A stretch of 64,000 nt of DNA from Gemmatimonadaceae bacterium (GTDB lineage Bacteria; Latescibacterota; UBA2968; UBA8231): contig JAPOZM010000108.1 of the NCBI GenBank assembly GCA_026706075.1, positions 30,685-94,684 of the forward strand, written 5' to 3'. A program made the position numbers and the translations under genes. Positions within the stretch are counted from its first letter, which is position 1. The number at the start of each line of letters is the position of its first letter. A model generated the notes under the pieces. That model saw only the letters and a list, made by a program, of their open reading frames with translations. It ran no database searches and was not told the origin of the DNA. Of the stretch, positions 1 to 64,000 are shown one piece after another.

Positions 1-190
1 GGTCCGTACCCATGAGCCTCCATCTGCCCGGCATGGAATCCCTGAGCCAGCGGATCATGGTCTTCATGGAGTCCCACCGGAAGCACGGTCGTTGGGCAGG
101 AAGTAGACCATCCGCACCGGGCGGGGCTCGACCAACCCCAGCTCTGCCGGCCTCTTGGCGTCGAAGCATGGGCAGGGCGAGAACGGTGTA
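1..190 (-). pseudogene. 5'-proximal fragment of a paralog of the giant metzincin/WD40 protein (2025-7514). The body runs off the window start. There is an apparent frameshift near nt 84 and the signal-peptide region is missing.
   Basis: Minus-strand translation gives DAKRPAELGLVEPRPVRMVYFLPNDR. After a frame change it gives PVGLHEDHDPLAQGFHAGQMEAHGYG. These are colinear with SAGKRLADRNAGEPRTVRMFYFLPNDRPVREE...GEQMEAHGYG of the 2025-7514 product. DNA 1-130 visibly aligns with about 7195-7330. There is an in-frame TGA at 64-66. Similarity stops about nt 190-212, where the IS remnant begins. Confidence 0.4.
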
Positions 191-299
191 AGGAATCCCC
201 CGATTTTCGCTCTTGAGGGACATCTACTTTCGCGCACCCCGCGATCCGTCGCTCGGCGCCATCCTTGGAGGAATCGTCCCTCGGCCAAGGGGGCCGGGC

Positions 300-717
300 A
301 TGACCAAGTTGCGGGAGGAAGATCTGGTGTGTGCGCAGGTCCTGACCGCCGAGTGCGGTCGCAGCGTTCGCTCCGCGGCCCAGGAGGTTGGGGGTCGCCG
401 AGAGCACCCTTCGCTACCGGCTCAAGCGTCGAACCGAGGCGACGGAGGACGGTCGCCGGTGCCAACCGGAGGCCTGTTCGGCCCATGACGGGGTGATTCA
501 GACGTGGATCCAGGGACAGCAAGAGCGCCTGCAAGAGGGCCAGCGGCCGGAGCCGGTGCGGGCCCTCTACGACACCTTGGTCCGCGAGCACGGCTACCGG
601 GGGACCTACAAGGCGGTGGCCCGCTATGTGCGCCGTCGCCGGCCGCCGCCGAAGGTGCGGCCCCTGCGTCGGGTGGAAGTGCGGCCGGGCAGCCAGGCGC
701 AGGTGGAGTTGGACTGA
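300..717 (+). mobile_element. IS21-family transposase (IstA) N-terminal remnant. It is frameshifted and lacks the DDE core and istB.
   Basis: Frame 300-398 reads MTKLREEDLVCAQVLTAECGRSVRSAAQEVG. Frame 388-717 reads (L)GVAESTLRYRLKRR...LVREHGYRGTYKAVARYVRRRRPPP...VEVRPGSQAQVELD*. This is the HTH plus G-Y-x-G-x-Y-x-x-V-x-R-Y-V plus PG-x-QAQV(D-W) pattern typical of IstA N-termini. The frames switch in the G5 run at about 392-396. A stop follows immediately after QAQVELD, and nothing transposase-like follows. Confidence 0.6.
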
Positions 718-934
718 GCGGGGAAGCAGCTCCTGAGGAGGAGCACCCCTCTCCCCGATGGAACCTGTCCGGCACTCGGCGAAGTCCACCGCCGAGCACG
801 TTGCGGACAGCCTCCTCGCCGCTGTCAGCGCAGCGCCTGATCGCGAAGATCTACTCGTAAGGCTCAAGGGGAATCCGAACGCCCAAGCCCAACTCATCGA
901 CCGCATGAAGCACTCTGCTCCGCATCGCATCTGA

Positions 935-1840
935 TCATCCCGGCAAGTCTTGGAAGCTGGCCTTGATCTGACCCCAACTGGTATGCTCGATGCTCGTCCA
1001 GTAGTCACTAAGAGGCAGCAAGATCCAGTCGGAGACTGCCGTAGATTCTCCTTCCCAATTAGGGTAACGAGTAGGGGTTATCCAGACCGTGTTGTGGCCC
1101 TGGCGATCAGGTTCATCAATGTCACAGATGGAAACAGCCATGCCGATGATCTGGCCCTCCGACAAGGGGGCGACCACGCTCTCCTCGGGCGACTCGTGAA
1201 CCAGGGTGTTGAAGTAGACAGACCACCACTCGGTGGTCAGCGTCACCTCGGTGCCGTGCTCGCCCTCCAGGATGTAGGAGCCAGGACAGCAGGAATAGGG
1301 CTCTTTGTCATGCCAGGTGGCGGAACTCGTCCACATCCAGTTCCAGGCGTGGGCCCCGTCACCGATAGGCGGCCACCGCCACAGTCCTATCTGGACGTCC
1401 CTGCCGGTGGACAAGTCGGAAGAGTAGATTGCTCTCTCTCCACCGTGGTCGGCGTCCAGGAAGATCTCGACAGCATCATCGCCACCACAGGTGACGGGAG
1501 GCTCGGCCCCGTCGCGCTCGAATACATCGTCATGCCGCTCCTGGGCGAAATAGAGACGGTCGTGCTCGTCGTTCCAGGAGACAGCTAGGCGGACGGTAAG
1601 GTCCGAGGCGTCGCCCGCGGGGCCATCCATTTGGAAAAGAGGATAGCCGCTGTCGTCCAGGCTGGTGAGAGGATCCAGCCACAGATAGTCGGGAACGACC
1701 TCCCATTCGCTAAGGTCGCCGTCCATGACAGGCAGAGTATGAGAAGGCCACTGCCAGACTCCGAAGACGCTGTCCAGAGGAATGTGGGCCTGAGCCCGGC
1801 CCAGGCCCATCATCGCTGCTACAATGAGGAGTCTTCCCAT
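935..1840 (-). CDS. Secreted protein with a carbohydrate-binding family 9 (CBM9/DOMON-like) domain.
   Basis: ATG at 1838-1840 is preceded by GGGAGGG. The signal peptide is MGRLLIVAAMMGLGRAQA. Motifs DGDLSEWE, SWNDEHDRLYFA and DDAVEIFLDADHGG match the CBM9-like pattern (DG-x-l-x-EW, LYfa, D-x-vEifLD). GC is lower than in the neighbouring genes. Confidence 0.6.
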   Translation of the reverse strand: MGRLLIVAAMMGLGRAQAHIPLDSVFGVWQWPSHTLPVMDGDLSEWEVVPDYLWLDPLTSLDDSGYPLFQMDGPAGDASDLTVRLAVSWNDEHDRLYFAQERHDDVFERDGAEPPVTCGGDDAVEIFLDADHGGERAIYSSDLSTGRDVQIGLWRWPPIGDGAHAWNWMWTSSATWHDKEPYSCCPGSYILEGEHGTEVTLTTEWWSVYFNTLVHESPEESVVAPLSEGQIIGMAVSICDIDEPDRQGHNTVWITPTRYPNWEGESTAVSDWILLPLSDYWTSIEHTSWGQIKASFQDLPG

Positions 1841-1879
1841 GGTAATCCCTCCCTGAGAGCAGGCGCCTCGCAATGTTGG

Positions 1880-2024
1880 CCGGAAGCCCCTGGTCCATGG
1901 TATACCGGCGTGCCTTCCTGGAGCCCAGGTCGACCGAGAACAGCCCGCTGGAGGTCCCGACCCAGAGCCGGCCCTCGTATACCTTGTCCAGAACAGCCGA
2001 TTGCCCGATGCCTAAAGTCCTCTC
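1880..2024 (-). pseudogene. Orphan remnant of a two-component-regulator-propeller (Reg_prop-like) repeat, with no start codon.
   Basis: Minus-strand translation reads LGIGQSAVLDKVYEGRLWVGTSSGLFSVDLGSRKARRYTMDQGLPANI. This matches the Reg_prop repeat signature (lWvGT..GL...d.......y....GL..n.i). It sits in the gap between two unrelated genes, and downstream it runs into the 935-1840 gene in another frame. Confidence 0.35.
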
Positions 2025-5000
2025 TCAGCGCAGCAGGGTGAGCTTGCGCGTGTGCACCCCCTGGGCGGTCACCAGTCGATAGAGGTAGACGCCGCTGGCC
2101 AAGTGGCGGCCCTGGTCGTCGCGGCCGTCCCAGCGCCGCTGGTGGAAGCCGGCCTTGTGCGGGCCCTCGTGCAGCACGGCCACCCGCTGGCCGGTCAGCG
2201 CGTAGACCTCCAGGCGAGCCCGGCCGTCCTGCAGCAGGAACCAGGAGATGACGGTCTGGCTGTTGAAGGGATTGGGCGCGTTCTGTTGCAGTTGCGGGCC
2301 ATCGGGCAGGCCGATCCGCTCCCGGGCCAGGGCCAGCAGCTTGGCCCGCGCCGGCTGGCCGAAGCTCTCGGCGAAGAGGAAGAAGTCGGCGAAGTCCACC
2401 GACCCGCTGTTGTCCAGGTCGAAGCGGGGATCGCTGTCGCCGAAGGCCTCGGCGAAGAGGAAGAAGTCCTCGAAGCCGGTCACGCCGTCGCCGTCGAAGT
2501 CTGGGGACGGACGCGCCGTGGCCGTGAAGGCCACCGGCTCCAGATCGGCCACGACGACCTCCACGGTGCTGGCCCCCGGCTCCCCGCTCAGGGTCAGGGC
2601 GATCGAAGCGAGGCCCGAGGCATCGGTCGTGTCCGTGGTGGAGGAGAGGGTCCCCTGGCCGTCGGTGAGCGTGAAGGTGACCGGGGCCCCTGGCAAAGGG
2701 GAGCCGTTCTGGTCGCGCACGGACACCACCAGGGAGTCCGCCAACCCGGTGCCGACCGTGCCATGCTGCAGATCGCCGCGGACCTTGGTCAGGGTCCGGG
2801 GAACGGCGCGCCCCATGGCCCTGAAGGTCACGGGGTCGAGGCCGGCCACGGTCACCACAACGGTGTTGGCCCCGGGTTGGGAGCCCAGGGTCAGGGCGGT
2901 GGAGGCGAGGCCGTTGGCGTCGGTGGTGGCGGTGCTCACGGAGAGGGCCCCCTCGCCGGTGGTGACAAGGAAGGAGACGACCGTGCCGGCCAGAGGCGCT
3001 CCCGTCTGGTCGAGGACGGAGACGACAAGGGGGCTCTGCAGGGGCTCTCCGGCCGGCGCCTCCTGTTCGAGGCCCCTGACCCTCGTCAGGGTCCAGGGAA
3101 CCGCCAGGGTCGTGGCCGTGAAGGTTACGGGATCGACCCCGTCCACCGTGACCTCGACGGTGGTCGGGCCGGGCGCGTTGCTCAAGGTCAGGGTGGTCGA
3201 GGCCTGGCCGCGGGAGTTGGTCGTCGTGCTCTCCACGGAGAGGGTTCCGTCACCGGAGGCGACTGCAAAGGTGACCTCAACGTCCTTCAACCACGCGCCG
3301 TCCTGGTCCCTTACCTCTATGACAAAGGCCTCGTCCAGGGCGAGCCCGGGCCGCCCGTCCTGCTCATCGCCGGAGAGCCTGGTCAGGCTCGTGGGATGGG
3401 GCAGGATCCGTCGCATGTCCCATACAAGCACTGCCCCGGACCCCACCACCGAAACGAAAATCGGCTGGTCGCGCGAGAAGGCCAGGAGGCCACCTGCACC
3501 CCGCACGGAGGCGATGCTCTCCTGTGTCTCGATGTCCCACACCTCGACCCCACCCCTATTGCCCTCGAAGTAGAGTCTCCTTCCATCGGGGGAGAACGTT
3601 GCGGGGCCGTAGCGGCCCCTTATCTGGTCATTGGAGACGGTGGCGAGACGGGTGGCCGTCGCCACGTTCCACAACTCGACCCTGCCTCCCCAATCCCCCC
3701 CTGCAGCAATTGGCGTCCCGTCAGGGGAAAACCCCACAGCGAGAAGGAAATCCACCGGCAGCTCAAGGGTGGCTGTCTCGTCGCCCGTGGCCACGTCCCA
3801 CAACTTGACCAATGGAGCCGTCCCGAATCCCGTCCCTTCCCCCGAAGCAAGGGTACTTCCATCGGGCGAAAACGCCACCGTTTCGACCTTGTCCGTGTGC
3901 CCATCGAGGATCCATCGGCTGTCCCCCGTCGCCGTGTTCCACAGTGTGACCGTTCCACTGCCATGACCCGAACCGACCATCGTCCCGTCGGGCGAAAAGG
4001 CGACGACGTTGACCCAGCTCCGGAATGCATGCGACTCGAAGGTGAGTGTGTTGGTGCCCGTGGCCAGATCCCAGAGCTTGATCGCCGCATCCGAGTCCCC
4101 CGAAGCAAGGGTTGTCCCATCGTGGGAGAAGGCCACGGTATTGAGCCGCAGGGTGTGTACTTCAAGAGTGGCGGTATTCCTGGCCATCGCTACATCCCAC
4201 AGGTCGATCCTTCCCGACTCGAAGGCAGAGGCGACTGTCTTCCCATCGGGCGAGAGGGCCACGGAACTGAGCCAACCCCGGTGCTCCCTCGTAAGGGTGG
4301 CGGCATCACCCGTGGCCAGATCCCACAGCAGAATCGAGCCATCATGGGATCCGGAGGCAACGGTCCTGTCGTCGGGCGCAAAGGCTACAGACCGGACCCG
4401 GGATCCGTGTCCTTCGAGAGTGGCGGTGTTGGCACCTGTCGCCACGTCCCAGAGCCTGACGGAATTGTCTGCCGCCGCCGCCCCGGAAACGAGGGTTCTG
4501 CCATCGGCGGAAAAGACCACGCTCATGACCCAACTTGTGTGCCCCTCGAGAGTGGCGGTTTCGGTGCCCGTCGCCACGTCCCAGAGTTTGATCGTGCGGT
4601 CCTTTGATGCGGAGGCAAGCACTGTCCCATCGGGCGAAAACGCCAGGGACTCGATCACGTCCTTGTGTCCTGACAGGGTGAAGATGCGACTGCCCGCAGC
4701 CACGTCCCAGAGTCCGACCGTACCTTCTGTGGTCTCGGTAGCGAGGATGGTTCCGTCAGGAGAAAAAGCAGCACGGCTGGCCATGGCCAGGCCTGTGATC
4801 TTCGCGGTATTGCCACCCGTGGCCGTATCCCAGAGGCTGATATTGCCGCTTCCCCCGGCGGCGAGGGTTGTGCCGTCAGGGGAAAACCACAGCGCGCCGA
4901 CCCAACGTTCATGTCCTCCAGGGATGGTGACGACTTGGTCTCCCGACTCCATGTCCCACAGACTGATCGTGCCCTCGCCTGCACCCGTGGCGAGAGTCCT

Positions 5001-7514
5001 GCCGTCGGCCGAGTAGGCCACGGAAGTGGCCCCCGCCGCAAGCAGTGCGTGCGGACGGAAGGTCGCCACATCGTAGAGCCAGATACCGATACCGCTGATG
5101 GCAGTGAGGTACCGACCGTCCGGGGAAAGGGAGACGGCCCTTTCAATCGAACTGAGGCTCCCCCTTCCGAACCGCACGACTGCACCCTCGGGTAGATGCC
5201 ATGTGTGGAAGTCACCCTCCATACCGGATACCTCGCTTCGGCTTCCGGTTGCACTGAACGTCACGATCTCGAGCCCGGCAATCATGGCCTCCACGGTGTT
5301 GGCTCCCGGCTCCGGCCCGAGTGTGAGGGACATCTCCGCCCGGCCGCCGGCGTCTGTCCTCACCCTTCTGAGAGTAAACCTGCCGCCGAAGTGGCCGTCG
5401 CCGTCGCTGACGGCAAAGGTGACCTCAACCCCCGGGAGCGGGTTGTCGTACTGGTCTCTCACCTCGAGGACCAACGGGTCATCCAGTTGAGCGCCTGCCG
5501 GGCCCACCTGAGTGTCTCCCGCAATGACGACCAGCCTCTTGGGGCGGGGCTGGAGCCACTCTGCCATGTCCCACAGTTCGATCGCGACATCCGACCCGGC
5601 GGCGAGGACACGGCCATCGGGCGAAAAGGCCAGGGAACTGGCGCCCTTGGCCGGCGCCCGGAGGGTGGCCAGGTTGCGGCCTCCCCCAACGTCCCAGAGC
5701 TGGACATCCCCCTGGCTCCCCCCGGAAGCGAGCAGGGTCCCATCGGGCGAGAAGACCACCGAGCTGACAGGCCGGTCGAGTCCCCCGAGGACGCTCACGC
5801 TTTCCCCCGTGGACGCATTCCACAGCCGGACCGTCGCATCATTGGACCCGGAAGCGAGGATCCTGCCGTCGGGCGAGAAGGCCACCGCATTGATGTCCGG
5901 GCCCCAGCCGTAACCCCCCGTATGCTGGACGACCGCGGTACTGGCCTGCGCCGCCATGTCCCACAGGGTGACCTGATCGCCATCGGCAGCGGCGAGGATG
6001 CCGTCCGCGGAAACGGCCACCGTGGAGGCTCCGGCCGGCAAGGTGGCCGTACGGGTGCGTGTGGTCATGTCCCACAACCAGATCTCATCGGGGTACGCGG
6101 CGGCGAGGACCGCGCCGTCGGGGGAAAAGGCCAAGGAGTGGGTCCGGGTCCCAGGTCCCTGGAGGGTGGCGAGGAACTGGCCCGTCACGGGGTTCCACAA
6201 ATCGATGTCCCGCGATGCGGCGGCGAGGGTTGGGCTGCCGGGTGAGAGGGCCAGGGCGTTGGTCCCGCCGGACAAGGGGGTTGAGGTCTGCCCGTCGATG
6301 TCCCACAGGCTGATCGCACTGAGGGAGGCCGAGGCCAGGGTGCCGTCGGCTGCAAAGGCCAAGGAGTGCACGCGGCCTGACTCCAAAGTGGAGACATGCT
6401 GCGGAGAGACCTCCCATAGATGGAACTGCAGTTGACTGGTGTTCCCGTCCTTGTCGCTGGCCAGAGCATGGATCGAATGCACGGGCGGATCGGAGAGATC
6501 GTACAGATCATAGACCGCACCCGATGGAATCACACCGTCATAGGCGAACTCGACAACGCTCTCCTTCTCACTCGTCAGTCCCTGGCAACTCTTCAGCTCC
6601 GTGCCACCGGCACCTATCGTGTGTGTCCATCTCGTGGGAACGATCAGCCTTACCTGGTGGAGCCCGTCAGCGTCGCCGACCCTGAGCCGAACAGGGACGC
6701 TCTCAGACCCTGCTGGATAGCCAGGTGAGGAGATGACCTCGATGGCCGGGGGCTGATCTTCCTCCACTCCAATCTCGGGGTTGAGATACGAGTGCACGGC
6801 CAGATGGGTGGCAGCACATGCGGACAGAGCCCTCCGAGCCTCCTGTCCATAGGACATGATGTAGGCATTGTCGTGGAAGTTGTGAGCCAGTCCGAACACG
6901 TGGCCGAGTTCATGGGCCGTCGTCTGCCAGGAAGCTCCTGCCGATACCACCGCGGCACCACTCTGCTTCGACCACCGGGCGGCCTTCCCCCAGGCGGATC
7001 TGCTGATCCGGTCTGAGAGATTGTCGATGACGAGAATACTGATATTCCTCGATAGATCGAATGTCTGAGCAATCTCTTCGTACATCGAGGAGAATGTACC
7101 GTCGAGATAGTGGCTGTCCGGGTGTTGGCCGTCCACGCGGTGGACCACGGGCTCGCCAGTGTCGTCGGTCTCATAGTCAAAGGTCTTGTAGCCGTATCCG
7201 TGAGCCTCCATCTGCTCGCCGTAGAAGGCTTGGATCGTAAGGATCTCATCCTTCATCTTCTGGATGACTTCCTCGCGGACAGGGCGGTCATTGGGCAGGA
7301 AGTAGAACATCCGCACCGTGCGGGGCTCGCCGGCGTTCCGGTCCGCCAGTCGCTTTCCCGCGCTTTGGATCTCGAGGTCCTGCAGCTCGAGATCGAGGAC
7401 CTGGCAGAAGTGCAAGCTGTCTGGGGGAGGGACGGTTGCCTGGACCACCGAGGCCGGCCGGGAGATCAAGCCAAGCAAGGCAAGACAGGCCAGGTGATGA
7501 ACGGCAGGTTTCAT
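2025..7514 (-). CDS. Giant secreted multidomain protein (1829 aa). It combines a metzincin-type Zn-metalloprotease domain, 7 WD40 repeats, a Big_1-like Ig domain, 14 more WD40 repeats, about three Big_1-like Ig domains, a dockerin/EF-hand-like pair, and a C-terminal T9SS/FlgD-Ig-type sorting domain.
   Basis: ATG at 7512-7514 follows AGGAG. The signal peptide is MKPAVHHLACLALLGLISRPASVVQA. HELGHVFGLAHNF (nt 6900-6914 encode HELGH) plus IMSYG gives HExxHxxGxxH with a Met-turn. I counted 21 hand-counted xLW(D/N) WD40 ends with SPDG cores. VTFAVSDGDG and VTFTLTDGQG are Big_1-like units. DFDGDGVTGFEDFFLFAEAFG and DLDNSGSVDFADFFLFAESFG form the dockerin-like pair. The C-terminus reads NAPNPFNSQTVISWFL...GVYLYRLVTAQGVHTRKLTLLR. 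Confidence 0.85.
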   Translation of the reverse strand: MKPAVHHLACLALLGLISRPASVVQATVPPPDSLHFCQVLDLELQDLEIQSAGKRLADRNAGEPRTVRMFYFLPNDRPVREEVIQKMKDEILTIQAFYGEQMEAHGYGYKTFDYETDDTGEPVVHRVDGQHPDSHYLDGTFSSMYEEIAQTFDLSRNISILVIDNLSDRISRSAWGKAARWSKQSGAAVVSAGASWQTTAHELGHVFGLAHNFHDNAYIMSYGQEARRALSACAATHLAVHSYLNPEIGVEEDQPPAIEVISSPGYPAGSESVPVRLRVGDADGLHQVRLIVPTRWTHTIGAGGTELKSCQGLTSEKESVVEFAYDGVIPSGAVYDLYDLSDPPVHSIHALASDKDGNTSQLQFHLWEVSPQHVSTLESGRVHSLAFAADGTLASASLSAISLWDIDGQTSTPLSGGTNALALSPGSPTLAAASRDIDLWNPVTGQFLATLQGPGTRTHSLAFSPDGAVLAAAYPDEIWLWDMTTRTRTATLPAGASTVAVSADGILAAADGDQVTLWDMAAQASTAVVQHTGGYGWGPDINAVAFSPDGRILASGSNDATVRLWNASTGESVSVLGGLDRPVSSVVFSPDGTLLASGGSQGDVQLWDVGGGRNLATLRAPAKGASSLAFSPDGRVLAAGSDVAIELWDMAEWLQPRPKRLVVIAGDTQVGPAGAQLDDPLVLEVRDQYDNPLPGVEVTFAVSDGDGHFGGRFTLRRVRTDAGGRAEMSLTLGPEPGANTVEAMIAGLEIVTFSATGSRSEVSGMEGDFHTWHLPEGAVVRFGRGSLSSIERAVSLSPDGRYLTAISGIGIWLYDVATFRPHALLAAGATSVAYSADGRTLATGAGEGTISLWDMESGDQVVTIPGGHERWVGALWFSPDGTTLAAGGSGNISLWDTATGGNTAKITGLAMASRAAFSPDGTILATETTEGTVGLWDVAAGSRIFTLSGHKDVIESLAFSPDGTVLASASKDRTIKLWDVATGTETATLEGHTSWVMSVVFSADGRTLVSGAAAADNSVRLWDVATGANTATLEGHGSRVRSVAFAPDDRTVASGSHDGSILLWDLATGDAATLTREHRGWLSSVALSPDGKTVASAFESGRIDLWDVAMARNTATLEVHTLRLNTVAFSHDGTTLASGDSDAAIKLWDLATGTNTLTFESHAFRSWVNVVAFSPDGTMVGSGHGSGTVTLWNTATGDSRWILDGHTDKVETVAFSPDGSTLASGEGTGFGTAPLVKLWDVATGDETATLELPVDFLLAVGFSPDGTPIAAGGDWGGRVELWNVATATRLATVSNDQIRGRYGPATFSPDGRRLYFEGNRGGVEVWDIETQESIASVRGAGGLLAFSRDQPIFVSVVGSGAVLVWDMRRILPHPTSLTRLSGDEQDGRPGLALDEAFVIEVRDQDGAWLKDVEVTFAVASGDGTLSVESTTTNSRGQASTTLTLSNAPGPTTVEVTVDGVDPVTFTATTLAVPWTLTRVRGLEQEAPAGEPLQSPLVVSVLDQTGAPLAGTVVSFLVTTGEGALSVSTATTDANGLASTALTLGSQPGANTVVVTVAGLDPVTFRAMGRAVPRTLTKVRGDLQHGTVGTGLADSLVVSVRDQNGSPLPGAPVTFTLTDGQGTLSSTTDTTDASGLASIALTLSGEPGASTVEVVVADLEPVAFTATARPSPDFDGDGVTGFEDFFLFAEAFGDSDPRFDLDNSGSVDFADFFLFAESFGQPARAKLLALARERIGLPDGPQLQQNAPNPFNSQTVISWFLLQDGRARLEVYALTGQRVAVLHEGPHKAGFHQRRWDGRDDQGRHLASGVYLYRLVTAQGVHTRKLTLLR

Positions 7515-7661
7515 GATCCGGGCTCCTGGTTGTGGCGATTCGGACTCCGCGGTGGCGGAACGTGTCAATCTTGAGGCGCGCATTCGATGGTGTTCGGAGG
7601 CGGGTTGATCCACACTTCGGCCGGGACGCCTGCGCGCCACTGTAGAAGCCGGGCAACAAGG

Positions 7662-10600
7662 CTACTCCAGCGTGATGGCAGTCGGGATGTCCAGTCCGGT
7701 AACGAGATCCTTGATGTCCGATCCATCGAGGTCTGCGCTTTGGATCTTGCGAGTCCCGCTGTCGGTCCAGTACATCCTGCCTCCATCCAGATCCAGGGCC
7801 ATTCCCCTGGGCGTGCCCAGTGCGGTGACGAGATCCTCAACATTGGATCCGTCGAGATCGGCGCGCTGGATCTTTCCTGCCATGGCATCTGTCCAGTACA
7901 TCCGGTTCCCGTCCACATCCAGGGCCAGTCTGTCAGGGTCGTTCAGTCCGGTGGTGACGAGATCCTGCACGTCCGATCCGTCGAGGTTGGCCCGCTGGAT
8001 CTTGTCCGTGCCTTGATCCACCCAGTACATTTTTCCTCTCGAAACATCCAGGGCCAGGCCCCTTGGCGTGGTCAATCCACTTGTGACAAGGTCTTCGAGG
8101 TTGGAGCCGTCGAGGTTGGCCCGGCGGATCCTGTCCAATTCCATGTCCGTCCAATACATCTGGCCAGCCGTCAAGTCCAGGGCCAACCCCACGGGGTATC
8201 TCAATCCAGTGATGATGAGGTCTTCGACTTGGGACCCATCGAGGTTGGCCCGTTGGATCTTGTCCGTGCCATGGTCGGTCCAGTACATCTTGCCTTCGGT
8301 CAGATCGAGGGCAATGTCAATGAGATGCACCAATCCGGCTGTAACCAGGTCTTGCACGTTGGATCCGTCGAGGTTGGCCCGCTGGATCTCGTCCCGCGAG
8401 CCGGAGTTCGTCCAGTACATCCTCGCTTTCTCGGATATACGGAAGGTATAGGTCCGCAGAACCGCCTGATCCGAGACCCAATCCGAGACCCTGCGCAACT
8501 CCACCCTGGCCTCTCCCGGCTCGCAGGCGGCCAGGTAGACGGACTGCCCGTGGTAGCGGGTGAGGCTGGCCTCCGCCTGGGCCGGGCACGGACCGGCATC
8601 CTCTCCAGATGGGGCGATCAGGATTCGAGGGGGGCTGCCGGTGGGGTTGGCGACCACGACGACCGGCTCGGTAGCCTGGACCTCGAAGCGGCGCCAGGTC
8701 CCGCTCCGGTGCAAGGCCACCGAGGCCGGGTTCGGGGTCAGGGAGGCGAAGGGATTGGCCAGGGCCAGGCCGGTGGGGCTGCCGGTTGATCTGGTGAGAA
8801 GGGTCTCGACGTTGGATCCGTCGAGATCCGCCCTCCCGATCTTCCGGGTCCCGGCGTCGGCCCAGTAGATCTTGCCGCTGGCCAGATCCAGGGCCAGCCC
8901 CTTGGCGATGCTCAGTCCCGTGGTGACAAGGTCTTCGACATCGGACCCGTCGAGGTCGGCCCGCTGGATCTTGTCGGTGCCGTAGTCGGTCCAGTAGATC
9001 TTGCCGGCCCCCGTATCGAGGGCCAGGTCGCCGGGGATCTTCAGGCCGGTGGAGATCAGGTCTTCGACGTTGGATCCGTCGAGGTCTGCCCGCTGGATCT
9101 TGTTGGTGCCGTAGTCGGACCAGTAGATCTTGCCGCCGGCCACGTCCAGTGCCAGACCCTCGGGGCTGTGGAGGCCGACGGAGACCAGGGTCTGGACGCG
9201 GGAGCCGTCGAGGTCGGCGCGCTGGATCCGGTTGGATCCGGCGTCGGTCCAGTAGATGTGGCCCCGGTCCCGGTCCAGGGAGAGGGCCACGGGCCGGATC
9301 AGCCCGGAGTTGACGACGGCCGCCGTCTCGGAGCCGTCGAGGTTGGCGCGCCAGATCCAGCGGCTGCCCTGGTCGGTCCAGTAGACGTGGCCCTCCACCA
9401 CGTCGACGGCCAGGCTGCGGGGCGAGCCGAAGGCGACGATGTCTTCGACGTTGGCCCCGTCGGGGTCGGCGCGCTGGATCTTGTCGCCGGTGGTCCAGTA
9501 GATCGTGGCGGTCCCCGGGCCGGTGGTCGCGGCCGGGACCTCCTCGATGGTGAAGGTGTAGGTCCTCAGGAGGGTCTGGTCGGAGGCCTTCCGCAACTCC
9601 ACCTTGGCCGGGCCGGCTTCGCAGCCGGACAGATAGAGGGTCTGGCCGTCGCTGCGGGTTACGCTGTCCCGGGCCACGGCGGGGCATCGGTTGGAGTCCC
9701 CGCCGCTGCCTGTGATCTCTGCCCTCGGGGTGGAGCCGGTGGGGTTGGCCACGACGACGACGGACTCGCTGGCCTGGACGGTGAAGGCGTGCCAGGCGCC
9801 GTCGTCGAGGATGTCCACTGATGACGGGTCGGGCGACAGCGTGGCCGACGCAGGGGCGGCTTCCCCGGGCATCGATATGGCCAGGGCCAGTGCCGTGGGC
9901 CCGCCCAGGCCGGTGGTGACGAGGCCCTCGACATTGGACCCGTCGAGGTCGGCGCTCTGAATCCTGTCCGGCTCGATTTCGGTCCAGTACATCCTGCCAC
10001 CATCCAGATCCAGGGCTATGCCCCGGGGTTGGCCCAGTTCAGTGACGAGGTCTTCCACCTTGGAGCCGTCGAGATCAGCGCGCTGAATCTTCCCCAGGCC
10101 GGACTCGGTCCAGTAGATCTTCCCCCCCTCCAGATCCAGGGCCAGTTTGTCGGGGACGGCCAGGCCGGTGGCGACGAGATCCTGCACGTCAGATCCGTCG
10201 AGGTTGGCCCGCTGGATCTTGTCCGTGCCATGATCCGCCCAGTACATCTTGCCTCTCGCAATGTCCAGGGCCAGGCCCCTCGGCGTGATCAATCCCCTTG
10301 TGACAAGGTCTTCGATGTTGGATCCGTCGAGGTTGGACCGCTGGATCTTGTCGGTGTTCAAATCCGTCCAGTACATCTTTCCCGCGGTCAGATCGAGGGC
10401 GAGGCCCGAGGGATAGTCCAGCGTGGTGATGAGGTCTTCGACATTGGATCCGTCGAGGTTGGACCGCTGGATCTTGTCCGTCTCCTGATCCATCCAGTAC
10501 ATCTTGCCTTCCGTGAGATCCAGGGCAATGTCACTCGGAGCCCTCAATCCAGTCGTTACCAGGTCTTCCACGTTGGATCCATCGAGGTTGGCTCTTTGAA

Positions 10601-11597
10601 TCTTGTCCGAGATGGAGTCCGTCCAGTACATCCTGGAATCGCGGTCGGGCTCGTCCTGCTCCCCGATCTGCTGAAGAACGAACTGGGTAACGATGAGCCA
10701 GACGTCGATGTAGTCGATCTGGCCATCGCGGTTCATGTCGGCCTGCGAGATGTCGCCGTTGTTGGGCATGGTGACGGAGTTGTCGGCGATGTACGTGGCC
10801 ACCAGCAGGGCGTCCACGATGTCGACCCGGCCGTTGTTGTCCACGTCGCCCGGTACGCCATTGGAGGCGGCTTTCTCCCGTGGGGCCAGGCCGGCCTCTT
10901 CGACCACGAGGTCCACGGGGACCATCCCGGTCTCCACTCGGAAGGCGGGGTCCACGTAAGGGGCCAGTCCCGGGCCGGTGACGGTCAAACCATACACGGC
11001 CGTACCCACCGCTGACGCCTCGGCGCCAGGAGGAGTGCCGCTCGGCATCCCCTGCGGGGCCGGGATCCCGGCCTGCCCGTCCACCAGGACCATGCGTCCG
11101 GTGGCCACCCTCGGCCCGCTTTGCAGCCGGTAGAGATAGACCCCGGCCCCCACGGCCCGCCCCCCGGCATCGGTCCCGTCCCAGCGGGCATGGTGAAAGC
11201 CGGCGGGCTGCACCTCCTCCACCAGCGTGGCGATCCGCTGGCCAAGGAGGTTGAACACCTCGAGGCGCACGGGCGCGGGGGACGGCAGCTGATAGGGGAT
11301 CAGGGTGGAAGGGTTGAAGGGGTTGGGGTAGTTCGGTCCGATGGAGAAACGCTCCGGCAACGCCGAGGGTGCTGCCAGGCCCTCCAGGGACAGCGCGAAT
11401 CGGCCGACCTCGTCCGTCGCGGCAGAGGACAACAGGCGGAACTCGGACAGCTCGAAGAGCCTCACCTGGGCACCGGGGACCGCGGCCCCGGAGGGCAGCC
11501 GTACCCGGCCCTCGAGGGAACCTGCGGCCCCGGTCGCGTCGGTCAGGCCGAGGAGTGCAAGACAACCGATAGCCCATTTCGTGGTTCCGATGCTCAT
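7662..11597 (-). CDS. Large secreted protein (1311 aa). It has a CarboxypepD_reg-like domain, an internal N-terminal T9SS/FlgD-Ig-like domain and a dockerin-like pair. These are followed by three six-bladed YWTD (LDL-receptor class B) beta-propellers separated by two about 100-aa two-Cys spacer domains.
   Basis: ATG at 11595-11597 follows AAGGA. The signal-like N-terminus is MSIGTTKWAIGCLALLGL. NYPNPFNPSTLIPYQLP...GVYLYRL lies at aa about 84-172. GDVDNNGRVDIVDALLVATY and DMNRDGQIDYIDVW form the dockerin-like pair. There are 18 repeats of (M/I)YW(T/A/S)D...KIQRA(N/D)LDGS.VEDLV in three groups of six, at about nt 9873-10634, 8754-9509 and 7665-8426. Confidence 0.85.
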   Translation of the reverse strand: MSIGTTKWAIGCLALLGLTDATGAAGSLEGRVRLPSGAAVPGAQVRLFELSEFRLLSSAATDEVGRFALSLEGLAAPSALPERFSIGPNYPNPFNPSTLIPYQLPSPAPVRLEVFNLLGQRIATLVEEVQPAGFHHARWDGTDAGGRAVGAGVYLYRLQSGPRVATGRMVLVDGQAGIPAPQGMPSGTPPGAEASAVGTAVYGLTVTGPGLAPYVDPAFRVETGMVPVDLVVEEAGLAPREKAASNGVPGDVDNNGRVDIVDALLVATYIADNSVTMPNNGDISQADMNRDGQIDYIDVWLIVTQFVLQQIGEQDEPDRDSRMYWTDSISDKIQRANLDGSNVEDLVTTGLRAPSDIALDLTEGKMYWMDQETDKIQRSNLDGSNVEDLITTLDYPSGLALDLTAGKMYWTDLNTDKIQRSNLDGSNIEDLVTRGLITPRGLALDIARGKMYWADHGTDKIQRANLDGSDVQDLVATGLAVPDKLALDLEGGKIYWTESGLGKIQRADLDGSKVEDLVTELGQPRGIALDLDGGRMYWTEIEPDRIQSADLDGSNVEGLVTTGLGGPTALALAISMPGEAAPASATLSPDPSSVDILDDGAWHAFTVQASESVVVVANPTGSTPRAEITGSGGDSNRCPAVARDSVTRSDGQTLYLSGCEAGPAKVELRKASDQTLLRTYTFTIEEVPAATTGPGTATIYWTTGDKIQRADPDGANVEDIVAFGSPRSLAVDVVEGHVYWTDQGSRWIWRANLDGSETAAVVNSGLIRPVALSLDRDRGHIYWTDAGSNRIQRADLDGSRVQTLVSVGLHSPEGLALDVAGGKIYWSDYGTNKIQRADLDGSNVEDLISTGLKIPGDLALDTGAGKIYWTDYGTDKIQRADLDGSDVEDLVTTGLSIAKGLALDLASGKIYWADAGTRKIGRADLDGSNVETLLTRSTGSPTGLALANPFASLTPNPASVALHRSGTWRRFEVQATEPVVVVANPTGSPPRILIAPSGEDAGPCPAQAEASLTRYHGQSVYLAACEPGEARVELRRVSDWVSDQAVLRTYTFRISEKARMYWTNSGSRDEIQRANLDGSNVQDLVTAGLVHLIDIALDLTEGKMYWTDHGTDKIQRANLDGSQVEDLIITGLRYPVGLALDLTAGQMYWTDMELDRIRRANLDGSNLEDLVTSGLTTPRGLALDVSRGKMYWVDQGTDKIQRANLDGSDVQDLVTTGLNDPDRLALDVDGNRMYWTDAMAGKIQRADLDGSNVEDLVTALGTPRGMALDLDGGRMYWTDSGTRKIQSADLDGSDIKDLVTGLDIPTAITLE

Positions 11598-12043
11598 TCT
11601 GCAATCCTTGTCTGGAGACGGCCTCAGCAGGGTCGGCTCTGGAAGACGTTGGGCCGCTGCTGCTCGTGGAGCGAGGCCGTCTGACCGGCCTCGATCGCCT
11701 GTTCGTACTCCTGGCGCGTCTGTGGCGGGCGGCATGGCCCCGATACCTGCCTGGGAAGGGAACGCAAGAAGCGTGCCTTCAGCTCTCGCCGCGCATCGTC
11801 TCTCGACTGCCCTCGCGGCGACTCGATCGACAATCCTTCCAGTTTCCTGGACAACCAGTGCCTCACAGGCCGGACTCGTCCGGTTTCCCGGACAGGTACG
11901 GCGCGACCGCCCGCGAACCGAAGGCCCCGAGACGCCCGGCGCTCACCTCGACCACGTCGAGATGCCGCGCCGTGGATCGTAGCGGCCGACGACCGACTCC
12001 TTGTGATCGAAGGATGCAGGTTCGTGGTGGTCCATTTCCCAAC

Positions 12044-12868
12044 CTACAGATCGAACAGGGAGGGCGGGTCCCCTTCGGGATGGTCATCGAGGTAGCGCTG
12101 GATGTACCGCCGCGTGACGGGAGGCATCCGCTCCAGGTGCCCCGGCCGGGTCAGGGCCTCGCGCTGTCCGTGCTCGTGCTTCATCACCGTCGCCCCGGCG
12201 CGCCAGAAGGCGCAGTGCAGGGTCCAGCGCTTGCGGCCCTCGGGGTTCCAGCCGCGGTGCCAGAGGTTGGCGTTGTAGTGGACGATGTCCCCGGGCTCCA
12301 GGTCGACGACCAGGGCGCCCGGCATCTCGCCCGATTCGCCGCGGGAGGCCTCGATCTCGGCATCGGTCGACGCCCGCAGGTGGCTCCCGGGGACGATGTG
12401 GAGGAAGCGGTCGCCGGCCACGAGGGGGGCGTTGAACTGTACGAAGCGGCCCTCGTGCCGGGTCAGGTACGCGGTCTCGTCCGGGTCCCCCGGGCGGCCG
12501 AGGTCGCGGTGCCACTTCTGGGTGTACGCCTGCCCGCCGCCGGCGGCGAGCATGCCGAAGAGGCTGTGGCGAACCCCCGGACCGCGGACCAGGGCCTCCA
12601 GCTGAGGCGCGAGATCCTCGTCGATCCAGTCGCCGAAGGCGGGGTGGTACTTCTCGGGGTGCAGCATGTGCTCCGTCCGTGACGGCAGCCGGCGTTCGCG
12701 GTCGATCCATCCCAGCTCGCACTCTCCCGCCAGCCCCTTGTCGATCATGCGCTCGATCCCTTCGAGAAGGGACTCGATGCGGCTCATCGAGAAGGCCTGC
12801 CGCAGGATGAGGAACCCCTCCTCGGCGTAGGTCTCCTTCTCCTGTTGCGAGATCGTCTGGCGAGTCAT
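12044..12868 (-). CDS. Phytanoyl-CoA dioxygenase (PhyH) family Fe(II)/2-oxoglutarate oxygenase.
   Basis: The start MTRQTISQQEK (ATG 12866-12868) overlaps the upstream stop as ATGA. WHRDLG supplies the HxD metal ligands and ANLWHRGWNP the distal His. Overall the sequence is PhyH-like. Confidence 0.8.
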   Translation of the reverse strand: MTRQTISQQEKETYAEEGFLILRQAFSMSRIESLLEGIERMIDKGLAGECELGWIDRERRLPSRTEHMLHPEKYHPAFGDWIDEDLAPQLEALVRGPGVRHSLFGMLAAGGGQAYTQKWHRDLGRPGDPDETAYLTRHEGRFVQFNAPLVAGDRFLHIVPGSHLRASTDAEIEASRGESGEMPGALVVDLEPGDIVHYNANLWHRGWNPEGRKRWTLHCAFWRAGATVMKHEHGQREALTRPGHLERMPPVTRRYIQRYLDDHPEGDPPSLFDL

Positions 12869-14328
12869 TGCGGCGTCACTTCCCCCGCAAACGGTCCGTA
12901 CATGCCCTTCCCCCACTCGATCCGCGCCGATTCCAGGTTGGCCAGCACTTTGGGGTCGCCCGGCGCCGAGGCGATCTCGTCCCCGTCCTGGGCGATGGCG
13001 ATGCGGTCCCCCTCGGCGATGAACTCCAGTGTGGTCTCCCCCTCCCGCCAAGCCGCGGCACCCGCGGCGCATCCCGGCTTGCGCATGCGGTGCACGGTGC
13101 GGTACTCGTCCCAGATCTCGTCGTCGTGGAGGAACTCCATCCTCATGTCCCGCTGCTGACAGCCCTTAGCGCTGGTGGAGATGAACAGGGAGTCCCCCAT
13201 CGGCGCCAGGCCGGTCGTGCGATTGCCCCAGTCGTTCCAGACGATCCTGTCTCCGTGGATCTCGTTGTAGCCCACGGTCCGGTCCTCCCAGGGGTGGTTC
13301 CACTCGTCCGTGACCGGGGGATGGTCGAACATCCTGCGGACGAAGCGCCATGCGCCGCCGTGGTGGTCGTAGCGCCACAGCTCGGCCCACGGCCAGACCC
13401 CCACGTGCAGGTCCCCTCCGAAGAAGCAGGTCGTCTGGGCCTCGCGGACCTCTGTCGAGACACCGGGCATCACCGGCGGCCAGTCCCGCAGGTGGCGCAG
13501 CTCCGACCCCCGCTCCACGTACTCCAGGAGGTTTCCCGTGGGGTAGTGGCCGATCAGCATGCGGTCGTACCAGTTCAGCATCGAGTAGAGCTGGTGGCTG
13601 ACGCCCTTCAGCGACTGGCGGATGATCCGCCACCCCGAACCGTCGAAGGCGTAGACTCCGCCGAGGTTGGAGGACTGGATGATCTCGTCCCCCAGCTGCC
13701 CGGCGGAGAAGGAGCTCTCGCCCGCATAGCGCAGGTCCAGGGTGACCGCCCTGTCCAGGTCGAGAGGACCGTCGCCCGGCCGCCAGGGCACCGCGTGGAG
13801 CTTGCTCCACTCGGGGGTGTTGTTCTGGTAGAAGACGAGATGGCCGTGGGAGTAGTAGAAGTGGTGGTAGCGGCCTTCCCCGGCCCGGTCCAGGATCTTC
13901 GCGCCGTCGTACCAGGCCTCGCCGCCCTTGAACTGGAGCAGCTTCCCGGCCACGCGCATCATGCCCTCGCCGCCTGCCGTCTCACCGATGCCGAACCGGT
14001 CATCGGTGACCCAGGCCCCGGATTCGTCATCGTACCACCGGGCCGTGCGATCGTGATAGTGGCTGAACTGGTAGACCCGGCCGTCGAGATCGAAGAGGTA
14101 GTTGCCGCCGTCCTCGGTCGGGAAGGGCAGCTTCTCCCAGGTCGGCTCGGCGCCGTCGTGGCGGACGAAGAGCTGCAGCGTCCACCGGTCCATGCGGAAG
14201 TGGGTGTTGTAGAGCCCCATGAACCCGGCCCCCAAGACCACCCTGCCATCGTCGCCCCGGGCCTGAAAGACGGTCCCCAGGTTCTGCCCGAGGTCTTCCC
14301 CGAAGTTCACCTTCGCGGTCAGGTGCAT
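12865..14328 (-). CDS. Hypothetical 487-aa protein with no recognisable domain. It is rich in W, H, Y and D and may be beta-rich or propeller-like.
   Basis: ATG at 14326-14328. The gene is translationally coupled on both sides, with a 10-nt overlap with the upstream acyltransferase and an ATGA overlap with the PhyH gene. The composition looks coding and non-shadow. No signal peptide is seen. Confidence 0.7.
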   Translation of the reverse strand: MHLTAKVNFGEDLGQNLGTVFQARGDDGRVVLGAGFMGLYNTHFRMDRWTLQLFVRHDGAEPTWEKLPFPTEDGGNYLFDLDGRVYQFSHYHDRTARWYDDESGAWVTDDRFGIGETAGGEGMMRVAGKLLQFKGGEAWYDGAKILDRAGEGRYHHFYYSHGHLVFYQNNTPEWSKLHAVPWRPGDGPLDLDRAVTLDLRYAGESSFSAGQLGDEIIQSSNLGGVYAFDGSGWRIIRQSLKGVSHQLYSMLNWYDRMLIGHYPTGNLLEYVERGSELRHLRDWPPVMPGVSTEVREAQTTCFFGGDLHVGVWPWAELWRYDHHGGAWRFVRRMFDHPPVTDEWNHPWEDRTVGYNEIHGDRIVWNDWGNRTTGLAPMGDSLFISTSAKGCQQRDMRMEFLHDDEIWDEYRTVHRMRKPGCAAGAAAWREGETTLEFIAEGDRIAIAQDGDEIASAPGDPKVLANLESARIEWGKGMYGPFAGEVTPQ

Positions 14329-15554
14329 TCCCGTTCCTTTCTCGACCCACCGACCAGACTCTGAACGGCTGTCTCGACTTCAGCGGTCGTATGCTCGACG
14401 GTCTCCCTCTTCCGGGCTCGGTACGCGTCGTAGCGCTCCCGGAGATCGATCGGTTCGCCGACACGGACCGATGCCATCCGCGGTCCCCGCGGTTCCGATC
14501 TCCCGAAGACCTCCCGCTCGAGGCGGAGAATCACATCCAGGTAGCGCTCGGGCGAGGGCTCCTCGGCGACATATCCGTCCGTGATCGAAATGAAGTTGAT
14601 CAACCGTTCCAGATCCGGATAGAACTCCTGGATCTTCCGGAGTTGCTCTGCGTGTATCCGACCTTCGTACTCCGTCATCTCCTCGGTATCCTGGTGGACC
14701 TGGGTATCCACGAGGTTCTTCAGGGCGCGAGTCCTGGTGAGGATGTCCGTTCCCTTCTGAACCCCCATGATCCCTTCGGCGCGGGCCAGGATCGCATCCT
14801 TCAACCGATCGATATGGAGATCGAGGGAGACGGTCTCGTCGATCTGGTACTGGTATTCCGCCGCCAGGGTTCGGAAGACGGCCACACCGATGCGGCGCAA
14901 CCGATCGTAGCGCTCGGCCGGCGTCCGTTCGGCGGAGGGGAGGATGTGCCGTTCCAGCCTCTTGAGGGCGGCGTCGATGGAACTCCACATGTCGCGCGGG
15001 TAGTGATACTTCATGCCCACGGGCACGACATACAGCGGCTTGCCGACGTCCGCCTTCACCATGTCGTCCAGGGCCCAGAAGCACATCTGCACGATGCCCC
15101 TCTCGAAGCGCATGACCGTGTCGTTCTGGCGCGAGACCTCTCCTTCTCCGAAGATGACGACCGGCCGCTCCCCCTTGAGCAGCAGCTGCCGCGTCGTCCG
15201 GAAGGCATCCCTGTCGACGGTGCCGCGCACCACCGAGTAGACGCCGACCCGCTGCATCAGCCAGCCCCTGACGGCCCCGAACCGGCCCTTGTCGAAGGCT
15301 TCCCGCGCCGCCATGTAGTAGAACGGTTGCGACACCCGCTTGGACAACAGGAACATGACCACGGGATCGGCCGAGGCCGGGTGGTTGGGGGCCAGGACCG
15401 CGGAGTGCCCCTGTACCGCCTCCAGCCGGGCGATGGACCCGGCATCGACATCCAGCTTCAACCCCTTCAGGAACAGGCGGTTCGCCAGGGGAACGACGGC
15501 CCGTACGATGCGGATCACTGCCGTGTTGGGCTCAGGTCGCTTGAAGTCCAGCAT
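14319..15554 (-). CDS. PlsC-family (lysophospholipid/glycerolipid) acyltransferase with a long C-terminal extension (411 aa).
   Basis: ATG at 15552-15554. The HX4D motif is in LAPNHPASADP. The FGEGE block corresponds to the FPEGT motif. The C-terminal roughly 200 aa has no motif I recognise. Confidence 0.75.
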   Translation of the reverse strand: MLDFKRPEPNTAVIRIVRAVVPLANRLFLKGLKLDVDAGSIARLEAVQGHSAVLAPNHPASADPVVMFLLSKRVSQPFYYMAAREAFDKGRFGAVRGWLMQRVGVYSVVRGTVDRDAFRTTRQLLLKGERPVVIFGEGEVSRQNDTVMRFERGIVQMCFWALDDMVKADVGKPLYVVPVGMKYHYPRDMWSSIDAALKRLERHILPSAERTPAERYDRLRRIGVAVFRTLAAEYQYQIDETVSLDLHIDRLKDAILARAEGIMGVQKGTDILTRTRALKNLVDTQVHQDTEEMTEYEGRIHAEQLRKIQEFYPDLERLINFISITDGYVAEEPSPERYLDVILRLEREVFGRSEPRGPRMASVRVGEPIDLRERYDAYRARKRETVEHTTAEVETAVQSLVGGSRKERECT

Positions 15555-15582
15555 CCGGTCCTGTCATCGTCGTGGGAGAACA

Positions 15583-15618
15583 CGCCCGCCCCGCGCCGGG
15601 GGGCCCGCGGGGCGTGCG
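15583..15618 (-). terminator. GC-rich hairpin downstream of the 15702-17930 gene; possible terminator with a weak U-tract.
   Basis: The 9-bp arms cgccccgcg (15587-15595) and cgcggggcg (15606-15614) pair perfectly. Three more outer pairs follow after one mismatch. It lies in the 147-nt gap between two co-directional genes. Confidence 0.3.
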
Positions 15619-15701
15619 CGACGTGCCGCTGCCAACGGCCGGTCGGTGTCTACGTGATGCGGCTTGATGACGAACCGGGGCGACCGTGCAGACTCACGGG
15701 C

Positions 15702-17930
15702 TCATCCGGAAACGACCAGGGTGTTCCCGCTCGCGTATTTCCCCGTCACGCCGTCGGTGGTGATCTCCACGACCCATCGAAACTCGCCCGGTGTGTCGGG
15801 CAGAAGGCTGCCGCAGATGTCGCCGTCGCGCTCCGTGCCGCTCACATCCGTCCACTCGGCATCCTCTCCGAGAATCTGCCACTTGGAGGTGCCGAAAGAC
15901 GTGACGCTGTCGGATACGACGTTGGAGACCGTGAGGCAGCCTCCTCCGGGAGCGACCGCAATTGTCAGAACGCCCACCTGGGCCTGGATTCCTCCGCCGG
16001 CAACTACGTGAATCCAGTCAACCGGTGTGTATTCATCCGCGGCATCGGCGGTGACGGTGACGCTCGCGCTCAGGGGCGTCGACACCCGACCTCCCGGGTC
16101 GCTGGCCGTCACCATCACCGTGGTCGTTCCCTCGGCGACTCCCGTGAACGTCACCGTGTGGCCCGCCACCGACACCATGGCAATGCCCTCGTTCGCCGAC
16201 GACGCCGAGTAGGTCAGCGCCTCCCCGTCAGGGTCGCTGAAGTACGCATCCACGTCCACGTCCACGGACTGGCCTGGCCGCAGGCTCTGCGGCGGCAGCG
16301 CGCTCACTGTCGCCACCGGCGCCTGGTTCGCGGCCTCCACGGTGACACGGACTCCCGCGGAGCAGTTGTTGCTGGCGCTCTCGCCGTCGCTTCGGTCCAC
16401 GCAGGCGCCGTAGTAGTAGGTGCCTTCGGCCGATGGGGCCTCGAGGAGGATCGACTCGGCACTGGCGCCGGAGGCGGCCAGGGCGCTCACCTGATCCGTG
16501 CCGACTTGCGTATCCGCCGTGGAGATCGTCCGGTTCGACGAGCGGTAGTAACGCAACACCGTCGCTGCCGACTCACCCGTGCCCTGGTTGCGAATCGTGG
16601 CGCTGAGTGTAAAGGTCTGCCCCGGAGTCAGGTTGTTGTCGCTGACCAGGATCGATTGAACGACCAGGTCGGCGGGGCTGCCGGACACCTCGAAGGTGTA
16701 GGTCCGCAGGACCGTGCCGTCCGCTTCGCTCCGCAACTCCACCGTGCCCTGACCCTCCCCGCACCCGGCCAGGTAGACCGCCTGTCCGTCCTGGCGCGAG
16801 CCGGTGTCCTCGGCCTCGGCCGGACAGTAGTTGCCCCGGCCGCTGCGCGTGGTGATCTCCAGCAGCCGGGGGGTTCCCGCCGGATTGACCACCACCGTGA
16901 CCGGCTCCTCGGCCTCGACGGTGAACCGGTGCCAGGCCCCGTCGTCGGCAAACGACAGCGTCGGGGAGTCCGGCGACAGCGAGACGGCCGGACCCGCCGC
17001 TTCCCCGATGGCGGGCAATGTCGGATCGGATGGATCGTTGAGGTAGGCGGCGATGGTCCAGGCGTCGGACAGATCGATCCGGCCGTCGGCGTTGACATCG
17101 CCCAGGGAGATATCGCCGCCGTTCGGCATGACGATGGAAGGATCGAGGCTGTACGCCACCACCAGCAGGGCGTCGAAGAAGTCGACGTGGCCGGTGTTGT
17201 CCACGTCGCCCAGAATGCCCCCCGTGGCCACCTTCGCCGAGGGAATGTCGCCCGGCCCTTCGACCATCACATCCAGCGGGGCCATGCCCGCCTCCACCCG
17301 GAAAGCCGGATCGACGTAGGGGACCCGTCCCGGCCCCGAGACGATCAGTCCGTAGGCCGGCGCTCCGGCCTCGGCGGCGGGAGCCTCCCCGGCGGAGCCT
17401 GCCCCCGACGGAATCCCCGCCTGTCCGTCGATCAGCAGCATCGGCCTGGTGATCTCCGCCCCGCCCCCGCTCAGCCGGCAGATGTAGACACCGGCGCCCA
17501 CCGCCTGACCCGCCGCATCGGTGGCGTCCCACTCCGCCGTGTGAGCACCGGCCGGCTGCTCCCCGTCCACCAGGGTCGCCACCCGTTGCCCCAGGACATT
17601 GAACACTTCCAGGCGCACGGCCATCGGGGCTGGCAACTGATACGGGATGAGTGTGGAGGGGTTGAAGGGATTGGGGTAGTTCGACCCCAGCTGGAAGCGC
17701 GCCGGCAGGGTTTCCGCCGGGGCGGCCAACGGCAGGGTGAACCGCCCCGACCGGTCCGTGATGGCAGCCAGCGGGGCCTCGCGCAGATCGGTCAGATCGA
17801 GCAACAGCACCTGGGCCCCGGCCACCGGGGCGCCCGAGGGCAAGAGCACCCGCCCCTCGACCCGGGGCTCGGCCCCTGCACTGCTCCATGGCACTGCCAG
17901 CCCGATGATGAAGAGGATTGCTGTCTTCAT
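15702..17930 (-). CDS. Secreted surface protein (742 aa). It shares the N-terminal module of the 7662-11597 protein (CarboxypepD_reg-like, internal T9SS/FlgD-Ig-like, dockerin-like pair, two-Cys domain). This is followed by a CARDB-like domain, a cadherin/Ig-like domain and an unknown C-terminal domain.
   Basis: ATG at 17928-17930. The signal peptide is MKTAILFIIGLAVPWSSAGA. Matching motifs are NYPNPFNPSTLIPYQLP...GVYICRL, GDVDNTGHVDFFDALLVVAY and DVNADGRIDLSDAW. The CARDB-like stretch is DLVVQSILVSDNNLTPGQTFTLSATIRNQGTG. The Ig/cadherin-like stretch is DAYFSDPDGEALTYSASS...VTFTGVAEGTTTVMVTASDPGG. Confidence 0.85.
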   Translation of the reverse strand: MKTAILFIIGLAVPWSSAGAEPRVEGRVLLPSGAPVAGAQVLLLDLTDLREAPLAAITDRSGRFTLPLAAPAETLPARFQLGSNYPNPFNPSTLIPYQLPAPMAVRLEVFNVLGQRVATLVDGEQPAGAHTAEWDATDAAGQAVGAGVYICRLSGGGAEITRPMLLIDGQAGIPSGAGSAGEAPAAEAGAPAYGLIVSGPGRVPYVDPAFRVEAGMAPLDVMVEGPGDIPSAKVATGGILGDVDNTGHVDFFDALLVVAYSLDPSIVMPNGGDISLGDVNADGRIDLSDAWTIAAYLNDPSDPTLPAIGEAAGPAVSLSPDSPTLSFADDGAWHRFTVEAEEPVTVVVNPAGTPRLLEITTRSGRGNYCPAEAEDTGSRQDGQAVYLAGCGEGQGTVELRSEADGTVLRTYTFEVSGSPADLVVQSILVSDNNLTPGQTFTLSATIRNQGTGESAATVLRYYRSSNRTISTADTQVGTDQVSALAASGASAESILLEAPSAEGTYYYGACVDRSDGESASNNCSAGVRVTVEAANQAPVATVSALPPQSLRPGQSVDVDVDAYFSDPDGEALTYSASSANEGIAMVSVAGHTVTFTGVAEGTTTVMVTASDPGGRVSTPLSASVTVTADAADEYTPVDWIHVVAGGGIQAQVGVLTIAVAPGGGCLTVSNVVSDSVTSFGTSKWQILGEDAEWTDVSGTERDGDICGSLLPDTPGEFRWVVEITTDGVTGKYASGNTLVVSG

Positions 17931-18017
17931 TTCGATGCCCTCTCGAGTTGAGCATTTCCAGGGAGAGTCAGGGGGGGATGGCCAAAGGATGGTCAATCGC
18001 GGCCCGATGCGCCAGCG

Positions 18018-18968
18018 TTACCCCTTGCGCGCAAGCCGCCAGACATCGGGCTCCATGTTGTTGCCCGCCACCATCCACAGCGACCCGTCGTGGACGAAGA
18101 CGCTCGCCGCATGCCGGGGAGCCCAGGGGGTGTCGGGCAACTCGGCCCAGTCCACGCCGTCCGCCGAATACCACACGTCCCGGCGGTTCCCGCTCTCGGC
18201 CGCCCAGCCCTCCATCACCCACATGCGGTCATCGAAGACGGCCACCTCGTGGTACTGCCTGGCCGCCCACGGGGCGTGGGGGACGTGCTGGTCCCAGTTG
18301 ACTCCGTCTGCCGAGCTCCACACGTCATTGAAGAACTTCCGAACGGGAGTCGCAGGCGTGTCGTACGTGCCCCCGCCCGGAATCCACATCCTGCCGCCGT
18401 GGACCGCGGCGCCCCCGATCATCCCCCGGGGCGCCCACGGAGCGCTCTCCACGACGCGGGTCCAACTGACGCCGTCGGCGGTGCACCACACATCGTTGTA
18501 GAAGACCTCGTCGCCGCCCGCGAACTCGGGCATCGTCTGTCCCCCCATCACCCAGATCCGGCCATCGAATGCCACCGTGTAGTGGAGCGCCCGCGGCGCC
18601 CACGGCACGCGGTCGAGCACCAGATCCCAGTGAACGCCGTCGGCGCTGCTCCAGACATCGCTCTGGTAGTGCCCCTGGTTGCAGTCTCCGCCCACGATCC
18701 ACATGCGGCCGGCATGCACCACGTATCCGGCGCAGTGCCTCCCCTCCCACGGCGCCTGGAGGCTCTCGAGCCTCCAGGCGGCGCCGTCGGCCGACGACCA
18801 GACCTCGCTGTTGCAGATCAGGGGGAAGTGGTCCTTGTCCCCGGGATTCCATCCGCCCAGCAGCCACATCCTGTCCCGGAAGACCAGGGCGCCGGCGCCG
18901 TCTCGAGCGGCGAAGGCGGCCTCTCCGGTGACGCGGCGCCACTCGTATCTGCGATCATCGTGAGCCAT
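18018..18968 (-). CDS. Six-bladed Kelch-type beta-propeller protein with Asp-box-like motifs and no signal peptide.
   Basis: There are six repeats of the form (R/S)(M/I/L)W(I/V/L/M).GG ... DVW(S/C/Y)(S/T)ADG..W, for example SSADGAAW, SSADGVHW, CTADGVSW, SSADGVNW and YSADGVDW. ATG at 18966-18968. Confidence 0.8.
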   Translation of the reverse strand: MAHDDRRYEWRRVTGEAAFAARDGAGALVFRDRMWLLGGWNPGDKDHFPLICNSEVWSSADGAAWRLESLQAPWEGRHCAGYVVHAGRMWIVGGDCNQGHYQSDVWSSADGVHWDLVLDRVPWAPRALHYTVAFDGRIWVMGGQTMPEFAGGDEVFYNDVWCTADGVSWTRVVESAPWAPRGMIGGAAVHGGRMWIPGGGTYDTPATPVRKFFNDVWSSADGVNWDQHVPHAPWAARQYHEVAVFDDRMWVMEGWAAESGNRRDVWYSADGVDWAELPDTPWAPRHAASVFVHDGSLWMVAGNNMEPDVWRLARKG

Positions 18969-19190
18969 GCAAGAAACCCGTGTGATGTGAACGTCGCGGG
19001 CGTGGGGAGCTACCCGGCGTTACGTGCTCGGAGAGTTGCCAGTTCCAGGTCCGTTGGGGCGCCGAAGGCGAGGGATCGTCGGGGGTTGCGGGCGGAGTGG
19101 GGGTGGCCGCCACGGGGTGGGTGGATGCGGCTATGAGGGCTATGGTGGGGGCGGGGAAGCTGGTTGCGCAGTGTCGCAGCCTGATGCCCC

Positions 19191-20297
19191 TCACGACTCG
19201 ATCAACTTCAGCTGGGATCCGTATTTCACACCCGCGATCTCGCAGGCCGTCTTGATTCTACGTCGGATGGTATCGGCGCTGAGATTATGGCCCAGCCACC
19301 AACCATTCCCAAGATCCAGCGACATCTTCTCTACCAAGTCAGGTGTGTCTGGGTAGAGGGCCTGTCGGTCACGCGCAACCAGTTGCCGTTTCCGTCCCAC
19401 CGTTTGAGCCGCGAAGCGCTGCATGAATTGGGAATCACGCCGATGAAACTCCTTCAGCACCTCCGCCAGAGCGCGATACGCAGTCCCGGTCTCCACGCTC
19501 CTGTTCTCCAAGATGAACCCGGTGATCTTCGTACCTCGCGGCGTCGCAGGCTGAGGTTTCGGTGGGGTCTTCGTGGGGCGGGATCCGGCGGCCGGCGCGG
19601 GGGCATCGGGCACTTCGGGCACTCCACCGGAGAGGCACGCCTTCAGGAAGGACTCCACATCATCCTGTTCAGGCATGGTTCCACATGCACTTGCCACCTG
19701 TTCCATAAGCAGATCACGGAGCATGTCGTCCGGTCTCTCCAGCAAGCCTCTCCAGACCCCTGGCATGGCTTCGCGGGCCTTCTCCCGTTCCTGGTTGCTT
19801 TCATGCAACTGCTCCGCTGCACGGCGGGCCTCGCCCGAAGCGACGCGTCCCTTCCGAAGGTGTTTTCCCAGGAAACGGGCGTGCTCGGCAACCCTCTCCC
19901 CGCGCGTCAGTTTCGCCCGATAGAACCGCCGCTCGGCGGGCACACCTGCCGCCATGCTGAGATAGAAATCCCAGAGGTCGCCGTCCGTCAGGATAAGGAA
20001 TGGGACGCCCTTGTTGACAGCATAACGGAACAGCTGCTCCTCGCCCGCGAGATCCACGCGGCCAATCCCCTTGGCTTCCACGAATATCAGCGGGGCTCCC
20101 TTCTGTCCAAGCAGGGCGTAATCCACCCGGCCACTGTCCACGGAATACTCCGGCACGAATTCCGCCGGATCTGCGTCGTCCCAGTCCAAAGCACGAAGGA
20201 TTGGCACGATGACCGCCTGCTTCACCTGCGCTTCATTCTCCAAGGAGCCGCTGCGTATGCGCTGGATCACCAACGCCAGTACTTCCTCCAGGTTCAT
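19191..20297 (-). CDS. Protein with a type I restriction enzyme R N-terminal-like (HSDR_N, PD-(D/E)XK fold) domain, a Pro-rich linker and an uncharacterised C-terminal domain.
   Basis: ATG at 20295-20297 follows GGGGGAGGAG. EAQVKQAVIVPILRALDWD...GRVDYALLGQKGAPLIFVEAKGIG...QLFRYA...FLILTDGDLWDFY matches the HSDR_N_2 pattern (D...E.K core). The linker is PAPAAGSRPTKTPPKPQPATP. GC is lower, about 52% on one hand-counted 60-nt line. Confidence 0.7.
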   Translation of the reverse strand: MNLEEVLALVIQRIRSGSLENEAQVKQAVIVPILRALDWDDADPAEFVPEYSVDSGRVDYALLGQKGAPLIFVEAKGIGRVDLAGEEQLFRYAVNKGVPFLILTDGDLWDFYLSMAAGVPAERRFYRAKLTRGERVAEHARFLGKHLRKGRVASGEARRAAEQLHESNQEREKAREAMPGVWRGLLERPDDMLRDLLMEQVASACGTMPEQDDVESFLKACLSGGVPEVPDAPAPAAGSRPTKTPPKPQPATPRGTKITGFILENRSVETGTAYRALAEVLKEFHRRDSQFMQRFAAQTVGRKRQLVARDRQALYPDTPDLVEKMSLDLGNGWWLGHNLSADTIRRRIKTACEIAGVKYGSQLKLIES

Positions 20298-20383
20298 CTC
20301 CTCCCCCTTGGTGGAATGACTCTGCCCCCCCGTGTCTTGGCGTATACTGCCCCGTGCGCCATGGCGTCCCACAGAGCCCACGA

Positions 20384-21955
20384 CTACCCCCCCTCCACCT
20401 CGAAGGCCACAATGTTCCTGCTCTCGCGGCTGAACTCCACCGCTACCAGGTGAATCGGCTCCCCGCGGCCCCGGTACTTGTCCGCGTAGCCCCGCTCCTT
20501 CAACTGCGCCATGGCGGCGCCCGCCGCCGTCAGCTCCACCACCTTGAACTCGAAGAGGTACACGTTGCCATTGAACAGCACCGCCATGTCGAGGCGGCCG
20601 TGGCTGGTGCTGTCCTCGACGATGACACGGAGGCCGAGGCCGGCGAAGCAGGAGTAGAAGACGCTGGCGTAGTACCCCTCGTACGAGGCGATGTCGTTCT
20701 TCGAGTGCCACTGGTAGGGTATCCCGGACAGGAAGGCACGGAACAGGCTCTCCAGGCCCGCGAAGTCGTTGACCAGCAGCAGGTCGTACAGCCGGGCGCT
20801 GTGCTCCTCCCCGCGGGTCGAATCACCGGCGAGGTGGTTGAGCAGGCTTTCGTTGATGCTTTGCCGGACCTCCCGGTTCGGGTAGCCCAGCCGGTAGAAC
20901 GTCCGCCCGCCGCGAGGCTCGACGGCGTGAATGGTCAGGTACCCGGTCTGAAAGAGCAGCGCTTCGGTCGCCATGTCCTCGACGTCGAACTGGGAGAGCA
21001 GCGCGTCGCTGGCGAGCATGCGTTCCAGGGAAACGGAGCTCACCCCGCGCTCCATCAGCGTCTCGACCAGGAAAGCCGGCCTTCCGGTCTCGAACCACCA
21101 GGCGCCGAAGCGGCGCTTGTCGAAGAGCAGCAGGATGTCGAAGGGGTTGTAGACCTTGTCGTCGCCGAGCCAGCCGTAACCGTTGTACCACTCCCGGATC
21201 TCCTCGCGGTGGAGGCCTGGCAACTCGGGGGCGAAGACCGCGTCCAGGTCCTCCTCGGTGTAGCCGCAGACGGCGGAATAGCGCGGGTCCAGGGTGATGT
21301 CGGAGAGGTTGTTGAGGCCGGAGAACAGGCTGACCTTGGAGAATTTGCTCACCCCGGTGATGAAGGTGAAGCGGATGTGGGCGTCGCAGTCCTTGACGAC
21401 GGCGTAGAGGCCGCGCAGGAAATCGCGGTTGGCGCGGGCCGTCTCCGGTGTGTCCAGCGCATCCAGAATCGGCTTGTCGTACTCGTCGACGAGCACCACG
21501 ACACGCCGGCCCGTGCGCTGATGCAGCCACTCGATCAGGTGGCGAAGGCGGGCGGGCACGGAGTCGGGGCGAGTGGTGACCGCCGCGTCGTCCTCCATGG
21601 CCTTCAACCGGTCCGTCACTTCCGTGCGCAGGTCGCCCGGCCCCTGGAAGTGGCCGCTGCCGAAGCTCAGGCGCACGACCGGATGGCGGATGGACCAGTC
21701 CCAGTGGGGGTGTATGTCGAGCCCCTCGAAGAGCGGCTCGTTGCCCTCGAACAGCTCCTTGCAGGTGTCGAGGAACAGGCTCTTGCCGAAGCGCCGGGGC
21801 CGCGACAGGAAGTAGTGCTTGCCGCCCTCCGCGAGGCGCCGCAGGTAGTCGGTCTTGTCGACGTAGTAGCAGTTCTCCTCGCGGATCTCGCGGAAGGTCT
21901 GAACGCCGATGGGCAGCCTTCGCCTGGCGCCTGTACTGTTACCCGGTCCGGTCAT
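20384..21955 (-). CDS. AAA-ATPase-like domain protein with a C-terminal PD-(D/E)XK nuclease domain (AAA-ATPase_like + PDDEXK_9 architecture).
   Basis: The N-terminus is RRLPIGVQTFREIREENCYYVDKTDYLRRLAEGGKHYFLSRPRRFGKSL, with a Walker-A-like RPRRFGKS. VVVLVDEYDKP is Walker-B-like. The C-terminus is EGYYASVFYSCFAGLGLRVIVEDSTSHGRLDMAVLFNGNVYLFEFK, giving a D...E.K nuclease core. ATG at 21953-21955. The rest of the 1579-aa track ORF upstream is shadow. Confidence 0.8.
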   Translation of the reverse strand: MTGPGNSTGARRRLPIGVQTFREIREENCYYVDKTDYLRRLAEGGKHYFLSRPRRFGKSLFLDTCKELFEGNEPLFEGLDIHPHWDWSIRHPVVRLSFGSGHFQGPGDLRTEVTDRLKAMEDDAAVTTRPDSVPARLRHLIEWLHQRTGRRVVVLVDEYDKPILDALDTPETARANRDFLRGLYAVVKDCDAHIRFTFITGVSKFSKVSLFSGLNNLSDITLDPRYSAVCGYTEEDLDAVFAPELPGLHREEIREWYNGYGWLGDDKVYNPFDILLLFDKRRFGAWWFETGRPAFLVETLMERGVSSVSLERMLASDALLSQFDVEDMATEALLFQTGYLTIHAVEPRGGRTFYRLGYPNREVRQSINESLLNHLAGDSTRGEEHSARLYDLLLVNDFAGLESLFRAFLSGIPYQWHSKNDIASYEGYYASVFYSCFAGLGLRVIVEDSTSHGRLDMAVLFNGNVYLFEFKVVELTAAGAAMAQLKERGYADKYRGRGEPIHLVAVEFSRESRNIVAFEVEGG

Positions 21956-22012
21956 GGCGTTAATCTGCGGGACCTGACTCGCCCCTGACAAGCAGAGCCG
22001 CGAGGGCCCCCC

Positions 22013-23986
22013 ATGAACCGCACCATCCCCCCCGACTACCGCGCCACCCTCCAGGAGCGCGACCTCGCCCGCGCCTCCGCTGGCCCGGAGTCCGCCGTCA
22101 CCCTGCGGGGGATCGCCGTGGGCGCCCTCTTGTGCGTGGTCATCGGCGTCGGCGCCCCGTACACGACCATGCTCCTGCGGGGGACGCCCATGGGGTTCTC
22201 CTCGTGCACGCCGGCGGCCTTCTTCCTCCTCGCCCTGCTCCTGCTCGTCCACGTGCTGCTCCGGTGCTGGCGCCGATCCTGGGGGTTCACGCGGGGAGAG
22301 CTGATCACGGCCACGGTGATGATGATGGTGGCCGCGGCGATCCCGACGCGCGGGGTGACCGGCATGCTCCTGCCCCTGGTCACGGGGATCTACTACTACG
22401 CCTCCCCCGACAACCGGTGGGCGGAGCTGCTCCATCCGCACCTGGCGGAGTGGACGATGGTGGGTGATCCGGAGGCGGTGCGCGGACTCTACGAGGGCGG
22501 GATGCCGATTCCCTGGGCCGCCTGGATGCCGGTGCTGCTGGGGTGGCTGGCCTTCTACGCCGCCTTCTACCTGACCCTGCTCTGCGTCATGGCCATCCTG
22601 CGGCGCCAATGGGTGGAGCACGAGCGCCTGCCCTTCCCCATGGCCCAGGTGCCCCTGGCCCTGTTCCGGCAGCAGCGGGGGGCCATCCTGCCGGATCTCT
22701 TCCGCCGGGCGAGCCTGTGGGTCGGCTTCGCCGTGCCCGCCGTCGTGGGCGGCCTGCAGGGCCTGCAGCACTACTTCCCCGCGGTGCCGGCGCCCTACCT
22801 GGTGGTCAGAACGGTGGTGGAGGGCGTGCCGCTGCGGGTCGGCCTGAACTTCCTGATGCTCGGCTTCGCCTGGTTCATCAACACCAGCATCGCCTTCAGT
22901 CTCTGGTTCTTCTACCTGCTCATCGCGGTGGAGAAGAGGCTCCTCCACCTCATGGGCATCGACACCACCCACATCGGCCTGGGCTACTGGACGGAGCCGA
23001 CCATCGGACACCAGTCGATGGGGGCCCTGATCGTGCTCATCGCCGCCGGGCTCTGGTACGCCCGCGGCCATCTGCGGAGGGTGTGGCGCAAGGCCGTCCT
23101 GGGGGATGCTTCGATCGACGACGGCGGCGAGATCCTCCCCTTCCGCTGGGCTGTCATCGGCGGCGCCGCCGGCCTGGGGGGAATGACCCTCTGGCTGTGG
23201 CAGGCGGGGATGCCGGGATGGGCGGCGCCGGTCATCGTTCTGGGGGCCCTGGTGATCTTCACCGGGCTGACACGGGCCGTGGCGGAGGGGGGGATCCCCA
23301 CGATCTCGCCGGCCATGGTGCCCGCCGGCTTCGTGGTCACCACCTTGGGCGCGCCGGCCCTCGGTCCCACCGGCCTGCTGGCGGCCGGGCACAGCCTGAT
23401 ATGGAGCGGGGAGCTGCTGGTCTTCATGATGGCGCCCCTGGCCAACGGCCTGCGCCTGGGCAGCGAGACCTCCGGCAACCGGCGCCGGCTGCTGGCCGCC
23501 ATCGCCCTGGCCATGCTGGTCACCCTGGCCGTCTCCGTCTGGTTCACCCTGCGGCTGGCCTACGACCACGGCGGCGTGAACCTGGACCGCCAGTACTTCG
23601 GCTCCTTCGCCCGCTACCCGGCCGAACAGACGGTGTACCAGCTCCAGAACCCCGCGGAGCCGCTCACCGGCTTCCTGTGGATGCTCGGCGGCGGCGTGGT
23701 GATGGCCGGGCTCATGGTCGCCCGCCAGCACGTCGCCGGCTGGCCCCTGCATCCCCTCGGGTTCGCCGTGGGTCCGGGCTGGACCATGGAGGTGCTGTGG
23801 TCCTCCATCTGCGCCGCCTGGGTGATCAAGCGCGCCGTGCTGCGTTTCGGCGGGGCCGCGACCTACGAACGCACCAAGCCGTTCTTCGTGGGACTGATCC
23901 TGGGGCAGTTGGTGATCGCCGGCCTGTGGCTGATCGTGGACAGCTTCACCGGCACGGTGGGCAACGTCATCCCCGTGCTCTACTGA
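22013..23986 (+). CDS. Large polytopic inner-membrane protein (657 aa) of unknown function. From memory it resembles the DUF6785/DUF6784 family. This is copy 1 of a tandem pair.
   Basis: ATG at 22013. There are many hydrophobic segments, for example GIAVGALLCVVIGVGAPY, AAFFLLALLLLVHVLL, ATVMMMVAAAIP and LGWLAFYAAFYLTLLCVMAIL. The motif EHERLPFPMAQVPL is conserved. It is about 80-85% identical by eye to the 24065-26041 product. Confidence 0.8.
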   Translation: MNRTIPPDYRATLQERDLARASAGPESAVTLRGIAVGALLCVVIGVGAPYTTMLLRGTPMGFSSCTPAAFFLLALLLLVHVLLRCWRRSWGFTRGELITATVMMMVAAAIPTRGVTGMLLPLVTGIYYYASPDNRWAELLHPHLAEWTMVGDPEAVRGLYEGGMPIPWAAWMPVLLGWLAFYAAFYLTLLCVMAILRRQWVEHERLPFPMAQVPLALFRQQRGAILPDLFRRASLWVGFAVPAVVGGLQGLQHYFPAVPAPYLVVRTVVEGVPLRVGLNFLMLGFAWFINTSIAFSLWFFYLLIAVEKRLLHLMGIDTTHIGLGYWTEPTIGHQSMGALIVLIAAGLWYARGHLRRVWRKAVLGDASIDDGGEILPFRWAVIGGAAGLGGMTLWLWQAGMPGWAAPVIVLGALVIFTGLTRAVAEGGIPTISPAMVPAGFVVTTLGAPALGPTGLLAAGHSLIWSGELLVFMMAPLANGLRLGSETSGNRRRLLAAIALAMLVTLAVSVWFTLRLAYDHGGVNLDRQYFGSFARYPAEQTVYQLQNPAEPLTGFLWMLGGGVVMAGLMVARQHVAGWPLHPLGFAVGPGWTMEVLWSSICAAWVIKRAVLRFGGAATYERTKPFFVGLILGQLVIAGLWLIVDSFTGTVGNVIPVLY

Positions 23987-24039
23987 TCGGGCGCGGATCA
24001 CGGCGGCTCTCGCCGCGCTTCTCCCCATGCGCCACGGGG
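23987..24039 (-). pseudogene. Fossil copy of the 3' end of manB, carried along by the tandem duplication.
   Basis: 23987-24039 (tcgggcgcggatcacggcggctctcgccgcgcttctccccatgcgccacgggg) aligns with 26042-26097 (tcaggcgcggatcacggcgagcacctcgtcgcgcttctcctccatgcgccgcggg). The latter encodes the real ManB C-terminus ...RRMEEKRDEVLAVIRA*. The copy has substitutions and a length change that destroy the frame. Confidence 0.6.
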
Positions 24040-24064
24040 TCGATAGCCCTTCTTTACCCGCCCC

Positions 24065-26041
24065 ATGGACCCCATCCCCCCCGACTACCGCGCCACCCTC
24101 CAGGAGCGCGATCTCGCCCGCGCCCCCGCCGGGCCCGACTCCACCGTCTCCCTGCGGGGGATCGCCGTGGGCTGCCTCCTGTGCGCGGTCATCGGCGTCG
24201 GGGTCCCGTACACGACCATGCTCCTGCGGGGGACGCCCATGGGGTTCTCCTCGAGCACGCCGGCGGCCTTCTTCCTGCTGTTCCTGGTCATGATCGTCCA
24301 TGTGCTGCTCCGCTGCTGCCGGCGCACCTGGGGGTTCACGCGGGGGGAGCTGATCACGGCCACGGTGATGATGATGGTGGCCGCGGCGATCCCCACGCGC
24401 GGTGTGACCGGCATGATCCTGCCCATGATCACGGGGATCTACTACTACGCCTCCCCCGAGAACCGGTGGGCCGAGCAGCTCCATCCGTACCTGGCGGAAT
24501 GGATGCTGATGGGCGATCCCGAGGCGGTGCAGGGACTCTACGAGGGCGGCATGCCGGTGCCCTGGGCCAGCTGGCTCCCGCCGCTGCTGGGGTGGCTGGT
24601 CTTCTACGCGGCCTTCTACCTGACCCTGGTCTGCGTCATGGCCATCCTGCGGCGCCAGTGGGTGGACCACGAGCGCCTGCCCTTCCCCATGGCCCAGGTG
24701 CCCCTGGCCCTGTTCCGGCAGGAGCGGGGCGCCATCCTGCCCGACGTCTTCCGGCGGCTGAGCCTGTGGGTCGGCTTCGCCGTGCCCGCGGTCGTGGGCG
24801 GCCTGCAGGGCCTGCAGCACTACCTGCCCGAGGTGCCGGTGCCCAACCTGGCGACCAGCGTCGACCTGCTTCCGGGGATGCCGGTGCGGATCGGGGTGAA
24901 CTTCCTGATGCTGGGCTTCGCCTGGTTCATCAACACCAGCATCGCCTTCAGCCTCTGGTTCTTCTACCTGCTCACCGCGGTGCAGAGGAAACTGCTGTAC
25001 ATGGCGGGGATCGACACGACCCACCTCGGCCAGGGCTACTGGACGGAGCCCATCCTCGGGCAGCAGGCGATGGGGGCCCTGATCGTGCTCATCGCCGCCG
25101 GGCTCTGGTACGCCCGCGGGCACCTGCGGGCCGTGTGGCGCAAGGCGGTCCGGGGGGACGCCTCGATCGACGACGGCGGCGAGATCCTCCCCTTCCGCTG
25201 GGCCGTCCTCGGCGGCGGCGGCGGCCTGGGGGGCATGACCGTGTGGCTGTGGCAGGCGGGAATGCCGGGCTGGGCGGCGCTGATCCTGGTGCTGTCGGCC
25301 CTCGTGATCTTCACCGGGCTGACGCGGGCCGTGGCCGAAGGGGGCATCCCCACGATCTCACCGGGCATGGTGGCGCCCGGCTTCGTGGTCGCCGCCGTGG
25401 GCGGGCCGGCCCTGGGTCCCGCCGGCCTGCTGGCGACCGGTCACAGCCTCGTGTGGTGCGGGGAGCTGCTGGTCTTCATGATGGCGCCCCTGGCCAACGG
25501 CCTGCGCCTGGGCAGCGAGACCTCCGGCAACCGGCGCCGGCTGCTGGCCGCCATCGCCCTGGCCATGCTGGTCACCCTCGCCGTGTCGATCTGGTTCACC
25601 CTGCGGCTGGCCTACCAACACGGCGGCCTGAACCTGCACGGCCAGTTCTTCGGCTCCTTCCCCCGCTACCCCGGGGAGCAGGCCATGTACCAGCTCGACA
25701 ACCCCACGGGGCCGAGCGTCACCGGCCTCCTGTGGATGCTCGGCGGCGGGGTGGTGATGACCGGCCTCATGGTGGCCCGCCATCACTTCGCCGCCTGGCC
25801 CCTGCACCCCCTCGGGTTCGCCGTCGCCCCGGGCTGGACCATGGGGGTCCTGTGGTCCTCCATCTGCCTCGCCTGGGTGGTCAAGCGCGCCGTGCTCCGG
25901 TACTGCGGAGCCCGGACCTACGAACGCACCAAGCCGTTCTTCGTGGGGCTGATCCTGGGGCAGTTGGTGATCGCCGGCCTGTGGTTGATCGTCGACTGCT
26001 TCACCGGCACGGTGGGCAACGTCATCCCCGTGTTCTACTGA
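24065..26041 (+). CDS. Large polytopic inner-membrane protein (658 aa); copy 2 of the tandem pair.
   Basis: ATG at 24065. It is colinear with copy 1 from residue 5 (PPDYRATLQERDLARA) to the C-terminus (GTVGNVIPV(L/F)Y*). The stop TGA at 26039-26041 abuts the manB stop. Confidence 0.8.
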   Translation: MDPIPPDYRATLQERDLARAPAGPDSTVSLRGIAVGCLLCAVIGVGVPYTTMLLRGTPMGFSSSTPAAFFLLFLVMIVHVLLRCCRRTWGFTRGELITATVMMMVAAAIPTRGVTGMILPMITGIYYYASPENRWAEQLHPYLAEWMLMGDPEAVQGLYEGGMPVPWASWLPPLLGWLVFYAAFYLTLVCVMAILRRQWVDHERLPFPMAQVPLALFRQERGAILPDVFRRLSLWVGFAVPAVVGGLQGLQHYLPEVPVPNLATSVDLLPGMPVRIGVNFLMLGFAWFINTSIAFSLWFFYLLTAVQRKLLYMAGIDTTHLGQGYWTEPILGQQAMGALIVLIAAGLWYARGHLRAVWRKAVRGDASIDDGGEILPFRWAVLGGGGGLGGMTVWLWQAGMPGWAALILVLSALVIFTGLTRAVAEGGIPTISPGMVAPGFVVAAVGGPALGPAGLLATGHSLVWCGELLVFMMAPLANGLRLGSETSGNRRRLLAAIALAMLVTLAVSIWFTLRLAYQHGGLNLHGQFFGSFPRYPGEQAMYQLDNPTGPSVTGLLWMLGGGVVMTGLMVARHHFAAWPLHPLGFAVAPGWTMGVLWSSICLAWVVKRAVLRYCGARTYERTKPFFVGLILGQLVIAGLWLIVDCFTGTVGNVIPVFY

Positions 26042-27382
26042 TCAGGCGCGGATCACGGCGAGCACCTCGTCGCGCTTCTCCTCCATGCGCCGCGGGCTCA
26101 GGGCCTCGAGGTTGAGGCGCAGCAGGGGCTCGGTGTTGGAGGCGCGCACGTTGAAGTGCCAGTCGTCGAAGCTGACGGAGACGCCGTCGAGGCGCTCGAT
26201 GCGGCCGTCGGCGTAGCGCCCGGCCAGCTCCTCCAGCTTTGCTGCGGGATCCGTTACCCGGGAGTTGATCTCCCCCGAGAGGAAGTAGCGGGACTCCAGG
26301 GGCGAGAGCAGCCGCGACAGGGAACCGCCGCTCTCCGACATCATCTGCATCAGCACCAGGGACGGCACGATGCCGGAGTCGGCGCCGTAGAAGTCGCGGA
26401 AGTAGTAGTGGCCGGACAGCTCGCCGGCGAAGACGCCGCCTTCGCGCAGCAGCCGCGGCTTGAGGAAGGAGTGGCCCACCCGTTCCTGGCGGGCCTCGCC
26501 CCCGGCGGCACGGATCTCGTCGCGCACGGCCCACGAGCAGCGCACGTCGTGGACGATGGTCCCGCCCCCCTCGCGGCGCAGCAGCCAGGCGCCCATCAGC
26601 GCCGTGAGGAAGTCGCCGGGGACGAAGCGGCCCCGGTCGTCGATGGCGAAGAAGCGGTCGCCGTCGCCGTCGAAGGCGAAGCCCGCGTCGGCGCCCTCGG
26701 CCGCAACCCGCCGCTGCAGCTCGGCGCGGTTCTCCTCCTGCATGGGGTCGAGGCCGTGGTTGGGCAGGGAGCCGTCGGGGTCGAGGTACATCCCCGTCAG
26801 CTCCACCGGCAGGCGTTCGTAGACGCGCTCGAGGATGGGGCCGACCATGCCGTTGCCGGTGTCGGCGACGATCTTCAACGGCCGCAGTCGGTCGACCTCC
26901 ACCATGGACAGGACCTTGTCGACGAAGCCCTCGCCCAGGTCGAGGCTCTCCACCCGGCCGGAGCCGGGGGCCGGGCGCCACTCCTCGGCCTCGATCAACC
27001 GCCGCAGGTCCTGGATGCCCTCGTCCCCGGACAGCAGGAAGGGCATCTCGCGCACCATCTTGAAGCCGCAGTAGTCGGGCGGGTTGTGGGAGGCGGTGAC
27101 CATGATCCCCGGCCGGCGGCGGGTGGCGCAGGCGTGGTAGTACTGGTCGGTGCTGACCATGCCGAGGTCGAGGATGTCCGCCCCCTGGCGCGTGAGCCCC
27201 TCCACGAGGGCGGCGCACACGGCGGGACTCGACAGCCGCATGTCGCGGCCGACGACGACCTGCGGCGGCCGCAGCAGGGAGGCGAAGGCGCGGCCCACGG
27301 CGAGAGCGGTGGACTCGTCGAGCTGGGAGGGGTAGAGGCCGCGGATGTCGTAGGCCTTGAAGATGGAGGGATCGACGCGCAT
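26042..27382 (-). CDS. manB: Phosphomannomutase/phosphoglucomutase (alpha-D-phosphohexomutase family).
   Basis: The N-terminus is MRVDPSIFKAYDIRG. The active-site Ser loop is VTASHNPPDYCGFK. The Mg loop is FDGDGDRF. ATG at 27380-27382. Confidence 0.9.
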   Translation of the reverse strand: MRVDPSIFKAYDIRGLYPSQLDESTALAVGRAFASLLRPPQVVVGRDMRLSSPAVCAALVEGLTRQGADILDLGMVSTDQYYHACATRRRPGIMVTASHNPPDYCGFKMVREMPFLLSGDEGIQDLRRLIEAEEWRPAPGSGRVESLDLGEGFVDKVLSMVEVDRLRPLKIVADTGNGMVGPILERVYERLPVELTGMYLDPDGSLPNHGLDPMQEENRAELQRRVAAEGADAGFAFDGDGDRFFAIDDRGRFVPGDFLTALMGAWLLRREGGGTIVHDVRCSWAVRDEIRAAGGEARQERVGHSFLKPRLLREGGVFAGELSGHYYFRDFYGADSGIVPSLVLMQMMSESGGSLSRLLSPLESRYFLSGEINSRVTDPAAKLEELAGRYADGRIERLDGVSVSFDDWHFNVRASNTEPLLRLNLEALSPRRMEEKRDEVLAVIRA

Positions 27383-27407
27383 GCCGTTAGTTTACCGCCG
27401 GGAGGGA

Positions 27408-27908
27408 ATGAGAGTGAAGAGACTGCTCGTCATGCGTCACGCCAAGTCCGACTGGTCGAGCCCCGACCGGGAGGACTTCGACCGCCCCCTGAACAAGCGC
27501 GGCCGCAAGGACGTGCCCCGCGTGGCCGGGTTCCTGGAGGCCTGCGCCGGGCCGCCCGACCTGGTGCTGGCCTCGGCGGCGGTGCGCGCCCAGGAGACGG
27601 CCGCCCGCCTCGTGGAGGAGCTGGAGGAGGGCCCGCAGCTGGTCCTCGACGGCCGCCTGTACATGTCCGGCCCGGAGACCCTCTCCGAGGTGCTGGCCGC
27701 CACGGCGGGAAAGGCCGGCACGGTCCTGGTCATCGCCCACAACCCCGGCATGGAGCAGTGGATCGCCCGGCTCACCGGGGCCCGCGTGCGCCTGCCCACG
27801 GCGGCCGTGGCCTGCGTCGACCTGGATACGCCCCGCTGGGAGGGTCCGCTGGAGGGAGAGTTGCAGTGGCTGGTCACGCCCCGGCTGCTGCGGAGCCTCG
27901 GCTGGTGA
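27408..27908 (+). CDS. sixA: SixA-type phosphohistidine phosphatase (histidine phosphatase superfamily, branch 1).
   Basis: ATG at 27408 follows GGGAGGGA. Motifs LLVMRHAKSDW (RHA catalytic motif) and VIAHNPG are present. The size, about 166 aa, fits. Confidence 0.75.
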   Translation: MRVKRLLVMRHAKSDWSSPDREDFDRPLNKRGRKDVPRVAGFLEACAGPPDLVLASAAVRAQETAARLVEELEEGPQLVLDGRLYMSGPETLSEVLAATAGKAGTVLVIAHNPGMEQWIARLTGARVRLPTAAVACVDLDTPRWEGPLEGELQWLVTPRLLRSLGW

Positions 27909-27930
27909 GCCAGGCGCCCGGAGACCCGGA

Positions 27931-28896
27931 CTACCTCTTGAAGTCCTCGATGATCCGGCGCAGCGCCTCGTCGAGATCGACCTTGGGGTCGTAGCCGATC
28001 AGGCCGCGGATCTTGCGCAGGTCGGGGGCGCGGTAGTCCAGGTCCTCGTAGAGGCCGCTGCGGCGCGTCTGGTCGTAGGGGATGAAGGCGATCTCGGAGT
28101 TGGAGCCGGTGAGCTCCTTGATCTTGTGCGCCAGGTCGCGGATGCTGCTCTCGTAGTTCGACCCGAGATTCAGGACCTCGCCCACCACCCGGTCGCTGGC
28201 GGCCATGGCCACGAGGCCGTCGACGGCGTCGTCGATGTAGGTGAAGCAGCGGCGCTGCTCACCGTTGTCGTAGACCGTGATCGGATCCCCCAGCATGGCC
28301 TGCTTGATGAAGCGCGGCACCACCATGCCGTAGCGCCCGGTCTGGCGCGGCCCGATGACGTTGAAGGGCCGCACGATCACCGTGGGCAGACGCTTCTCGC
28401 GCCAGTAGGCCAGGGCCAGCAGCTCGTCCACCGCCTTGGTGGTGGAGTAGCTCCAGCGCAGCACCGTCGTCGGCCCGAGGATGCGGTCGCTGTCCTCCTT
28501 GAAGGGCACGTGGCCGTTCTTCTTGCCGTAGATCTCGGAGGTCGAGGCCAGGACGACGCGCTTCTTGCGCTCGTTGGCCAGCTCCAGGAGGATCTCGGTG
28601 CCGCGGATGTTGGTGCTCAGCGTCTGCAGCGGGTTCTCCAGCACGTACTCGACCCCCACCGCCGCCGCCAGGTGGTAGATCAGCTCGCACTCCTCCACGA
28701 GGACGCGCATGACCTCGGCGTTGAGGATGTCGCCGATGTGGCAGGTGCAGCTCGGGTGGTCCTGCAGGTGCTGGATGTTCTCGATGAGGCTGGTGGAGAG
28801 ATTGTCGATGATGGACACCTCGTCCCCCATGGCCAGGTGGCGCTCGGCCAGGTGGGAGCCGATGAAGCCCGCCCCGCCGGTGATCAGGACCTTCAT
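27931..28896 (-). CDS. NAD-dependent sugar-nucleotide epimerase/dehydratase (extended SDR).
   Basis: The N-terminus is MKVLITGGAGFIGSHL. The YxxxK motif is in SYSTTKAVDE. ATG at 28894-28896 overlaps the upstream stop as ATGA. Confidence 0.85.
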   Translation of the reverse strand: MKVLITGGAGFIGSHLAERHLAMGDEVSIIDNLSTSLIENIQHLQDHPSCTCHIGDILNAEVMRVLVEECELIYHLAAAVGVEYVLENPLQTLSTNIRGTEILLELANERKKRVVLASTSEIYGKKNGHVPFKEDSDRILGPTTVLRWSYSTTKAVDELLALAYWREKRLPTVIVRPFNVIGPRQTGRYGMVVPRFIKQAMLGDPITVYDNGEQRRCFTYIDDAVDGLVAMAASDRVVGEVLNLGSNYESSIRDLAHKIKELTGSNSEIAFIPYDQTRRSGLYEDLDYRAPDLRKIRGLIGYDPKVDLDEALRRIIEDFKR

Positions 28897-29546
28897 GGCC
28901 GCCCTTCCACCAGGTAGTCCCGGCTCAGCGTCGTGACCCGCACGTGGCGCCAGCCCGCCGCCCGCAGGCCGTCCTCGACCTGGCGCCGGTCGTAGAAGAA
29001 CACGGGGCACCCCCTCGCCTTGAGCCGCAGCCAGCGTGTGGGCGTGCGCAGGCGCCAGCGGATGGGAAAGCTGAAGACGCCGCGGCCCGTGGTCAGCTGG
29101 CGCATGCGCGCCAGGACCGGGGCGGGATCGGGCACATAGTCGAAGAACCCGATCCCGAGGCAGATGTCGAAGTCGTGGGGCGCCTGCCACTGCAGGAACT
29201 CCCCCGCCTCGAACCGGCAGCGCCCGTCGACGCGGGCCTCGGCCGCCGCGGACCTGGCCATGTCGAGCATGGCCGGCGCCATGTCGAGGCCGGTGACGCG
29301 GGCGCCGCGGCGGGCGAACTCCACCGAATAGCGGCCGGAGCCGCAGCCCACGTCGAGGATCCGCTGGCCGGCGACGTCTCCGCAGCGGGCGAAGGTCAGG
29401 GCGAAACGCCGGTGAACGACGCCGCGGAACAGGGCGTCGATGCAGCGCCGGGCGAGGCCCTTGTCGGTGTCGTAGATGGCGTCGAAGCGCGCCGCCTCGC
29501 CGTCGAAGTGGCGGCGGACGGCCTCGACCGCGGCGGCTGCGCTCAC
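28893..29546 (-). CDS. Class I SAM-dependent methyltransferase.
   Basis: Motif I is ILDVGCGSGRYSVEFARRGARVTGLDMAPAML. The proposed GTG start at 29544-29546 overlaps the upstream TGA (GTGA) and the frame was checked. The start is less certain than the gene. Confidence 0.75.
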   Translation of the reverse strand: MSAAAAVEAVRRHFDGEAARFDAIYDTDKGLARRCIDALFRGVVHRRFALTFARCGDVAGQRILDVGCGSGRYSVEFARRGARVTGLDMAPAMLDMARSAAAEARVDGRCRFEAGEFLQWQAPHDFDICLGIGFFDYVPDPAPVLARMRQLTTGRGVFSFPIRWRLRTPTRWLRLKARGCPVFFYDRRQVEDGLRAAGWRHVRVTTLSRDYLVEGRP

Positions 29547-30412
29547 CCCGTCTCCGGTGACCCCGCCAGCGGCCACCCCCGGGCGGCGAGGACCTCGGCC
29601 GCCGTGGTGAAGGGGAAGTCGGACAGGAGTCGGCGCAACCGTTTTCCCGTGCGGGCCAGGTTGAGGTAGTGGGTCCAGGCGATGCGGCGCGGCATGGGGA
29701 TCCGGGGGTGCTCCGGATCGAGTTCCCAGGGGTGCAGGTAGAACACCGCCGGGTGGCCTTCGGCGGCGATCCGCCGGAGGCCGAAGTGGGTCACAATATA
29801 GGGGTAGAGCCGGAAGTAGGCACCACCGGCCACGGGCAGGTTGGCCCCGCCCAGACGCCAGGTCGAGGGCGGCAGCTCGACGATGCCGGCCCCGGTCTCG
29901 TGGGCCCAGCGCGGGGCCTCCGGGATCCCGTAGCGGTAGTTGCGCACCGGGAAGACGCTGGAGTCGTAGCGGATGCCGCACTCCCGGAGGATCTCGAAGG
30001 CCCACCCCGTCCCCCGCCGGATGGAGAAGTAGGGGGCGCGGAACCCCCGGACCGGCGCCGGGACCAGGCCCGCCAGGACCTCCAGCGAGCGCTCCAGGTC
30101 GGCGCGGAACGCCTCCGGCCCCATGCGGCTCACGAAGCCGTGGCCGTACCCGTGGGTGGCGATCTCGTGGCCCCGGGCGGCGATCTCGCGCACCAGGCCG
30201 GGGGCGGACTCCGCCGCCGCTCCCAGGACGAAGAAGGTGGCCCGCGCTCCGGCGGCGGCCAGCAGGTCGAGGAGCCGGTCCGTGCCCACCGCCACCCGGC
30301 TCTCGAAGCCCCCCCAGTCGGCGGCGTCGATCTCGAGGCCGTGGAACCAGTCCTCGAAGTCCACGGTGAAGGCGTGGACAGGGGATTCCGCCGCCCGGGG
30401 AGCGGCGGTCAC
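29543..30412 (-). CDS. Polysaccharide deacetylase family protein (DUF3473-containing, EPS/PEP-CTERM-locus type).
   Basis: Motifs are FTVDFEDWFH, ATFFVLG, HEIATHGYGH and RAPYFS. The proposed GTG start at 30410-30412 overlaps the upstream TGA. Confidence 0.8.
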   Translation of the reverse strand: MTAAPRAAESPVHAFTVDFEDWFHGLEIDAADWGGFESRVAVGTDRLLDLLAAAGARATFFVLGAAAESAPGLVREIAARGHEIATHGYGHGFVSRMGPEAFRADLERSLEVLAGLVPAPVRGFRAPYFSIRRGTGWAFEILRECGIRYDSSVFPVRNYRYGIPEAPRWAHETGAGIVELPPSTWRLGGANLPVAGGAYFRLYPYIVTHFGLRRIAAEGHPAVFYLHPWELDPEHPRIPMPRRIAWTHYLNLARTGKRLRRLLSDFPFTTAAEVLAARGWPLAGSPETG

Positions 30413-31500
30413 CGGGAGCCTCCGAGCTGACGCAGCATGGCCAGCAGCCGCGGCGCGTGCACGGCCAGGCCGTAGCGATCCTCCACCCGCTGCCGGCCGC
30501 GCTCGCCGAAGGCCCTGCGCAGGGCCGGGTCGCGGACCAGGCGCAGGAGGGCCGACTCCCAGGCGGCCTCGTCGGCGGCCAGGAGCCCGGTCTCGCCGTC
30601 GGCCACGATCTCGCCGTTGACGCCCACGGGATGGGCCACCACCGGCAGCGCCGCGGCCATGTACTGGAGGAGCTTGTAGCCCCCCTTCCCCCGCGTCCAC
30701 GGGTCGTCGGGCAGCGGCATGAGGCCGACCTCCCAGCCGCCCAGGTCCTCCGCCTCCCGCTCCAGGCTCCAGGGGCGGCACTCGACCTCCACCCCGTCGA
30801 GGCTCCACTCGGCCCCGACGACGCAGACCCGCACCGGCTCCTGCCGCGCCACCCGCCGCAGCGGCTCGGCGATCAGCTCCAGGTAGCCGGCGGTGGAGGC
30901 GCTGCCGATCCAGCCCAGCACCACCGGGCCCGTCCCCCCGTCGCGGCGGATCCCGGCGAAGGGCGCCGGGTCGATCGGTCCGGTGATGGTCAGCACCGGA
31001 CCGTAGCGCCCGGCGAACTCCCCCGTGTAGGGGTTCTCCACCACGGCGAGGCGGGCGAGGCGGAGCATGGCGGGCAGACCGGCGCAGGCGCGCCGCTGCC
31101 GCCAGCGGGCCAGGAGGCCGCCGGAGCGCCCCCCGGTCTCGGTGGTGAAGATGGCGTCGTCGAAGTCATAGACCACGGGCACCCCGGTGCGGTGGATCAG
31201 CCAGCGCACCGGCGCCGGGAAGATCACCTTCTGCAGGAACAGGGCGTCGGCGCCCCGGGCGCGGCGCCAGGCCCGCAGGCCGCAGGCCGCGTTGCGCCAG
31301 GCGGCGCCCAGGTAGTAGAGGGCCTTGGCCAGGGGCCGCCGGGAAGCCGCCAGCTGCGAGCCCCCCAGGGCCTCGTCGGGCAGCACGGTGAGAACCTCGC
31401 AGTCGACGCCGTGGGCCCGCAGGTGGGGCAGGTACTGGAAGACGCGGGTGCGGCTGCTGGCCGCGCGCGGGCCGTACTTGGTGACGAACAGGACGCGCAC
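30409..31500 (-). CDS. Glycosyltransferase family 4 (GT-B, Glycos_transf_1).
   Basis: The N-terminus is (GTG)MRVLFVTKYGPRAASSRTRVFQY. The C-terminal motif GGYKLLQYMAAALPVVAHPVGVNGEIV...GLL is the E-x7-E-like GT4 region. Confidence 0.8.
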   Translation of the reverse strand: MRVLFVTKYGPRAASSRTRVFQYLPHLRAHGVDCEVLTVLPDEALGGSQLAASRRPLAKALYYLGAAWRNAACGLRAWRRARGADALFLQKVIFPAPVRWLIHRTGVPVVYDFDDAIFTTETGGRSGGLLARWRQRRACAGLPAMLRLARLAVVENPYTGEFAGRYGPVLTITGPIDPAPFAGIRRDGGTGPVVLGWIGSASTAGYLELIAEPLRRVARQEPVRVCVVGAEWSLDGVEVECRPWSLEREAEDLGGWEVGLMPLPDDPWTRGKGGYKLLQYMAAALPVVAHPVGVNGEIVADGETGLLAADEAAWESALLRLVRDPALRRAFGERGRQRVEDRYGLAVHAPRLLAMLRQLGGSR

Positions 31501-31553
31501 GGCGGCGCCGACCGGGCGCTACGGCCCGCGCGGGGCGGCGCGCCCGGCCTCCA

Positions 31554-32705
31554 TCAGCCCGCCGCCGCCGGTTGCCGGCGCTCGCCCTCGGCGAAAGCCC
31601 GCACCGCGGCGATGACGCGGTCCTGATGCTCGTCGGTGAGACCCGGGTAGAGGGGGATGGACAGGATCCGCTCCCACACCCGCTCGGTCACCGGCAGGCG
31701 GGTGGTATAGGGGCGGAAGAGCCGGTAGAGGTGGTTGGGGTAGAAGTGGACGTTGGAGTCGATCCCGCAGGCGTCGAGGTGGGCGAAGAGACCGTCGCGG
31801 TCGTCGACCTGGATGACGGCGTTGTAGCAGGCGCTGACGGCGTAGTCCCTGGAGGCCAGACAGTCGACGCCGTCGAGGCCGGAGAAGGCCTCGCGGTAGC
31901 GGTCCATCAACTCCCGCCGCCGCTGGTTGTTGGCCTCCAGGCTGTCCATCTGCGCCAGGCCCAGGGCGGCGGCGAGGTCGTTCATCTCGTACTTCCAGCC
32001 CACCTCCTCGACCTCGTACATCCACGAACGCTTGGGCTGCCCCGGCCGGAAGCGCTCCCACGTGGGCCGGGTGATGCCGCACCAGCGCAGCTTGCGCACC
32101 CGTCCGGCCAGTGCCTCGTCTCCGGTGACCAGCATGCCGCCGTCGCCGGTGGTCATGTTCTTGGTCGCCTGGAAGCTGAAGCAGCCCACGTCGCCGAGGG
32201 AGCCGAGGCGGCGGCCCCGGTAGATCCCCCCGCAGCCGTGAGCGGCGTCCTCGACCACGGTCAGCCCGTGGGCGGCGGCCAGCTCCAGGACGGGGTCCAT
32301 GTCGCAGGCCTGGCCGCCGTAGTGGGTGACGACGATGGCCCGGGTGGTGGGGGTGATCTTCCGGGCCACATCGTCGACGCTGAGGTTCAGGGTGTCGGGC
32401 TCGATATCGCAGAACACGGGGCGCCCGCCGGCGAGCAGGATCGCCTGGGTCGAGGAGACCCAGGTCAGGGAACTGGTGAGGACCTCCTGGCCCTCGACCT
32501 CTGCGCACAACAGGCCCAGGTGAAGGGCCGCCGTTGCCGAGTTGAGGGCCACCGCGTGGTCGACGCCGATGTACTCGGCGAAGCGCTCCTCGAAGCGGAT
32601 GCTGCGCGGCCCCCGGCCGACCCAGCGGCTGTCGAGGGTCTCGCACAGGGCGGCCTTCTCGGCGGCGCCGATGGTGGGGCGGAAGAGCTGGATGCGCTCG
32701 CTCAA
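31554..32705 (-). CDS. DegT/DnrJ/EryC1/StrS-family sugar aminotransferase (PLP-dependent).
   Basis: Motifs are IQLFRPTIG, AVALNSATAALHL, VTHYGGQACDMD and the PLP-Lys region CFSFQATKNMTTGDGGML. The proposed TTG start at 32703-32705 overlaps the upstream TGA (TTGA). Confidence 0.85.
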   Translation of the reverse strand: MSERIQLFRPTIGAAEKAALCETLDSRWVGRGPRSIRFEERFAEYIGVDHAVALNSATAALHLGLLCAEVEGQEVLTSSLTWVSSTQAILLAGGRPVFCDIEPDTLNLSVDDVARKITPTTRAIVVTHYGGQACDMDPVLELAAAHGLTVVEDAAHGCGGIYRGRRLGSLGDVGCFSFQATKNMTTGDGGMLVTGDEALAGRVRKLRWCGITRPTWERFRPGQPKRSWMYEVEEVGWKYEMNDLAAALGLAQMDSLEANNQRRRELMDRYREAFSGLDGVDCLASRDYAVSACYNAVIQVDDRDGLFAHLDACGIDSNVHFYPNHLYRLFRPYTTRLPVTERVWERILSIPLYPGLTDEHQDRVIAAVRAFAEGERRQPAAAG

Positions 32706-33661
32706 GAGGTTTCTCCGGGCCGCGGGTCCCGCGGCGCCCAGAAGCCGCGGTCGGCGAGGGTGCGCCACAGGATGCGGCGGTAGGCGCCGAGGCGATCCCG
32801 GGCCTCGCCCCGGGTGCGGGGGCGGACCAGCCAGAGCAGGGACCAGAGGGTGGTGCGCAGGATCATCTCGATGCCGGTGAGCAGACGCAGGAGGTGCAGG
32901 CGGCCGCGGCCGAAGTGCTTCTGATGGAGGTAGTACTGGCTCCGCTGGCTCACGACGAGCATCTCCCCCAGGCGCTGGCGGATGCTGCGGCCCTCGTGGT
33001 GGACGACCCGGCTCCGCGGGAAGTAGACGACGCGCCAGCCGGCGTCGCCCAGACGCATGCACCACTCCACGTCCTCGTGGCACATGAACATGCCGTCGTC
33101 GAGGGGACCGGCGGCCTCGGCGGCTTCCCGACGGACCAGGAGGCAGGCGCCCGTGACCCAGCCCACATCCTCCGCCCGGCTGCGGCGGCGGGCCAATCTA
33201 CGGTCGGGGAACAGTCTGTGCAACAACAGCTTATGCGCGATCAGGGAGAGTCCTCCCGGGGCCCTCCCCCAGGAGAGTTCCAGGTTGCCGCGGTCGTCCT
33301 CCAGGCGCGGGCCGACGGCCCCCACGCGGGCGTTGCGGTCGGCGAAGTCCACCATCCCGCCCAGGGCCCCCGGGTCGACGCGGGTGTCGGGGTTGAGGAG
33401 CAGCAGGTGGCGGCCGCGGGCCCGGGCGAGGGCGAGGTTGTGGCCGCCGCTGAACCCGAGGTTCTCGCGGCTGCGGATGACCGCCGCCTCCGGGAAGCAC
33501 TCCTCCACCATGTCGGCGCTGCCGTCGCTGGAGGCGTTGTCGACGACGAACAGCTCCCACGCGGCGCTGCGCGGGTCCTCGCGGATCGAGGCCAGGCAGT
33601 CGCGCAGCAGCTCGCGGGTGTTCCAGCTGACGATGGAGATCGACAGCTCCGGGGCGCTCAC
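32702..33661 (-). CDS. Glycosyltransferase family 2.
   Basis: Motifs are LSISIVSWNTRELLRDCLASI, FVVDNASSDGS, LLLNPDT and ACLLVRREA. The proposed GTG start at 33659-33661 overlaps the upstream TGA. Confidence 0.8.
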   Translation of the reverse strand: MSAPELSISIVSWNTRELLRDCLASIREDPRSAAWELFVVDNASSDGSADMVEECFPEAAVIRSRENLGFSGGHNLALARARGRHLLLLNPDTRVDPGALGGMVDFADRNARVGAVGPRLEDDRGNLELSWGRAPGGLSLIAHKLLLHRLFPDRRLARRRSRAEDVGWVTGACLLVRREAAEAAGPLDDGMFMCHEDVEWCMRLGDAGWRVVYFPRSRVVHHEGRSIRQRLGEMLVVSQRSQYYLHQKHFGRGRLHLLRLLTGIEMILRTTLWSLLWLVRPRTRGEARDRLGAYRRILWRTLADRGFWAPRDPRPGETS

Positions 33662-34932
33662 CGCAGGCCCCCCGCCTCCAGCACCAGGATCACGGCCGCC
33701 CGCGCCGCCTCCGCCTGCCACCACACCAGCCCCTGCAGCGCCGCCCAGGCCGCGCAGGCCCCGGCGAAGAGGCGGCCCCCGCGGCGCCAGCCCTCGTGGG
33801 CGGCGGCGGCGCCGAAGACCAGCAGCAACGGCTCCAGGGGCAGGCGGAAGCGCGTCGAGCCGTAGAGCACGAAGCAGAAGACGGCCGCCGAGAGGACGAC
33901 GACCGCCGCCGGATAGCGGAACCCCGGGCTCCGCCCCCAGCGGACCAGCCCCCAGACCCAGAACGGCGCCGCCAGCACGAAGGCGGCGTTGTACCCGGGC
34001 TGGAAGAAGTACCCGAACCGCAGGAAGCGCTCGCCCGCCAGGCGCAGGTATCCCAGGGGATGGGCGGCGATCCAGCCGAGTCCCTGCCGCCACCAGCGCC
34101 GATCCCGCTCCACCTCGCGCGGCACGGCCTCGAAGTGTCCGCCGTCGATGCGCCAGCCGTCGGGCCGCCGCCAGTCCGGCCGGTCGGCGTTGCTGCGGGC
34201 GACGATGAAGCCGCCGTGGGTGGAGACGGGGACGAAGGCGCCGTGGACCAGGGCGTTGCGGGCGGTCCACGGCGCCAGGGTCACCACGAGACCGGCCCCC
34301 AGGGGCAGCGCCCAGCGCCGCAGCCAGCCCCGCAGCGCCGCCCGGTCCTCCCAGGCGGCCACGGCCAGCACCGCCGGCGCCGCGAGCAGGCCCACCGGCC
34401 GGGTGAGGCCGGCCAGGGCGATCAGCACGCCGGCGGCGAAGGCCCAGCGGCGGCCGGGACGGTGGCGGCTCTCGACCGCGGCCCAGAGGGCGGCCACCAG
34501 CAGGCCGGTGAAGAGGCACTCGCTCATCACCTCGTTGGCGCTGGCCAGCAGCGGCGGGTAGACGGCCGCCGCCACGCCGGCCAGGGGCGCCGCCGAGGGC
34601 CTCAGGCGCAGGGCCAGCAGGTAGACCAGCGACACCGTGAGCGCCCCCAGGATCGCCTGCACCAACCTCACCGCCTGGTGATCGAAGCCGGCGGCCCCGT
34701 ACACGGCGGCCAGCATCAGCGGATAGCCCGGGGCGCGCCACGAGCGCACGGGGTGGCCGAACCAGTTCTCGTGGGAGACGAACCCATCCCCGGCGAGCAG
34801 GTTGCGGGCGATCTCGTCGTAGTCGGGGGTGTCCTGGGGCGGCGCTTCGGCGGCGGCGCTCACGTACAGGATGCGCAGGGCCGCGGCCCCGGCGAAGAGC
34901 CATCCGGCATGGCCCATCCGGGGACGGCGCAT
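33658..34932 (-). CDS. Polytopic membrane glycosyltransferase, GT39/ArnT-PMT-like (GT-C fold).
   Basis: QDTPDYDEIARNLLAGDGF is the first-loop acidic motif typical of PMT_2/ArnT-like enzymes. At least nine hydrophobic helices are present. ATG at 34930-34932 overlaps the upstream TGA (ATGA). Confidence 0.7.
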   Translation of the reverse strand: MRRPRMGHAGWLFAGAAALRILYVSAAAEAPPQDTPDYDEIARNLLAGDGFVSHENWFGHPVRSWRAPGYPLMLAAVYGAAGFDHQAVRLVQAILGALTVSLVYLLALRLRPSAAPLAGVAAAVYPPLLASANEVMSECLFTGLLVAALWAAVESRHRPGRRWAFAAGVLIALAGLTRPVGLLAAPAVLAVAAWEDRAALRGWLRRWALPLGAGLVVTLAPWTARNALVHGAFVPVSTHGGFIVARSNADRPDWRRPDGWRIDGGHFEAVPREVERDRRWWRQGLGWIAAHPLGYLRLAGERFLRFGYFFQPGYNAAFVLAAPFWVWGLVRWGRSPGFRYPAAVVVLSAAVFCFVLYGSTRFRLPLEPLLLVFGAAAAHEGWRRGGRLFAGACAAWAALQGLVWWQAEAARAAVILVLEAGGLR

Positions 34933-36254
34933 CAGGCGCCGAGGACCTCGTCGAAGCACTCCGCCAGCCGGCGGGTCAGCTCGCGCCGGTGGAAGCGCTC
35001 CAGGCCGGTCTCCGCTCGCGGCAGGGACCCCGCCCACAGCCGCCGCAGGGCCGCCTCGATGGCGTCGGTGTCGCCCGGGGCCGCGCACAACCCGGCGTCC
35101 AGCTCCTCCACCGTGCGCCGCGTCTCCCCCTCGCCGCAGAGGGCCAGGATCGGCTTGCCGGCGGCGAGGTACTCGAAGAGCTTGCCCGGCGCGTTGGAGG
35201 CGGGCCACGGCCGCGGGTGGTCCACGAGGAGCAGCACGTCGGCGCGCCGCTGGAAGGCCAGGGCCGTGGCGCGGTCGACGGCGCCGGTGAGCCGCACCAC
35301 GCCCAGCTCGGCCAGGGCCGACACCAGCTCCTGCTCCTCCGGCGACAGCTCGCCCACCAGGATCACCTCCAGGCGGTCGCACCACGCCGGCTCGGTGTCG
35401 ACCAGCCGGCGCAGGACCCGCTCCAGGGGCTCGATGGAGCGGCCGGGGTGGCTGTAGGCGAAACTGCCCGTGTGCACCAGGCTCAGGCGCCCGGAGACCG
35501 GCGCCCCCTCCGGATCGGCCCCGGCCTGCGCAGCCTCGCCGTCGGCGGGGTCGAAGCCGTTGGTGATGACGCGCACCTTGGCGGCCTCGGCCGGGTATCG
35601 GCGGACGAAGTCGTCGGCGGCCGTCCCCGTCGCCGAGATCACGGCGTCGGCCTCGGCCATCACCCCTTCCTCGAGGCGGCGTTCCAGCTCGCGGCGGAAG
35701 GGCATCTCCAGCAGGGCGGGCTCCAGCGGGTCGTAGAGCCAGGCGTCGCGGAAGTCGGCGATCCACGGCAGTCCCGTCTGCGCCTTGAGCAGCCCGCCGA
35801 GCAGGTGGGCCGAGGCCGGCGGGCTGGTCGTGTAGATCAGCTCCGCCCCGTGGCGCCGCACCCAGCGCAGGGCCGCGAGCGCGGCCCAGGGAACCCAGGT
35901 GATCTGCCCGTCGGGGACCAGCAGCCAGCGCCGCGCCCCCGCGGAGAGGCCGGCCAGGGGGCCCCGCGTGCGCGTGCGGGTGGCGGCGGCGCCCCGGTGC
36001 CGGGCGGCGGGGTTGAAGAGGCGCCGGTAGAGTCCCAGCGGCTCCCAGGCGCGGATCACTCCGTCCTTCGGCTTTCCGAAGGCGCCCGTGCCCACCACCC
36101 GCGGCTGGTAGCCGAACTCCGGCAGATAGTGGGTGAACCGGGCGGAGCGCTCCACGCCCGGCGAACGCATCGGCGGGTAGTGGTAGGCGACGAAGAGAAC
36201 GGTCCGGAGGGGCGGAGCCCCGGCGGCCGGGGTGGCCTGCGGCGGTGGCGTCAT
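34932..36254 (-). CDS. Glycosyltransferase family 4 (Glyco_trans_4-like N-domain + Glycos_transf_1).
   Basis: The N-terminal motif is TVLFVAYHYPPMRSPGVERSARF. The C-terminal motif is KLFEYLAAGKPILAL. ATG at 36252-36254. It is the first gene of the co-directional glycan operon. Confidence 0.8.
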   Translation of the reverse strand: MTPPPQATPAAGAPPLRTVLFVAYHYPPMRSPGVERSARFTHYLPEFGYQPRVVGTGAFGKPKDGVIRAWEPLGLYRRLFNPAARHRGAAATRTRTRGPLAGLSAGARRWLLVPDGQITWVPWAALAALRWVRRHGAELIYTTSPPASAHLLGGLLKAQTGLPWIADFRDAWLYDPLEPALLEMPFRRELERRLEEGVMAEADAVISATGTAADDFVRRYPAEAAKVRVITNGFDPADGEAAQAGADPEGAPVSGRLSLVHTGSFAYSHPGRSIEPLERVLRRLVDTEPAWCDRLEVILVGELSPEEQELVSALAELGVVRLTGAVDRATALAFQRRADVLLLVDHPRPWPASNAPGKLFEYLAAGKPILALCGEGETRRTVEELDAGLCAAPGDTDAIEAALRRLWAGSLPRAETGLERFHRRELTRRLAECFDEVLGA

Positions 36255-36361
36255 CAGTCGAGAGAAAGCCGAAACTAAGGCGTCCCCGGGGGCCGGCTCA
36301 AACCGTTCGACGGCACTCGCGCCGGTAGCCGTTCAACGGGATAGGGCCTATATTGGAGCCC

Positions 36362-36835
36362 ATGAGCCTGCTCGATATCCTCTCCGTGAAATCGGCCATC
36401 GTCGGCCTCGAGGGAGAGACCAAGGACGGCATCATCGAGGAGCTCGTCGACTCGCTCGAGGTCGGCGCCTCCATCACGGACAGGGACAAGGTTCTCCAGG
36501 CGGTGCTCGAGCGCGAGAAGATCATGAGCACCGGTATCGGCGACGGCATCGCCATCCCCCACGGCAAGTCCGACGCCGTCCTCGAGCTCGCCGCCGCCCT
36601 CGGCATCCACAAGCGCGGCGTCGACTTCGAGGCCCTCGACGGCGAGCCGACCTTCGTCTTCTTCCTCCTCGTCTCCCCCGCCAGCATCTCGGGCCCCCAC
36701 ATCAAGGCCCTGGCCCGCATCTCCCGCATGTTGAAGAACGACGGTTTCAAGAAGAAGCTGATCGAGTCCGGGTCCTCCGAGGAGATCCTCGAGGTCATCG
36801 GAGAAGAAGAGAAGAACCACCCGCCCGCCGGGTAG
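36362..36835 (+). CDS. ptsN: PTS EIIA type-2 domain protein (nitrogen-regulatory IIA, PtsN-like).
   Basis: Motifs are GIGDGIAIPHGK (phospho-His loop) and FVFFLLVSP. ATG is at 36362. An alternative TTG at 36353 (the track start) is also possible. Confidence 0.8.
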   Translation: MSLLDILSVKSAIVGLEGETKDGIIEELVDSLEVGASITDRDKVLQAVLEREKIMSTGIGDGIAIPHGKSDAVLELAAALGIHKRGVDFEALDGEPTFVFFLLVSPASISGPHIKALARISRMLKNDGFKKKLIESGSSEEILEVIGEEEKNHPPAG

Positions 36836-36847
36836 CGGCGGCGCCGC

Positions 36848-38923
36848 TTGCAGTTTCTCAACCCCCTGGCCCTGGCCGGGCTCGCGGCGGCCCTCGTTCC
36901 CCTCGCCGTCCACCTCCTGCACCGCGGGCGCCCCCGGGTCGTCCCCTTCAGCAACGTCGCCTTCCTGCGGCGGGTCCACGTCAGCCACATGCGCAGCCTG
37001 CGCCTGCGCCAGTGGCTGGTGCTGCTGCTGCGCATGCTCGCCGTCGCCTGCCTGGCCCTCGCCTGCGCCCGCCCCGCCCTGCAGGAGGGCGCCGGCCTCT
37101 TCGGAGGCTCGCGGCCGGCGGCGGCCGTGCTCCTCCTGGACCGCTCCCTCAGCACCCGCCACAGCCCGCCCGGAGGCCGCGCCTTCGACCGCCTCCGCCA
37201 GCGCGCCGACGAGGTCCTGTCCCTGTACGAGGACGGCCGCCACCGGGTGAGCGTGATCCCCTTCGCCTCCCGCCCCGACAGTGCCGACGGCTCGGCGGCA
37301 GGCCTCCTGCGGGAACGCCTGGCCGAGGTCGCCCCCGGCGAGGCCGGCACCGACGTGTCGCGGGCCCTGCGCGCCGCCGGCCGGCAGCTCGCCCGGACGC
37401 CGACGGCGCGGGGGGAGGTCTACCTGTTCACCGACCTGGCGGGCACCGGCTGGGAGGACGTCCGTCCCGGCCTCCTCGGCCCCGACCCGCGGACCCTCTT
37501 CCTCGTCTCTCCCGCGGGGGGCCGGCAACGCAACCTCCACGTCTCCGAGGTGGGCGCCGCGGGGTGGCTCGCCGCCCCGGGCTCGCGCCTCGGCATCGGC
37601 GCCCGGGTGGGGCAGTCGGGGGGCGGCGAGGCCGATCTCTCCGTCGACCTATTCCTCGACGGCGAGCGGATGCAGCGGCGGCGGGTGCAGGTGCCGGCGT
37701 CGGGCGCGGCGGAGGTGGCCTTCACCGTAGCCCCCCGGCGCAGCGGCCGGCTCCCCGGCTTCGTGGAGGTCGAGGCCGACGACCTGCCCGCCGACAACCG
37801 CCGCTACTTCATCCTCCAGGTGCCCGACGGCATCGCCGTCCTGCTGGCGGGGCCGGCCCGGAGCGACACCTACTACGCCCGCCGCGCCCTGGCCGCCGCC
37901 GCCACCGGAGACGCCGCCCTGAAGGTGGAGTCCACCACCCTCGACGAACTGGACGACGACAGACTGGCCGGCGTCGACGTGCTGGTCCTGTGCCACCTGG
38001 AGAGCGCGACAGCCGCCCAGGCGAGGCAGGTGCGGAGCTTCGTCGAGGCCGGCGGCGGGCTGCTGCTGCTGCCCGGCCCGGCGGCCGACCTCTCCCGCCT
38101 CAACCGGGACTGGCTGCCGGGGCTGGTGCCGGCCACCCTCGCCGGCGTCGCCGGACGGCCGGGCGAGGAGGCTTACGCCGTTCTCGACTCGAACACCGCC
38201 GGGGCCGGGCTCTTCGCCGGCCTCCTGGCCGAGCCCGCCGACCGGCCCCGCTTTCACGCCCGCTTCGACATCGTCACCCGGCGCCAGCTCGCCGTCCTCG
38301 CCCGCTTCGACGACGGCAGACCCGCCCTCGTCGAGGGCCGGCCCGGCGAGGGGCGCGCCCTGCTGTGGGCCGTTCCCCTCGACCTGGCCTGGAGCGACTG
38401 GCCGCGGCGCGGGTCCTTCGTGCCGCTGCTGCACCGGCTGTGCCGCTACCTCGCGCGGCCGTCGGGGGACGCCGCCTACACCGTGGGGGACCGCGCCTGG
38501 CGCCGCCTTCCCGGCTCGCGGGTGGACGACCGCGTGCAGGCCCAGGCGCCCTCCGGCCGGCGGCGCTTCATCCGCGCCGAGACCTCCCTCGGGGACCTGC
38601 GCTGGGCCCTGCCGCCGCTGGACGAGGCGGGCATCTGGCGCCTCCTGGGGCCCGACGGCGGCGTCCGCGACGAGTTCGCCGTCAACGTCGACGCCGCCGA
38701 GTCCGACCTCACCGCCTTGTCGGAGCAGGAGATCCGCGAGCGGCTCCCGGGGGCGAGCCTCCACTTCCTCGACGCCGGGACGCCCGTGGGGGAGCGGGTC
38801 CTGGCCCTGCGCCACGGGCGCGAGTTGTGGCGGGAGTGCCTGGTCCTGGCGCTGGCGCTGCTGCTGCTGGAGTTGTGGATCGCGCGGGCGCCGCTGCCGA
38901 AGGGGGCGGCCCAAGAGGCCTGA
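36848..38923 (+). CDS. BatA-domain (aerotolerance-regulator N-terminal, double-TM) protein with a large extracytoplasmic region and a C-terminal TM helix.
   Basis: The TTG start gives (M)QFLNPLALAGLAAALVPLAVHLLHRGRPRVVPFSNVAFLR, the TIGR02226-type N-terminus. The C-terminal TM is CLVLALALLLLELWIA. Confidence 0.7.
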   Translation: MQFLNPLALAGLAAALVPLAVHLLHRGRPRVVPFSNVAFLRRVHVSHMRSLRLRQWLVLLLRMLAVACLALACARPALQEGAGLFGGSRPAAAVLLLDRSLSTRHSPPGGRAFDRLRQRADEVLSLYEDGRHRVSVIPFASRPDSADGSAAGLLRERLAEVAPGEAGTDVSRALRAAGRQLARTPTARGEVYLFTDLAGTGWEDVRPGLLGPDPRTLFLVSPAGGRQRNLHVSEVGAAGWLAAPGSRLGIGARVGQSGGGEADLSVDLFLDGERMQRRRVQVPASGAAEVAFTVAPRRSGRLPGFVEVEADDLPADNRRYFILQVPDGIAVLLAGPARSDTYYARRALAAAATGDAALKVESTTLDELDDDRLAGVDVLVLCHLESATAAQARQVRSFVEAGGGLLLLPGPAADLSRLNRDWLPGLVPATLAGVAGRPGEEAYAVLDSNTAGAGLFAGLLAEPADRPRFHARFDIVTRRQLAVLARFDDGRPALVEGRPGEGRALLWAVPLDLAWSDWPRRGSFVPLLHRLCRYLARPSGDAAYTVGDRAWRRLPGSRVDDRVQAQAPSGRRRFIRAETSLGDLRWALPPLDEAGIWRLLGPDGGVRDEFAVNVDAAESDLTALSEQEIRERLPGASLHFLDAGTPVGERVLALRHGRELWRECLVLALALLLLELWIARAPLPKGAAQEA

Positions 38924-39265
38924 TCAGGCGTCGAGGCCGCGGAGCATCTCGAAGGTGTAGATGCCGTCCTCGTGGCCGTCGGCCCAGTGGATGCGGATGC
39001 CGTAACGGCCCACCGGGTCGAAGCCCCGGGCTTCGGAGGTGGGGGTCAGCTCCTCGGTGGTGACGACGGGCAGCTCCGCCGCCACCAGCTGCGGACCGTG
39101 GGGCTCGCCGCGCTTCTGGCGGCAGATGGCGCAGGGGCACCGCATCCGCAGGTCCTGCAGGTCGTAGCGGCTCTCGCGGCCGTCCTGCCAGCGGATGCTC
39201 AGGGCCTCGTCTCCCAGGTCGATCCGCTCCGGCCGGCGCCTCCTGCGCTCCTCGAGACCTCGCAT
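38924..39265 (-). CDS. DUF971 (gamma-butyrobetaine hydroxylase-like N-terminal domain) protein.
   Basis: Motifs are LSIRWQDGRESRYDLQDLRMRCPCAIC and IHWADGHEDGIYTFEMLR. ATG at 39263-39265 overlaps the rimO stop (ATGA). Confidence 0.7.
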   Translation of the reverse strand: MRGLEERRRRRPERIDLGDEALSIRWQDGRESRYDLQDLRMRCPCAICRQKRGEPHGPQLVAAELPVVTTEELTPTSEARGFDPVGRYGIRIHWADGHEDGIYTFEMLRGLDA

Positions 39266-40629
39266 CACCAGACCTCCCCGGCCAGGCGCGCCTCCAGCTC
39301 GTAGGCGTGGGCGCCGGTGATCTCCACCTCGGCGAAGCGGCCCACCAGGTCTGCGTCCGCGGCCTCCGGCGCCGCTCCCTCGATGGGGGTCAGGCCCTCC
39401 GGCCCCGGCGTCTCGAGAACCACCTGCCCGTCGATCTCCGGGGCGTCGCGCTCGAGGCGGCCGGTGATCCGCCCCTCGGAGACGGAGTCGATCAGCATCG
39501 TGCGCCTCGTGCCGACCATGTCGTGGTTGATGTCGGCGGAGATGCGCTCCTGGAGCTGGGTCAGGCGGCGGTAGCGCTCGGCGGCCACGTGGGCCGGCAG
39601 CTTGCCGTCCAGCTCGAAGGCGGGGGTGCCCTCCTCGTCGGAGTAGAGGAAGCAGGTGGCGTTGTCGAAGCGGGTCGTCTCGATGAACTCCAGCAGCTCC
39701 TCGAACTGGTCCTCGGTCTCGCCGGGGAAGCCGACGATGAAGGAGGAGCGCAGGCCGACGCCGGGCATGCGCCGGCGCAGGCGGTCCAGCAGGTCGAGGG
39801 TCTTGCGGCGCGTGGTGGCCCGCTTCATGCGCTGCAGCACCGGGTCGGCGATGTGCTGCAGGGGCATGTCGACGTAGCGGCACATCTTCGGGTGGCCGGC
39901 GTAGAAGTCGAGCATCTCCCCGGTCCAGAAGGCCGGGTAGGTGTACATCAGCCGCAGCCACTCGATCCCGTCCACGTCGGCCAGCTGCTCCAGGAGCGGC
40001 ACCAGCCGCGGCCGGCCGTAGAGGTCGGCGCCGTAGCGCACCGAGTCCTGGGCCACCAGGACCAGCTCGCGGACCCCCGCTCCCGCCAGCCGCTCCGCCT
40101 CGGCCACCAGCTCTTCCACCGGCTCGCTCACATGCCGGCCGCGGATGGAGGGGATGGCGCAGAAGGCGCACTTGTGGTCGCAGCCGTCGGAGATGCGCAG
40201 GTAGGCCCAGTGGCGCGGCGTCAGGCTCGTGCGCGGCAGGCGGTCGACGTAGTGGCCGCGGCTCCGGCCCAGGAGGCGGTCCACGTGGCGCACGATGTCC
40301 CGCTCCTCGCGCAGGGTGAGGACCACGTCGGCCTCTTGGGCCAGCTCCGCCTTCACCTCCTCCTCGTAGCGCGTCGACAGGCAGCCGGTGACGACGACCC
40401 CCTTGCAGCGGCCCGACTCCTTGAGACGGGCCGCGGCCAGGATCGTGTCGATCGACTCCTCCTTGGCCGGCTCGATGAAGCCGCAGGTGTTGACGATGAC
40501 CACGTCGGCGTCGCCGGGGTCGCCGGTCAGGGTGTAGTCGTTGCCGCGCAGCAGGCCGAGCATGCGCTCGGAGTCGACCGTGTTCTTGGGGCAGCCGAGG
40601 CTGATCAGGTGGACGCGGGAGTCGCTCAT
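39265..40629 (-). CDS. rimO: Ribosomal protein S12 methylthiotransferase RimO (radical SAM + TRAM).
   Basis: The N-terminus is MSDSRVHLISLGCPKNTVDSE, followed by NTCGFI. The radical-SAM motif is SDGCDHKCAFCAIP. The TRAM-like C-terminus is GRFAEVEITGAHAYELEA. The ATGA overlap with aroB is present. Confidence 0.9.
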   Translation of the reverse strand: MSDSRVHLISLGCPKNTVDSERMLGLLRGNDYTLTGDPGDADVVIVNTCGFIEPAKEESIDTILAAARLKESGRCKGVVVTGCLSTRYEEEVKAELAQEADVVLTLREERDIVRHVDRLLGRSRGHYVDRLPRTSLTPRHWAYLRISDGCDHKCAFCAIPSIRGRHVSEPVEELVAEAERLAGAGVRELVLVAQDSVRYGADLYGRPRLVPLLEQLADVDGIEWLRLMYTYPAFWTGEMLDFYAGHPKMCRYVDMPLQHIADPVLQRMKRATTRRKTLDLLDRLRRRMPGVGLRSSFIVGFPGETEDQFEELLEFIETTRFDNATCFLYSDEEGTPAFELDGKLPAHVAAERYRRLTQLQERISADINHDMVGTRRTMLIDSVSEGRITGRLERDAPEIDGQVVLETPGPEGLTPIEGAAPEAADADLVGRFAEVEITGAHAYELEARLAGEVW

Positions 40630-41729
40630 GGATACCTGCGCTGCAGGAAGGATACGGCCTCGCGGACGACGCCGTCTTCGATGCCGTCCACGACCTCGAC
40701 GCGGCCGATGCCGCGGGCGAGGATGAAGCGGTTGCGCCCGGAGGCGCGCTTCTTGTCGGCCCGGGTGTGCTCGAAGATACGCCCGGCGTCGATCCCGCTG
40801 ATGCCGGGGCGCACGCCCAGCCGCTCCACCAAGGCGTCCTGGCGGGCCCTCGCCTCGGGGCTCTCCCACAGGCCGAGGCGGTCCGCGATCTCGGCGGCTG
40901 CGGCCATGCCGAGCAGCACCGCCTCGCCGTGGCGGAAGCCGTAGTCGGAGGCCGCCTCGATGGCGTGGCCCAGGGTGTGGCCGTAGTTGAGGATGGCCCG
41001 GAGGCCGCCCTCGCGCTCGTCGGCGGCGACCACCTCGGCCTTGATCCGCGCGTTGCGGGCGATCAGATCGTCGAGCTCGGCGGCGCCGATGCCCATCTCC
41101 ACGACCTCCTCCAGGCGCCGCTCCAGGAAGGCGAAGAGCTCCTCGTCGCGGATGACGCCGTGCTTGAGGACCTCCGCCAGGCCGGCCACGACCTCCTCCC
41201 GGGGCAGGGTGCGCAGGCTGTCGGTATCGGCCAGGACCAGCCGCGGCTGGTGGAAGACGCCCACCAGGTTCTTGCCGAGGCGGAGGTTGACAGCCGTCTT
41301 GCCGCCGATGCTGGCGTCGACCTGGGAGACGATGGTGGTCGGCACCTGCACCACGTCGACCCCGCGCAGGTAGCTGGCGGCCACGAATCCGGCCAGGTCG
41401 CCGACCACGCCCCCGCCGACGGCGGCGACCCAGGCGCCGCGGTCGAGGCCGGCGGCGGACATGCCCGAGGCCAGCTCCTCCACCGAGGCCAGGTTCTTGC
41501 CTTCCTCGCCGCCGGCGTAGGGCAGGACGAGGACCTCGAAGCCGGCGTCGCAGAGGCTGCGCCGGACGCTCTCGACGAAGGTATCCGCCAGTGCCGCGTC
41601 CCCGACGAGGGCGCAGCTCGTGCCCAGCCCCAGGCCGCGGCAGCGCTCCCCGAGGACGCCGACGGCGCCGTGACCGACGACGATGTCGCAGGATCGCCCG
41701 TCGGGCAGGCGGACGGGGACCTCTCTCAT
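40626..41729 (-). CDS. aroB: 3-dehydroquinate synthase.
   Basis: Motifs are GGGVVGDLAGFVAASYLRGVDVVQVPTT, DASIGGKTAVN and NYGHTLGHAIE. The preferred ATG at 41727-41729 makes an ATGA overlap with the aroK stop. The track start (GTG 41738) is an alternative. Confidence 0.9.
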   Translation of the reverse strand: MREVPVRLPDGRSCDIVVGHGAVGVLGERCRGLGLGTSCALVGDAALADTFVESVRRSLCDAGFEVLVLPYAGGEEGKNLASVEELASGMSAAGLDRGAWVAAVGGGVVGDLAGFVAASYLRGVDVVQVPTTIVSQVDASIGGKTAVNLRLGKNLVGVFHQPRLVLADTDSLRTLPREEVVAGLAEVLKHGVIRDEELFAFLERRLEEVVEMGIGAAELDDLIARNARIKAEVVAADEREGGLRAILNYGHTLGHAIEAASDYGFRHGEAVLLGMAAAAEIADRLGLWESPEARARQDALVERLGVRPGISGIDAGRIFEHTRADKKRASGRNRFILARGIGRVEVVDGIEDGVVREAVSFLQRRYP

Positions 41730-42262
41730 CTTCGGCACTCCTCCAGGCGCCGCGCCAGGCCGCCCGCCACCGCCTCGGCCGAGGTCTCCTCCGAGGTGCG
41801 CACGGTGATGTCGGCGGCGCCGTAGAAGGGGGCCCGCTCGGCCAGCATCTCCTCGATCTTTTGGCGCCGCTGGTCCGGCGTCAGGCCGGCCAGCAGGGGC
41901 CGGTCCTCCTTCCGCGACAGCCGCTTCAGGATCGACTCCACGTCGGCCTCGACGCAGACGAGGACGGCGCCGGCGCCGCGGATCGCCTTCCGGTTCTCGC
42001 TCAGGGTGATCGCCCCGCCGCCGAGGGCGACGACGGCCCCGTCGAGGGCCGCCGCCTCCCGCACGCAGGCGGACTCCAGCTCGCGGAAGGCCTCCTCGCC
42101 GCGGTCGGCGAAGATCTCGGGGACCGTCTGGCCGGCGCGCTCTTCCACCATCCGGTCGGTGTCGTAGAAGGGTCGGCCGAGACGAGCCGCCAGCAGCCGG
42201 CCGAGGCGGCTCTTGCCGGTGGCCATGAAGCCGGTGAGGAAGATCGGCCGGGCGCGGTCCAC
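41726..42262 (-). CDS. aroK: Shikimate kinase.
   Basis: The P-loop is IFLTGFMATGKSRLGRLLA. Motifs FYDTD and GGGA are present. The proposed GTG at 42260-42262 overlaps the argS TAG by 1 nt. Confidence 0.85.
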   Translation of the reverse strand: MDRARPIFLTGFMATGKSRLGRLLAARLGRPFYDTDRMVEERAGQTVPEIFADRGEEAFRELESACVREAAALDGAVVALGGGAITLSENRKAIRGAGAVLVCVEADVESILKRLSRKEDRPLLAGLTPDQRRQKIEEMLAERAPFYGAADITVRTSEETSAEAVAGGLARRLEECRR

Positions 42263-43971
42263 TACATCTCCTCGGGGGCGCTCATGCCGAGCAGGTCCAG
42301 CCCCGTGCGCAGCACCCCGCGGGCCCCGTCGACGAGGCGCACCCGCGCCGCCGTCAGCTCCTCGTCCTCGTCCACCAGCACGGGCACCTCGTTGTAGAGC
42401 TTGTTGGCCGCAGTCGCCAGCTCCAGCAGGTAGCCGGCCACGTACGACGGCTCGTTCTCCTCGGCCGCGGACTCGACGACGCCGGGGAACTCCGACAGCT
42501 TGCGCGCCAGCCGCATCTCCCCGTCCTCTCCCAGGCGTCCGGTGTCGGCGGCCGGGTCCGCGGGGCGGCCATGGCGCCGCAGGATGCTGCAATAGCGGGC
42601 GTGGGTGTACTGCACGTACGGCCCGGTCTCGCCGTCGAAGTTGAGGACCTCCTCCAGGGAGAAGTTGATGTCCCGGGTGCGGCGGTTGTTGACGTCTGCG
42701 AAGACGACGGCGCTGATCCCCACCTGGCGCGCCACCTCCGCGGCGCCGGCCAGGTCCGGGTTCTTGTCGGCGATGATGCCTTCGGTGAGGGCGATCGCCT
42801 TGTCGAGGACCTCCTCGAGGATGATGACCTCGCCTTTGCGCGTGGCCAGGGCCCGGCCGCGGAAGGACATGAGCCCGAAGGGCGCGTGCTCGCAGCGATC
42901 GATCCAGTCGACGCCCGCCCGGCGCAGGGCTCCGAAGAGCTGCTCGAAGTGCAGGCTCTGCCGCTTGTCGGTGACGTAGACCATCTTGTCGAAGCCGTGC
43001 CGCCGGTGCCGGTAGAGGAGCGCCGCCAGGTCCCGGCTGTGGTAGGTGCTGGTGCCGTTGGAGGTGCGCAGCATGAGCGGCGCCGGCTGGTCCTCGAGGG
43101 GCACGATGAGGGCGCCTTCGCTCTCCTCCGCCAGCCCCCGCTCCTCGAAGAAGGCGATCACGTCGTCGAGCCGGCCGGCGTAGTGGCTCTCCCCGAGGGT
43201 CTCGTCGAAGCGCACGCCGAGGATGCCGTAGATGCGCTCCGCCTCCTTGCGGCCCTCCTCGGAGAACCAGCGCCAGAGCCGGATCATCTCGTCGTCGCCG
43301 GCGGCCAGGGCCCGCAGGCAGTCCCGGGCCCGGTCCCGCAGCTCCGGGTGTTCCTCGGCCTCGCGGTTGAAGCGCACGTAGAGGCCCACCAGCTCCCGGA
43401 TCGGGTCGGCGAGGATGCGCTCGTCGTCGCCCCAGGCGGCGTAGGCCGCCAGGAGCTGGCCGAAGTTGGCGCCGTAGTCGCCGAGGTGGTTGATGCCGAC
43501 GCAGCCCCAGCCGAGGAACTCGTGGATGCGGTAGATGGCGTGGCCGATGGCGGTGGAGCGCAGGTGGGCGATGGAGAAGGGCCGTGCCAGGTTCGGGGAC
43601 GAGAAGTCGATGGCCACCGTGCGGCCGGCGCCCTGGCCGCGGGTGCCGTACTCCCGGCCGGGGGCGGCGATCTCGTCGAGGGTGTGGCCGATGAAGGCGG
43701 GCCGGTGGAGGCTGAAGTTGACGTACGGGCCGGAGGCGGCGACGGCGGCGATGCGGCCCCCGGGGCCGGTCTCCGGCTCGATGCGGGCGGCCACGTCGGC
43801 GGCGATCTGCGCGGGGTTGCGGCGCAGCTCCTTGGCCAGGACGAAGCACGGGAGGGCGTAGTCTCCCATGCTCTCCTCCGGAGGCACGGCGAGCAGGCCG
43901 CGCACGGTGGACGGGTCCAGGCCGCCGGCGGCAGCCGTCTTCTCGACGATCTCCTCCAGGAAGGGGTTCAT
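42262..43971 (-). CDS. argS: Arginine--tRNA ligase.
   Basis: The N-terminal Arg_tRNA_synt_N-like region is GDYALPCFVLAKELRRNP. The HIGH-region variant is SSPNLARPFSIAHLRSTAIG. The DALR-like C-terminus ends ...GMSAPEEM. ATG at 43969-43971. Confidence 0.95.
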   Translation of the reverse strand: MNPFLEEIVEKTAAAGGLDPSTVRGLLAVPPEESMGDYALPCFVLAKELRRNPAQIAADVAARIEPETGPGGRIAAVAASGPYVNFSLHRPAFIGHTLDEIAAPGREYGTRGQGAGRTVAIDFSSPNLARPFSIAHLRSTAIGHAIYRIHEFLGWGCVGINHLGDYGANFGQLLAAYAAWGDDERILADPIRELVGLYVRFNREAEEHPELRDRARDCLRALAAGDDEMIRLWRWFSEEGRKEAERIYGILGVRFDETLGESHYAGRLDDVIAFFEERGLAEESEGALIVPLEDQPAPLMLRTSNGTSTYHSRDLAALLYRHRRHGFDKMVYVTDKRQSLHFEQLFGALRRAGVDWIDRCEHAPFGLMSFRGRALATRKGEVIILEEVLDKAIALTEGIIADKNPDLAGAAEVARQVGISAVVFADVNNRRTRDINFSLEEVLNFDGETGPYVQYTHARYCSILRRHGRPADPAADTGRLGEDGEMRLARKLSEFPGVVESAAEENEPSYVAGYLLELATAANKLYNEVPVLVDEDEELTAARVRLVDGARGVLRTGLDLLGMSAPEEM

Positions 43972-43981
43972 CCGGCTTCCC

Positions 43982-44815
43982 TCACGGCCCGATGGCCCGG
44001 CGCATGACGTCGACGGGCGGCCGCACGCCGGTCCAGATCTCGAAGGCCCGGGCGCCCTGGTGAACCAGCATCCCCAGCCCGTCCAGGGCCCGGGCGCCAG
44101 CGGCCAGGGCCTGCTCCAGCAGGCGCGTGCGCAGCGGCTTGTAGACGATGTCGAGGACGGCCATGCCGTCGTGGAGGACGCTCCCGTCGCCCAGGGGCGA
44201 GATCCCGGCCTCGGGCTCCATGCCGATGGAGGTGGCGTTGATCACCAGCCCCGCCTCGCGCACGGAGCCGCTCTCCGCCAGGGGCGCCACGCGCACCCGG
44301 CCGCCGCCGTCCATGGCCTCGGCCAGGCTCTCGGCCCGGGAGGCGGTGCGGTTGAGCAGCAGCACCTCCTCCACCTCCCCGCGGGAGAGCAGGGCGTGGA
44401 GGACAGCCTTCGCCGCCCCCCCGGCCCCGAGAAGGGCGACCTTCGGCGGCAGCCGCTCCAGGCCTCCCTCGCGGAGGCTGGCGAGCACCCCGTAGGCGTC
44501 GGTGTTGTGCCCCACCAGCCGGCCGTCCCGGTGGTCGATGGTGTTCACCGCGCCGATGGCCCGCGCCTCGGGGGCGACCCCGTCGAGGAAGGAGAGGACC
44601 GCCTGCTTGTGGGGCACGGTGACGTTGAGGCCGCGGATCCCCAGGTGGCGCATGGCGGCGCCCACCTGGACGGCACCCTCCGGCGGCACCGGGAAGGCGA
44701 CGTACACGTAGTCGAGACCGGTGGCGGCCAGGGCCGCGTTGTGCATCGCCGGGGACGCCGAGTGCGTCACCGGATGGCCGATGACGCCGAGGATCCCGGT
44801 CCGTCCGGAGATCAA
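43982..44815 (-). CDS. aroE: Shikimate dehydrogenase.
   Basis: Motifs are GVIGHPVTHSASPAMHNAA, LNVTVPHK, GHNTDAYG and LLGAGGAAKA. The proposed TTG start at 44813-44815 overlaps the upstream TGA (TTGA). Confidence 0.85.
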   Translation of the reverse strand: MISGRTGILGVIGHPVTHSASPAMHNAALAATGLDYVYVAFPVPPEGAVQVGAAMRHLGIRGLNVTVPHKQAVLSFLDGVAPEARAIGAVNTIDHRDGRLVGHNTDAYGVLASLREGGLERLPPKVALLGAGGAAKAVLHALLSRGEVEEVLLLNRTASRAESLAEAMDGGGRVRVAPLAESGSVREAGLVINATSIGMEPEAGISPLGDGSVLHDGMAVLDIVYKPLRTRLLEQALAAGARALDGLGMLVHQGARAFEIWTGVRPPVDVMRRAIGP

Positions 44816-44952
44816 CCGAGGAGATCCTCCAGGAACTGGTCGGCGATCTCGAGGGACTCGCTCCAGCTCGCCCCGTAGAGGACCTTGATCATCAGGACGC
44901 CGCCGCCGAAGACCACGGCGCCGAGCACCAGCAACCGCAACATCGCTCTCAT
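44812..44952 (-). CDS. Small (46 aa) predicted single-TM protein, translationally coupled between the aroA-like gene and aroE.
   Basis: The sequence is MRAMLRLLVLGAVVFGGGVLMIKVLYGASWSESLEIADQFLEDLLG. ATG at 44950-44952 overlaps the upstream TGA (ATGA). Its own TGA overlaps the aroE TTG. The ORF exactly fills the 137-nt gap. No homology evidence is available. Confidence 0.4.
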   Translation of the reverse strand: MRAMLRLLVLGAVVFGGGVLMIKVLYGASWSESLEIADQFLEDLLG

Positions 44953-46250
44953 CACGCATTCTCCCTGGCCCTTGGGGCCTGCAACCCGTCGAGTAGATCG
45001 AAGAACCCGGGGAAGGAGGCGTCGACGCACTCGGCGTCGTCGATCTCCATCTCCCCGTGGGCGACGAGACCGGCCACGGCGAAGGCCTGCACCAGTCCGG
45101 CGTGGCCCCGGCCATCGATGCGCTCCCCCTTGAGCGGCCGTCCGCCCTCGATGACCACACCCTCGGCATACTCGCCGACCTTGGCCTCGACCCGCCGCAA
45201 CTGGCCGACGAGGTGGTCGACGAAATCGTACTCGCCCCGGCGCAGCGACTCGATGTCGCGGATGATGAACTCCCCCTCCGTCTGGGTCGCCAGCACCGCC
45301 AGCAGGGCCACGTGCTCCAGGAGCTCCCGGGCCCGGCGGTCGGCCACCCGGGTCGCCTTGAGCCGCCCGGAGCCCTTGATCAGCAGATCGACGCTGCCGT
45401 CGTCGGCCCCGGCGATCTCCAGCTCGCCGCCGATCTGGCGCACGAGGTCGACGAAGAGGCGGTTGCCGGGGCGCACCATCACCCGGCGTACGGCGACCTC
45501 CGCGCGGCGTACGGCCAGGGCCGCCACCACCACGGGCAGGGCGCCGGCCAGGTCCCCGGGGACGTCCACGTCCAGGGCCTCCGGCACCGACCCCGGCGAC
45601 AAGGTCAGGCTGCGCACCGGGGGATCTCCTGCGCGGCTGCTCTCCACCGGGACGCCGCGTTCCTTCCACGGCGCCTCGACGCGGTCGCGGCAGGAGGCGG
45701 GCTCGCGCACCACCGTCGGCCCTTCGGCGAAGAGGCCCGCCGTCAGCAGGCCCAGCTTCACCGACGCCGGCAGATCCGCCGCCTCGTGGCCGCCGCCGCC
45801 GGGAGCCGAACCTGCCTCCAGCCGAAGGACGCCGTCCGTCTCCGCGGTGGCCGTGACCCCGGCGGGGGCCAGCAGCCCCAGGAGCTGGTCCGCCCGGTCC
45901 CGCACCGCCTCGGGGATTCGCACGCGGCCGGGAAAGGGCTGCCGAGCCAGGATCGCCAGGGCCGGCAGCACCGCCTCCTCCGAACCTTCCAGATCGAGGA
46001 CATCGTCCGCCGGCTCGAGCCCCGCCAGTCCGCGGCCGTCGACGCGGAAGCCGCGGTCCTCCCCCTCGACGCCGACGCCCAGCCGCCGCAGGACGTCCAC
46101 CGTCCCGGCCGCACCGGGGGGCACGCCGCCGATGCGGCTGGCGCCCTCGGAGACGGCCGCCATCCACAGGGCCTGTATCGCCCGGTCGCGCTCGCCCGGC
46201 ACGCGGACCTCGCCCCTCAGGCGCGCCGCCCTGGAAACGGTGCGCACCAT
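44952..46250 (-). CDS. Enolpyruvyl-transferase-fold protein at the aroA position (divergent EPSP-synthase-like, 432 aa).
   Basis: GEVRVPGERDRAIQALWMAAVSEGASRIGG aligns by eye with the EPSPS N-terminus (..LPGSKSxSNRALLLAAL..G). DVPGDLAGALPVVVAALA aligns with EGDASSASYFLAAAA. The C-terminus VDASFPGFFDLL aligns with TFPDYFEQL. The length and operon position fit aroA, but several canonical catalytic residues appear substituted (see findings). Confidence 0.65.
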   Translation of the reverse strand: MVRTVSRAARLRGEVRVPGERDRAIQALWMAAVSEGASRIGGVPPGAAGTVDVLRRLGVGVEGEDRGFRVDGRGLAGLEPADDVLDLEGSEEAVLPALAILARQPFPGRVRIPEAVRDRADQLLGLLAPAGVTATAETDGVLRLEAGSAPGGGGHEAADLPASVKLGLLTAGLFAEGPTVVREPASCRDRVEAPWKERGVPVESSRAGDPPVRSLTLSPGSVPEALDVDVPGDLAGALPVVVAALAVRRAEVAVRRVMVRPGNRLFVDLVRQIGGELEIAGADDGSVDLLIKGSGRLKATRVADRRARELLEHVALLAVLATQTEGEFIIRDIESLRRGEYDFVDHLVGQLRRVEAKVGEYAEGVVIEGGRPLKGERIDGRGHAGLVQAFAVAGLVAHGEMEIDDAECVDASFPGFFDLLDGLQAPRARENA

Positions 46251-47371
46251 CAGGGGCGCCTCGCCCGGTAGCCCACGGCCTCGAGGGTCTCCACCGCGCG
46301 GTCGGCGACCCCATCGGCGTCGAACCCCAGCCTCAGGGTCCCTCCCTCTCCCTCGCGCACCTTCATCACCTCGATGTCGTTGATGTTCACGCCCTTCTCC
46401 GCCAGCACCGAGGCGATCTCGGCGATCACCCCCGGACGGTCCTCGCAGACGACCAGCACCTCCGCCAGCCGGTGGATGAATCCCTTGGCGTCCCTGGGAA
46501 TGCCGTCGCGGATCCGGTTGGCGTACTCGAAGTCGGCCTCCAGGGCGGCGGCGCCCACCTTGTCCCGCACCTCGGCCAGGCGCGCCTGGAAGCGGTCGAC
46601 CATCTCGAGGATGCGGTCCGGGTTGGTGGCGCAGATGTCGTTCCAGACCGGCTCGAAGGGGCTGGAGGCGATCCGCGTCAGGTCGCGGAAGCCGCCGGCC
46701 GCCAGGGTCAGCAGCAGGCCCTCCCGCTCCTCGTCGAGGAGGCCCACCATCTCCACGAGGGAGGTGGCCAGCAGCTGCGGCAGGTGGCTGATGGCGGCCA
46801 CCACCATGTCGTGGTCCTCCGCGGACAGCTCGAGGACGCGGGCGCCGAGGCCGCGGAGCAGGTCGCGCAGGCCCTGGTGCAGATCCTCCGGCACGGCGGC
46901 GTCGGGCACGAGGATGTAGATCGCGTTCTGGAAGAGGAAGGGATCGGCGGCCGTCACCCCCGACTTCTCGGAGCCGGCCATGGGATGGCCGCCGAGGAAC
47001 CAGGCGTCCGACCGGCCGGAGGCGGCCGCGGCGTCGACGATGCGGCGCTTGGTGCTGCCCGCGTCGGTGACCAGCGCCCCGGCCGGCACCGCCGCCATGA
47101 CCGCGGGCAGGAAGTCGATGATGTGGCGGATCGGCGAGCACAGGAAGACGAGGTCCGCCTCGGCCAGTCCCCGGTCGACCTCGTCGTAGTCCCGGCCCTC
47201 GTCGACGGCCCCGAGGGAGACAGCCTTCTCCACCGTCTCGGGACGGCTGATGCCGACGATGGAGCCGGCGTACCCCGTGCGCCGCAGGGCCAGGCCGATG
47301 GAGCCGCCGATCAGGCCGACGCCGACGATGCCGATCCGCCGGAACGGCGAGGACCGGTTGGCGGTGCTCAC
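46250..47371 (-). CDS. tyrA: Prephenate dehydrogenase with a C-terminal ACT domain.
   Basis: The Rossmann motif is RIGIVGVGLIGGSIGLAL. GGHPMAGSEKSG is present. The ACT-like C-terminus is VVCEDRPGVIAEIASVLAEKGVNI. GTG at 47369-47371 overlaps the upstream TGA. Confidence 0.85.
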   Translation of the reverse strand: MSTANRSSPFRRIGIVGVGLIGGSIGLALRRTGYAGSIVGISRPETVEKAVSLGAVDEGRDYDEVDRGLAEADLVFLCSPIRHIIDFLPAVMAAVPAGALVTDAGSTKRRIVDAAAASGRSDAWFLGGHPMAGSEKSGVTAADPFLFQNAIYILVPDAAVPEDLHQGLRDLLRGLGARVLELSAEDHDMVVAAISHLPQLLATSLVEMVGLLDEEREGLLLTLAAGGFRDLTRIASSPFEPVWNDICATNPDRILEMVDRFQARLAEVRDKVGAAALEADFEYANRIRDGIPRDAKGFIHRLAEVLVVCEDRPGVIAEIASVLAEKGVNINDIEVMKVREGEGGTLRLGFDADGVADRAVETLEAVGYRARRP

Positions 47372-47652
47372 CGCTCCCCGTCCCCCCCGCCTTCGAGGAT
47401 TCGGGCCTCGGACATGATGCGGTCGAAGAGGTCGGCGATCGCCTCCTGGCTCAGGGGGCCCTGGTTGAGGGCCTGGAGCCGCTCGACCAGGGCCCGCTCC
47501 CGGGCCCGGTCGCGCACCTGCCGGCCGCTGGCCCGCTTCAACTCGCCGATCTCGATGGCGTAGCCGAGTCTCTCGTTGATCAGGTCGACGATTCTGACGT
47601 CCACCTCGTCGATGCGGGCCCGCCAGTCATCGATCTCCTTGCCGTCGTCCAT
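47368..47652 (-). CDS. Chorismate mutase (AroQ class, CM_2).
   Basis: WRARIDEVDVRIVDLINERLGYAIEIGELK matches the R..ID.iD..il.Ll.eR pattern. It is 94 aa. ATG at 47650-47652. Confidence 0.85.
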   Translation of the reverse strand: MDDGKEIDDWRARIDEVDVRIVDLINERLGYAIEIGELKRASGRQVRDRARERALVERLQALNQGPLSQEAIADLFDRIMSEARILEGGGDGER

Positions 47653-47655
47653 GGC

Positions 47656-48639
47656 TTACCGCAGTCCCATGGCCCGGCGCACCGACTCCATGGTGGCCTC
47701 GGCCGCCGGCCGCGCCCGCTCCCGCCCCTCCTCGAGGATCCCGTCGATGGTCTCCGGGTCGGCGGTGATCTCGGCGTAGCTCCGCCGCACCGGGGCCAGG
47801 GCCTCCACCACCACCTCGGCCACCTCCTTCTTCAGGTCGCCGTAGCCCTTGCCTTCGAAGTGGGCCTCGATGGCGGACCTGTCCTGCCCGGAGAGGGCGT
47901 GATGGATGGTGAGCAGGTTGTGGACGCCGGGGCGCTCCTCGTCGAAGCGGATCTCCCGCAGCGAGTCGGTGACGGCGCGGCCGATCCTGCGGCGGATCAG
48001 GTCGGGCTCGTCCAGAAGCCCGATGGCGTGATGCTGCCCCTCCACCGACTTGGACATCTTCTTCGTCGGGTCGTCGAGCCCCATGACGCGGGCCCCCACC
48101 TCGCGGATGACGGGCTCCGGCACGGTGAAGACCTCGCCGTAGAGGTTGTTGAAGCGGCCGGCGATGTCGCGGGACAGCTCGACGTGCTGCTTCTGGTCGT
48201 CGCCCACGGGCACCACCGAGGTCTGGTAGAGGAGGATGTCGGCCGCCATCAGCACGGGATAGGTGAAGAGGCCCGCGCCGACCCGCTCGCGCCGGCTGCC
48301 GGCCTTGTCCTTGAACTGGGTCATGCGCTCGAGCCAGCCCATGGGCGTGTTGCAGATCAGCAGCCAGGTCAGCTCCGTGTGCTCGGGCACGTGGGACTGG
48401 ACGAAGAGGACGCTGCGCTCCGGGTCGATGCCGCAGGCCACGAGCACCGCCGCCAGCTCCCGCACCCTGGACCGCATCTCCGCCGGCTCGTAGGGCACCG
48501 TGATGGCGTGCTCGTCGACGATGCAGAAGTAGTTGTCGTAGCGCTCCTGGTCGGCCACCCAGTTGCGGATGGCGCCGATGTAGTTGCCGAGGTGGGGCTC
48601 GCCCGACGGCTGGATGCCGGAGAACACGCGCGCCGCCAC
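47656..48639 (-). CDS. trpS: Tryptophan--tRNA ligase.
   Basis: SGIQPSGEPHLGNYIGA is the HIGH-type motif. KMSKS is present. The size is 327 aa. GTG at 48637-48639. Confidence 0.95.
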   Translation of the reverse strand: MAARVFSGIQPSGEPHLGNYIGAIRNWVADQERYDNYFCIVDEHAITVPYEPAEMRSRVRELAAVLVACGIDPERSVLFVQSHVPEHTELTWLLICNTPMGWLERMTQFKDKAGSRRERVGAGLFTYPVLMAADILLYQTSVVPVGDDQKQHVELSRDIAGRFNNLYGEVFTVPEPVIREVGARVMGLDDPTKKMSKSVEGQHHAIGLLDEPDLIRRRIGRAVTDSLREIRFDEERPGVHNLLTIHHALSGQDRSAIEAHFEGKGYGDLKKEVAEVVVEALAPVRRSYAEITADPETIDGILEEGRERARPAAEATMESVRRAMGLR

Positions 48640-48640
48640 G

Positions 48641-49432
48641 TCAGCTCTCCACGCCGCCGCCGAGGAGGTCGCGCACGGCGGCGCCCGGGTCTTCGGCCCG
48701 CATGAGGGACTCGCCCACGAGGACGGCGTCGACGCCGGCCTCGCCGAGCTGGCGCAGGTGCCCGTGGTGCTCGATGCCGCTCTCGCTGACCAAGGTCACT
48801 GTTTCCGGCACGAAGGGCCGCAGCTCGAAGGTCGTGTCAAGGCTGGTCTCGAAGGTGCGCAGATCGCGGTTATTGATGCCGATCAGGGGGGCCTCGGCCG
48901 CCAGGGCCCGCTCCAGCTCCTCCCGGTCGTGGACCTCGACGAGGACCGACAGGCCCAGCTCCCGACCCTGGCCGTGGAAGTCCTCCAGCTGGCCGCCGTC
49001 CATGATGGAGACGATGAGCAGGACGGCGTCCGCGCCGATGACGCGGGCCTCGAAGAGCTGGTACGGGTCGATGGTGAAGTCCTTGCGCAACACCGGGATC
49101 CCGGCGGCCTGCCGCGCGGACTGGAGGTGGGCGTCGGAGCCTTGAAAATACGCCTCGTCGGTGAGCACCGAAAGCGCGCGGGCGCCGTTGCCGGCGTAGG
49201 CGCTGGCGATCGCCGCCGGGTCGAAGTCCTCGCGGATCACACCCTTGGACGGGGAGGCCTTCTTCACCTCGGCGATGAGGGAGACGCCCTCGGCGGCCTG
49301 GGCGCCGGCGAAGTCGGCCGGTTCCGGGCAGTCGAGGGCCCGGGCGCGGACCTCGGCCAGGGGCGCGTCGTGGGCGCGGCGGGCGAGGAAGCCGCGCTTG
49401 TACTCCACGATCTCTTCGAGGATGCCGGCCAT
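48641..49432 (-). CDS. trpC: Indole-3-glycerol phosphate synthase.
   Basis: Motifs are IAEVKKASPSKGVIREDFDP, ALSVLTDEAYFQGS and IGINNRDLRTFE. Confidence 0.9.
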   Translation of the reverse strand: MAGILEEIVEYKRGFLARRAHDAPLAEVRARALDCPEPADFAGAQAAEGVSLIAEVKKASPSKGVIREDFDPAAIASAYAGNGARALSVLTDEAYFQGSDAHLQSARQAAGIPVLRKDFTIDPYQLFEARVIGADAVLLIVSIMDGGQLEDFHGQGRELGLSVLVEVHDREELERALAAEAPLIGINNRDLRTFETSLDTTFELRPFVPETVTLVSESGIEHHGHLRQLGEAGVDAVLVGESLMRAEDPGAAVRDLLGGGVES

Positions 49433-49442
49433 GCCCGCCGCC

Positions 49443-50453
49443 TCAGGCGTTGCTCACCTCCACGAGCCGGTCGAGGGCTTGCCGTGCCCGCCCCGAGGCG
49501 ATCGACTCGCGGGCCACCTCGACGCCGCCGGCCAGGTCCGGTGCCACTCCGGCGGCGGCCAGGGCGGCGGCGGCGTTGAGGAGCACCACGTCGGTCCGCG
49601 GACCGGCGCCGCCGTCGAGGACCTGCCGCAGGATGGCGGCGTTCTCCGCCGGGTCACCTCCATCCAGGGCCGCGGCCCCGGCGCGGTCGATCCCGAAGTC
49701 CCCGGGCTCGATCTGGTATGTGCGCACCTCGCCATCGGCCAGCTCGCTCACCTGGGACGGCCCGGTGAGGGTGATCTCGTCGAGGCCGTCGAGGCCGTGG
49801 ACGACGAAGGCCCGCTCGGAGCCCAGGGCGGCGAGAACCCGGGCCTGCAGCTCCGTCAGCTCCGGCGCGAAGACGCCCATGAGGTGGCGCGTCGCCCCGG
49901 CGGGATTGGTCAGCGGCCCCAGGATGTTGAAGACCGTGCGCGTGCCCAGCTCCCGGCGGGGGCCGATGGCGTGCTTCATGGCGCCGTGCAGGGCCTGGGC
50001 GAAGAGGAAGCCGATGCCCGCCTCGTCGAGGCAGACCCCGACCCGGGCGGGATCGGCCTCGATGTTGACGCCGAGCTCGGCCAGGACGTCGGCGGAGCCG
50101 CACTTACTGGAGATGGCGCGGTTGCCGTGCTTGGCCACCGTGCACCCGGCGCCGGCGGCGACGAAGGCGGCGGTGGTGGAGATGTTGAAGGTGCCCGAGG
50201 CGTCGCCGCCGGTGCCGCAGGTGTCGAGCAGGGGCGGCCGGCCGCCGGAGATGCGCGTCGCCTTGGCCCGCATGACCTCGGTGAACCCGGTCAGCTCGCC
50301 CTCTGTCTCGCCCTTGCAGCGCAGGGCCACGAGGAAGCCGCCGATCTGGGCGTCGGTCGCCCCGCCGCTCATGATCTGGTCCATCACGGCGGTGGCGGTC
50401 CCGCGGTCGAGGTCCTGCCCGGCGATGAGTTGCTGAATCGCGTCCTGGATCAT
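49443..50453 (-). CDS. trpD: Anthranilate phosphoribosyltransferase.
   Basis: Motifs are LDTCGTGGDASGTFNISTTAAFVAAGAG, KHGNRAISS and NILGPLTNPAG. Confidence 0.9.
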   Translation of the reverse strand: MIQDAIQQLIAGQDLDRGTATAVMDQIMSGGATDAQIGGFLVALRCKGETEGELTGFTEVMRAKATRISGGRPPLLDTCGTGGDASGTFNISTTAAFVAAGAGCTVAKHGNRAISSKCGSADVLAELGVNIEADPARVGVCLDEAGIGFLFAQALHGAMKHAIGPRRELGTRTVFNILGPLTNPAGATRHLMGVFAPELTELQARVLAALGSERAFVVHGLDGLDEITLTGPSQVSELADGEVRTYQIEPGDFGIDRAGAAALDGGDPAENAAILRQVLDGGAGPRTDVVLLNAAAALAAAGVAPDLAGGVEVARESIASGRARQALDRLVEVSNA

Positions 50454-50489
50454 GGTCTGTCTCCTCCCTCGAAAAGCAAGATCCCGGGT

Positions 50490-51052
50490 TCAATCCCGCG
50501 CAAGGAAGTTGCCCAGCAGGCGCTGGCCCTCGGTGGTGAGGATCGACTCCGGGTGGAACTGAACGCCCTCGACGTCCAGCTCGCGGTGGCGCAACCCCAT
50601 CACGATCCCGTCCTCTGTCTCGGCGACGACCTCCAGGCAGTCGGGCAGCGACCCGCGGTCGACGATCAGCGAGTGGTAGCGGGTGGCCACGAAGGGGTTG
50701 GGCAGGCCGGCGTAGATGCCCCGGCCGTGGTGGTGGATCTCGGAGGTCTTTCCGTGCATGACGTACGGCGCCCGGGTGACAACGCCGCCGAAAGCCTGTC
50801 CGATCGACTGGTGGCCGAGGCAGACGCCGAGGATGGGGACGTGGCCGGCGAAACGGTTCACCACCTCGATCGAGATGCCCGCCACGTCGGGGGTGCAGGG
50901 GCCCGGCGAGATGACGATGCGCTCCGGCGCCAGGCCGGCGATCTCGTCGGTGGTGACGCGGTCGTTGCGGTACACCGACAACTCGGCGCCGAGCTCGCCC
51001 AGGTACTGCACGAGGTTGTAGGTGAAGGAATCGTAGTTGTCGATCACGAGGA

Positions 51053-51056
<4 letters not shown>
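50490..51056 (-). CDS. trpG: Anthranilate synthase component II (class I glutamine amidotransferase).
   Basis: Motifs are [23 protein letters not shown], the catalytic Cys in GVCLGHQ, and GVQFHPES. The ATGA overlap with the trpE stop is present. Confidence 0.9.
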
Positions 51057-52615
<1,559 letters not shown>

Positions 52616-52683
52616 CTCGACTGCTCCGCTCGTTGCGGACGCGGTTCACCGGCAGCGAAACGGCAAGAACCCGTTGGGCACGG

Positions 52684-52718
52684 AAAAGGCCGCGAGCGCT
52701 GTCGGTGCGCCCGCGGCC
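52684..52718 (-). terminator. Intrinsic terminator acting as the trp attenuator, between the leader peptide and trpE.
   Basis: The minus-strand RNA reads GGCCGCGGGCGC-ACCGACA-GCGCUCGCGGCC-UUUUCC. This is a 12-bp stem (11 Watson-Crick pairs plus one G-U), a 7-nt loop and a U4 tract. It lies 31 nt after the leader stop and 68 nt before the trpE ATG. Confidence 0.7.
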
Positions 52719-52749
52719 TGTGTGGTTTCCGTCTGCCGGTACCCGCCTC

Positions 52750-52836
52750 TTACGGGTGGACGCCCCTCTGTCCTGTCTCGTAGGACCAGAAGCGCCACCA
52801 CCATCGGCGCGGGTTGTCGCTGCGATTGTGTGTCAT
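52750..52836 (-). CDS. trpL: trp operon leader peptide (28 aa) with three consecutive Trp codons plus a fourth.
   Basis: I hand-translated the reverse complement of 52750-52836: ATG ACA CAC AAT CGC AGC GAC AAC CCG CGC CGA TGG TGG TGG CGC TTC TGG TCC TAC GAG ACA GGA CAG AGG GGC GTC CAC CCG TAA. This gives MTHNRSDNPRRWWWRFWSYETGQRGVHP. GGAG lies 9-12 nt upstream of the ATG. The ORF is shorter than the track cutoff. Confidence 0.75.
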   Translation of the reverse strand: MTHNRSDNPRRWWWRFWSYETGQRGVHP

Positions 52837-52872
52837 CTGTGCGTGCTCCGAACTCTTCGAATTGAGTCTTCG

Positions 52873-52901
52873 ATACTAAGGACCGCGCCCGCTGGTGTCA
52901 A
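52873..52901 (-). promoter_or_regulatory. Sigma70-type promoter for the trp leader and supraoperon.
   Basis: On the minus strand: TTGACA (52896-52901), a 17-nt spacer, then TAGTAT (52873-52878). It is about 36 nt upstream of the leader ATG. Confidence 0.55.
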
Positions 52902-52949
52902 CCGGTCCTATCTTGAGGGAGCCAACACCACGGACCAGGGGAGGGAGCC

Positions 52950-53165
52950 ATGTCCCGGATTGCCGTAAGTGTATCCACCGAACTCCTCGAAGCGGTAGAC
53001 AGAGCCGCCGGCGAGCTCGGTCGAAGCCGCGCCGAAATCGTCCGGCAGGCGCTGGAACGCTATCTGGAGGACTTCGACGACCTCGCTGTTGCCACGGAAC
53101 GGCTCCGCGATCCGGCCGACCCGGTCTTGGAGTGGGATCGGGTCCGGCAAGGACTGCTCGGATAG
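52950..53165 (+). CDS. Ribbon-helix-helix (CopG/RelB-type) DNA-binding protein, antitoxin-like, with no recognisable cognate toxin.
   Basis: ATG at 52950 follows GGGGAGGGAG. MSRIAVSVSTELLEAVDRAAGELGRSRAEIVRQALERYLED is the RHH beta-alpha-alpha pattern. The C-terminal tail is LRDPADPVLEWDRV. Confidence 0.75.
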   Translation: MSRIAVSVSTELLEAVDRAAGELGRSRAEIVRQALERYLEDFDDLAVATERLRDPADPVLEWDRVRQGLLG

Positions 53166-53328
53166 GACTTGGGGTGGCGGACCCCTCCGCTGTCCGCCGC
53201 GCTGGTTGACAGGGTCATCTCTGCCAATGACCTTGCCAGTGGACAGCTTGACGCTACCATGTTGCCACCAACCTCCCTTGGCCGACAATCGCCCCGGGTG
53301 ACGGGGTTGAGCAATCGGACATAGGCCG

Positions 53329-54324
53329 ATGTCACCGACCGGAGATCCGTCCTCAGTTTCAAGCACCCCTTTGCTGTTGGCGCGCCAGCGCACCCTCCTG
53401 GCACTGCTGCATGCACTCGGCGGCAACGTAGGGAATCTGGACTTTCAGAAGCTCCTGTTCCTCTACTGCAAGCAGCTTTGCACCGACACCGATGGTCCCC
53501 GCATCAGTCCTTACGAATTCGTGCCATACAGATTCGGCGCCTTCTCCTTCACCTGCTACGCCGATCGCAGACGCCTCATGGAGCAGGGTCTGCTCATGGA
53601 TGACAGCCAGAAGTGGGTGCTCTCCGAACACGGCACCGGGATAGCGGAGGCATCGCACGACAGGGGGATGAGCGCATTCGCGCATCGATATCAGGGACTC
53701 CGGGGCCATGCCCTCATCGCCGAGACCTACCGGCGGTACCCCTACTATGCAATACGGAGTGAAGTCGCCGGGGATGTGCTCGGCAAAGACAGCATAGCAC
53801 TCAGCAGGATCCTGGAAGCCCGCCCTGTCGCCAGCTCTTCTCAGCTCTTCACCATCGGGTACCAAGGTCGGACCCTGGAGAGCTATCTGAGTGTGCTGAT
53901 TCAACAGGGCGTGACCCTACTCTGCGACGTTCGAAAGAACGCCATCAGCCGCAAGTACGGATTTTCCAAAAGGACCCTTGCCCGGGCGTGCGAGGGCGTC
54001 GGGATTCGCTATGAGCATCTTCCCGAGCTTGGGATCGAATCACGTCAGCGCAAGGGTCTCAAGACGCCCTCGGAGTTCAAGGCTCTCTTCAGCTCCTACG
54101 AGCGGTCCATCCTGCCGCAACAGGAGGCCGCCCTTGACAGGATCCGCGCCTGGCTGCGAGCCGGAGATTCCGTAGCCCTCACCTGCTTCGAGCGTGAAGC
54201 TGGACAGTGTCATCGGCATTGTGTAGCGGGTACCCTTGCCCAGGTGTCCGAGTCCATAGACCACTCCGATGGCTCGACAGGTGCCGAGCTCGATGATCAG
54301 GGATATATCGCACGACATCTATGA
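53329..54324 (+). CDS. Fusion protein: an uncharacterised N-terminal domain (about 160 aa, possibly winged-helix or Panacea/SocA-like) plus a C-terminal DUF488 domain.
   Basis: The DUF488 signature is LFTIGYQGRTLESYLSVLIQQGVTLLCDVRKNAISRKYGFSKRTLARACEGVGIRYEHLPELG ... VALTCFEREAGQCHRHCVAGTL. This matches TIGh...f...L...gi..l.DVR..P.S....f....L...gi.Y.....LG ... LlC.E.....CHR. The N-terminal domain contains LDFQKLLFLYC and YEFVPYRFGAFSF. GC is lower than in the flanks. Confidence 0.8.
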   Translation: MSPTGDPSSVSSTPLLLARQRTLLALLHALGGNVGNLDFQKLLFLYCKQLCTDTDGPRISPYEFVPYRFGAFSFTCYADRRRLMEQGLLMDDSQKWVLSEHGTGIAEASHDRGMSAFAHRYQGLRGHALIAETYRRYPYYAIRSEVAGDVLGKDSIALSRILEARPVASSSQLFTIGYQGRTLESYLSVLIQQGVTLLCDVRKNAISRKYGFSKRTLARACEGVGIRYEHLPELGIESRQRKGLKTPSEFKALFSSYERSILPQQEAALDRIRAWLRAGDSVALTCFEREAGQCHRHCVAGTLAQVSESIDHSDGSTGAELDDQGYIARHL

Positions 54325-55148
54325 CAGCCACGGAGAAGCACCGGATCCTCGTCACAGTCAAGACCTACCCGACCCTGTCCACCAAGTACGGCGAGACGGT
54401 CTGCACGGCAGGTGTCAGAGAGGACGGGACATGGGTACGCATCTACCCTGTGCCCTTCCGCCGATTGGGGGAGGCCGAGCAGTACCGCAAGTTCGACTGG
54501 ATCGAGTGCCGGCTCAAGCGCAGGGATCGTGACCCTCGGCCTGAGTCCTTCAGTCCGGTCGGCGAGCTCACTCCCGTCGGACACGTCGGCACTTCCGATA
54601 GGTGGAGTGAACGGCGACGCATACTGCTCAAGACCGCCAGAGTCTACGACACGCTCTCAGAGCTCATTGCCGCGGCCAAGGGAAATGTGGCTTCCCTGGC
54701 GGTATTCAAACCCACGAGGATAACCGACTTCATCTGGGAAGACGAGGATCGGGAGTGGTCGCAGCATCGACTCGACCAAATGCGGGCCCTGCATAGCCAG
54801 CTTCCCCTGTTTGAGGAAGATCCTTGGCGTCAGACCTTCCGACTCCTCCAGAAGCTACCCTACGCCTTCTCCTATCGGTTCGAGGATGCAACCGGACGAT
54901 CCAGCAAACTCCAGGTTCTGGACTGGGAAGTCGGCGCCCTCTACTGGAAATGCTTGAAGTCGACGAATGGTGACGAGGGCGCAGCTCTCTGCAAGGTTCG
55001 TGACAAGTACTACCAGGAGTTCCTCAAGACCGATCTTCACTTTTTCCTTGGCACAACCCAGCAGTTCCACCAAGTCGGGCCGAATCCGTGGGTCATAGTC
55101 GGTGTGTTCCCGATTCCCCACGATCCTCAGCAGCGGCTCTTCGACTAG
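54321..55148 (+). CDS. Conserved-looking hypothetical protein (275 aa) with no domain I can name. It is translationally coupled to the DUF488 fusion.
   Basis: ATG at 54321 overlaps the upstream TGA (ATGA). The N-terminus is HRILVTVKTYPTLSTKYGETVCTAGVREDGTWVRIYPVPFRRL. The composition is globular and non-repetitive. GC was about 60% on one hand-counted line. Confidence 0.75.
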   Translation: MTATEKHRILVTVKTYPTLSTKYGETVCTAGVREDGTWVRIYPVPFRRLGEAEQYRKFDWIECRLKRRDRDPRPESFSPVGELTPVGHVGTSDRWSERRRILLKTARVYDTLSELIAAAKGNVASLAVFKPTRITDFIWEDEDREWSQHRLDQMRALHSQLPLFEEDPWRQTFRLLQKLPYAFSYRFEDATGRSSKLQVLDWEVGALYWKCLKSTNGDEGAALCKVRDKYYQEFLKTDLHFFLGTTQQFHQVGPNPWVIVGVFPIPHDPQQRLFD

Positions 55149-55168
55149 CCGTTCCGCTCGGGGAGTTC

Positions 55169-55195
55169 GGGGGCAAGGGAGGCTGTGCAGCCCCC
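55169..55195. terminator. Weak hairpin between convergent genes; possible bidirectional terminator.
   Basis: gggggc (55169-55174) pairs with gccccc (55190-55195), with a 15-nt loop. The flanking T/A tracts are short. It lies in a 49-nt convergent gap. Confidence 0.25.
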
Positions 55196-55197
55196 CT

Positions 55198-56478
55198 TCA
55201 GCCCACCATCTCCTCCACCGCCGCCGCCAGCCGGTCCACCTCGGCCTCGTCGTTGTAGATGTGGGTGGAAACGCGGAGAGCGTTGTAGCTCTCCCTCTCC
55301 ACGTCCGGGCCGGGGACGAAGGCGTAGGTCCCCTGGGGGACCTTGACGGCCATGTCGTGCTCCTCCAGGAGCCGGCGCGCCAACAGACTTGCGCTCAGGC
55401 CGTCGACCGAGAAAGTGAGGATTCCCCCGGAGAGCTCGGGCTGCGCCGGAGTGAGGATCCTCACCTTCGGGATCCCCTCGAGATGCTGTCGCAGGCGGGC
55501 GCTCAGCTCCCGGCAGCGAGCCTCGACGAGATCCCGGCCGAGGAGGTTGTGGAAGTCCATGGCCACCCCGTGGCCCAGGATGCCGGCCACGTCGCGGGTG
55601 CCGGACGACGCGGAGTAGCCCCCGTATCCGGAGTGCAGGAAGACGGGGTGGACGCGGTCCTGCACCTCCCGGCGGATGTAGAGCAGGCCGCTGCCCTTCG
55701 GAGCCAGCATCCACTTGTGGCTGCTCGAGGCGAAGGTGTCGACGCCGAGAGCCTTCACGTCGACGTCGAGCATCCCCGGGGATTGAGCGCCGTCGCAGAC
55801 GAGCAGCACGCCCCGGGGCCGGGTGATCCGGGCCACGTCGGCCAGGGGATAGCGCAGGCCCGTGATCGTGTCGACGTCCATGAAGCTGCAGACCCGCGTG
55901 CGGGGAGTCAGGTGCTGCTCGACGAGGTCGAGGAAGTCGTCCTTGTGACGCAGGAGAGTGGGCATCTTCAGGTATCTCACGGCGACACCGCGGTGCTTCC
56001 TCAGGTGCTGCCAGCAGACCATGCCGCCGCCGTGCTCGTGGTTGGTGGTGAGCACCTCGTCCCCCGGCTCCCAGTCGATGCCGGTGGCGACGCCGTTCAT
56101 GCCCTCGGTGGTGTTGCGCGTGAGGGCGATCTCCGACACGTCCGCCCCGAGGAAGCCGGCGGCCAGACGGCGGACATCCTCCATCCGGCTCCCCAGTCCG
56201 CCGAAGGTGTTCTTCACCGGATCGCCTTCGAGCTCCTGGTCGTACCGGGCCACGGCCTCGGTGACGACCTTCGGCGCGGCGCCGCAGCTCCCGGTGTTGA
56301 AGTGCGCGAGGCCCGGCCTCAGCCGGAACTCCCGCCGCAGCCGTCTCCACCGCGAGGCTCCCTCTCCCACGGCCTGGAGATCCTTCCCAAGCTCCTCCAG
56401 CCCGTGGGCGCCGGCTGACAGCCCGGGCCAGGGCAGGCTGGCAGCGGCCACGGTCTTGACGAACCCCCGTCGTTCCAT
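55198..56478 (-). CDS. Aminotransferase class V-fold PLP-dependent enzyme with a twin-arginine (Tat) signal.
   Basis: MERRGFVKTVAAASLPWPGLSAGAHG matches the (S/T)RRxF(L/V)K Tat consensus. FASSSHKWMLAPKGSGLLY is the PLP-Lys region. The fold looks like class V / isopenicillin-N-epimerase. The ATGA overlap with the upstream stop is present. Confidence 0.8.
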   Translation of the reverse strand: MERRGFVKTVAAASLPWPGLSAGAHGLEELGKDLQAVGEGASRWRRLRREFRLRPGLAHFNTGSCGAAPKVVTEAVARYDQELEGDPVKNTFGGLGSRMEDVRRLAAGFLGADVSEIALTRNTTEGMNGVATGIDWEPGDEVLTTNHEHGGGMVCWQHLRKHRGVAVRYLKMPTLLRHKDDFLDLVEQHLTPRTRVCSFMDVDTITGLRYPLADVARITRPRGVLLVCDGAQSPGMLDVDVKALGVDTFASSSHKWMLAPKGSGLLYIRREVQDRVHPVFLHSGYGGYSASSGTRDVAGILGHGVAMDFHNLLGRDLVEARCRELSARLRQHLEGIPKVRILTPAQPELSGGILTFSVDGLSASLLARRLLEEHDMAVKVPQGTYAFVPGPDVERESYNALRVSTHIYNDEAEVDRLAAAVEEMVG

Positions 56479-57410
56479 CAGGAGGTGACCACCTCGGCGT
56501 CGATGAGCCGGCTGCCGGCGCCGGTGGTGACGCAGTAGCTGAAGCCGCCGGAGGTACCCGCGCCGCCAGTGCGGCCCTGCCTGTCGAGGGCGATGAAGAA
56601 GCAGGAGAGCTGCTCCGCCGGGCGCGGGTCACGGCGCAGGATGTGGCGCACCGCCTCCTCGCAGGCCGACTGCGGATCGGCGCCGCGCGCCATCAGGTCG
56701 ACGACGCGGTACGAGCCGCAGTAGCGCATGATGCTCTCGCCGAGGCCGGTAGCCCCGGCGGCCCCGACGTCCCCGTCCACGTAGAGTCCGCCGCCGACGA
56801 TCGGCGAGTCGCCCACCCGGCCCGGCCGCTTGTACCCCTGGCCGCTGGTGGAGCAGCCGCCGGCCAGACGGCCGTCAGCTCCCCGGCCGAGCAGCGCGAT
56901 CGTGTCGTGGCTCTCCGAGATCGACGGCGGCTCCCGCCGATCCCGGCGCCAGGCCTCCCAGCGGTGGCGGCGGTCCTCGGTCAGCAGATCCGCGGACTCG
57001 AACCCCTCGGAAAGCGCGAAGCGCCGGGCACCGTCGCCGACGAGCATCACGTGGGGCGTGACCTCCATCACCCGGCGGGCCACGGAGATAGGATGGGCGA
57101 TCCCCTCCAGGGCGGCGACGCTCCCGGCCCTCTGCCCGTCTCCGTCCATGAAACAGGCGTCGAGCTGCACCACCCCGTCGGCGTTGGGCGTGCCTCCGAG
57201 GCCGACGGAGTGCTCCTCGGGGTCCGCCTCGACGACGCGGATGCCCTGCTCCACCGCGTCCAGCAGGCCGCCCGTGTCCAGCGTCCTGACGGCGGTCTCG
57301 TTGGCGGCCCGGCCGAAGGCCCAGGTGGAGACGAAGACGGCGCCGCTCCGGGGGGATGAAGCCGGCCCGCCGCGATGGGACGCCACTCCGCGCGCCCCCT
57401 CCGCCCTCAC
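56478..57410 (-). CDS. Asparaginase-2 family Ntn-hydrolase (glycosylasparaginase / isoaspartyl peptidase-like).
   Basis: Motifs are VFVSTWAFG, SVGLGGTPNADGVVQLDACFMDG, HDTIALLG (with the autoprocessing Thr) and GRVGDSPIVGGGLY. The proposed GTG at 57408-57410 overlaps the upstream TGA. An alternative GTG lies 24 nt downstream. Confidence 0.8.
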   Translation of the reverse strand: MRAEGARGVASHRGGPASSPRSGAVFVSTWAFGRAANETAVRTLDTGGLLDAVEQGIRVVEADPEEHSVGLGGTPNADGVVQLDACFMDGDGQRAGSVAALEGIAHPISVARRVMEVTPHVMLVGDGARRFALSEGFESADLLTEDRRHRWEAWRRDRREPPSISESHDTIALLGRGADGRLAGGCSTSGQGYKRPGRVGDSPIVGGGLYVDGDVGAAGATGLGESIMRYCGSYRVVDLMARGADPQSACEEAVRHILRRDPRPAEQLSCFFIALDRQGRTGGAGTSGGFSYCVTTGAGSRLIDAEVVTS

Positions 57411-58534
57411 CCCTCCAGGATCTCCCGCACCCGGCGCGCGATCTCGGCCTCGTCGCCGTCCTGGACCGTGTACATGGAGAACCCCACCGAGGCGCCCGCG
57501 CCGTGGGCCCAGATCGAGGGGTTGCCCTGCTCCAGGAGATCCGCCAGGCCGGCGCCGTCGACGGGGGCTTCCGCTCCCAGGATCAGCCCCAGGCTGGTGA
57601 CGCTGTCGCCGTCGGCCGGCACCAGGCCCACACCCGGCAGTCCGGCGAGCCGGTCGCGCAGAGCCCGGCCCCGGCGGCTGGCCGCCTCGTCCCGCGCCGC
57701 CTGGGTCTCCTCCCGCAGCCACTCCCGCAGGGCGGCGACGACCCCCACCACCTCCTGGCGGTCGATCTTCAGGGGCCGGCCGTAGCCGGCGAAGTCCCGC
57801 CGCTCGAAGGCGGCGAAGGCGTGGGCCCGGGCGGCCTCGACGAGGTCCCGGCGGCCACACAGCAGGCCGGAGGAGTTCGGCGCGCCGAAGTACTTGGCGC
57901 CGAAGCCGACGAGATCGGCGCCGCAGGTGGCGAAGTGGCGGAACACGTCGAGGGGCTGCACGCGCCAGGCGGCGTCGGCGATCACCGGGACGCCGGCCTC
58001 CCCGGCGATCTCCAGGACCTCCTCGAGGGACAGGAACCCCTCGGGCTCGGCGACGCAGGGATAAAGGACGGCGGCGGTGCCGCCGCCCAGGGCGGCCTGG
58101 AAGTCGTCGCGGGTGCTGGACTCGGGTGTTCCTGACTCGACGAGGCGCGCGCCGGTCATGCGCACGACGCGGTCGTACTTGTAGCGCTGGGGCGCCTGGA
58201 TGATCACCTCGGCCTTCAGGCCGGAGGTGTCCGGGAGCCGGGACATGAGCTCCGGGTCGTCGCCGGTGATGCAGGCGGCCGTGCCGAGGACCAGGGCCGC
58301 GGCGCAGCCGGGGGTCACCAGGGCCGCCTCGCAGCCGAGCAGGCCGGAGACGACGCGGCCGCTGCCGGCCAGCAGCTGGTCCATGTCGACGTAGTAGCGG
58401 CTGGACAGCTCCATGGCGGCCGCCACCGTCGGCGAGGGCGCCGAGCCCCCGAGCATGGTGAGGTTGCCCTTGGCGTTGATCACGGGCACGGCGCCCAGGT
58501 CGGCATAGAGGTCTCGGGCCTGCGTCGGGTCCAC
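57407..58534 (-). CDS. SelA-family PLP-dependent enzyme (L-seryl-tRNA(Sec) selenium transferase-related / DgaE-like).
   Basis: The motif GADLVGFGAKYFGAPNSSGLL corresponds to the SelA S-G-D-K-L-L-G-G-P-Q-x-G Lys loop. The N-terminus contains VINAKGNLTMLGGS. The GTG at 58532-58534 is preceded by AAGGAGAG. Confidence 0.7.
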   Translation of the reverse strand: MDPTQARDLYADLGAVPVINAKGNLTMLGGSAPSPTVAAAMELSSRYYVDMDQLLAGSGRVVSGLLGCEAALVTPGCAAALVLGTAACITGDDPELMSRLPDTSGLKAEVIIQAPQRYKYDRVVRMTGARLVESGTPESSTRDDFQAALGGGTAAVLYPCVAEPEGFLSLEEVLEIAGEAGVPVIADAAWRVQPLDVFRHFATCGADLVGFGAKYFGAPNSSGLLCGRRDLVEAARAHAFAAFERRDFAGYGRPLKIDRQEVVGVVAALREWLREETQAARDEAASRRGRALRDRLAGLPGVGLVPADGDSVTSLGLILGAEAPVDGAGLADLLEQGNPSIWAHGAGASVGFSMYTVQDGDEAEIARRVREILEG

Positions 58535-58545
58535 GGGTCTCTCCT

Positions 58546-60915
58546 TCAGGGGTGCGGCCGGGGCGGGCCCAGCTCGTCGAGAACGGGTTCTGGCGGCATC
58601 AGCAGAGGCCGGCCGTTGTGGTCCAGCCGCAGACGCAGCCACTCGATCCAGAAAGGTGTCGCGGCGGGGGCGCGGGCCCCCGAGAGCAGGTCTGCCAGGG
58701 CCGGCAGCGAAAGGGGATCCGCCGGCGGCCGCTCCACCACGCGCAGCCGCCCCGCGTCGAGGCCGGCCCGCTCGCCGGCCGCGGCCAGGGCCGTCTCGAG
58801 GCCGCCCAGGGTGTCCACCAGGCCGGCCTGCAGGGCGCCGGATCCGGACCACACGCGGCCTCGGGCGACGGCCTCGATCTCTTCCGGCGTGCGCCCGCGG
58901 GCCTCGGCGACGCGGTCGACGAAGCCGTCGTAGAGCGTCTCCAGGGCGGCCCCGAAGAGAGCGGCCTCCTCCTCGTCGAAGGGGCGGTCGGGGAGGGTCC
59001 CGCCGAGCAGGGGCAGGGGCATCCCCAGGCCGAGGTCGGCGTGCTCGCCGGCCTGCACGTAGTCGACGGACAGCCCCAGCCGCTCCCGGAAGCCCTGGTT
59101 GTAGAGCCAGCTCGCCCAGACGCCGATGTTGCCGGTGACGGTCTCGGGGGTGGCGGTGATGGCGTCCGCCTCCATCGACACCCAGTAGCCGCCGGAGGTC
59201 GCCCAGCGCCCCTGGGAGACGACGAGGGGCTTCTCGGCGCGGACCTCGCGGATCGCCTCGGCCACCAGGTCCGAGGCCAGCGGGTCCCCCCCCGGGGAGT
59301 CGATGCGCAGGACCACGGCGCCGATCCGCCCCTGGCCGGCCAGGTCGCGCAGCTCCCGGGAGAGCTGGCGGGCGCGGATCCCGGTGTCCATGGCGCAGAC
59401 GCCGAGGGCGTAGACGAGGGCCACCGTGGGCGGCGCCCCCCACGCCTCGTCCACCGGCGGCGGCGGCAGGTCGTCCAGGGACGGTCCCTCCTCGGGGTCC
59501 CAGCGTCCCACCGAGTCCACGAGGCCGCGGGCCAGGGCCGTCCCCGGCGTGAACAGGGCGACCTCGTCCACCAGCCCGTCGAAGGCCTCCGGCGTCAGGC
59601 CGCGGGCCTCGGTGATGTCGGACCGGGCGCGCTCGTAGGCGCCGTCCACGAGGGCCTGCATCTGCTCGCGCTCCGGCCCGGACATGTCGGTGCGGCTGAA
59701 GGCCTCGGGACCGGTCTTGTACTCGTGATAGTGCCAGGCCTGGCTGCCGATGCCGAGCTTGTCGAGAGCGCCGCGCAGGTAGAGCCGGCCGGCGGCGAAC
59801 CCCTGGAAGGCGATCCCCCCCAGCGGGTCGAGGACGACGTGGTCCGCCGCCGAGGCGAGGTGATAGCCGCGCAGGTCGGCGCGGTCCACGTGTACCACGA
59901 CGCGCTTGCCCGCCTCCCGGATGCGCTGCAGGCGCCGGCGCAGCTCCCAGGACATGGCCGGGTCCAGCCGTACCTCCGAGAGGTTGACGGCGACGCCGGC
60001 CAGGGCGGGATCGCGCTCCACCCGGCGCAGGGAGAGGAGCAGGTCGAGGTGGGAGCGGCCGTCGTCGAAGAAGGGGGCCACACGGTGCTTGACCGGGCCC
60101 CGCAGTTCGAGCCGGGCCATGCGCGGCCGGCGCCGGTGCAGGGGCGCCAGCACGGTCCCGCGGTTGGGCCCGAGGCGAACCAGGAAGAGGTTGCGCGAGC
60201 GGTCTCCGTCGCGGCGGGACCGCGTCCACAGCCCCAGTCCACCCAGCTCGACGCGCAGGCCGGCGGTGACCGCCCCGTCGTCGTGGTACCTCGCCGACAG
60301 GTGCATCCCCTCCCACAGGCGCACCTCGCCCCCGGCGCTCCAGGTGTCATCCCCGGCATCGGCGCGGGCCACCTCGCCGTACACGGTCAGCCTCGGGGAG
60401 CCGAGGGGACGCAGGCCCACGTGGCCGGCCCACTCGCCGGTGTCTCCGTCGAGGGAGGCCGTCCAGGTGGCGCCCAGGGAAAACGGGGTCGACGGCTGCC
60501 ACACGGCGCCGGCGACCCACACGGGCCGGCGGCCGTCCTGGCTCGACCACCCCCAGGCGAGGCCGGCCGAGGCGCCGCGGTCGCCGGCGCCGAAGCCGAG
60601 CCGGTAGTCCCGGTATCCCTCGCCGCCCTCGGTGCGGCGCAGGAACCCGAAGCCGAGATGAGGCACGGCGGTGAACATCCCCCACTCGGCGGAGCCGTCC
60701 CCGCCGTCGGCGGAGGACCACGCCGCGGTCGACTCCGCCGCTTCGAGGCGGGCCAGGACGGCGGGATTCAGGTAGCCCAGCATCCCCGCCGGAGCGACCC
60801 CCGGCGGCGCGGGGGCCAGCTCGCTGCGCGCGGCGTAGGGGGCGAACTGGCCGGCGGCGGGCGCGGCGGCGAGCAGCAGCAGCAGGGACCGGGCCAAGCG
60901 GGTGGGGCGCCTCAC
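58546..60915 (-). CDS. sppA: Signal peptide peptidase SppA (S49, tandem-domain 67K type) with an about 280-aa beta-rich N-terminal extension.
   Basis: Motifs are AVVLRIDSPGGDPLAS, VVSQGRWATSGGYWVSMEAD (with the catalytic Ser) and TGNIGVW. An upstream pseudo-domain contains VAVNLSEVRLD and VVVHVDRADLRGYHLASAAD. The signal is (GTG)VRRPTRLARSLLLLLAAAPAAGQ. The GTGA overlap with the tsaC stop is present. Confidence 0.8.
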   Translation of the reverse strand: MRRPTRLARSLLLLLAAAPAAGQFAPYAARSELAPAPPGVAPAGMLGYLNPAVLARLEAAESTAAWSSADGGDGSAEWGMFTAVPHLGFGFLRRTEGGEGYRDYRLGFGAGDRGASAGLAWGWSSQDGRRPVWVAGAVWQPSTPFSLGATWTASLDGDTGEWAGHVGLRPLGSPRLTVYGEVARADAGDDTWSAGGEVRLWEGMHLSARYHDDGAVTAGLRVELGGLGLWTRSRRDGDRSRNLFLVRLGPNRGTVLAPLHRRRPRMARLELRGPVKHRVAPFFDDGRSHLDLLLSLRRVERDPALAGVAVNLSEVRLDPAMSWELRRRLQRIREAGKRVVVHVDRADLRGYHLASAADHVVLDPLGGIAFQGFAAGRLYLRGALDKLGIGSQAWHYHEYKTGPEAFSRTDMSGPEREQMQALVDGAYERARSDITEARGLTPEAFDGLVDEVALFTPGTALARGLVDSVGRWDPEEGPSLDDLPPPPVDEAWGAPPTVALVYALGVCAMDTGIRARQLSRELRDLAGQGRIGAVVLRIDSPGGDPLASDLVAEAIREVRAEKPLVVSQGRWATSGGYWVSMEADAITATPETVTGNIGVWASWLYNQGFRERLGLSVDYVQAGEHADLGLGMPLPLLGGTLPDRPFDEEEAALFGAALETLYDGFVDRVAEARGRTPEEIEAVARGRVWSGSGALQAGLVDTLGGLETALAAAGERAGLDAGRLRVVERPPADPLSLPALADLLSGARAPAATPFWIEWLRLRLDHNGRPLLMPPEPVLDELGPPRPHP

Positions 60916-61535
60916 GCAGACTCCTGGAACTGGGTCAGGTCGCCGGATCCCCGGCGCAGGACCACGGCCTCGTCGCCCACGAGGGAGACGACGCTGGAGG
61001 GCAGCACCGGCAGCCGGCCGCACTCGAGAATCAGGTCGACGTCGTGGCCCAGCTCCTGCTCCAGCTGCAGGGGATCGGTGATCGCGTCCTGCTCGGAGCG
61101 GTTGGCGCTCGTGCTCAGGATCGGCTGCCCCAGCTCCTTCACCATGGCCGCCGTCACCGGGTGGTCGGGGATGCGGATGCCCACCGTCTTCTGCCGGCTG
61201 CGCAGCAGGCGGGGGGTCTCCTTGGTGGCCGGCAGCACGAAGGTGTAGGGCCCGGGCAGCATGCGCCGCAGGATCCGGTAGGCGTAGTTCGAGACCCGGG
61301 CGTAGCGGGCGATGTCGTTGAGGTCGGCGCAGACGAAGGACATCGGCTTGCGGGCGTCGCGGCCCTTGATGCGCCGGATGCGCTCCATGGCGCTCTTGTG
61401 GGTGATGTCGCAGCCGAGGCCGTAGATCGTGTCGGTGGGGTAGATGATGACGCCGCCGCCGCTCAGGACTTCCACGGCGCGGCGCAGGTGGCGGCCCTTG
61501 AGGTGATCGGGATCGATGGACAGCACGTCGGCCAC
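60912..61535 (-). CDS. tsaC: L-threonylcarbamoyladenylate synthase (TsaC/YrdC/Sua5 family).
   Basis: Motifs are GGVIIYPTDTIYGLGCD, KGRDARKPMSF, PGPYTFVL and VGIRIPDHP. GTG start at 61533-61535. Confidence 0.85.
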   Translation of the reverse strand: MADVLSIDPDHLKGRHLRRAVEVLSGGGVIIYPTDTIYGLGCDITHKSAMERIRRIKGRDARKPMSFVCADLNDIARYARVSNYAYRILRRMLPGPYTFVLPATKETPRLLRSRQKTVGIRIPDHPVTAAMVKELGQPILSTSANRSEQDAITDPLQLEQELGHDVDLILECGRLPVLPSSVVSLVGDEAVVLRRGSGDLTQFQESA

Positions 61536-61823
61536 GTCGGACTCCCCGGTTGGGCCCGGCGAGATGGTGCGGGGGCGCCGGGCGGGACCGGGTGAATATA
61601 GCAGGTCCTCCGAGAGCGGGTCCTCCGCAGCCGGCCCTGGGCGCGTTCGGACAGAGCGGGCCAGGCCCCCGGGGCGCAGTGCCGGAGGGGCCTGGACACG
61701 GCCGCCGCTGAGCGACCCCGGGGAAGGGTCTGCTTCAGCAGCACGGTCCTGCGGCTGAGGATGCCGTTGGGGGCTGACCGGGCGATAGTGGTAGACCCCG
61801 CTGGCGAGGCCGTGATCCCCGGC

Positions 61824-62771
61824 TCAGAAGCGGAGGAAGCAGGTGGCCCGGACCTGCAGGATCGGGTCCGATCCATCGGGGAGCTGGAGGTGCACGTTCG
61901 GCTGCAGGTGGACCCCCGCGGCCGCCTCCCAGTCGAACCCGGCGATGACGAGGCGGTCGCTGCGGCCCCCTTCCTCCAACGCGTCGAGGCGGGCGAAGGC
62001 CCACCCGGCGGGGTGCACCGCCGCCGACCCGAAGACGGAGAGGCCCGTGAGCCTCTCGTCCTCGGCCAGACGGCGGACGCGGAGAAAGGGCTCGACCCCG
62101 ATGCGCAGTCGCCCGCGCGAGAGGCCGATGAGAAGCTTGGCCACAAGGTGGTCCCGGCCCCCGGGGCGCATGTCCAGATCCCCGTAGAGCTCGAAGAGGC
62201 CTCCCCGGCCGGGCTCGAAGCGGACCGCGGCGTAGAGCTTCTTGCCGTTGTCGTTCTCCGGCCGCTGTCCCGGGCCGTTGGCGACCATCAGGTGGTAGCC
62301 GAGCCCGACGGCGCGCCCCCTCAGGCCCAGGCCGATGTCGGAGGAGGAACCGAGGCCGTTCAGGTCGAGGATGGTCTTCTCCACCGACCGGTAGCCCCAG
62401 AGCGTCTCGGAGGCCCGCCAGGTCGGCGTGGCCGACTCGCCCACGTAGAGGTCGGCTCCGGCCACGGCGCGGCGCCAGCGCACGTAGGCGTGCTTGACGA
62501 AGGGCGTCATCCGGCTCCGCTCGCCGAAGCCGGCGTCCCGGGCCTCCAGGCGGACCCGGGCGGCGAAGCGGTCCGACAGGTCGCGGTCGTAGGTCAGGTA
62601 GATGCGCCGGAACTGGAAGGCGTTGCGCCTCTCCAGTCCCGTGCGGTCGTCCGCGGCGACCACGAAGTAGTAATCCGCGAAGACGGTGCCGGTCATGGTG
62701 CCCCGGTCCCGGGCCTCTGCGCCCGCGGTCAGGAGGGCGCCGGCGAACAGGACGCAGCCGCAGCGTGACAT
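61824..62771 (-). CDS. Outer-membrane beta-barrel (porin-like) protein, divergent from pstS.
   Basis: The signal peptide is MSRCGCVLFAGALLTAGAEA. Alternating amphipathic strands are seen, for example RIYLTYDRDL, YAAVRFEP and LVIAGFDWEA. The C-terminal residue is aromatic (...ATCFLRF). The function is inferred only from its neighbour. Confidence 0.5.
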   Translation of the reverse strand: MSRCGCVLFAGALLTAGAEARDRGTMTGTVFADYYFVVAADDRTGLERRNAFQFRRIYLTYDRDLSDRFAARVRLEARDAGFGERSRMTPFVKHAYVRWRRAVAGADLYVGESATPTWRASETLWGYRSVEKTILDLNGLGSSSDIGLGLRGRAVGLGYHLMVANGPGQRPENDNGKKLYAAVRFEPGRGGLFELYGDLDMRPGGRDHLVAKLLIGLSRGRLRIGVEPFLRVRRLAEDERLTGLSVFGSAAVHPAGWAFARLDALEEGGRSDRLVIAGFDWEAAAGVHLQPNVHLQLPDGSDPILQVRATCFLRF

Positions 62772-62870
62772 GTGATCTTCTGATCCTCCGTCGAGTGGCC
62801 GTGGAAGGAGCGGGGCGGGGCCCCTGTCCAGGCTACGAAGGGGTGCAAGCGTGCCGGTCTGGCCGCGAAT

Positions 62871-62926
62871 GTGTTACGATGCCGCGCCGGCACGGAATCG
62901 TAACACGAAGGTGACTGTCACGTGAC
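62871..62926. promoter_or_regulatory. Two palindromic operator-like elements in the porin/pstS divergent intergenic region.
   Basis: IR1 pairs gtgttacgat (62871-62880) with atcgtaacac (62897-62906): perfect 10-bp arms with a 16-nt spacer. IR2 is gtgac-t-gtcac-gtgac (62911-62926), which includes the perfect palindrome gtcacgtgac and a CTGTCAC heptamer resembling a Pho-box half site. Confidence 0.4.
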
Positions 62927-62985
62927 GCGGAGCCCTAGCTTTCGTTGCGGCGGAAGCGCAGATCAACGACCACAGGAGGAATCCG

Positions 62986-63960
62986 ATGAGTCCCCCTTCG
63001 CCGCAGATCCTGGCCCTGTGCCTGCTCGGCACGGCCGTCACCCTCGAGGCCCAGGCCGTGGAGGTGGACAGCCGGATCCAGCCCTACCAGAGGGCGAGGG
63101 GCATCTCGGGAAGCGCCAGCAGCATCGGCTCGGACACGATGAACAACCTGATGGCCCTGTGGCTGGAGGGCTTCCGCAGACACTATCCCAACGTCCGCAT
63201 CCAGATCGAGGGCAAGGGCTCGAGCACGGCGCCGCCGGCCCTGATCGAGGGCACGGCGCAGTTCGGCCCCATGTCGAGAGCGATGAAGTCCACCGAGAAG
63301 GACAAGTTCGAGGAGAGGTTCGGCTATCCCCCGACGCCGCTGCGGACCTCCCTGGACGCGCTGGCGGTCTTCGTCAACAAGGACAACCCCCTCGAGGGCA
63401 TGACCCTGCCCCAGGTCGATGCGGTGTACTCCAAGACCCGTCGCGGCGGCCACGGCGAGCAGATCGCCCGCTGGGGGCAGCTCGGGCCGGACGGCGAGTG
63501 GGCCACGGCCCGGATCAGCCTCTACGGGCGCAACTCGGCCTCCGGCACCTACGGCTTCTTCAAGAGCGTCGCCCTTTTCAAGGGCGACTACCGGGACGAG
63601 GTCAAGGAGCAGCCCGGCTCCGCCTCCGTCGTCCAGGGCGTCACCGAGGACCGCTACGGCGTCGGCTACAGCGGCATCGGCTACCGGACCTCCGGCGTGC
63701 GCGTCGTGCCCCTGGCCGAGACGGAGGAGATGCCCTTCGTGGGCGCTTCCCTGGCCAACGTCCTCGACGGCTCCTACCCGCTGGGCCGCTTCCTCTATCT
63801 CTACGTCAACAAGACCCCCGGCGAGCCCCTGGATCCGCTGGTGCGGGAGTTCGCCCGCTTCGTGTTCTCCAGGGAGGGCCAGGAGATCGTCATCAAGGAC
63901 GGGTACATGCCCGTGCCCTTCGAGGTCGTCGTCGAAGAGCTGGCGATGCTCGGGGAGTAG
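62986..63960 (+). CDS. pstS: Phosphate ABC transporter substrate-binding protein (PstS family, PBP_like_2).
   Basis: ATG at 62986 follows AGGAGGA. A signal peptide is present. Motifs are GSDTMNNLMALW, IEGKGSSTAPPALIEGTAQFGPMSR, DALAVFVNKDNP, LYGRNSASGTYGFF and GVGYSGIGY. Confidence 0.85.
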   Translation: MSPPSPQILALCLLGTAVTLEAQAVEVDSRIQPYQRARGISGSASSIGSDTMNNLMALWLEGFRRHYPNVRIQIEGKGSSTAPPALIEGTAQFGPMSRAMKSTEKDKFEERFGYPPTPLRTSLDALAVFVNKDNPLEGMTLPQVDAVYSKTRRGGHGEQIARWGQLGPDGEWATARISLYGRNSASGTYGFFKSVALFKGDYRDEVKEQPGSASVVQGVTEDRYGVGYSGIGYRTSGVRVVPLAETEEMPFVGASLANVLDGSYPLGRFLYLYVNKTPGEPLDPLVREFARFVFSREGQEIVIKDGYMPVPFEVVVEELAMLGE

Positions 63961-64000
63961 CCGCCGGCCGGGATGGCTCGACCGACGAAGCACGAGAGGC

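Follow-up and report, generated by a model that had tools for sequence, protein, structure and literature searches.

A lower-GC island beside trpE carries the phage-defence candidate PDC-M19, a probable mobile conflict module

Two of the three genes in a lower-GC island of the 64-kb stretch of DNA analysed here (the window) are, almost certainly, a copy of PDC-M19, a phage-defence candidate listed by PADLOC. These are gene 2 (53329-54324, + strand, a 331-aa ORF), which corresponds to PDC-M19A, and gene 3 (54321-55148, + strand, a 275-aa ORF), which corresponds to PDC-M19B; gene 1 (52950-53165, + strand), a 71-aa CopG-type ORF, is referred to below as the RHH gene. The best explanation for the pair is a mobile two-gene module, probably a DNA-directed conflict module working in the manner of DarTG. 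The island would be flagged automatically by PADLOC and is not a new kind of system; what is new is the fold of the N-terminal domain of gene 2, which in the structure model resembles the C-terminal domain (CTD) of DarG, and the predicted tandem-OB nature of gene 3.

Identification of the gene pair

The PDC-M19A and PDC-M19B models, taken from PADLOC-DB v2, were both matched at full length by the window proteins, with the genes on the same strand and overlapping by 4 nt. Gene 2 matched PDLC04505 at 1.9e-96 (aa 17-307 of 331, profile positions 2-285 of 294) and gene 3 matched PDLC04508 at 4.1e-105 (aa 6-274 of 275), and both proteins also have families in PHROGs (phrog_14939 at 1.3e-41 and phrog_25907 at 2.4e-61, respectively). 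An earlier note on this DNA had taken the island for an uncharacterised, unnamed system, a description that these matches overturn. Homologs were numerous, with 3332 found for gene 2 and 3659 for gene 3, the latter falling into 2219 clusters at 50% identity. The window pair does not differ structurally from PDC-M19 and is a member of this family, differing in its setting by being stand-alone, next to trpE and accompanied by the extra RHH neighbour. PDC entries in PADLOC are unvalidated candidates, collected on a 'guilt-by-embedding' rationale (PMC12988326, published in 2026), which is matched by the frequent embedding of homologous PDC-M19 loci in restriction-modification (RM) operons. We found no papers mentioning PDC-M19.

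Domain composition and predicted folds of the two proteins

Gene 2 had been described as a fusion of an N-terminal domain with DUF488, and this was borne out by a match to PF04343 at aa 183-302 (53875-54234, + strand; 1.8e-25, 90.4 bits, cut-off 22.2); the similarity to PF22751, the 'active DUF488-N3' subclade, is weaker. The conserved DUF488 motifs TIGY(E/Q)G, DVRxN..S.KYGF, HLPELGI and ALTC(F/Y)E...QCHR are present, and C286, E288, C294, H295 and R296 are invariant or nearly so in an alignment of 38 homologs. Enzymes of the rhodanese-phosphatase superfamily use a cysteine to move phosphate. In an in silico study of 2023, Burroughs and Aravind reportedly placed DUF488 in this superfamily, and are said to have predicted DNA-end processing for members of the DUF488 clade. 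We found no experimentally established function for DUF488 in the literature, in agreement with the earlier note, which had called its biochemical role unknown.

In both DarTG and PanAT, the DarG CTD or Panacea domain grips and silences the cognate toxin, and the DarG CTD is reported to be an acidic ssDNA mimic. The N-terminal domain of gene 2 (aa 15-171; 53371-53841, + strand) is helical and winged-helix-like, and its AF2 model (pLDDT 94.4) retrieved the DarG CTD as best Foldseek match in the PDB (7yk3_D, E 2.7e-3, TM 0.59, probability 1.00), followed by 7yk3_B (TM 0.50, probability 1.00) and then by PadR/MarR regulators with TM <= 0.39. A profile of the domain also found 7yk3_B by sequence, with an E-value of 0.06. 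The SocA_Panacea family PF13274 (DUF4065) was not matched by the window protein at E <= 5; it was matched below threshold by 6 of the 38 homologs (best scores 23.4 and 22.8 bits vs a gathering cut-off of 25.7; best E 7.5e-5), and a precomputed PF13274 match exists for two homologs of a distant clade (P0420 and P0425). DUF4065/Panacea proteins are homologous to the C-terminal inhibitor domain of DarG (PMC13621843). At the level of fold and profile, the modelled N-terminal domain has the fold of the toxin-binding CTD of DarG and is Panacea-like, so that the earlier guess of a Panacea/SocA-type domain holds through the 7yk3 fold match and the sub-threshold PF13274 matches in homologs. With a median net charge of +5 and a pI of about 9.3, the domain is basic, which does not agree with an acidic ssDNA mimic and would suit a nucleic-acid-binding winged helix just as well.

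For gene 3, which had been said to lack a nameable domain, there was indeed no match in Pfam or NCBIfam. Its AF2 model (pLDDT 94.6) yielded as sole Foldseek matches OB-fold binders of ssDNA or dsDNA (RPA, CST, Teb1, HIN-200, LEF-3 and phage SSBs), with E-values of the significant matches of about 1e-4 to 1e-2 and a global TM of just 0.2-0.3, and single-barrel matches over about 90 residues to the OB folds of ribosomal S12, phage SSB and RecO had an rmsd of 4-6 Å. The first OB-like barrel, as delimited by the secondary structure of the model, spans aa 6-88 (54336-54584, + strand) and contains most of the residues that are invariant in an alignment of 77 sequences (K14, T15, Y16, P17, C28, T29, A30, G31, R40, K57, W60, D71, R73 and E75), many of which are charged or aromatic. 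In fold and profile, M19B has the appearance of a basic protein of two OB barrels, of the kind that binds ssDNA or DNA ends. No recognisable catalytic fold was present among its structural matches, and M19B may be a sensor or targeting subunit instead of a toxin. The DuOB family PF22557 gave no match to the window protein at E <= 5; two of 77 homologs matched it at 4e-3, and M19B homologs of Gordonia phages and a Sulfolobus plasmid scored 18.6-18.7 bits against a gathering cut-off of 27. Given the tandem-OB look of the model, a distant relationship between M19B and DuOB is plausible. Gene 2 is a clear PF04343 member and gene 3 has no DuOB match, with only divergent M19B homologs approaching that family below threshold, which is consistent with the tandem-OB model; the published functional statements on both families are predictions only.

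The combination of an enzyme-like domain with a DarG-CTD-like domain in M19A parallels that of macrodomain and CTD in DarG, which is a dual-mode antitoxin, both enzymatic and toxin-binding (PMC8832971), and M19B is, as in DarTG, a partner of predicted ssDNA-directed type. The differences are that the enzyme domain of M19A is DUF488 and lies C-terminally instead of N-terminally, that the partner is a dual-OB protein and the gene of the putative neutraliser comes first, and that the N-terminal domain is basic, with no obvious ssDNA mimic. A DarTG system proper was considered and rejected: Pfam and PADLOC scans detected no ART or macro domain in any of the three proteins, and the dual-OB M19B stands in place of a DarT ADP-ribosyltransferase. 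With PanAT, the pair shares a putative neutraliser gene located upstream of, and overlapping, the partner gene, as well as the PF13274 matches in homologs of the M19A N-terminal domain. It differs in that the window protein does not reach the Pfam cut-off for Panacea, in the fusion of the Panacea-like domain to a conserved enzyme-like domain, and in that M19B falls outside the recognised toxin folds. DUF488 is not mentioned by Kurata et al. 2022 (PMC8832971) or in those of its supplements that were covered.

Conservation of the pair and its genomic context

A survey of 80 genome loci from many phyla showed a DUF488 gene directly beside the gene 3 homolog in nearly all informative loci, as the earlier proposal of co-translated partners had anticipated. 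In most of the 80 loci M19A lies directly upstream of M19B on the same strand, with a gap mostly between -10 and +35 nt, and most homologous loci show the ATGA overlap or have the two genes a few nt apart. In the window the stop codon of gene 2 and the start codon of gene 3 share the ATGA at 54321-54324 (+ strand), an overlap previously remarked on and directly visible in the sequence, indicating translational coupling. Taken together, the observations support genes 2 and 3 as an obligate, tightly coupled pair.

Variants of this arrangement occur. Three loci (L067-L069) have a short DUF488-only gene upstream of M19B, while in three others (L041, L075 and L077) a convergent DUF488 gene of 150-160 aa overlaps M19B at its 3′ end. 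This convergent form is also found in plasmids pYS1 and pRL8, in a Pseudomonas plasmid and in Gordonia phages; such a gene order is unusual for toxin-antitoxin pairs and in that respect speaks against a toxin-antitoxin reading. On the conjugative plasmids, the neighbours of M19B and DUF488 are transfer genes of the primase/helicase type (pRL8) or genes for replication and partition (pYS1). The variant pair of the Gordonia prophages is part of the lysogeny module, with the immunity repressor on one side and the integrase on the other. The fused architecture of the window type is overwhelmingly chromosomal. Culturable sources of the pair or its variants include Rhizobium johnstonii 3841 (pRL8), Burkholderia cepacia (pYS1), Stigmatella, Niabella aurantiaca DSM 17617 and Gordonia phage Nymphadora.

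Of 27 loci examined closely, about a third had the pair inside or beside an RM operon, and the census of neighbours was dominated by HsdS, HsdM, HsdR and type III Mod/Res. Examples are the gene orders hsdM-hsdS-M19A-M19B-hsdR (L047), mod-DUF2806-M19AB-res (L002) and DUF1156 methylase-M19AB-DUF499 (L079), and in another lineage the pair was within a variable toxin-antitoxin patch. A known accessory embedded in type I RM loci is the PrrC anticodon nuclease. In several of its loci PDC-M19 resembles such genes in position, with hsdS and hsdR, or mod and res, on its two sides, as it does the Hma-embedded candidates of PADLOC, which are accessory genes in RM operons (PMC12988326); it differs in having no sequence or fold relationship to RM-embedded accessories, and the window copy lies outside an RM locus. 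The distribution of the family is patchy, with 60-88% identity across distant phyla. This patchy spread, the embedding in RM operons and the carriage by plasmids and prophages bear out the mobile and conflict-related hallmarks that had been ascribed to the island. Among the genome loci, disrupted copies affected M19B alone in five cases, M19A alone in one and both in one, which hints, weakly, at M19B as the costly one of the two, with the reservation that these copies come from metagenome-assembled genomes, in which assembly errors are possible.

Proposed mode of action

Most likely, PDC-M19 is a DNA-directed conflict module that is either toxin-antitoxin-like or an accessory to RM systems. 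Within such a module we tentatively cast M19B as the effector and M19A as its bifunctional neutraliser. M19B would be directed at nucleic acid: on an element that invades or replicates, it would bind ssDNA or DNA ends, and possibly damage or block them. In the uninfected cell M19A would restrain M19B, with the DarG-CTD-like domain binding M19B directly, and the DUF488 domain may take a phosphate- or ribose-phosphate-type group off nucleic acid, while the translational coupling via ATGA would set the stoichiometry of M19A to M19B. For copies located in type I or type III RM operons, the pair could serve as a back-up or accessory to restriction. Direct neutralisation is not essential to the core function of DUF488 and M19B, since the DarG-CTD-like domain is missing in L067-L069 and in the plasmid and phage variants. 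A more specific version, in which PDC-M19 is a new DarTG-like dual-mode toxin-antitoxin/abortive-infection system with a dual-OB ssDNA effector whose action is reversed or pre-empted by DUF488 and which is restrained by the Panacea-like domain, seems unlikely to us.

The roles of the two proteins may also be reversed, a possible if somewhat unlikely arrangement in which M19B is a non-toxic clamp on ssDNA or DNA ends that recruits M19A, and DUF488 is the effector that processes nucleic-acid ends. It would remove or transfer a terminal phosphate or ribose-phosphate, for example at the ends left by a neighbouring restriction enzyme, by which the repair of cut phage DNA would be blocked or self-inflicted damage tidied up, and the winged-helix-like N-terminal domain would help to bind DNA or M19B. 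The persistence of the link between DUF488 and M19B without the DarG-CTD-like domain argues that the enzyme and the OB protein are the true core, and such a role would also suit the basic nature of M19A, M19B and the N-terminal domain, the resemblance of M19B to binders only and not to enzymes, and the frequent embedding of the pair in RM operons. Furthermore, the predicted role of DUF4326, a sister family of DUF488, is the processing of terminal phosphates on ADP-ribose-type sugars (PMC9503650). What stands against the reversed roles is that the best fold and profile matches of the N-terminal domain are to a toxin-neutralising domain and not to ordinary DNA-binding winged helices, and that M19B, with its many invariant acidic, basic and aromatic residues and an identity of 60-88% between phyla, would seem to do more than bind passively.

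The RHH gene and the composition of the island

The island was originally noticed for its lower GC content, which was confirmed by both GC and GC3. Over 53200-55200 the GC content was 0.58-0.62, compared with 0.68-0.77 in either flank, and in 2.2-kb windows only two GC troughs were seen in the whole 64 kb, the island and one near 6300. Codon-position analysis gave GC3 values of 0.71 for the RHH gene, 0.70 for gene 2 and 0.74 for gene 3, compared with 0.89-0.95 for trpD/G/E and the two downstream genes with a secure reading frame, a deficit of >0.15 relative to all neighbours that supports a foreign composition. The flanks are as previously described, with trpE (51053-52615, - strand) and its promoter-like site (52901-52873) on one side and a convergent aminotransferase-class-V gene (55198-56478, - strand) on the other. 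No flanking direct repeats, tRNA gene or Rfam element were found around the island as marks of an integration site. The island genes diverge faster than the flanks, and in the closest relative an IS630-like element is inserted directly beside the pair. Synteny combined with native composition had been raised as a feature that would tell against mobility; the three genes do keep their synteny in related genomes, where their composition is equally non-native.

Gene 1 is an RHH protein, as first proposed, matching RHH_1 (PF01402) at 1.2e-9. Its status as a RelB/ParD-type antitoxin was not substantiated, with a score of 38.9 bits against a cut-off of 50 for the RelB-like NCBIfam model NF048017; the 163-nt spacer between the RHH gene and gene 2 contains no toxin-sized ORF on the + strand, in agreement with the initial reading of this region. 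The spacer is poorly conserved even in close relatives. Three promoter-like sites were found in the region, vs 0.5 expected from shuffles, and two of the three are in the spacer, as overlapping σ70-like matches to the consensus only (53233-53289, + strand), which may provide a separate promoter for the gene pair.

That genes 2 and 3 have the RHH protein as their dedicated regulator or antitoxin, making the island a three-gene system as the earlier note had it, is improbable. The gene is on the same strand, 163 nt upstream of the pair, shares the low GC3 of the island, shows the weak RelB-like similarity mentioned above and has stayed with the pair in each of the three related genomes; it was, however, found beside the pair solely in L001 and L081/L082, the two or three closest relatives of the window, and was absent from this position in the other ~75 loci, which come from many phyla. 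Two further RHH matches (L002 and L004) are ~4.5 kb from the pair, and promoter-like sites occur in the spacer itself, which is poorly maintained even among close relatives. Separate RHH-ParE modules occur near the M19 pair in another lineage, which suggests that the RHH gene of the window is left over from such a module, without the toxin. The gene is horizontally acquired and lies outside the conserved module, as a lineage-specific neighbour that codes for a local regulator or for an antitoxin-like orphan.

Defence or counter-defence

PDC-M19 as a two-gene conflict module is likely to have a role in defence or, less likely, in counter-defence. In a dedicated counter-defence or establishment function, which we regard as very unlikely, the OB protein, as an ssDNA binder, and DUF488 would serve incoming DNA of plasmids or phages, either by protecting or repairing it or by reversing a DNA modification inflicted by the host, and the copies on chromosomes would be remnants or have been domesticated. 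Such a function would be consistent with the M19B-DUF488 pairs of the conjugative plasmids pRL8 and pYS1 and of the temperate Gordonia phages, and orphan DarG-like enzymes carried by phages are known to serve as anti-DarTG factors (PMC11825919). The fused form is, however, overwhelmingly chromosomal and repeatedly located inside RM operons, which is typical of defence accessories and not of anti-restriction genes, and the phage pair is part of a prophage-expressed lysogeny module, as is typical of prophage-encoded defence. A housekeeping pair for DNA repair or metabolism with a low GC content by chance is hardly credible: the window and Stigmatella copies do have housekeeping neighbours without defence genes and synteny is kept in three related genomes, but the GC3 deficit, the patchy distribution with high identity across unrelated phyla, the carriage on RM operons, plasmids and prophages, the faster divergence and the adjoining IS630-like insertion all argue against it.

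For the DNA-directed conflict module that we favour, the wider interest lies in its reach. DUF488 is a very widespread domain, and the PDC-M19 pair has thousands of homologs, is strikingly conserved across phyla and has been inserted repeatedly in RM operons, and we found no publications studying it. The DarG-CTD/Panacea-like domain and the tandem-OB partner predicted here give a so far anonymous PADLOC candidate a concrete hypothesis, one that can be tested cheaply. If the DarTG-like reading is true, it would provide the first experimentally testable biochemical role for DUF488, and M19B would represent a new class of toxin for neutralisers of the Panacea type.

Position, composition and identity of the island

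The three ORFs of the island were found on the + strand exactly as the earlier note had described them, with gene 1 at 52950-53165 (71 aa), gene 2 at 53329-54324 (331 aa) and gene 3 at 54321-55148 (275 aa), and direct reading of the sequence confirmed that the stop codon of gene 2 and the start codon of gene 3 overlap as ATGA. The island indeed lies between the trp genes and a convergent gene, with trpE (51053-52615, - strand) and its promoter-like site (52901-52873, - strand, a consensus-type match) on one side, and an ORF with an aminotransferase class V domain (55198-56478, - strand) on the other. The lower GC content attributed to the island was also borne out, as it is 0.58-0.62 over positions 53200-55200 versus 0.68-0.77 on either side, and GC3 is 0.71, 0.70 and 0.74 in genes 1, 2 and 3, versus 0.89-0.95 in trpD, trpG, trpE, the convergent aminotransferase gene and the gene next to it. 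The flanking direct repeats that were to be looked for did not emerge: the island borders carry neither att-like repeats nor a tRNA gene or an Rfam element, and short direct and inverted repeats were at chance level.

The convergent stop codons of gene 3 and the aminotransferase gene are separated by a 49 nt spacer (55149-55197, GC 0.74) with complementary G-run and C-run stretches (GGGGGC...GCCCCCC), which could represent a shared bidirectional terminator hairpin; as a T-run is lacking, a simple terminator scan made no call here. Downstream of the aminotransferase gene, an asparaginase-family gene is present as one long ORF (56478-57860), whose N-terminal extension is long, rich in Arg, Pro and Gly and probably due to a mis-called start, and the same gene is called as two ORFs of 112 and 199 aa (L081:12629-13625) in the related loci L081/L082. 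The sole other GC trough in the window (6100-8500, ~0.60 in 2.2-kb windows) overlaps two very large ORFs on the - strand at their 5′ ends, and both look secreted, one of 1871 aa (2025-7640) resembling WD40-type repeats by translation, and one of 1357 aa (7662-11735) with abundant YWTD-like repeats.

Gene 1 encodes a CopG-type RHH protein (PF01402, 1.2e-9), so that the RHH part of its earlier description as an antitoxin-like protein stands, while its likeness to RelB antitoxins falls below the NCBIfam cut-off. Gene 2 has a DUF488 domain (PF04343) at aa 183-302 (1.8e-25), with its first ~170 residues lacking a Pfam assignment, and gene 3, for which no domain could previously be named, has no match in Pfam or NCBIfam and belongs to no named family in Pfam, NCBIfam or the PHROG annotation. 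The PHROGs families of the two large proteins (phrog_14939 for gene 2, phrog_25907 for gene 3) are both of unknown function. The island had been put forward as an uncharacterised, unnamed system, but PADLOC-DB v2 contains full-length models for both large proteins, with PDC-M19A matching gene 2 at 1.9e-96 and PDC-M19B matching gene 3 at 4.1e-105, and the pair is therefore already catalogued as a 'phage defence candidate'. These profile matches place the window copy in PDC-M19, and we refer to genes 2 and 3 as M19A and M19B. The PDC entries are unvalidated candidates, derived in part from 'guilt by embedding' (PMC12988326). Literature searches retrieved no paper naming PDC-M19 and only passing mentions of DUF488, and sequence searches of solved structures with the profile of a 77-sequence M19B alignment and with full-length M19A gave nothing meaningful. 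The pair is an uncharacterised candidate of a kind already known, and would not surprise a specialist running PADLOC.

Predicted structures of M19A and M19B

The N-terminal domain of M19A had been compared with Panacea/SocA and winged-helix domains. The SocA_Panacea family (PF13274) scored just under its cut-off in 6/38 M19A homologs, the best match (7.5e-5, 23.4 vs 25.7 bits) covering profile positions 22-113, and a precomputed PF13274 match exists for two homologs from the Planctomycetota clade. A profile of the domain matched 7yk3_B, the Mycobacterium tuberculosis DarG C-terminal domain, with an E-value of 0.06 over the motif QKL.F...F.P...G..S. The AlphaFold2 model of aa 15-171 (pLDDT 94.4) had the two 7yk3 DarG chains as its best PDB matches (probability 1.00, TM 0.59 and 0.50), with PadR/MarR winged-helix regulators well behind (TM ≤0.39). 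Modelling thus supports a Panacea/DarG-like domain at the level of the fold; formal Pfam membership does not extend to the window protein. DUF4065/Panacea proteins are stated to be homologous to the C-terminal inhibitor domain of DarG (PMC13621843). DarG as a whole both reverses the DNA modification and binds DarT (PMC8832971), and according to the title of the 7YK3 paper by Deep et al. (2023; cited in PMC12170906), the DarG C-terminal domain inhibits DarT via ssDNA mimicry. Carrying this mimicry over to M19A is unsupported, since its N-terminal domain is basic (median +5, pI ~9.3) and thus not an obvious ssDNA mimic; it could itself bind nucleic acid. One 508 aa homolog of the Planctomycetota-clade M19A (P0456) has an additional AbiEi_4 antitoxin/regulator domain (PF13338), a further tie of the M19A family to toxin-antitoxin and abortive infection components.

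For M19B, an AlphaFold2 model based on 77 diverse homologs (pLDDT 94.6, pTM 0.91) gave Foldseek matches to OB-fold nucleic acid binders only, which were the archaeal RPA filament, CST, Teb1 and HIN-200 domains in the PDB, and baculovirus LEF-3 and phage SSBs in a viral library. E-values were ~1e-4 to 1e-2 and the global TM was low (0.2-0.3), with good matches for single barrels (rmsd 4-6 Å). The first barrel spans aa 6-88, and the second half consists of six further strands broken by helices. In divergent M19B homologs, DuOB, a 'dual OB' family of Pfam, matches below its threshold; the literature searches found no relevant paper on DuOB. Residues P17, A30, G31, R40, D71, R73, E75 and W202 are invariant, and K14, T15, Y16, C28, K57, W60, W95, R98, D201 and E203 are among those nearly so. 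As modelled, M19B is an OB-like and unusually constrained protein with no recognisable catalytic fold.

The window copy is not a formal member of either the Panacea or the DuOB family, as both Pfam scores are below cut-off, nor is it a member of DarTG, as it has neither an ART nor a macrodomain. It does resemble the DarTG and PanAT toxin-antitoxin systems in architecture, and probably in logic.

Distribution and genomic context of the pair

A large protein collection contained 3659 homologs of M19B, forming 2219 clusters at 50% identity. Homologs with 60-88% identity are found in Latescibacterota, Acidobacteriota, Verrucomicrobiota, Chloroflexota, Myxococcota, Gemmatimonadota and Nitrospirota, while identity is ~50% in Bacteroidota and 35-40% in Planctomycetota and Rhizobium. 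The suspected adjacency with DUF488 is conserved: within 80 genome loci, a DUF488 gene directly adjoins the M19B homolog in essentially all informative cases. In the commonest form, M19A is a fusion of the DarG-like domain with DUF488, encoded upstream and on the same strand as M19B, from which it is usually separated by -10 to +35 nt. Alternatively, a short DUF488-only gene is located upstream of M19B (L067-L069), or a convergent DUF488 gene of 150-160 aa overlaps the 3′ end of M19B (L041, L075, L077). This convergent variant is present on the conjugative plasmids pYS1 (B. cepacia) and pRL8 (R. johnstonii 3841), a Pseudomonas plasmid and Gordonia phages of the Nymphadora type, and in Gordonia prophages the pair is located between the immunity repressor and integrase, a typical position for prophage-expressed genes.

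Gene 42 of Nymphadora (NC_031061.1 33833-34285; L084:5822-6274, - strand) encodes DUF488 (PF04343, 1.2e-29). It is annotated as 'HipA toxin', and is convergent and overlapping with the M19B homolog, gene 43; this probable mis-annotation is presumably repeated in phages Eviarto, BatStarr, TimTam and Herod. The Gordonia gp44 'immunity repressor' was ruled out as an M19A homolog, as it has an HTH domain only and DUF488 is encoded by the convergent gp42. On the Sulfolobus islandicus plasmid pSOG2 (L086:4998-5864; also NC_010597.1), an M19B-like gene (30% identity, sub-threshold DuOB match) is located beside an integrase gene. The 168 aa ORF downstream was rejected as DUF488 because it has no similarity, and no DUF488 partner was detected beside the M19B-like gene on archaeal conjugative plasmids (pSOG2), which may represent a DUF488-independent variant.

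In 27 loci, the two ORFs flanking the pair on either side were tallied, and restriction-modification (RM) genes dominated, with HsdS (6), HsdM (5-8), HsdR (4) and ResIII (4), and ~9/27 loci were RM-adjacent. Embedded cases are hsdM-hsdS-M19A-M19B-hsdR (L047), HipA_C-HIRAN-M19AB-hsdR (L025), type III mod-DUF2806-M19AB-res (L002) and DUF1156 methylase-M19AB-DUF499 (L079). In another lineage the pair is part of a variable patch with ParE, PhdYeFM and PIN toxin-antitoxin genes and an ImmA/IrrE-type protease, and in Stigmatella, as in the window, it is surrounded by housekeeping genes. DUF488 and the dual-OB protein are obligate partners, and as a mobile pair they often lie within RM loci.

The RHH gene and the history of the island

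The proposal of a three-gene system did not survive this comparison, as an RHH gene adjoins the pair only in the nearest relatives, namely L001, which is a Latescibacterota MAG, and the genome pair L081/L082, and is therefore not a conserved component. These share the gene order trpE-RHH-M19A-M19B-aminotransferase, so that the three genes are syntenic in related genomes, but not with native composition, since the L001 island has the same low GC as that of the window. The RHH gene shares the low GC3 of the island and hence also looks acquired. With separate RHH-ParE modules near the pair in another lineage, the RHH protein of the window is most simply read as a leftover antitoxin without a toxin, which may have been co-opted as a local regulator.

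Nucleotide identity of the flanking genes is 90-94% to L001 and 85-92% to L081, with respective values of 89.6% and 80.6% for the RHH gene, 81.5% and 79.6% for M19A, and 88.7% and 81.6% for M19B. This indicates that the three island genes were present in the common ancestor and vertically inherited since; they evolve faster than the flanking genes, M19A fastest. Directly 3′ of the L001 M19B gene is an IS630-like transposase (L001:8903-10008, CBDCSU010000005.1), split into an HTH and a DDE ORF and probably frameshifted, which is absent from the window, and hence the site adjacent to the island was struck by a mobile element in the sister genome. The aminotransferase homologs in 80 metagenome loci were all ≤65% identical and had no adjacent trpE or island, and at this distance no empty site was recovered.

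Possible function of PDC-M19

We tentatively propose that M19B is a DNA-directed effector, which M19A would restrain by direct binding through its N-terminal domain, in parallel to DarG; the DUF488 domain may also act as an enzyme on nucleic acid, at a group of the phosphate or ribose-phosphate type. Disrupted copies, with M19B alone in five loci and M19A alone in one, weakly suggest that, of the two partners, M19B carries the cost, although these copies are in MAGs and may thus reflect assembly errors. In one gammaproteobacterial MAG (L014:7088-7957), a frameshift in the M19A homolog destroys the C..E/CHR motif region at the C-terminal end, next to an apparently intact M19B; should this be real and not an assembly error, it counts against DUF488 catalysis being essential for tolerating M19B. 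Arguing against M19B as a restrained effector are its apparent lack of an enzyme fold in the model, the dispensability of the DarG-like domain in several natural variants, the convergent gene order of the plasmid and phage variants, which is unusual for toxin-antitoxin pairs, and the basic N-terminal domain, which is not an obvious ssDNA mimic.

The main alternative, which we consider only slightly less likely, reverses these roles: M19B would clamp ssDNA or DNA ends and bring in the DUF488 enzyme, the pair serving as a DNA-end-processing accessory to restriction. Burroughs and Aravind reportedly made predictions in 2023 that agree with such DNA-end processing in members of this clade. The reversed arrangement also fits what has been predicted for DUF4326, a sister family (PMC9503650). 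It is improbable that the pair serves mobile elements in counter-defence or establishment, and a housekeeping role is very improbable.

PDC-M19 is well conserved and abundant, and our searches found no functional study of it; the domain assignments made here turn it into a concrete and cheaply testable hypothesis.
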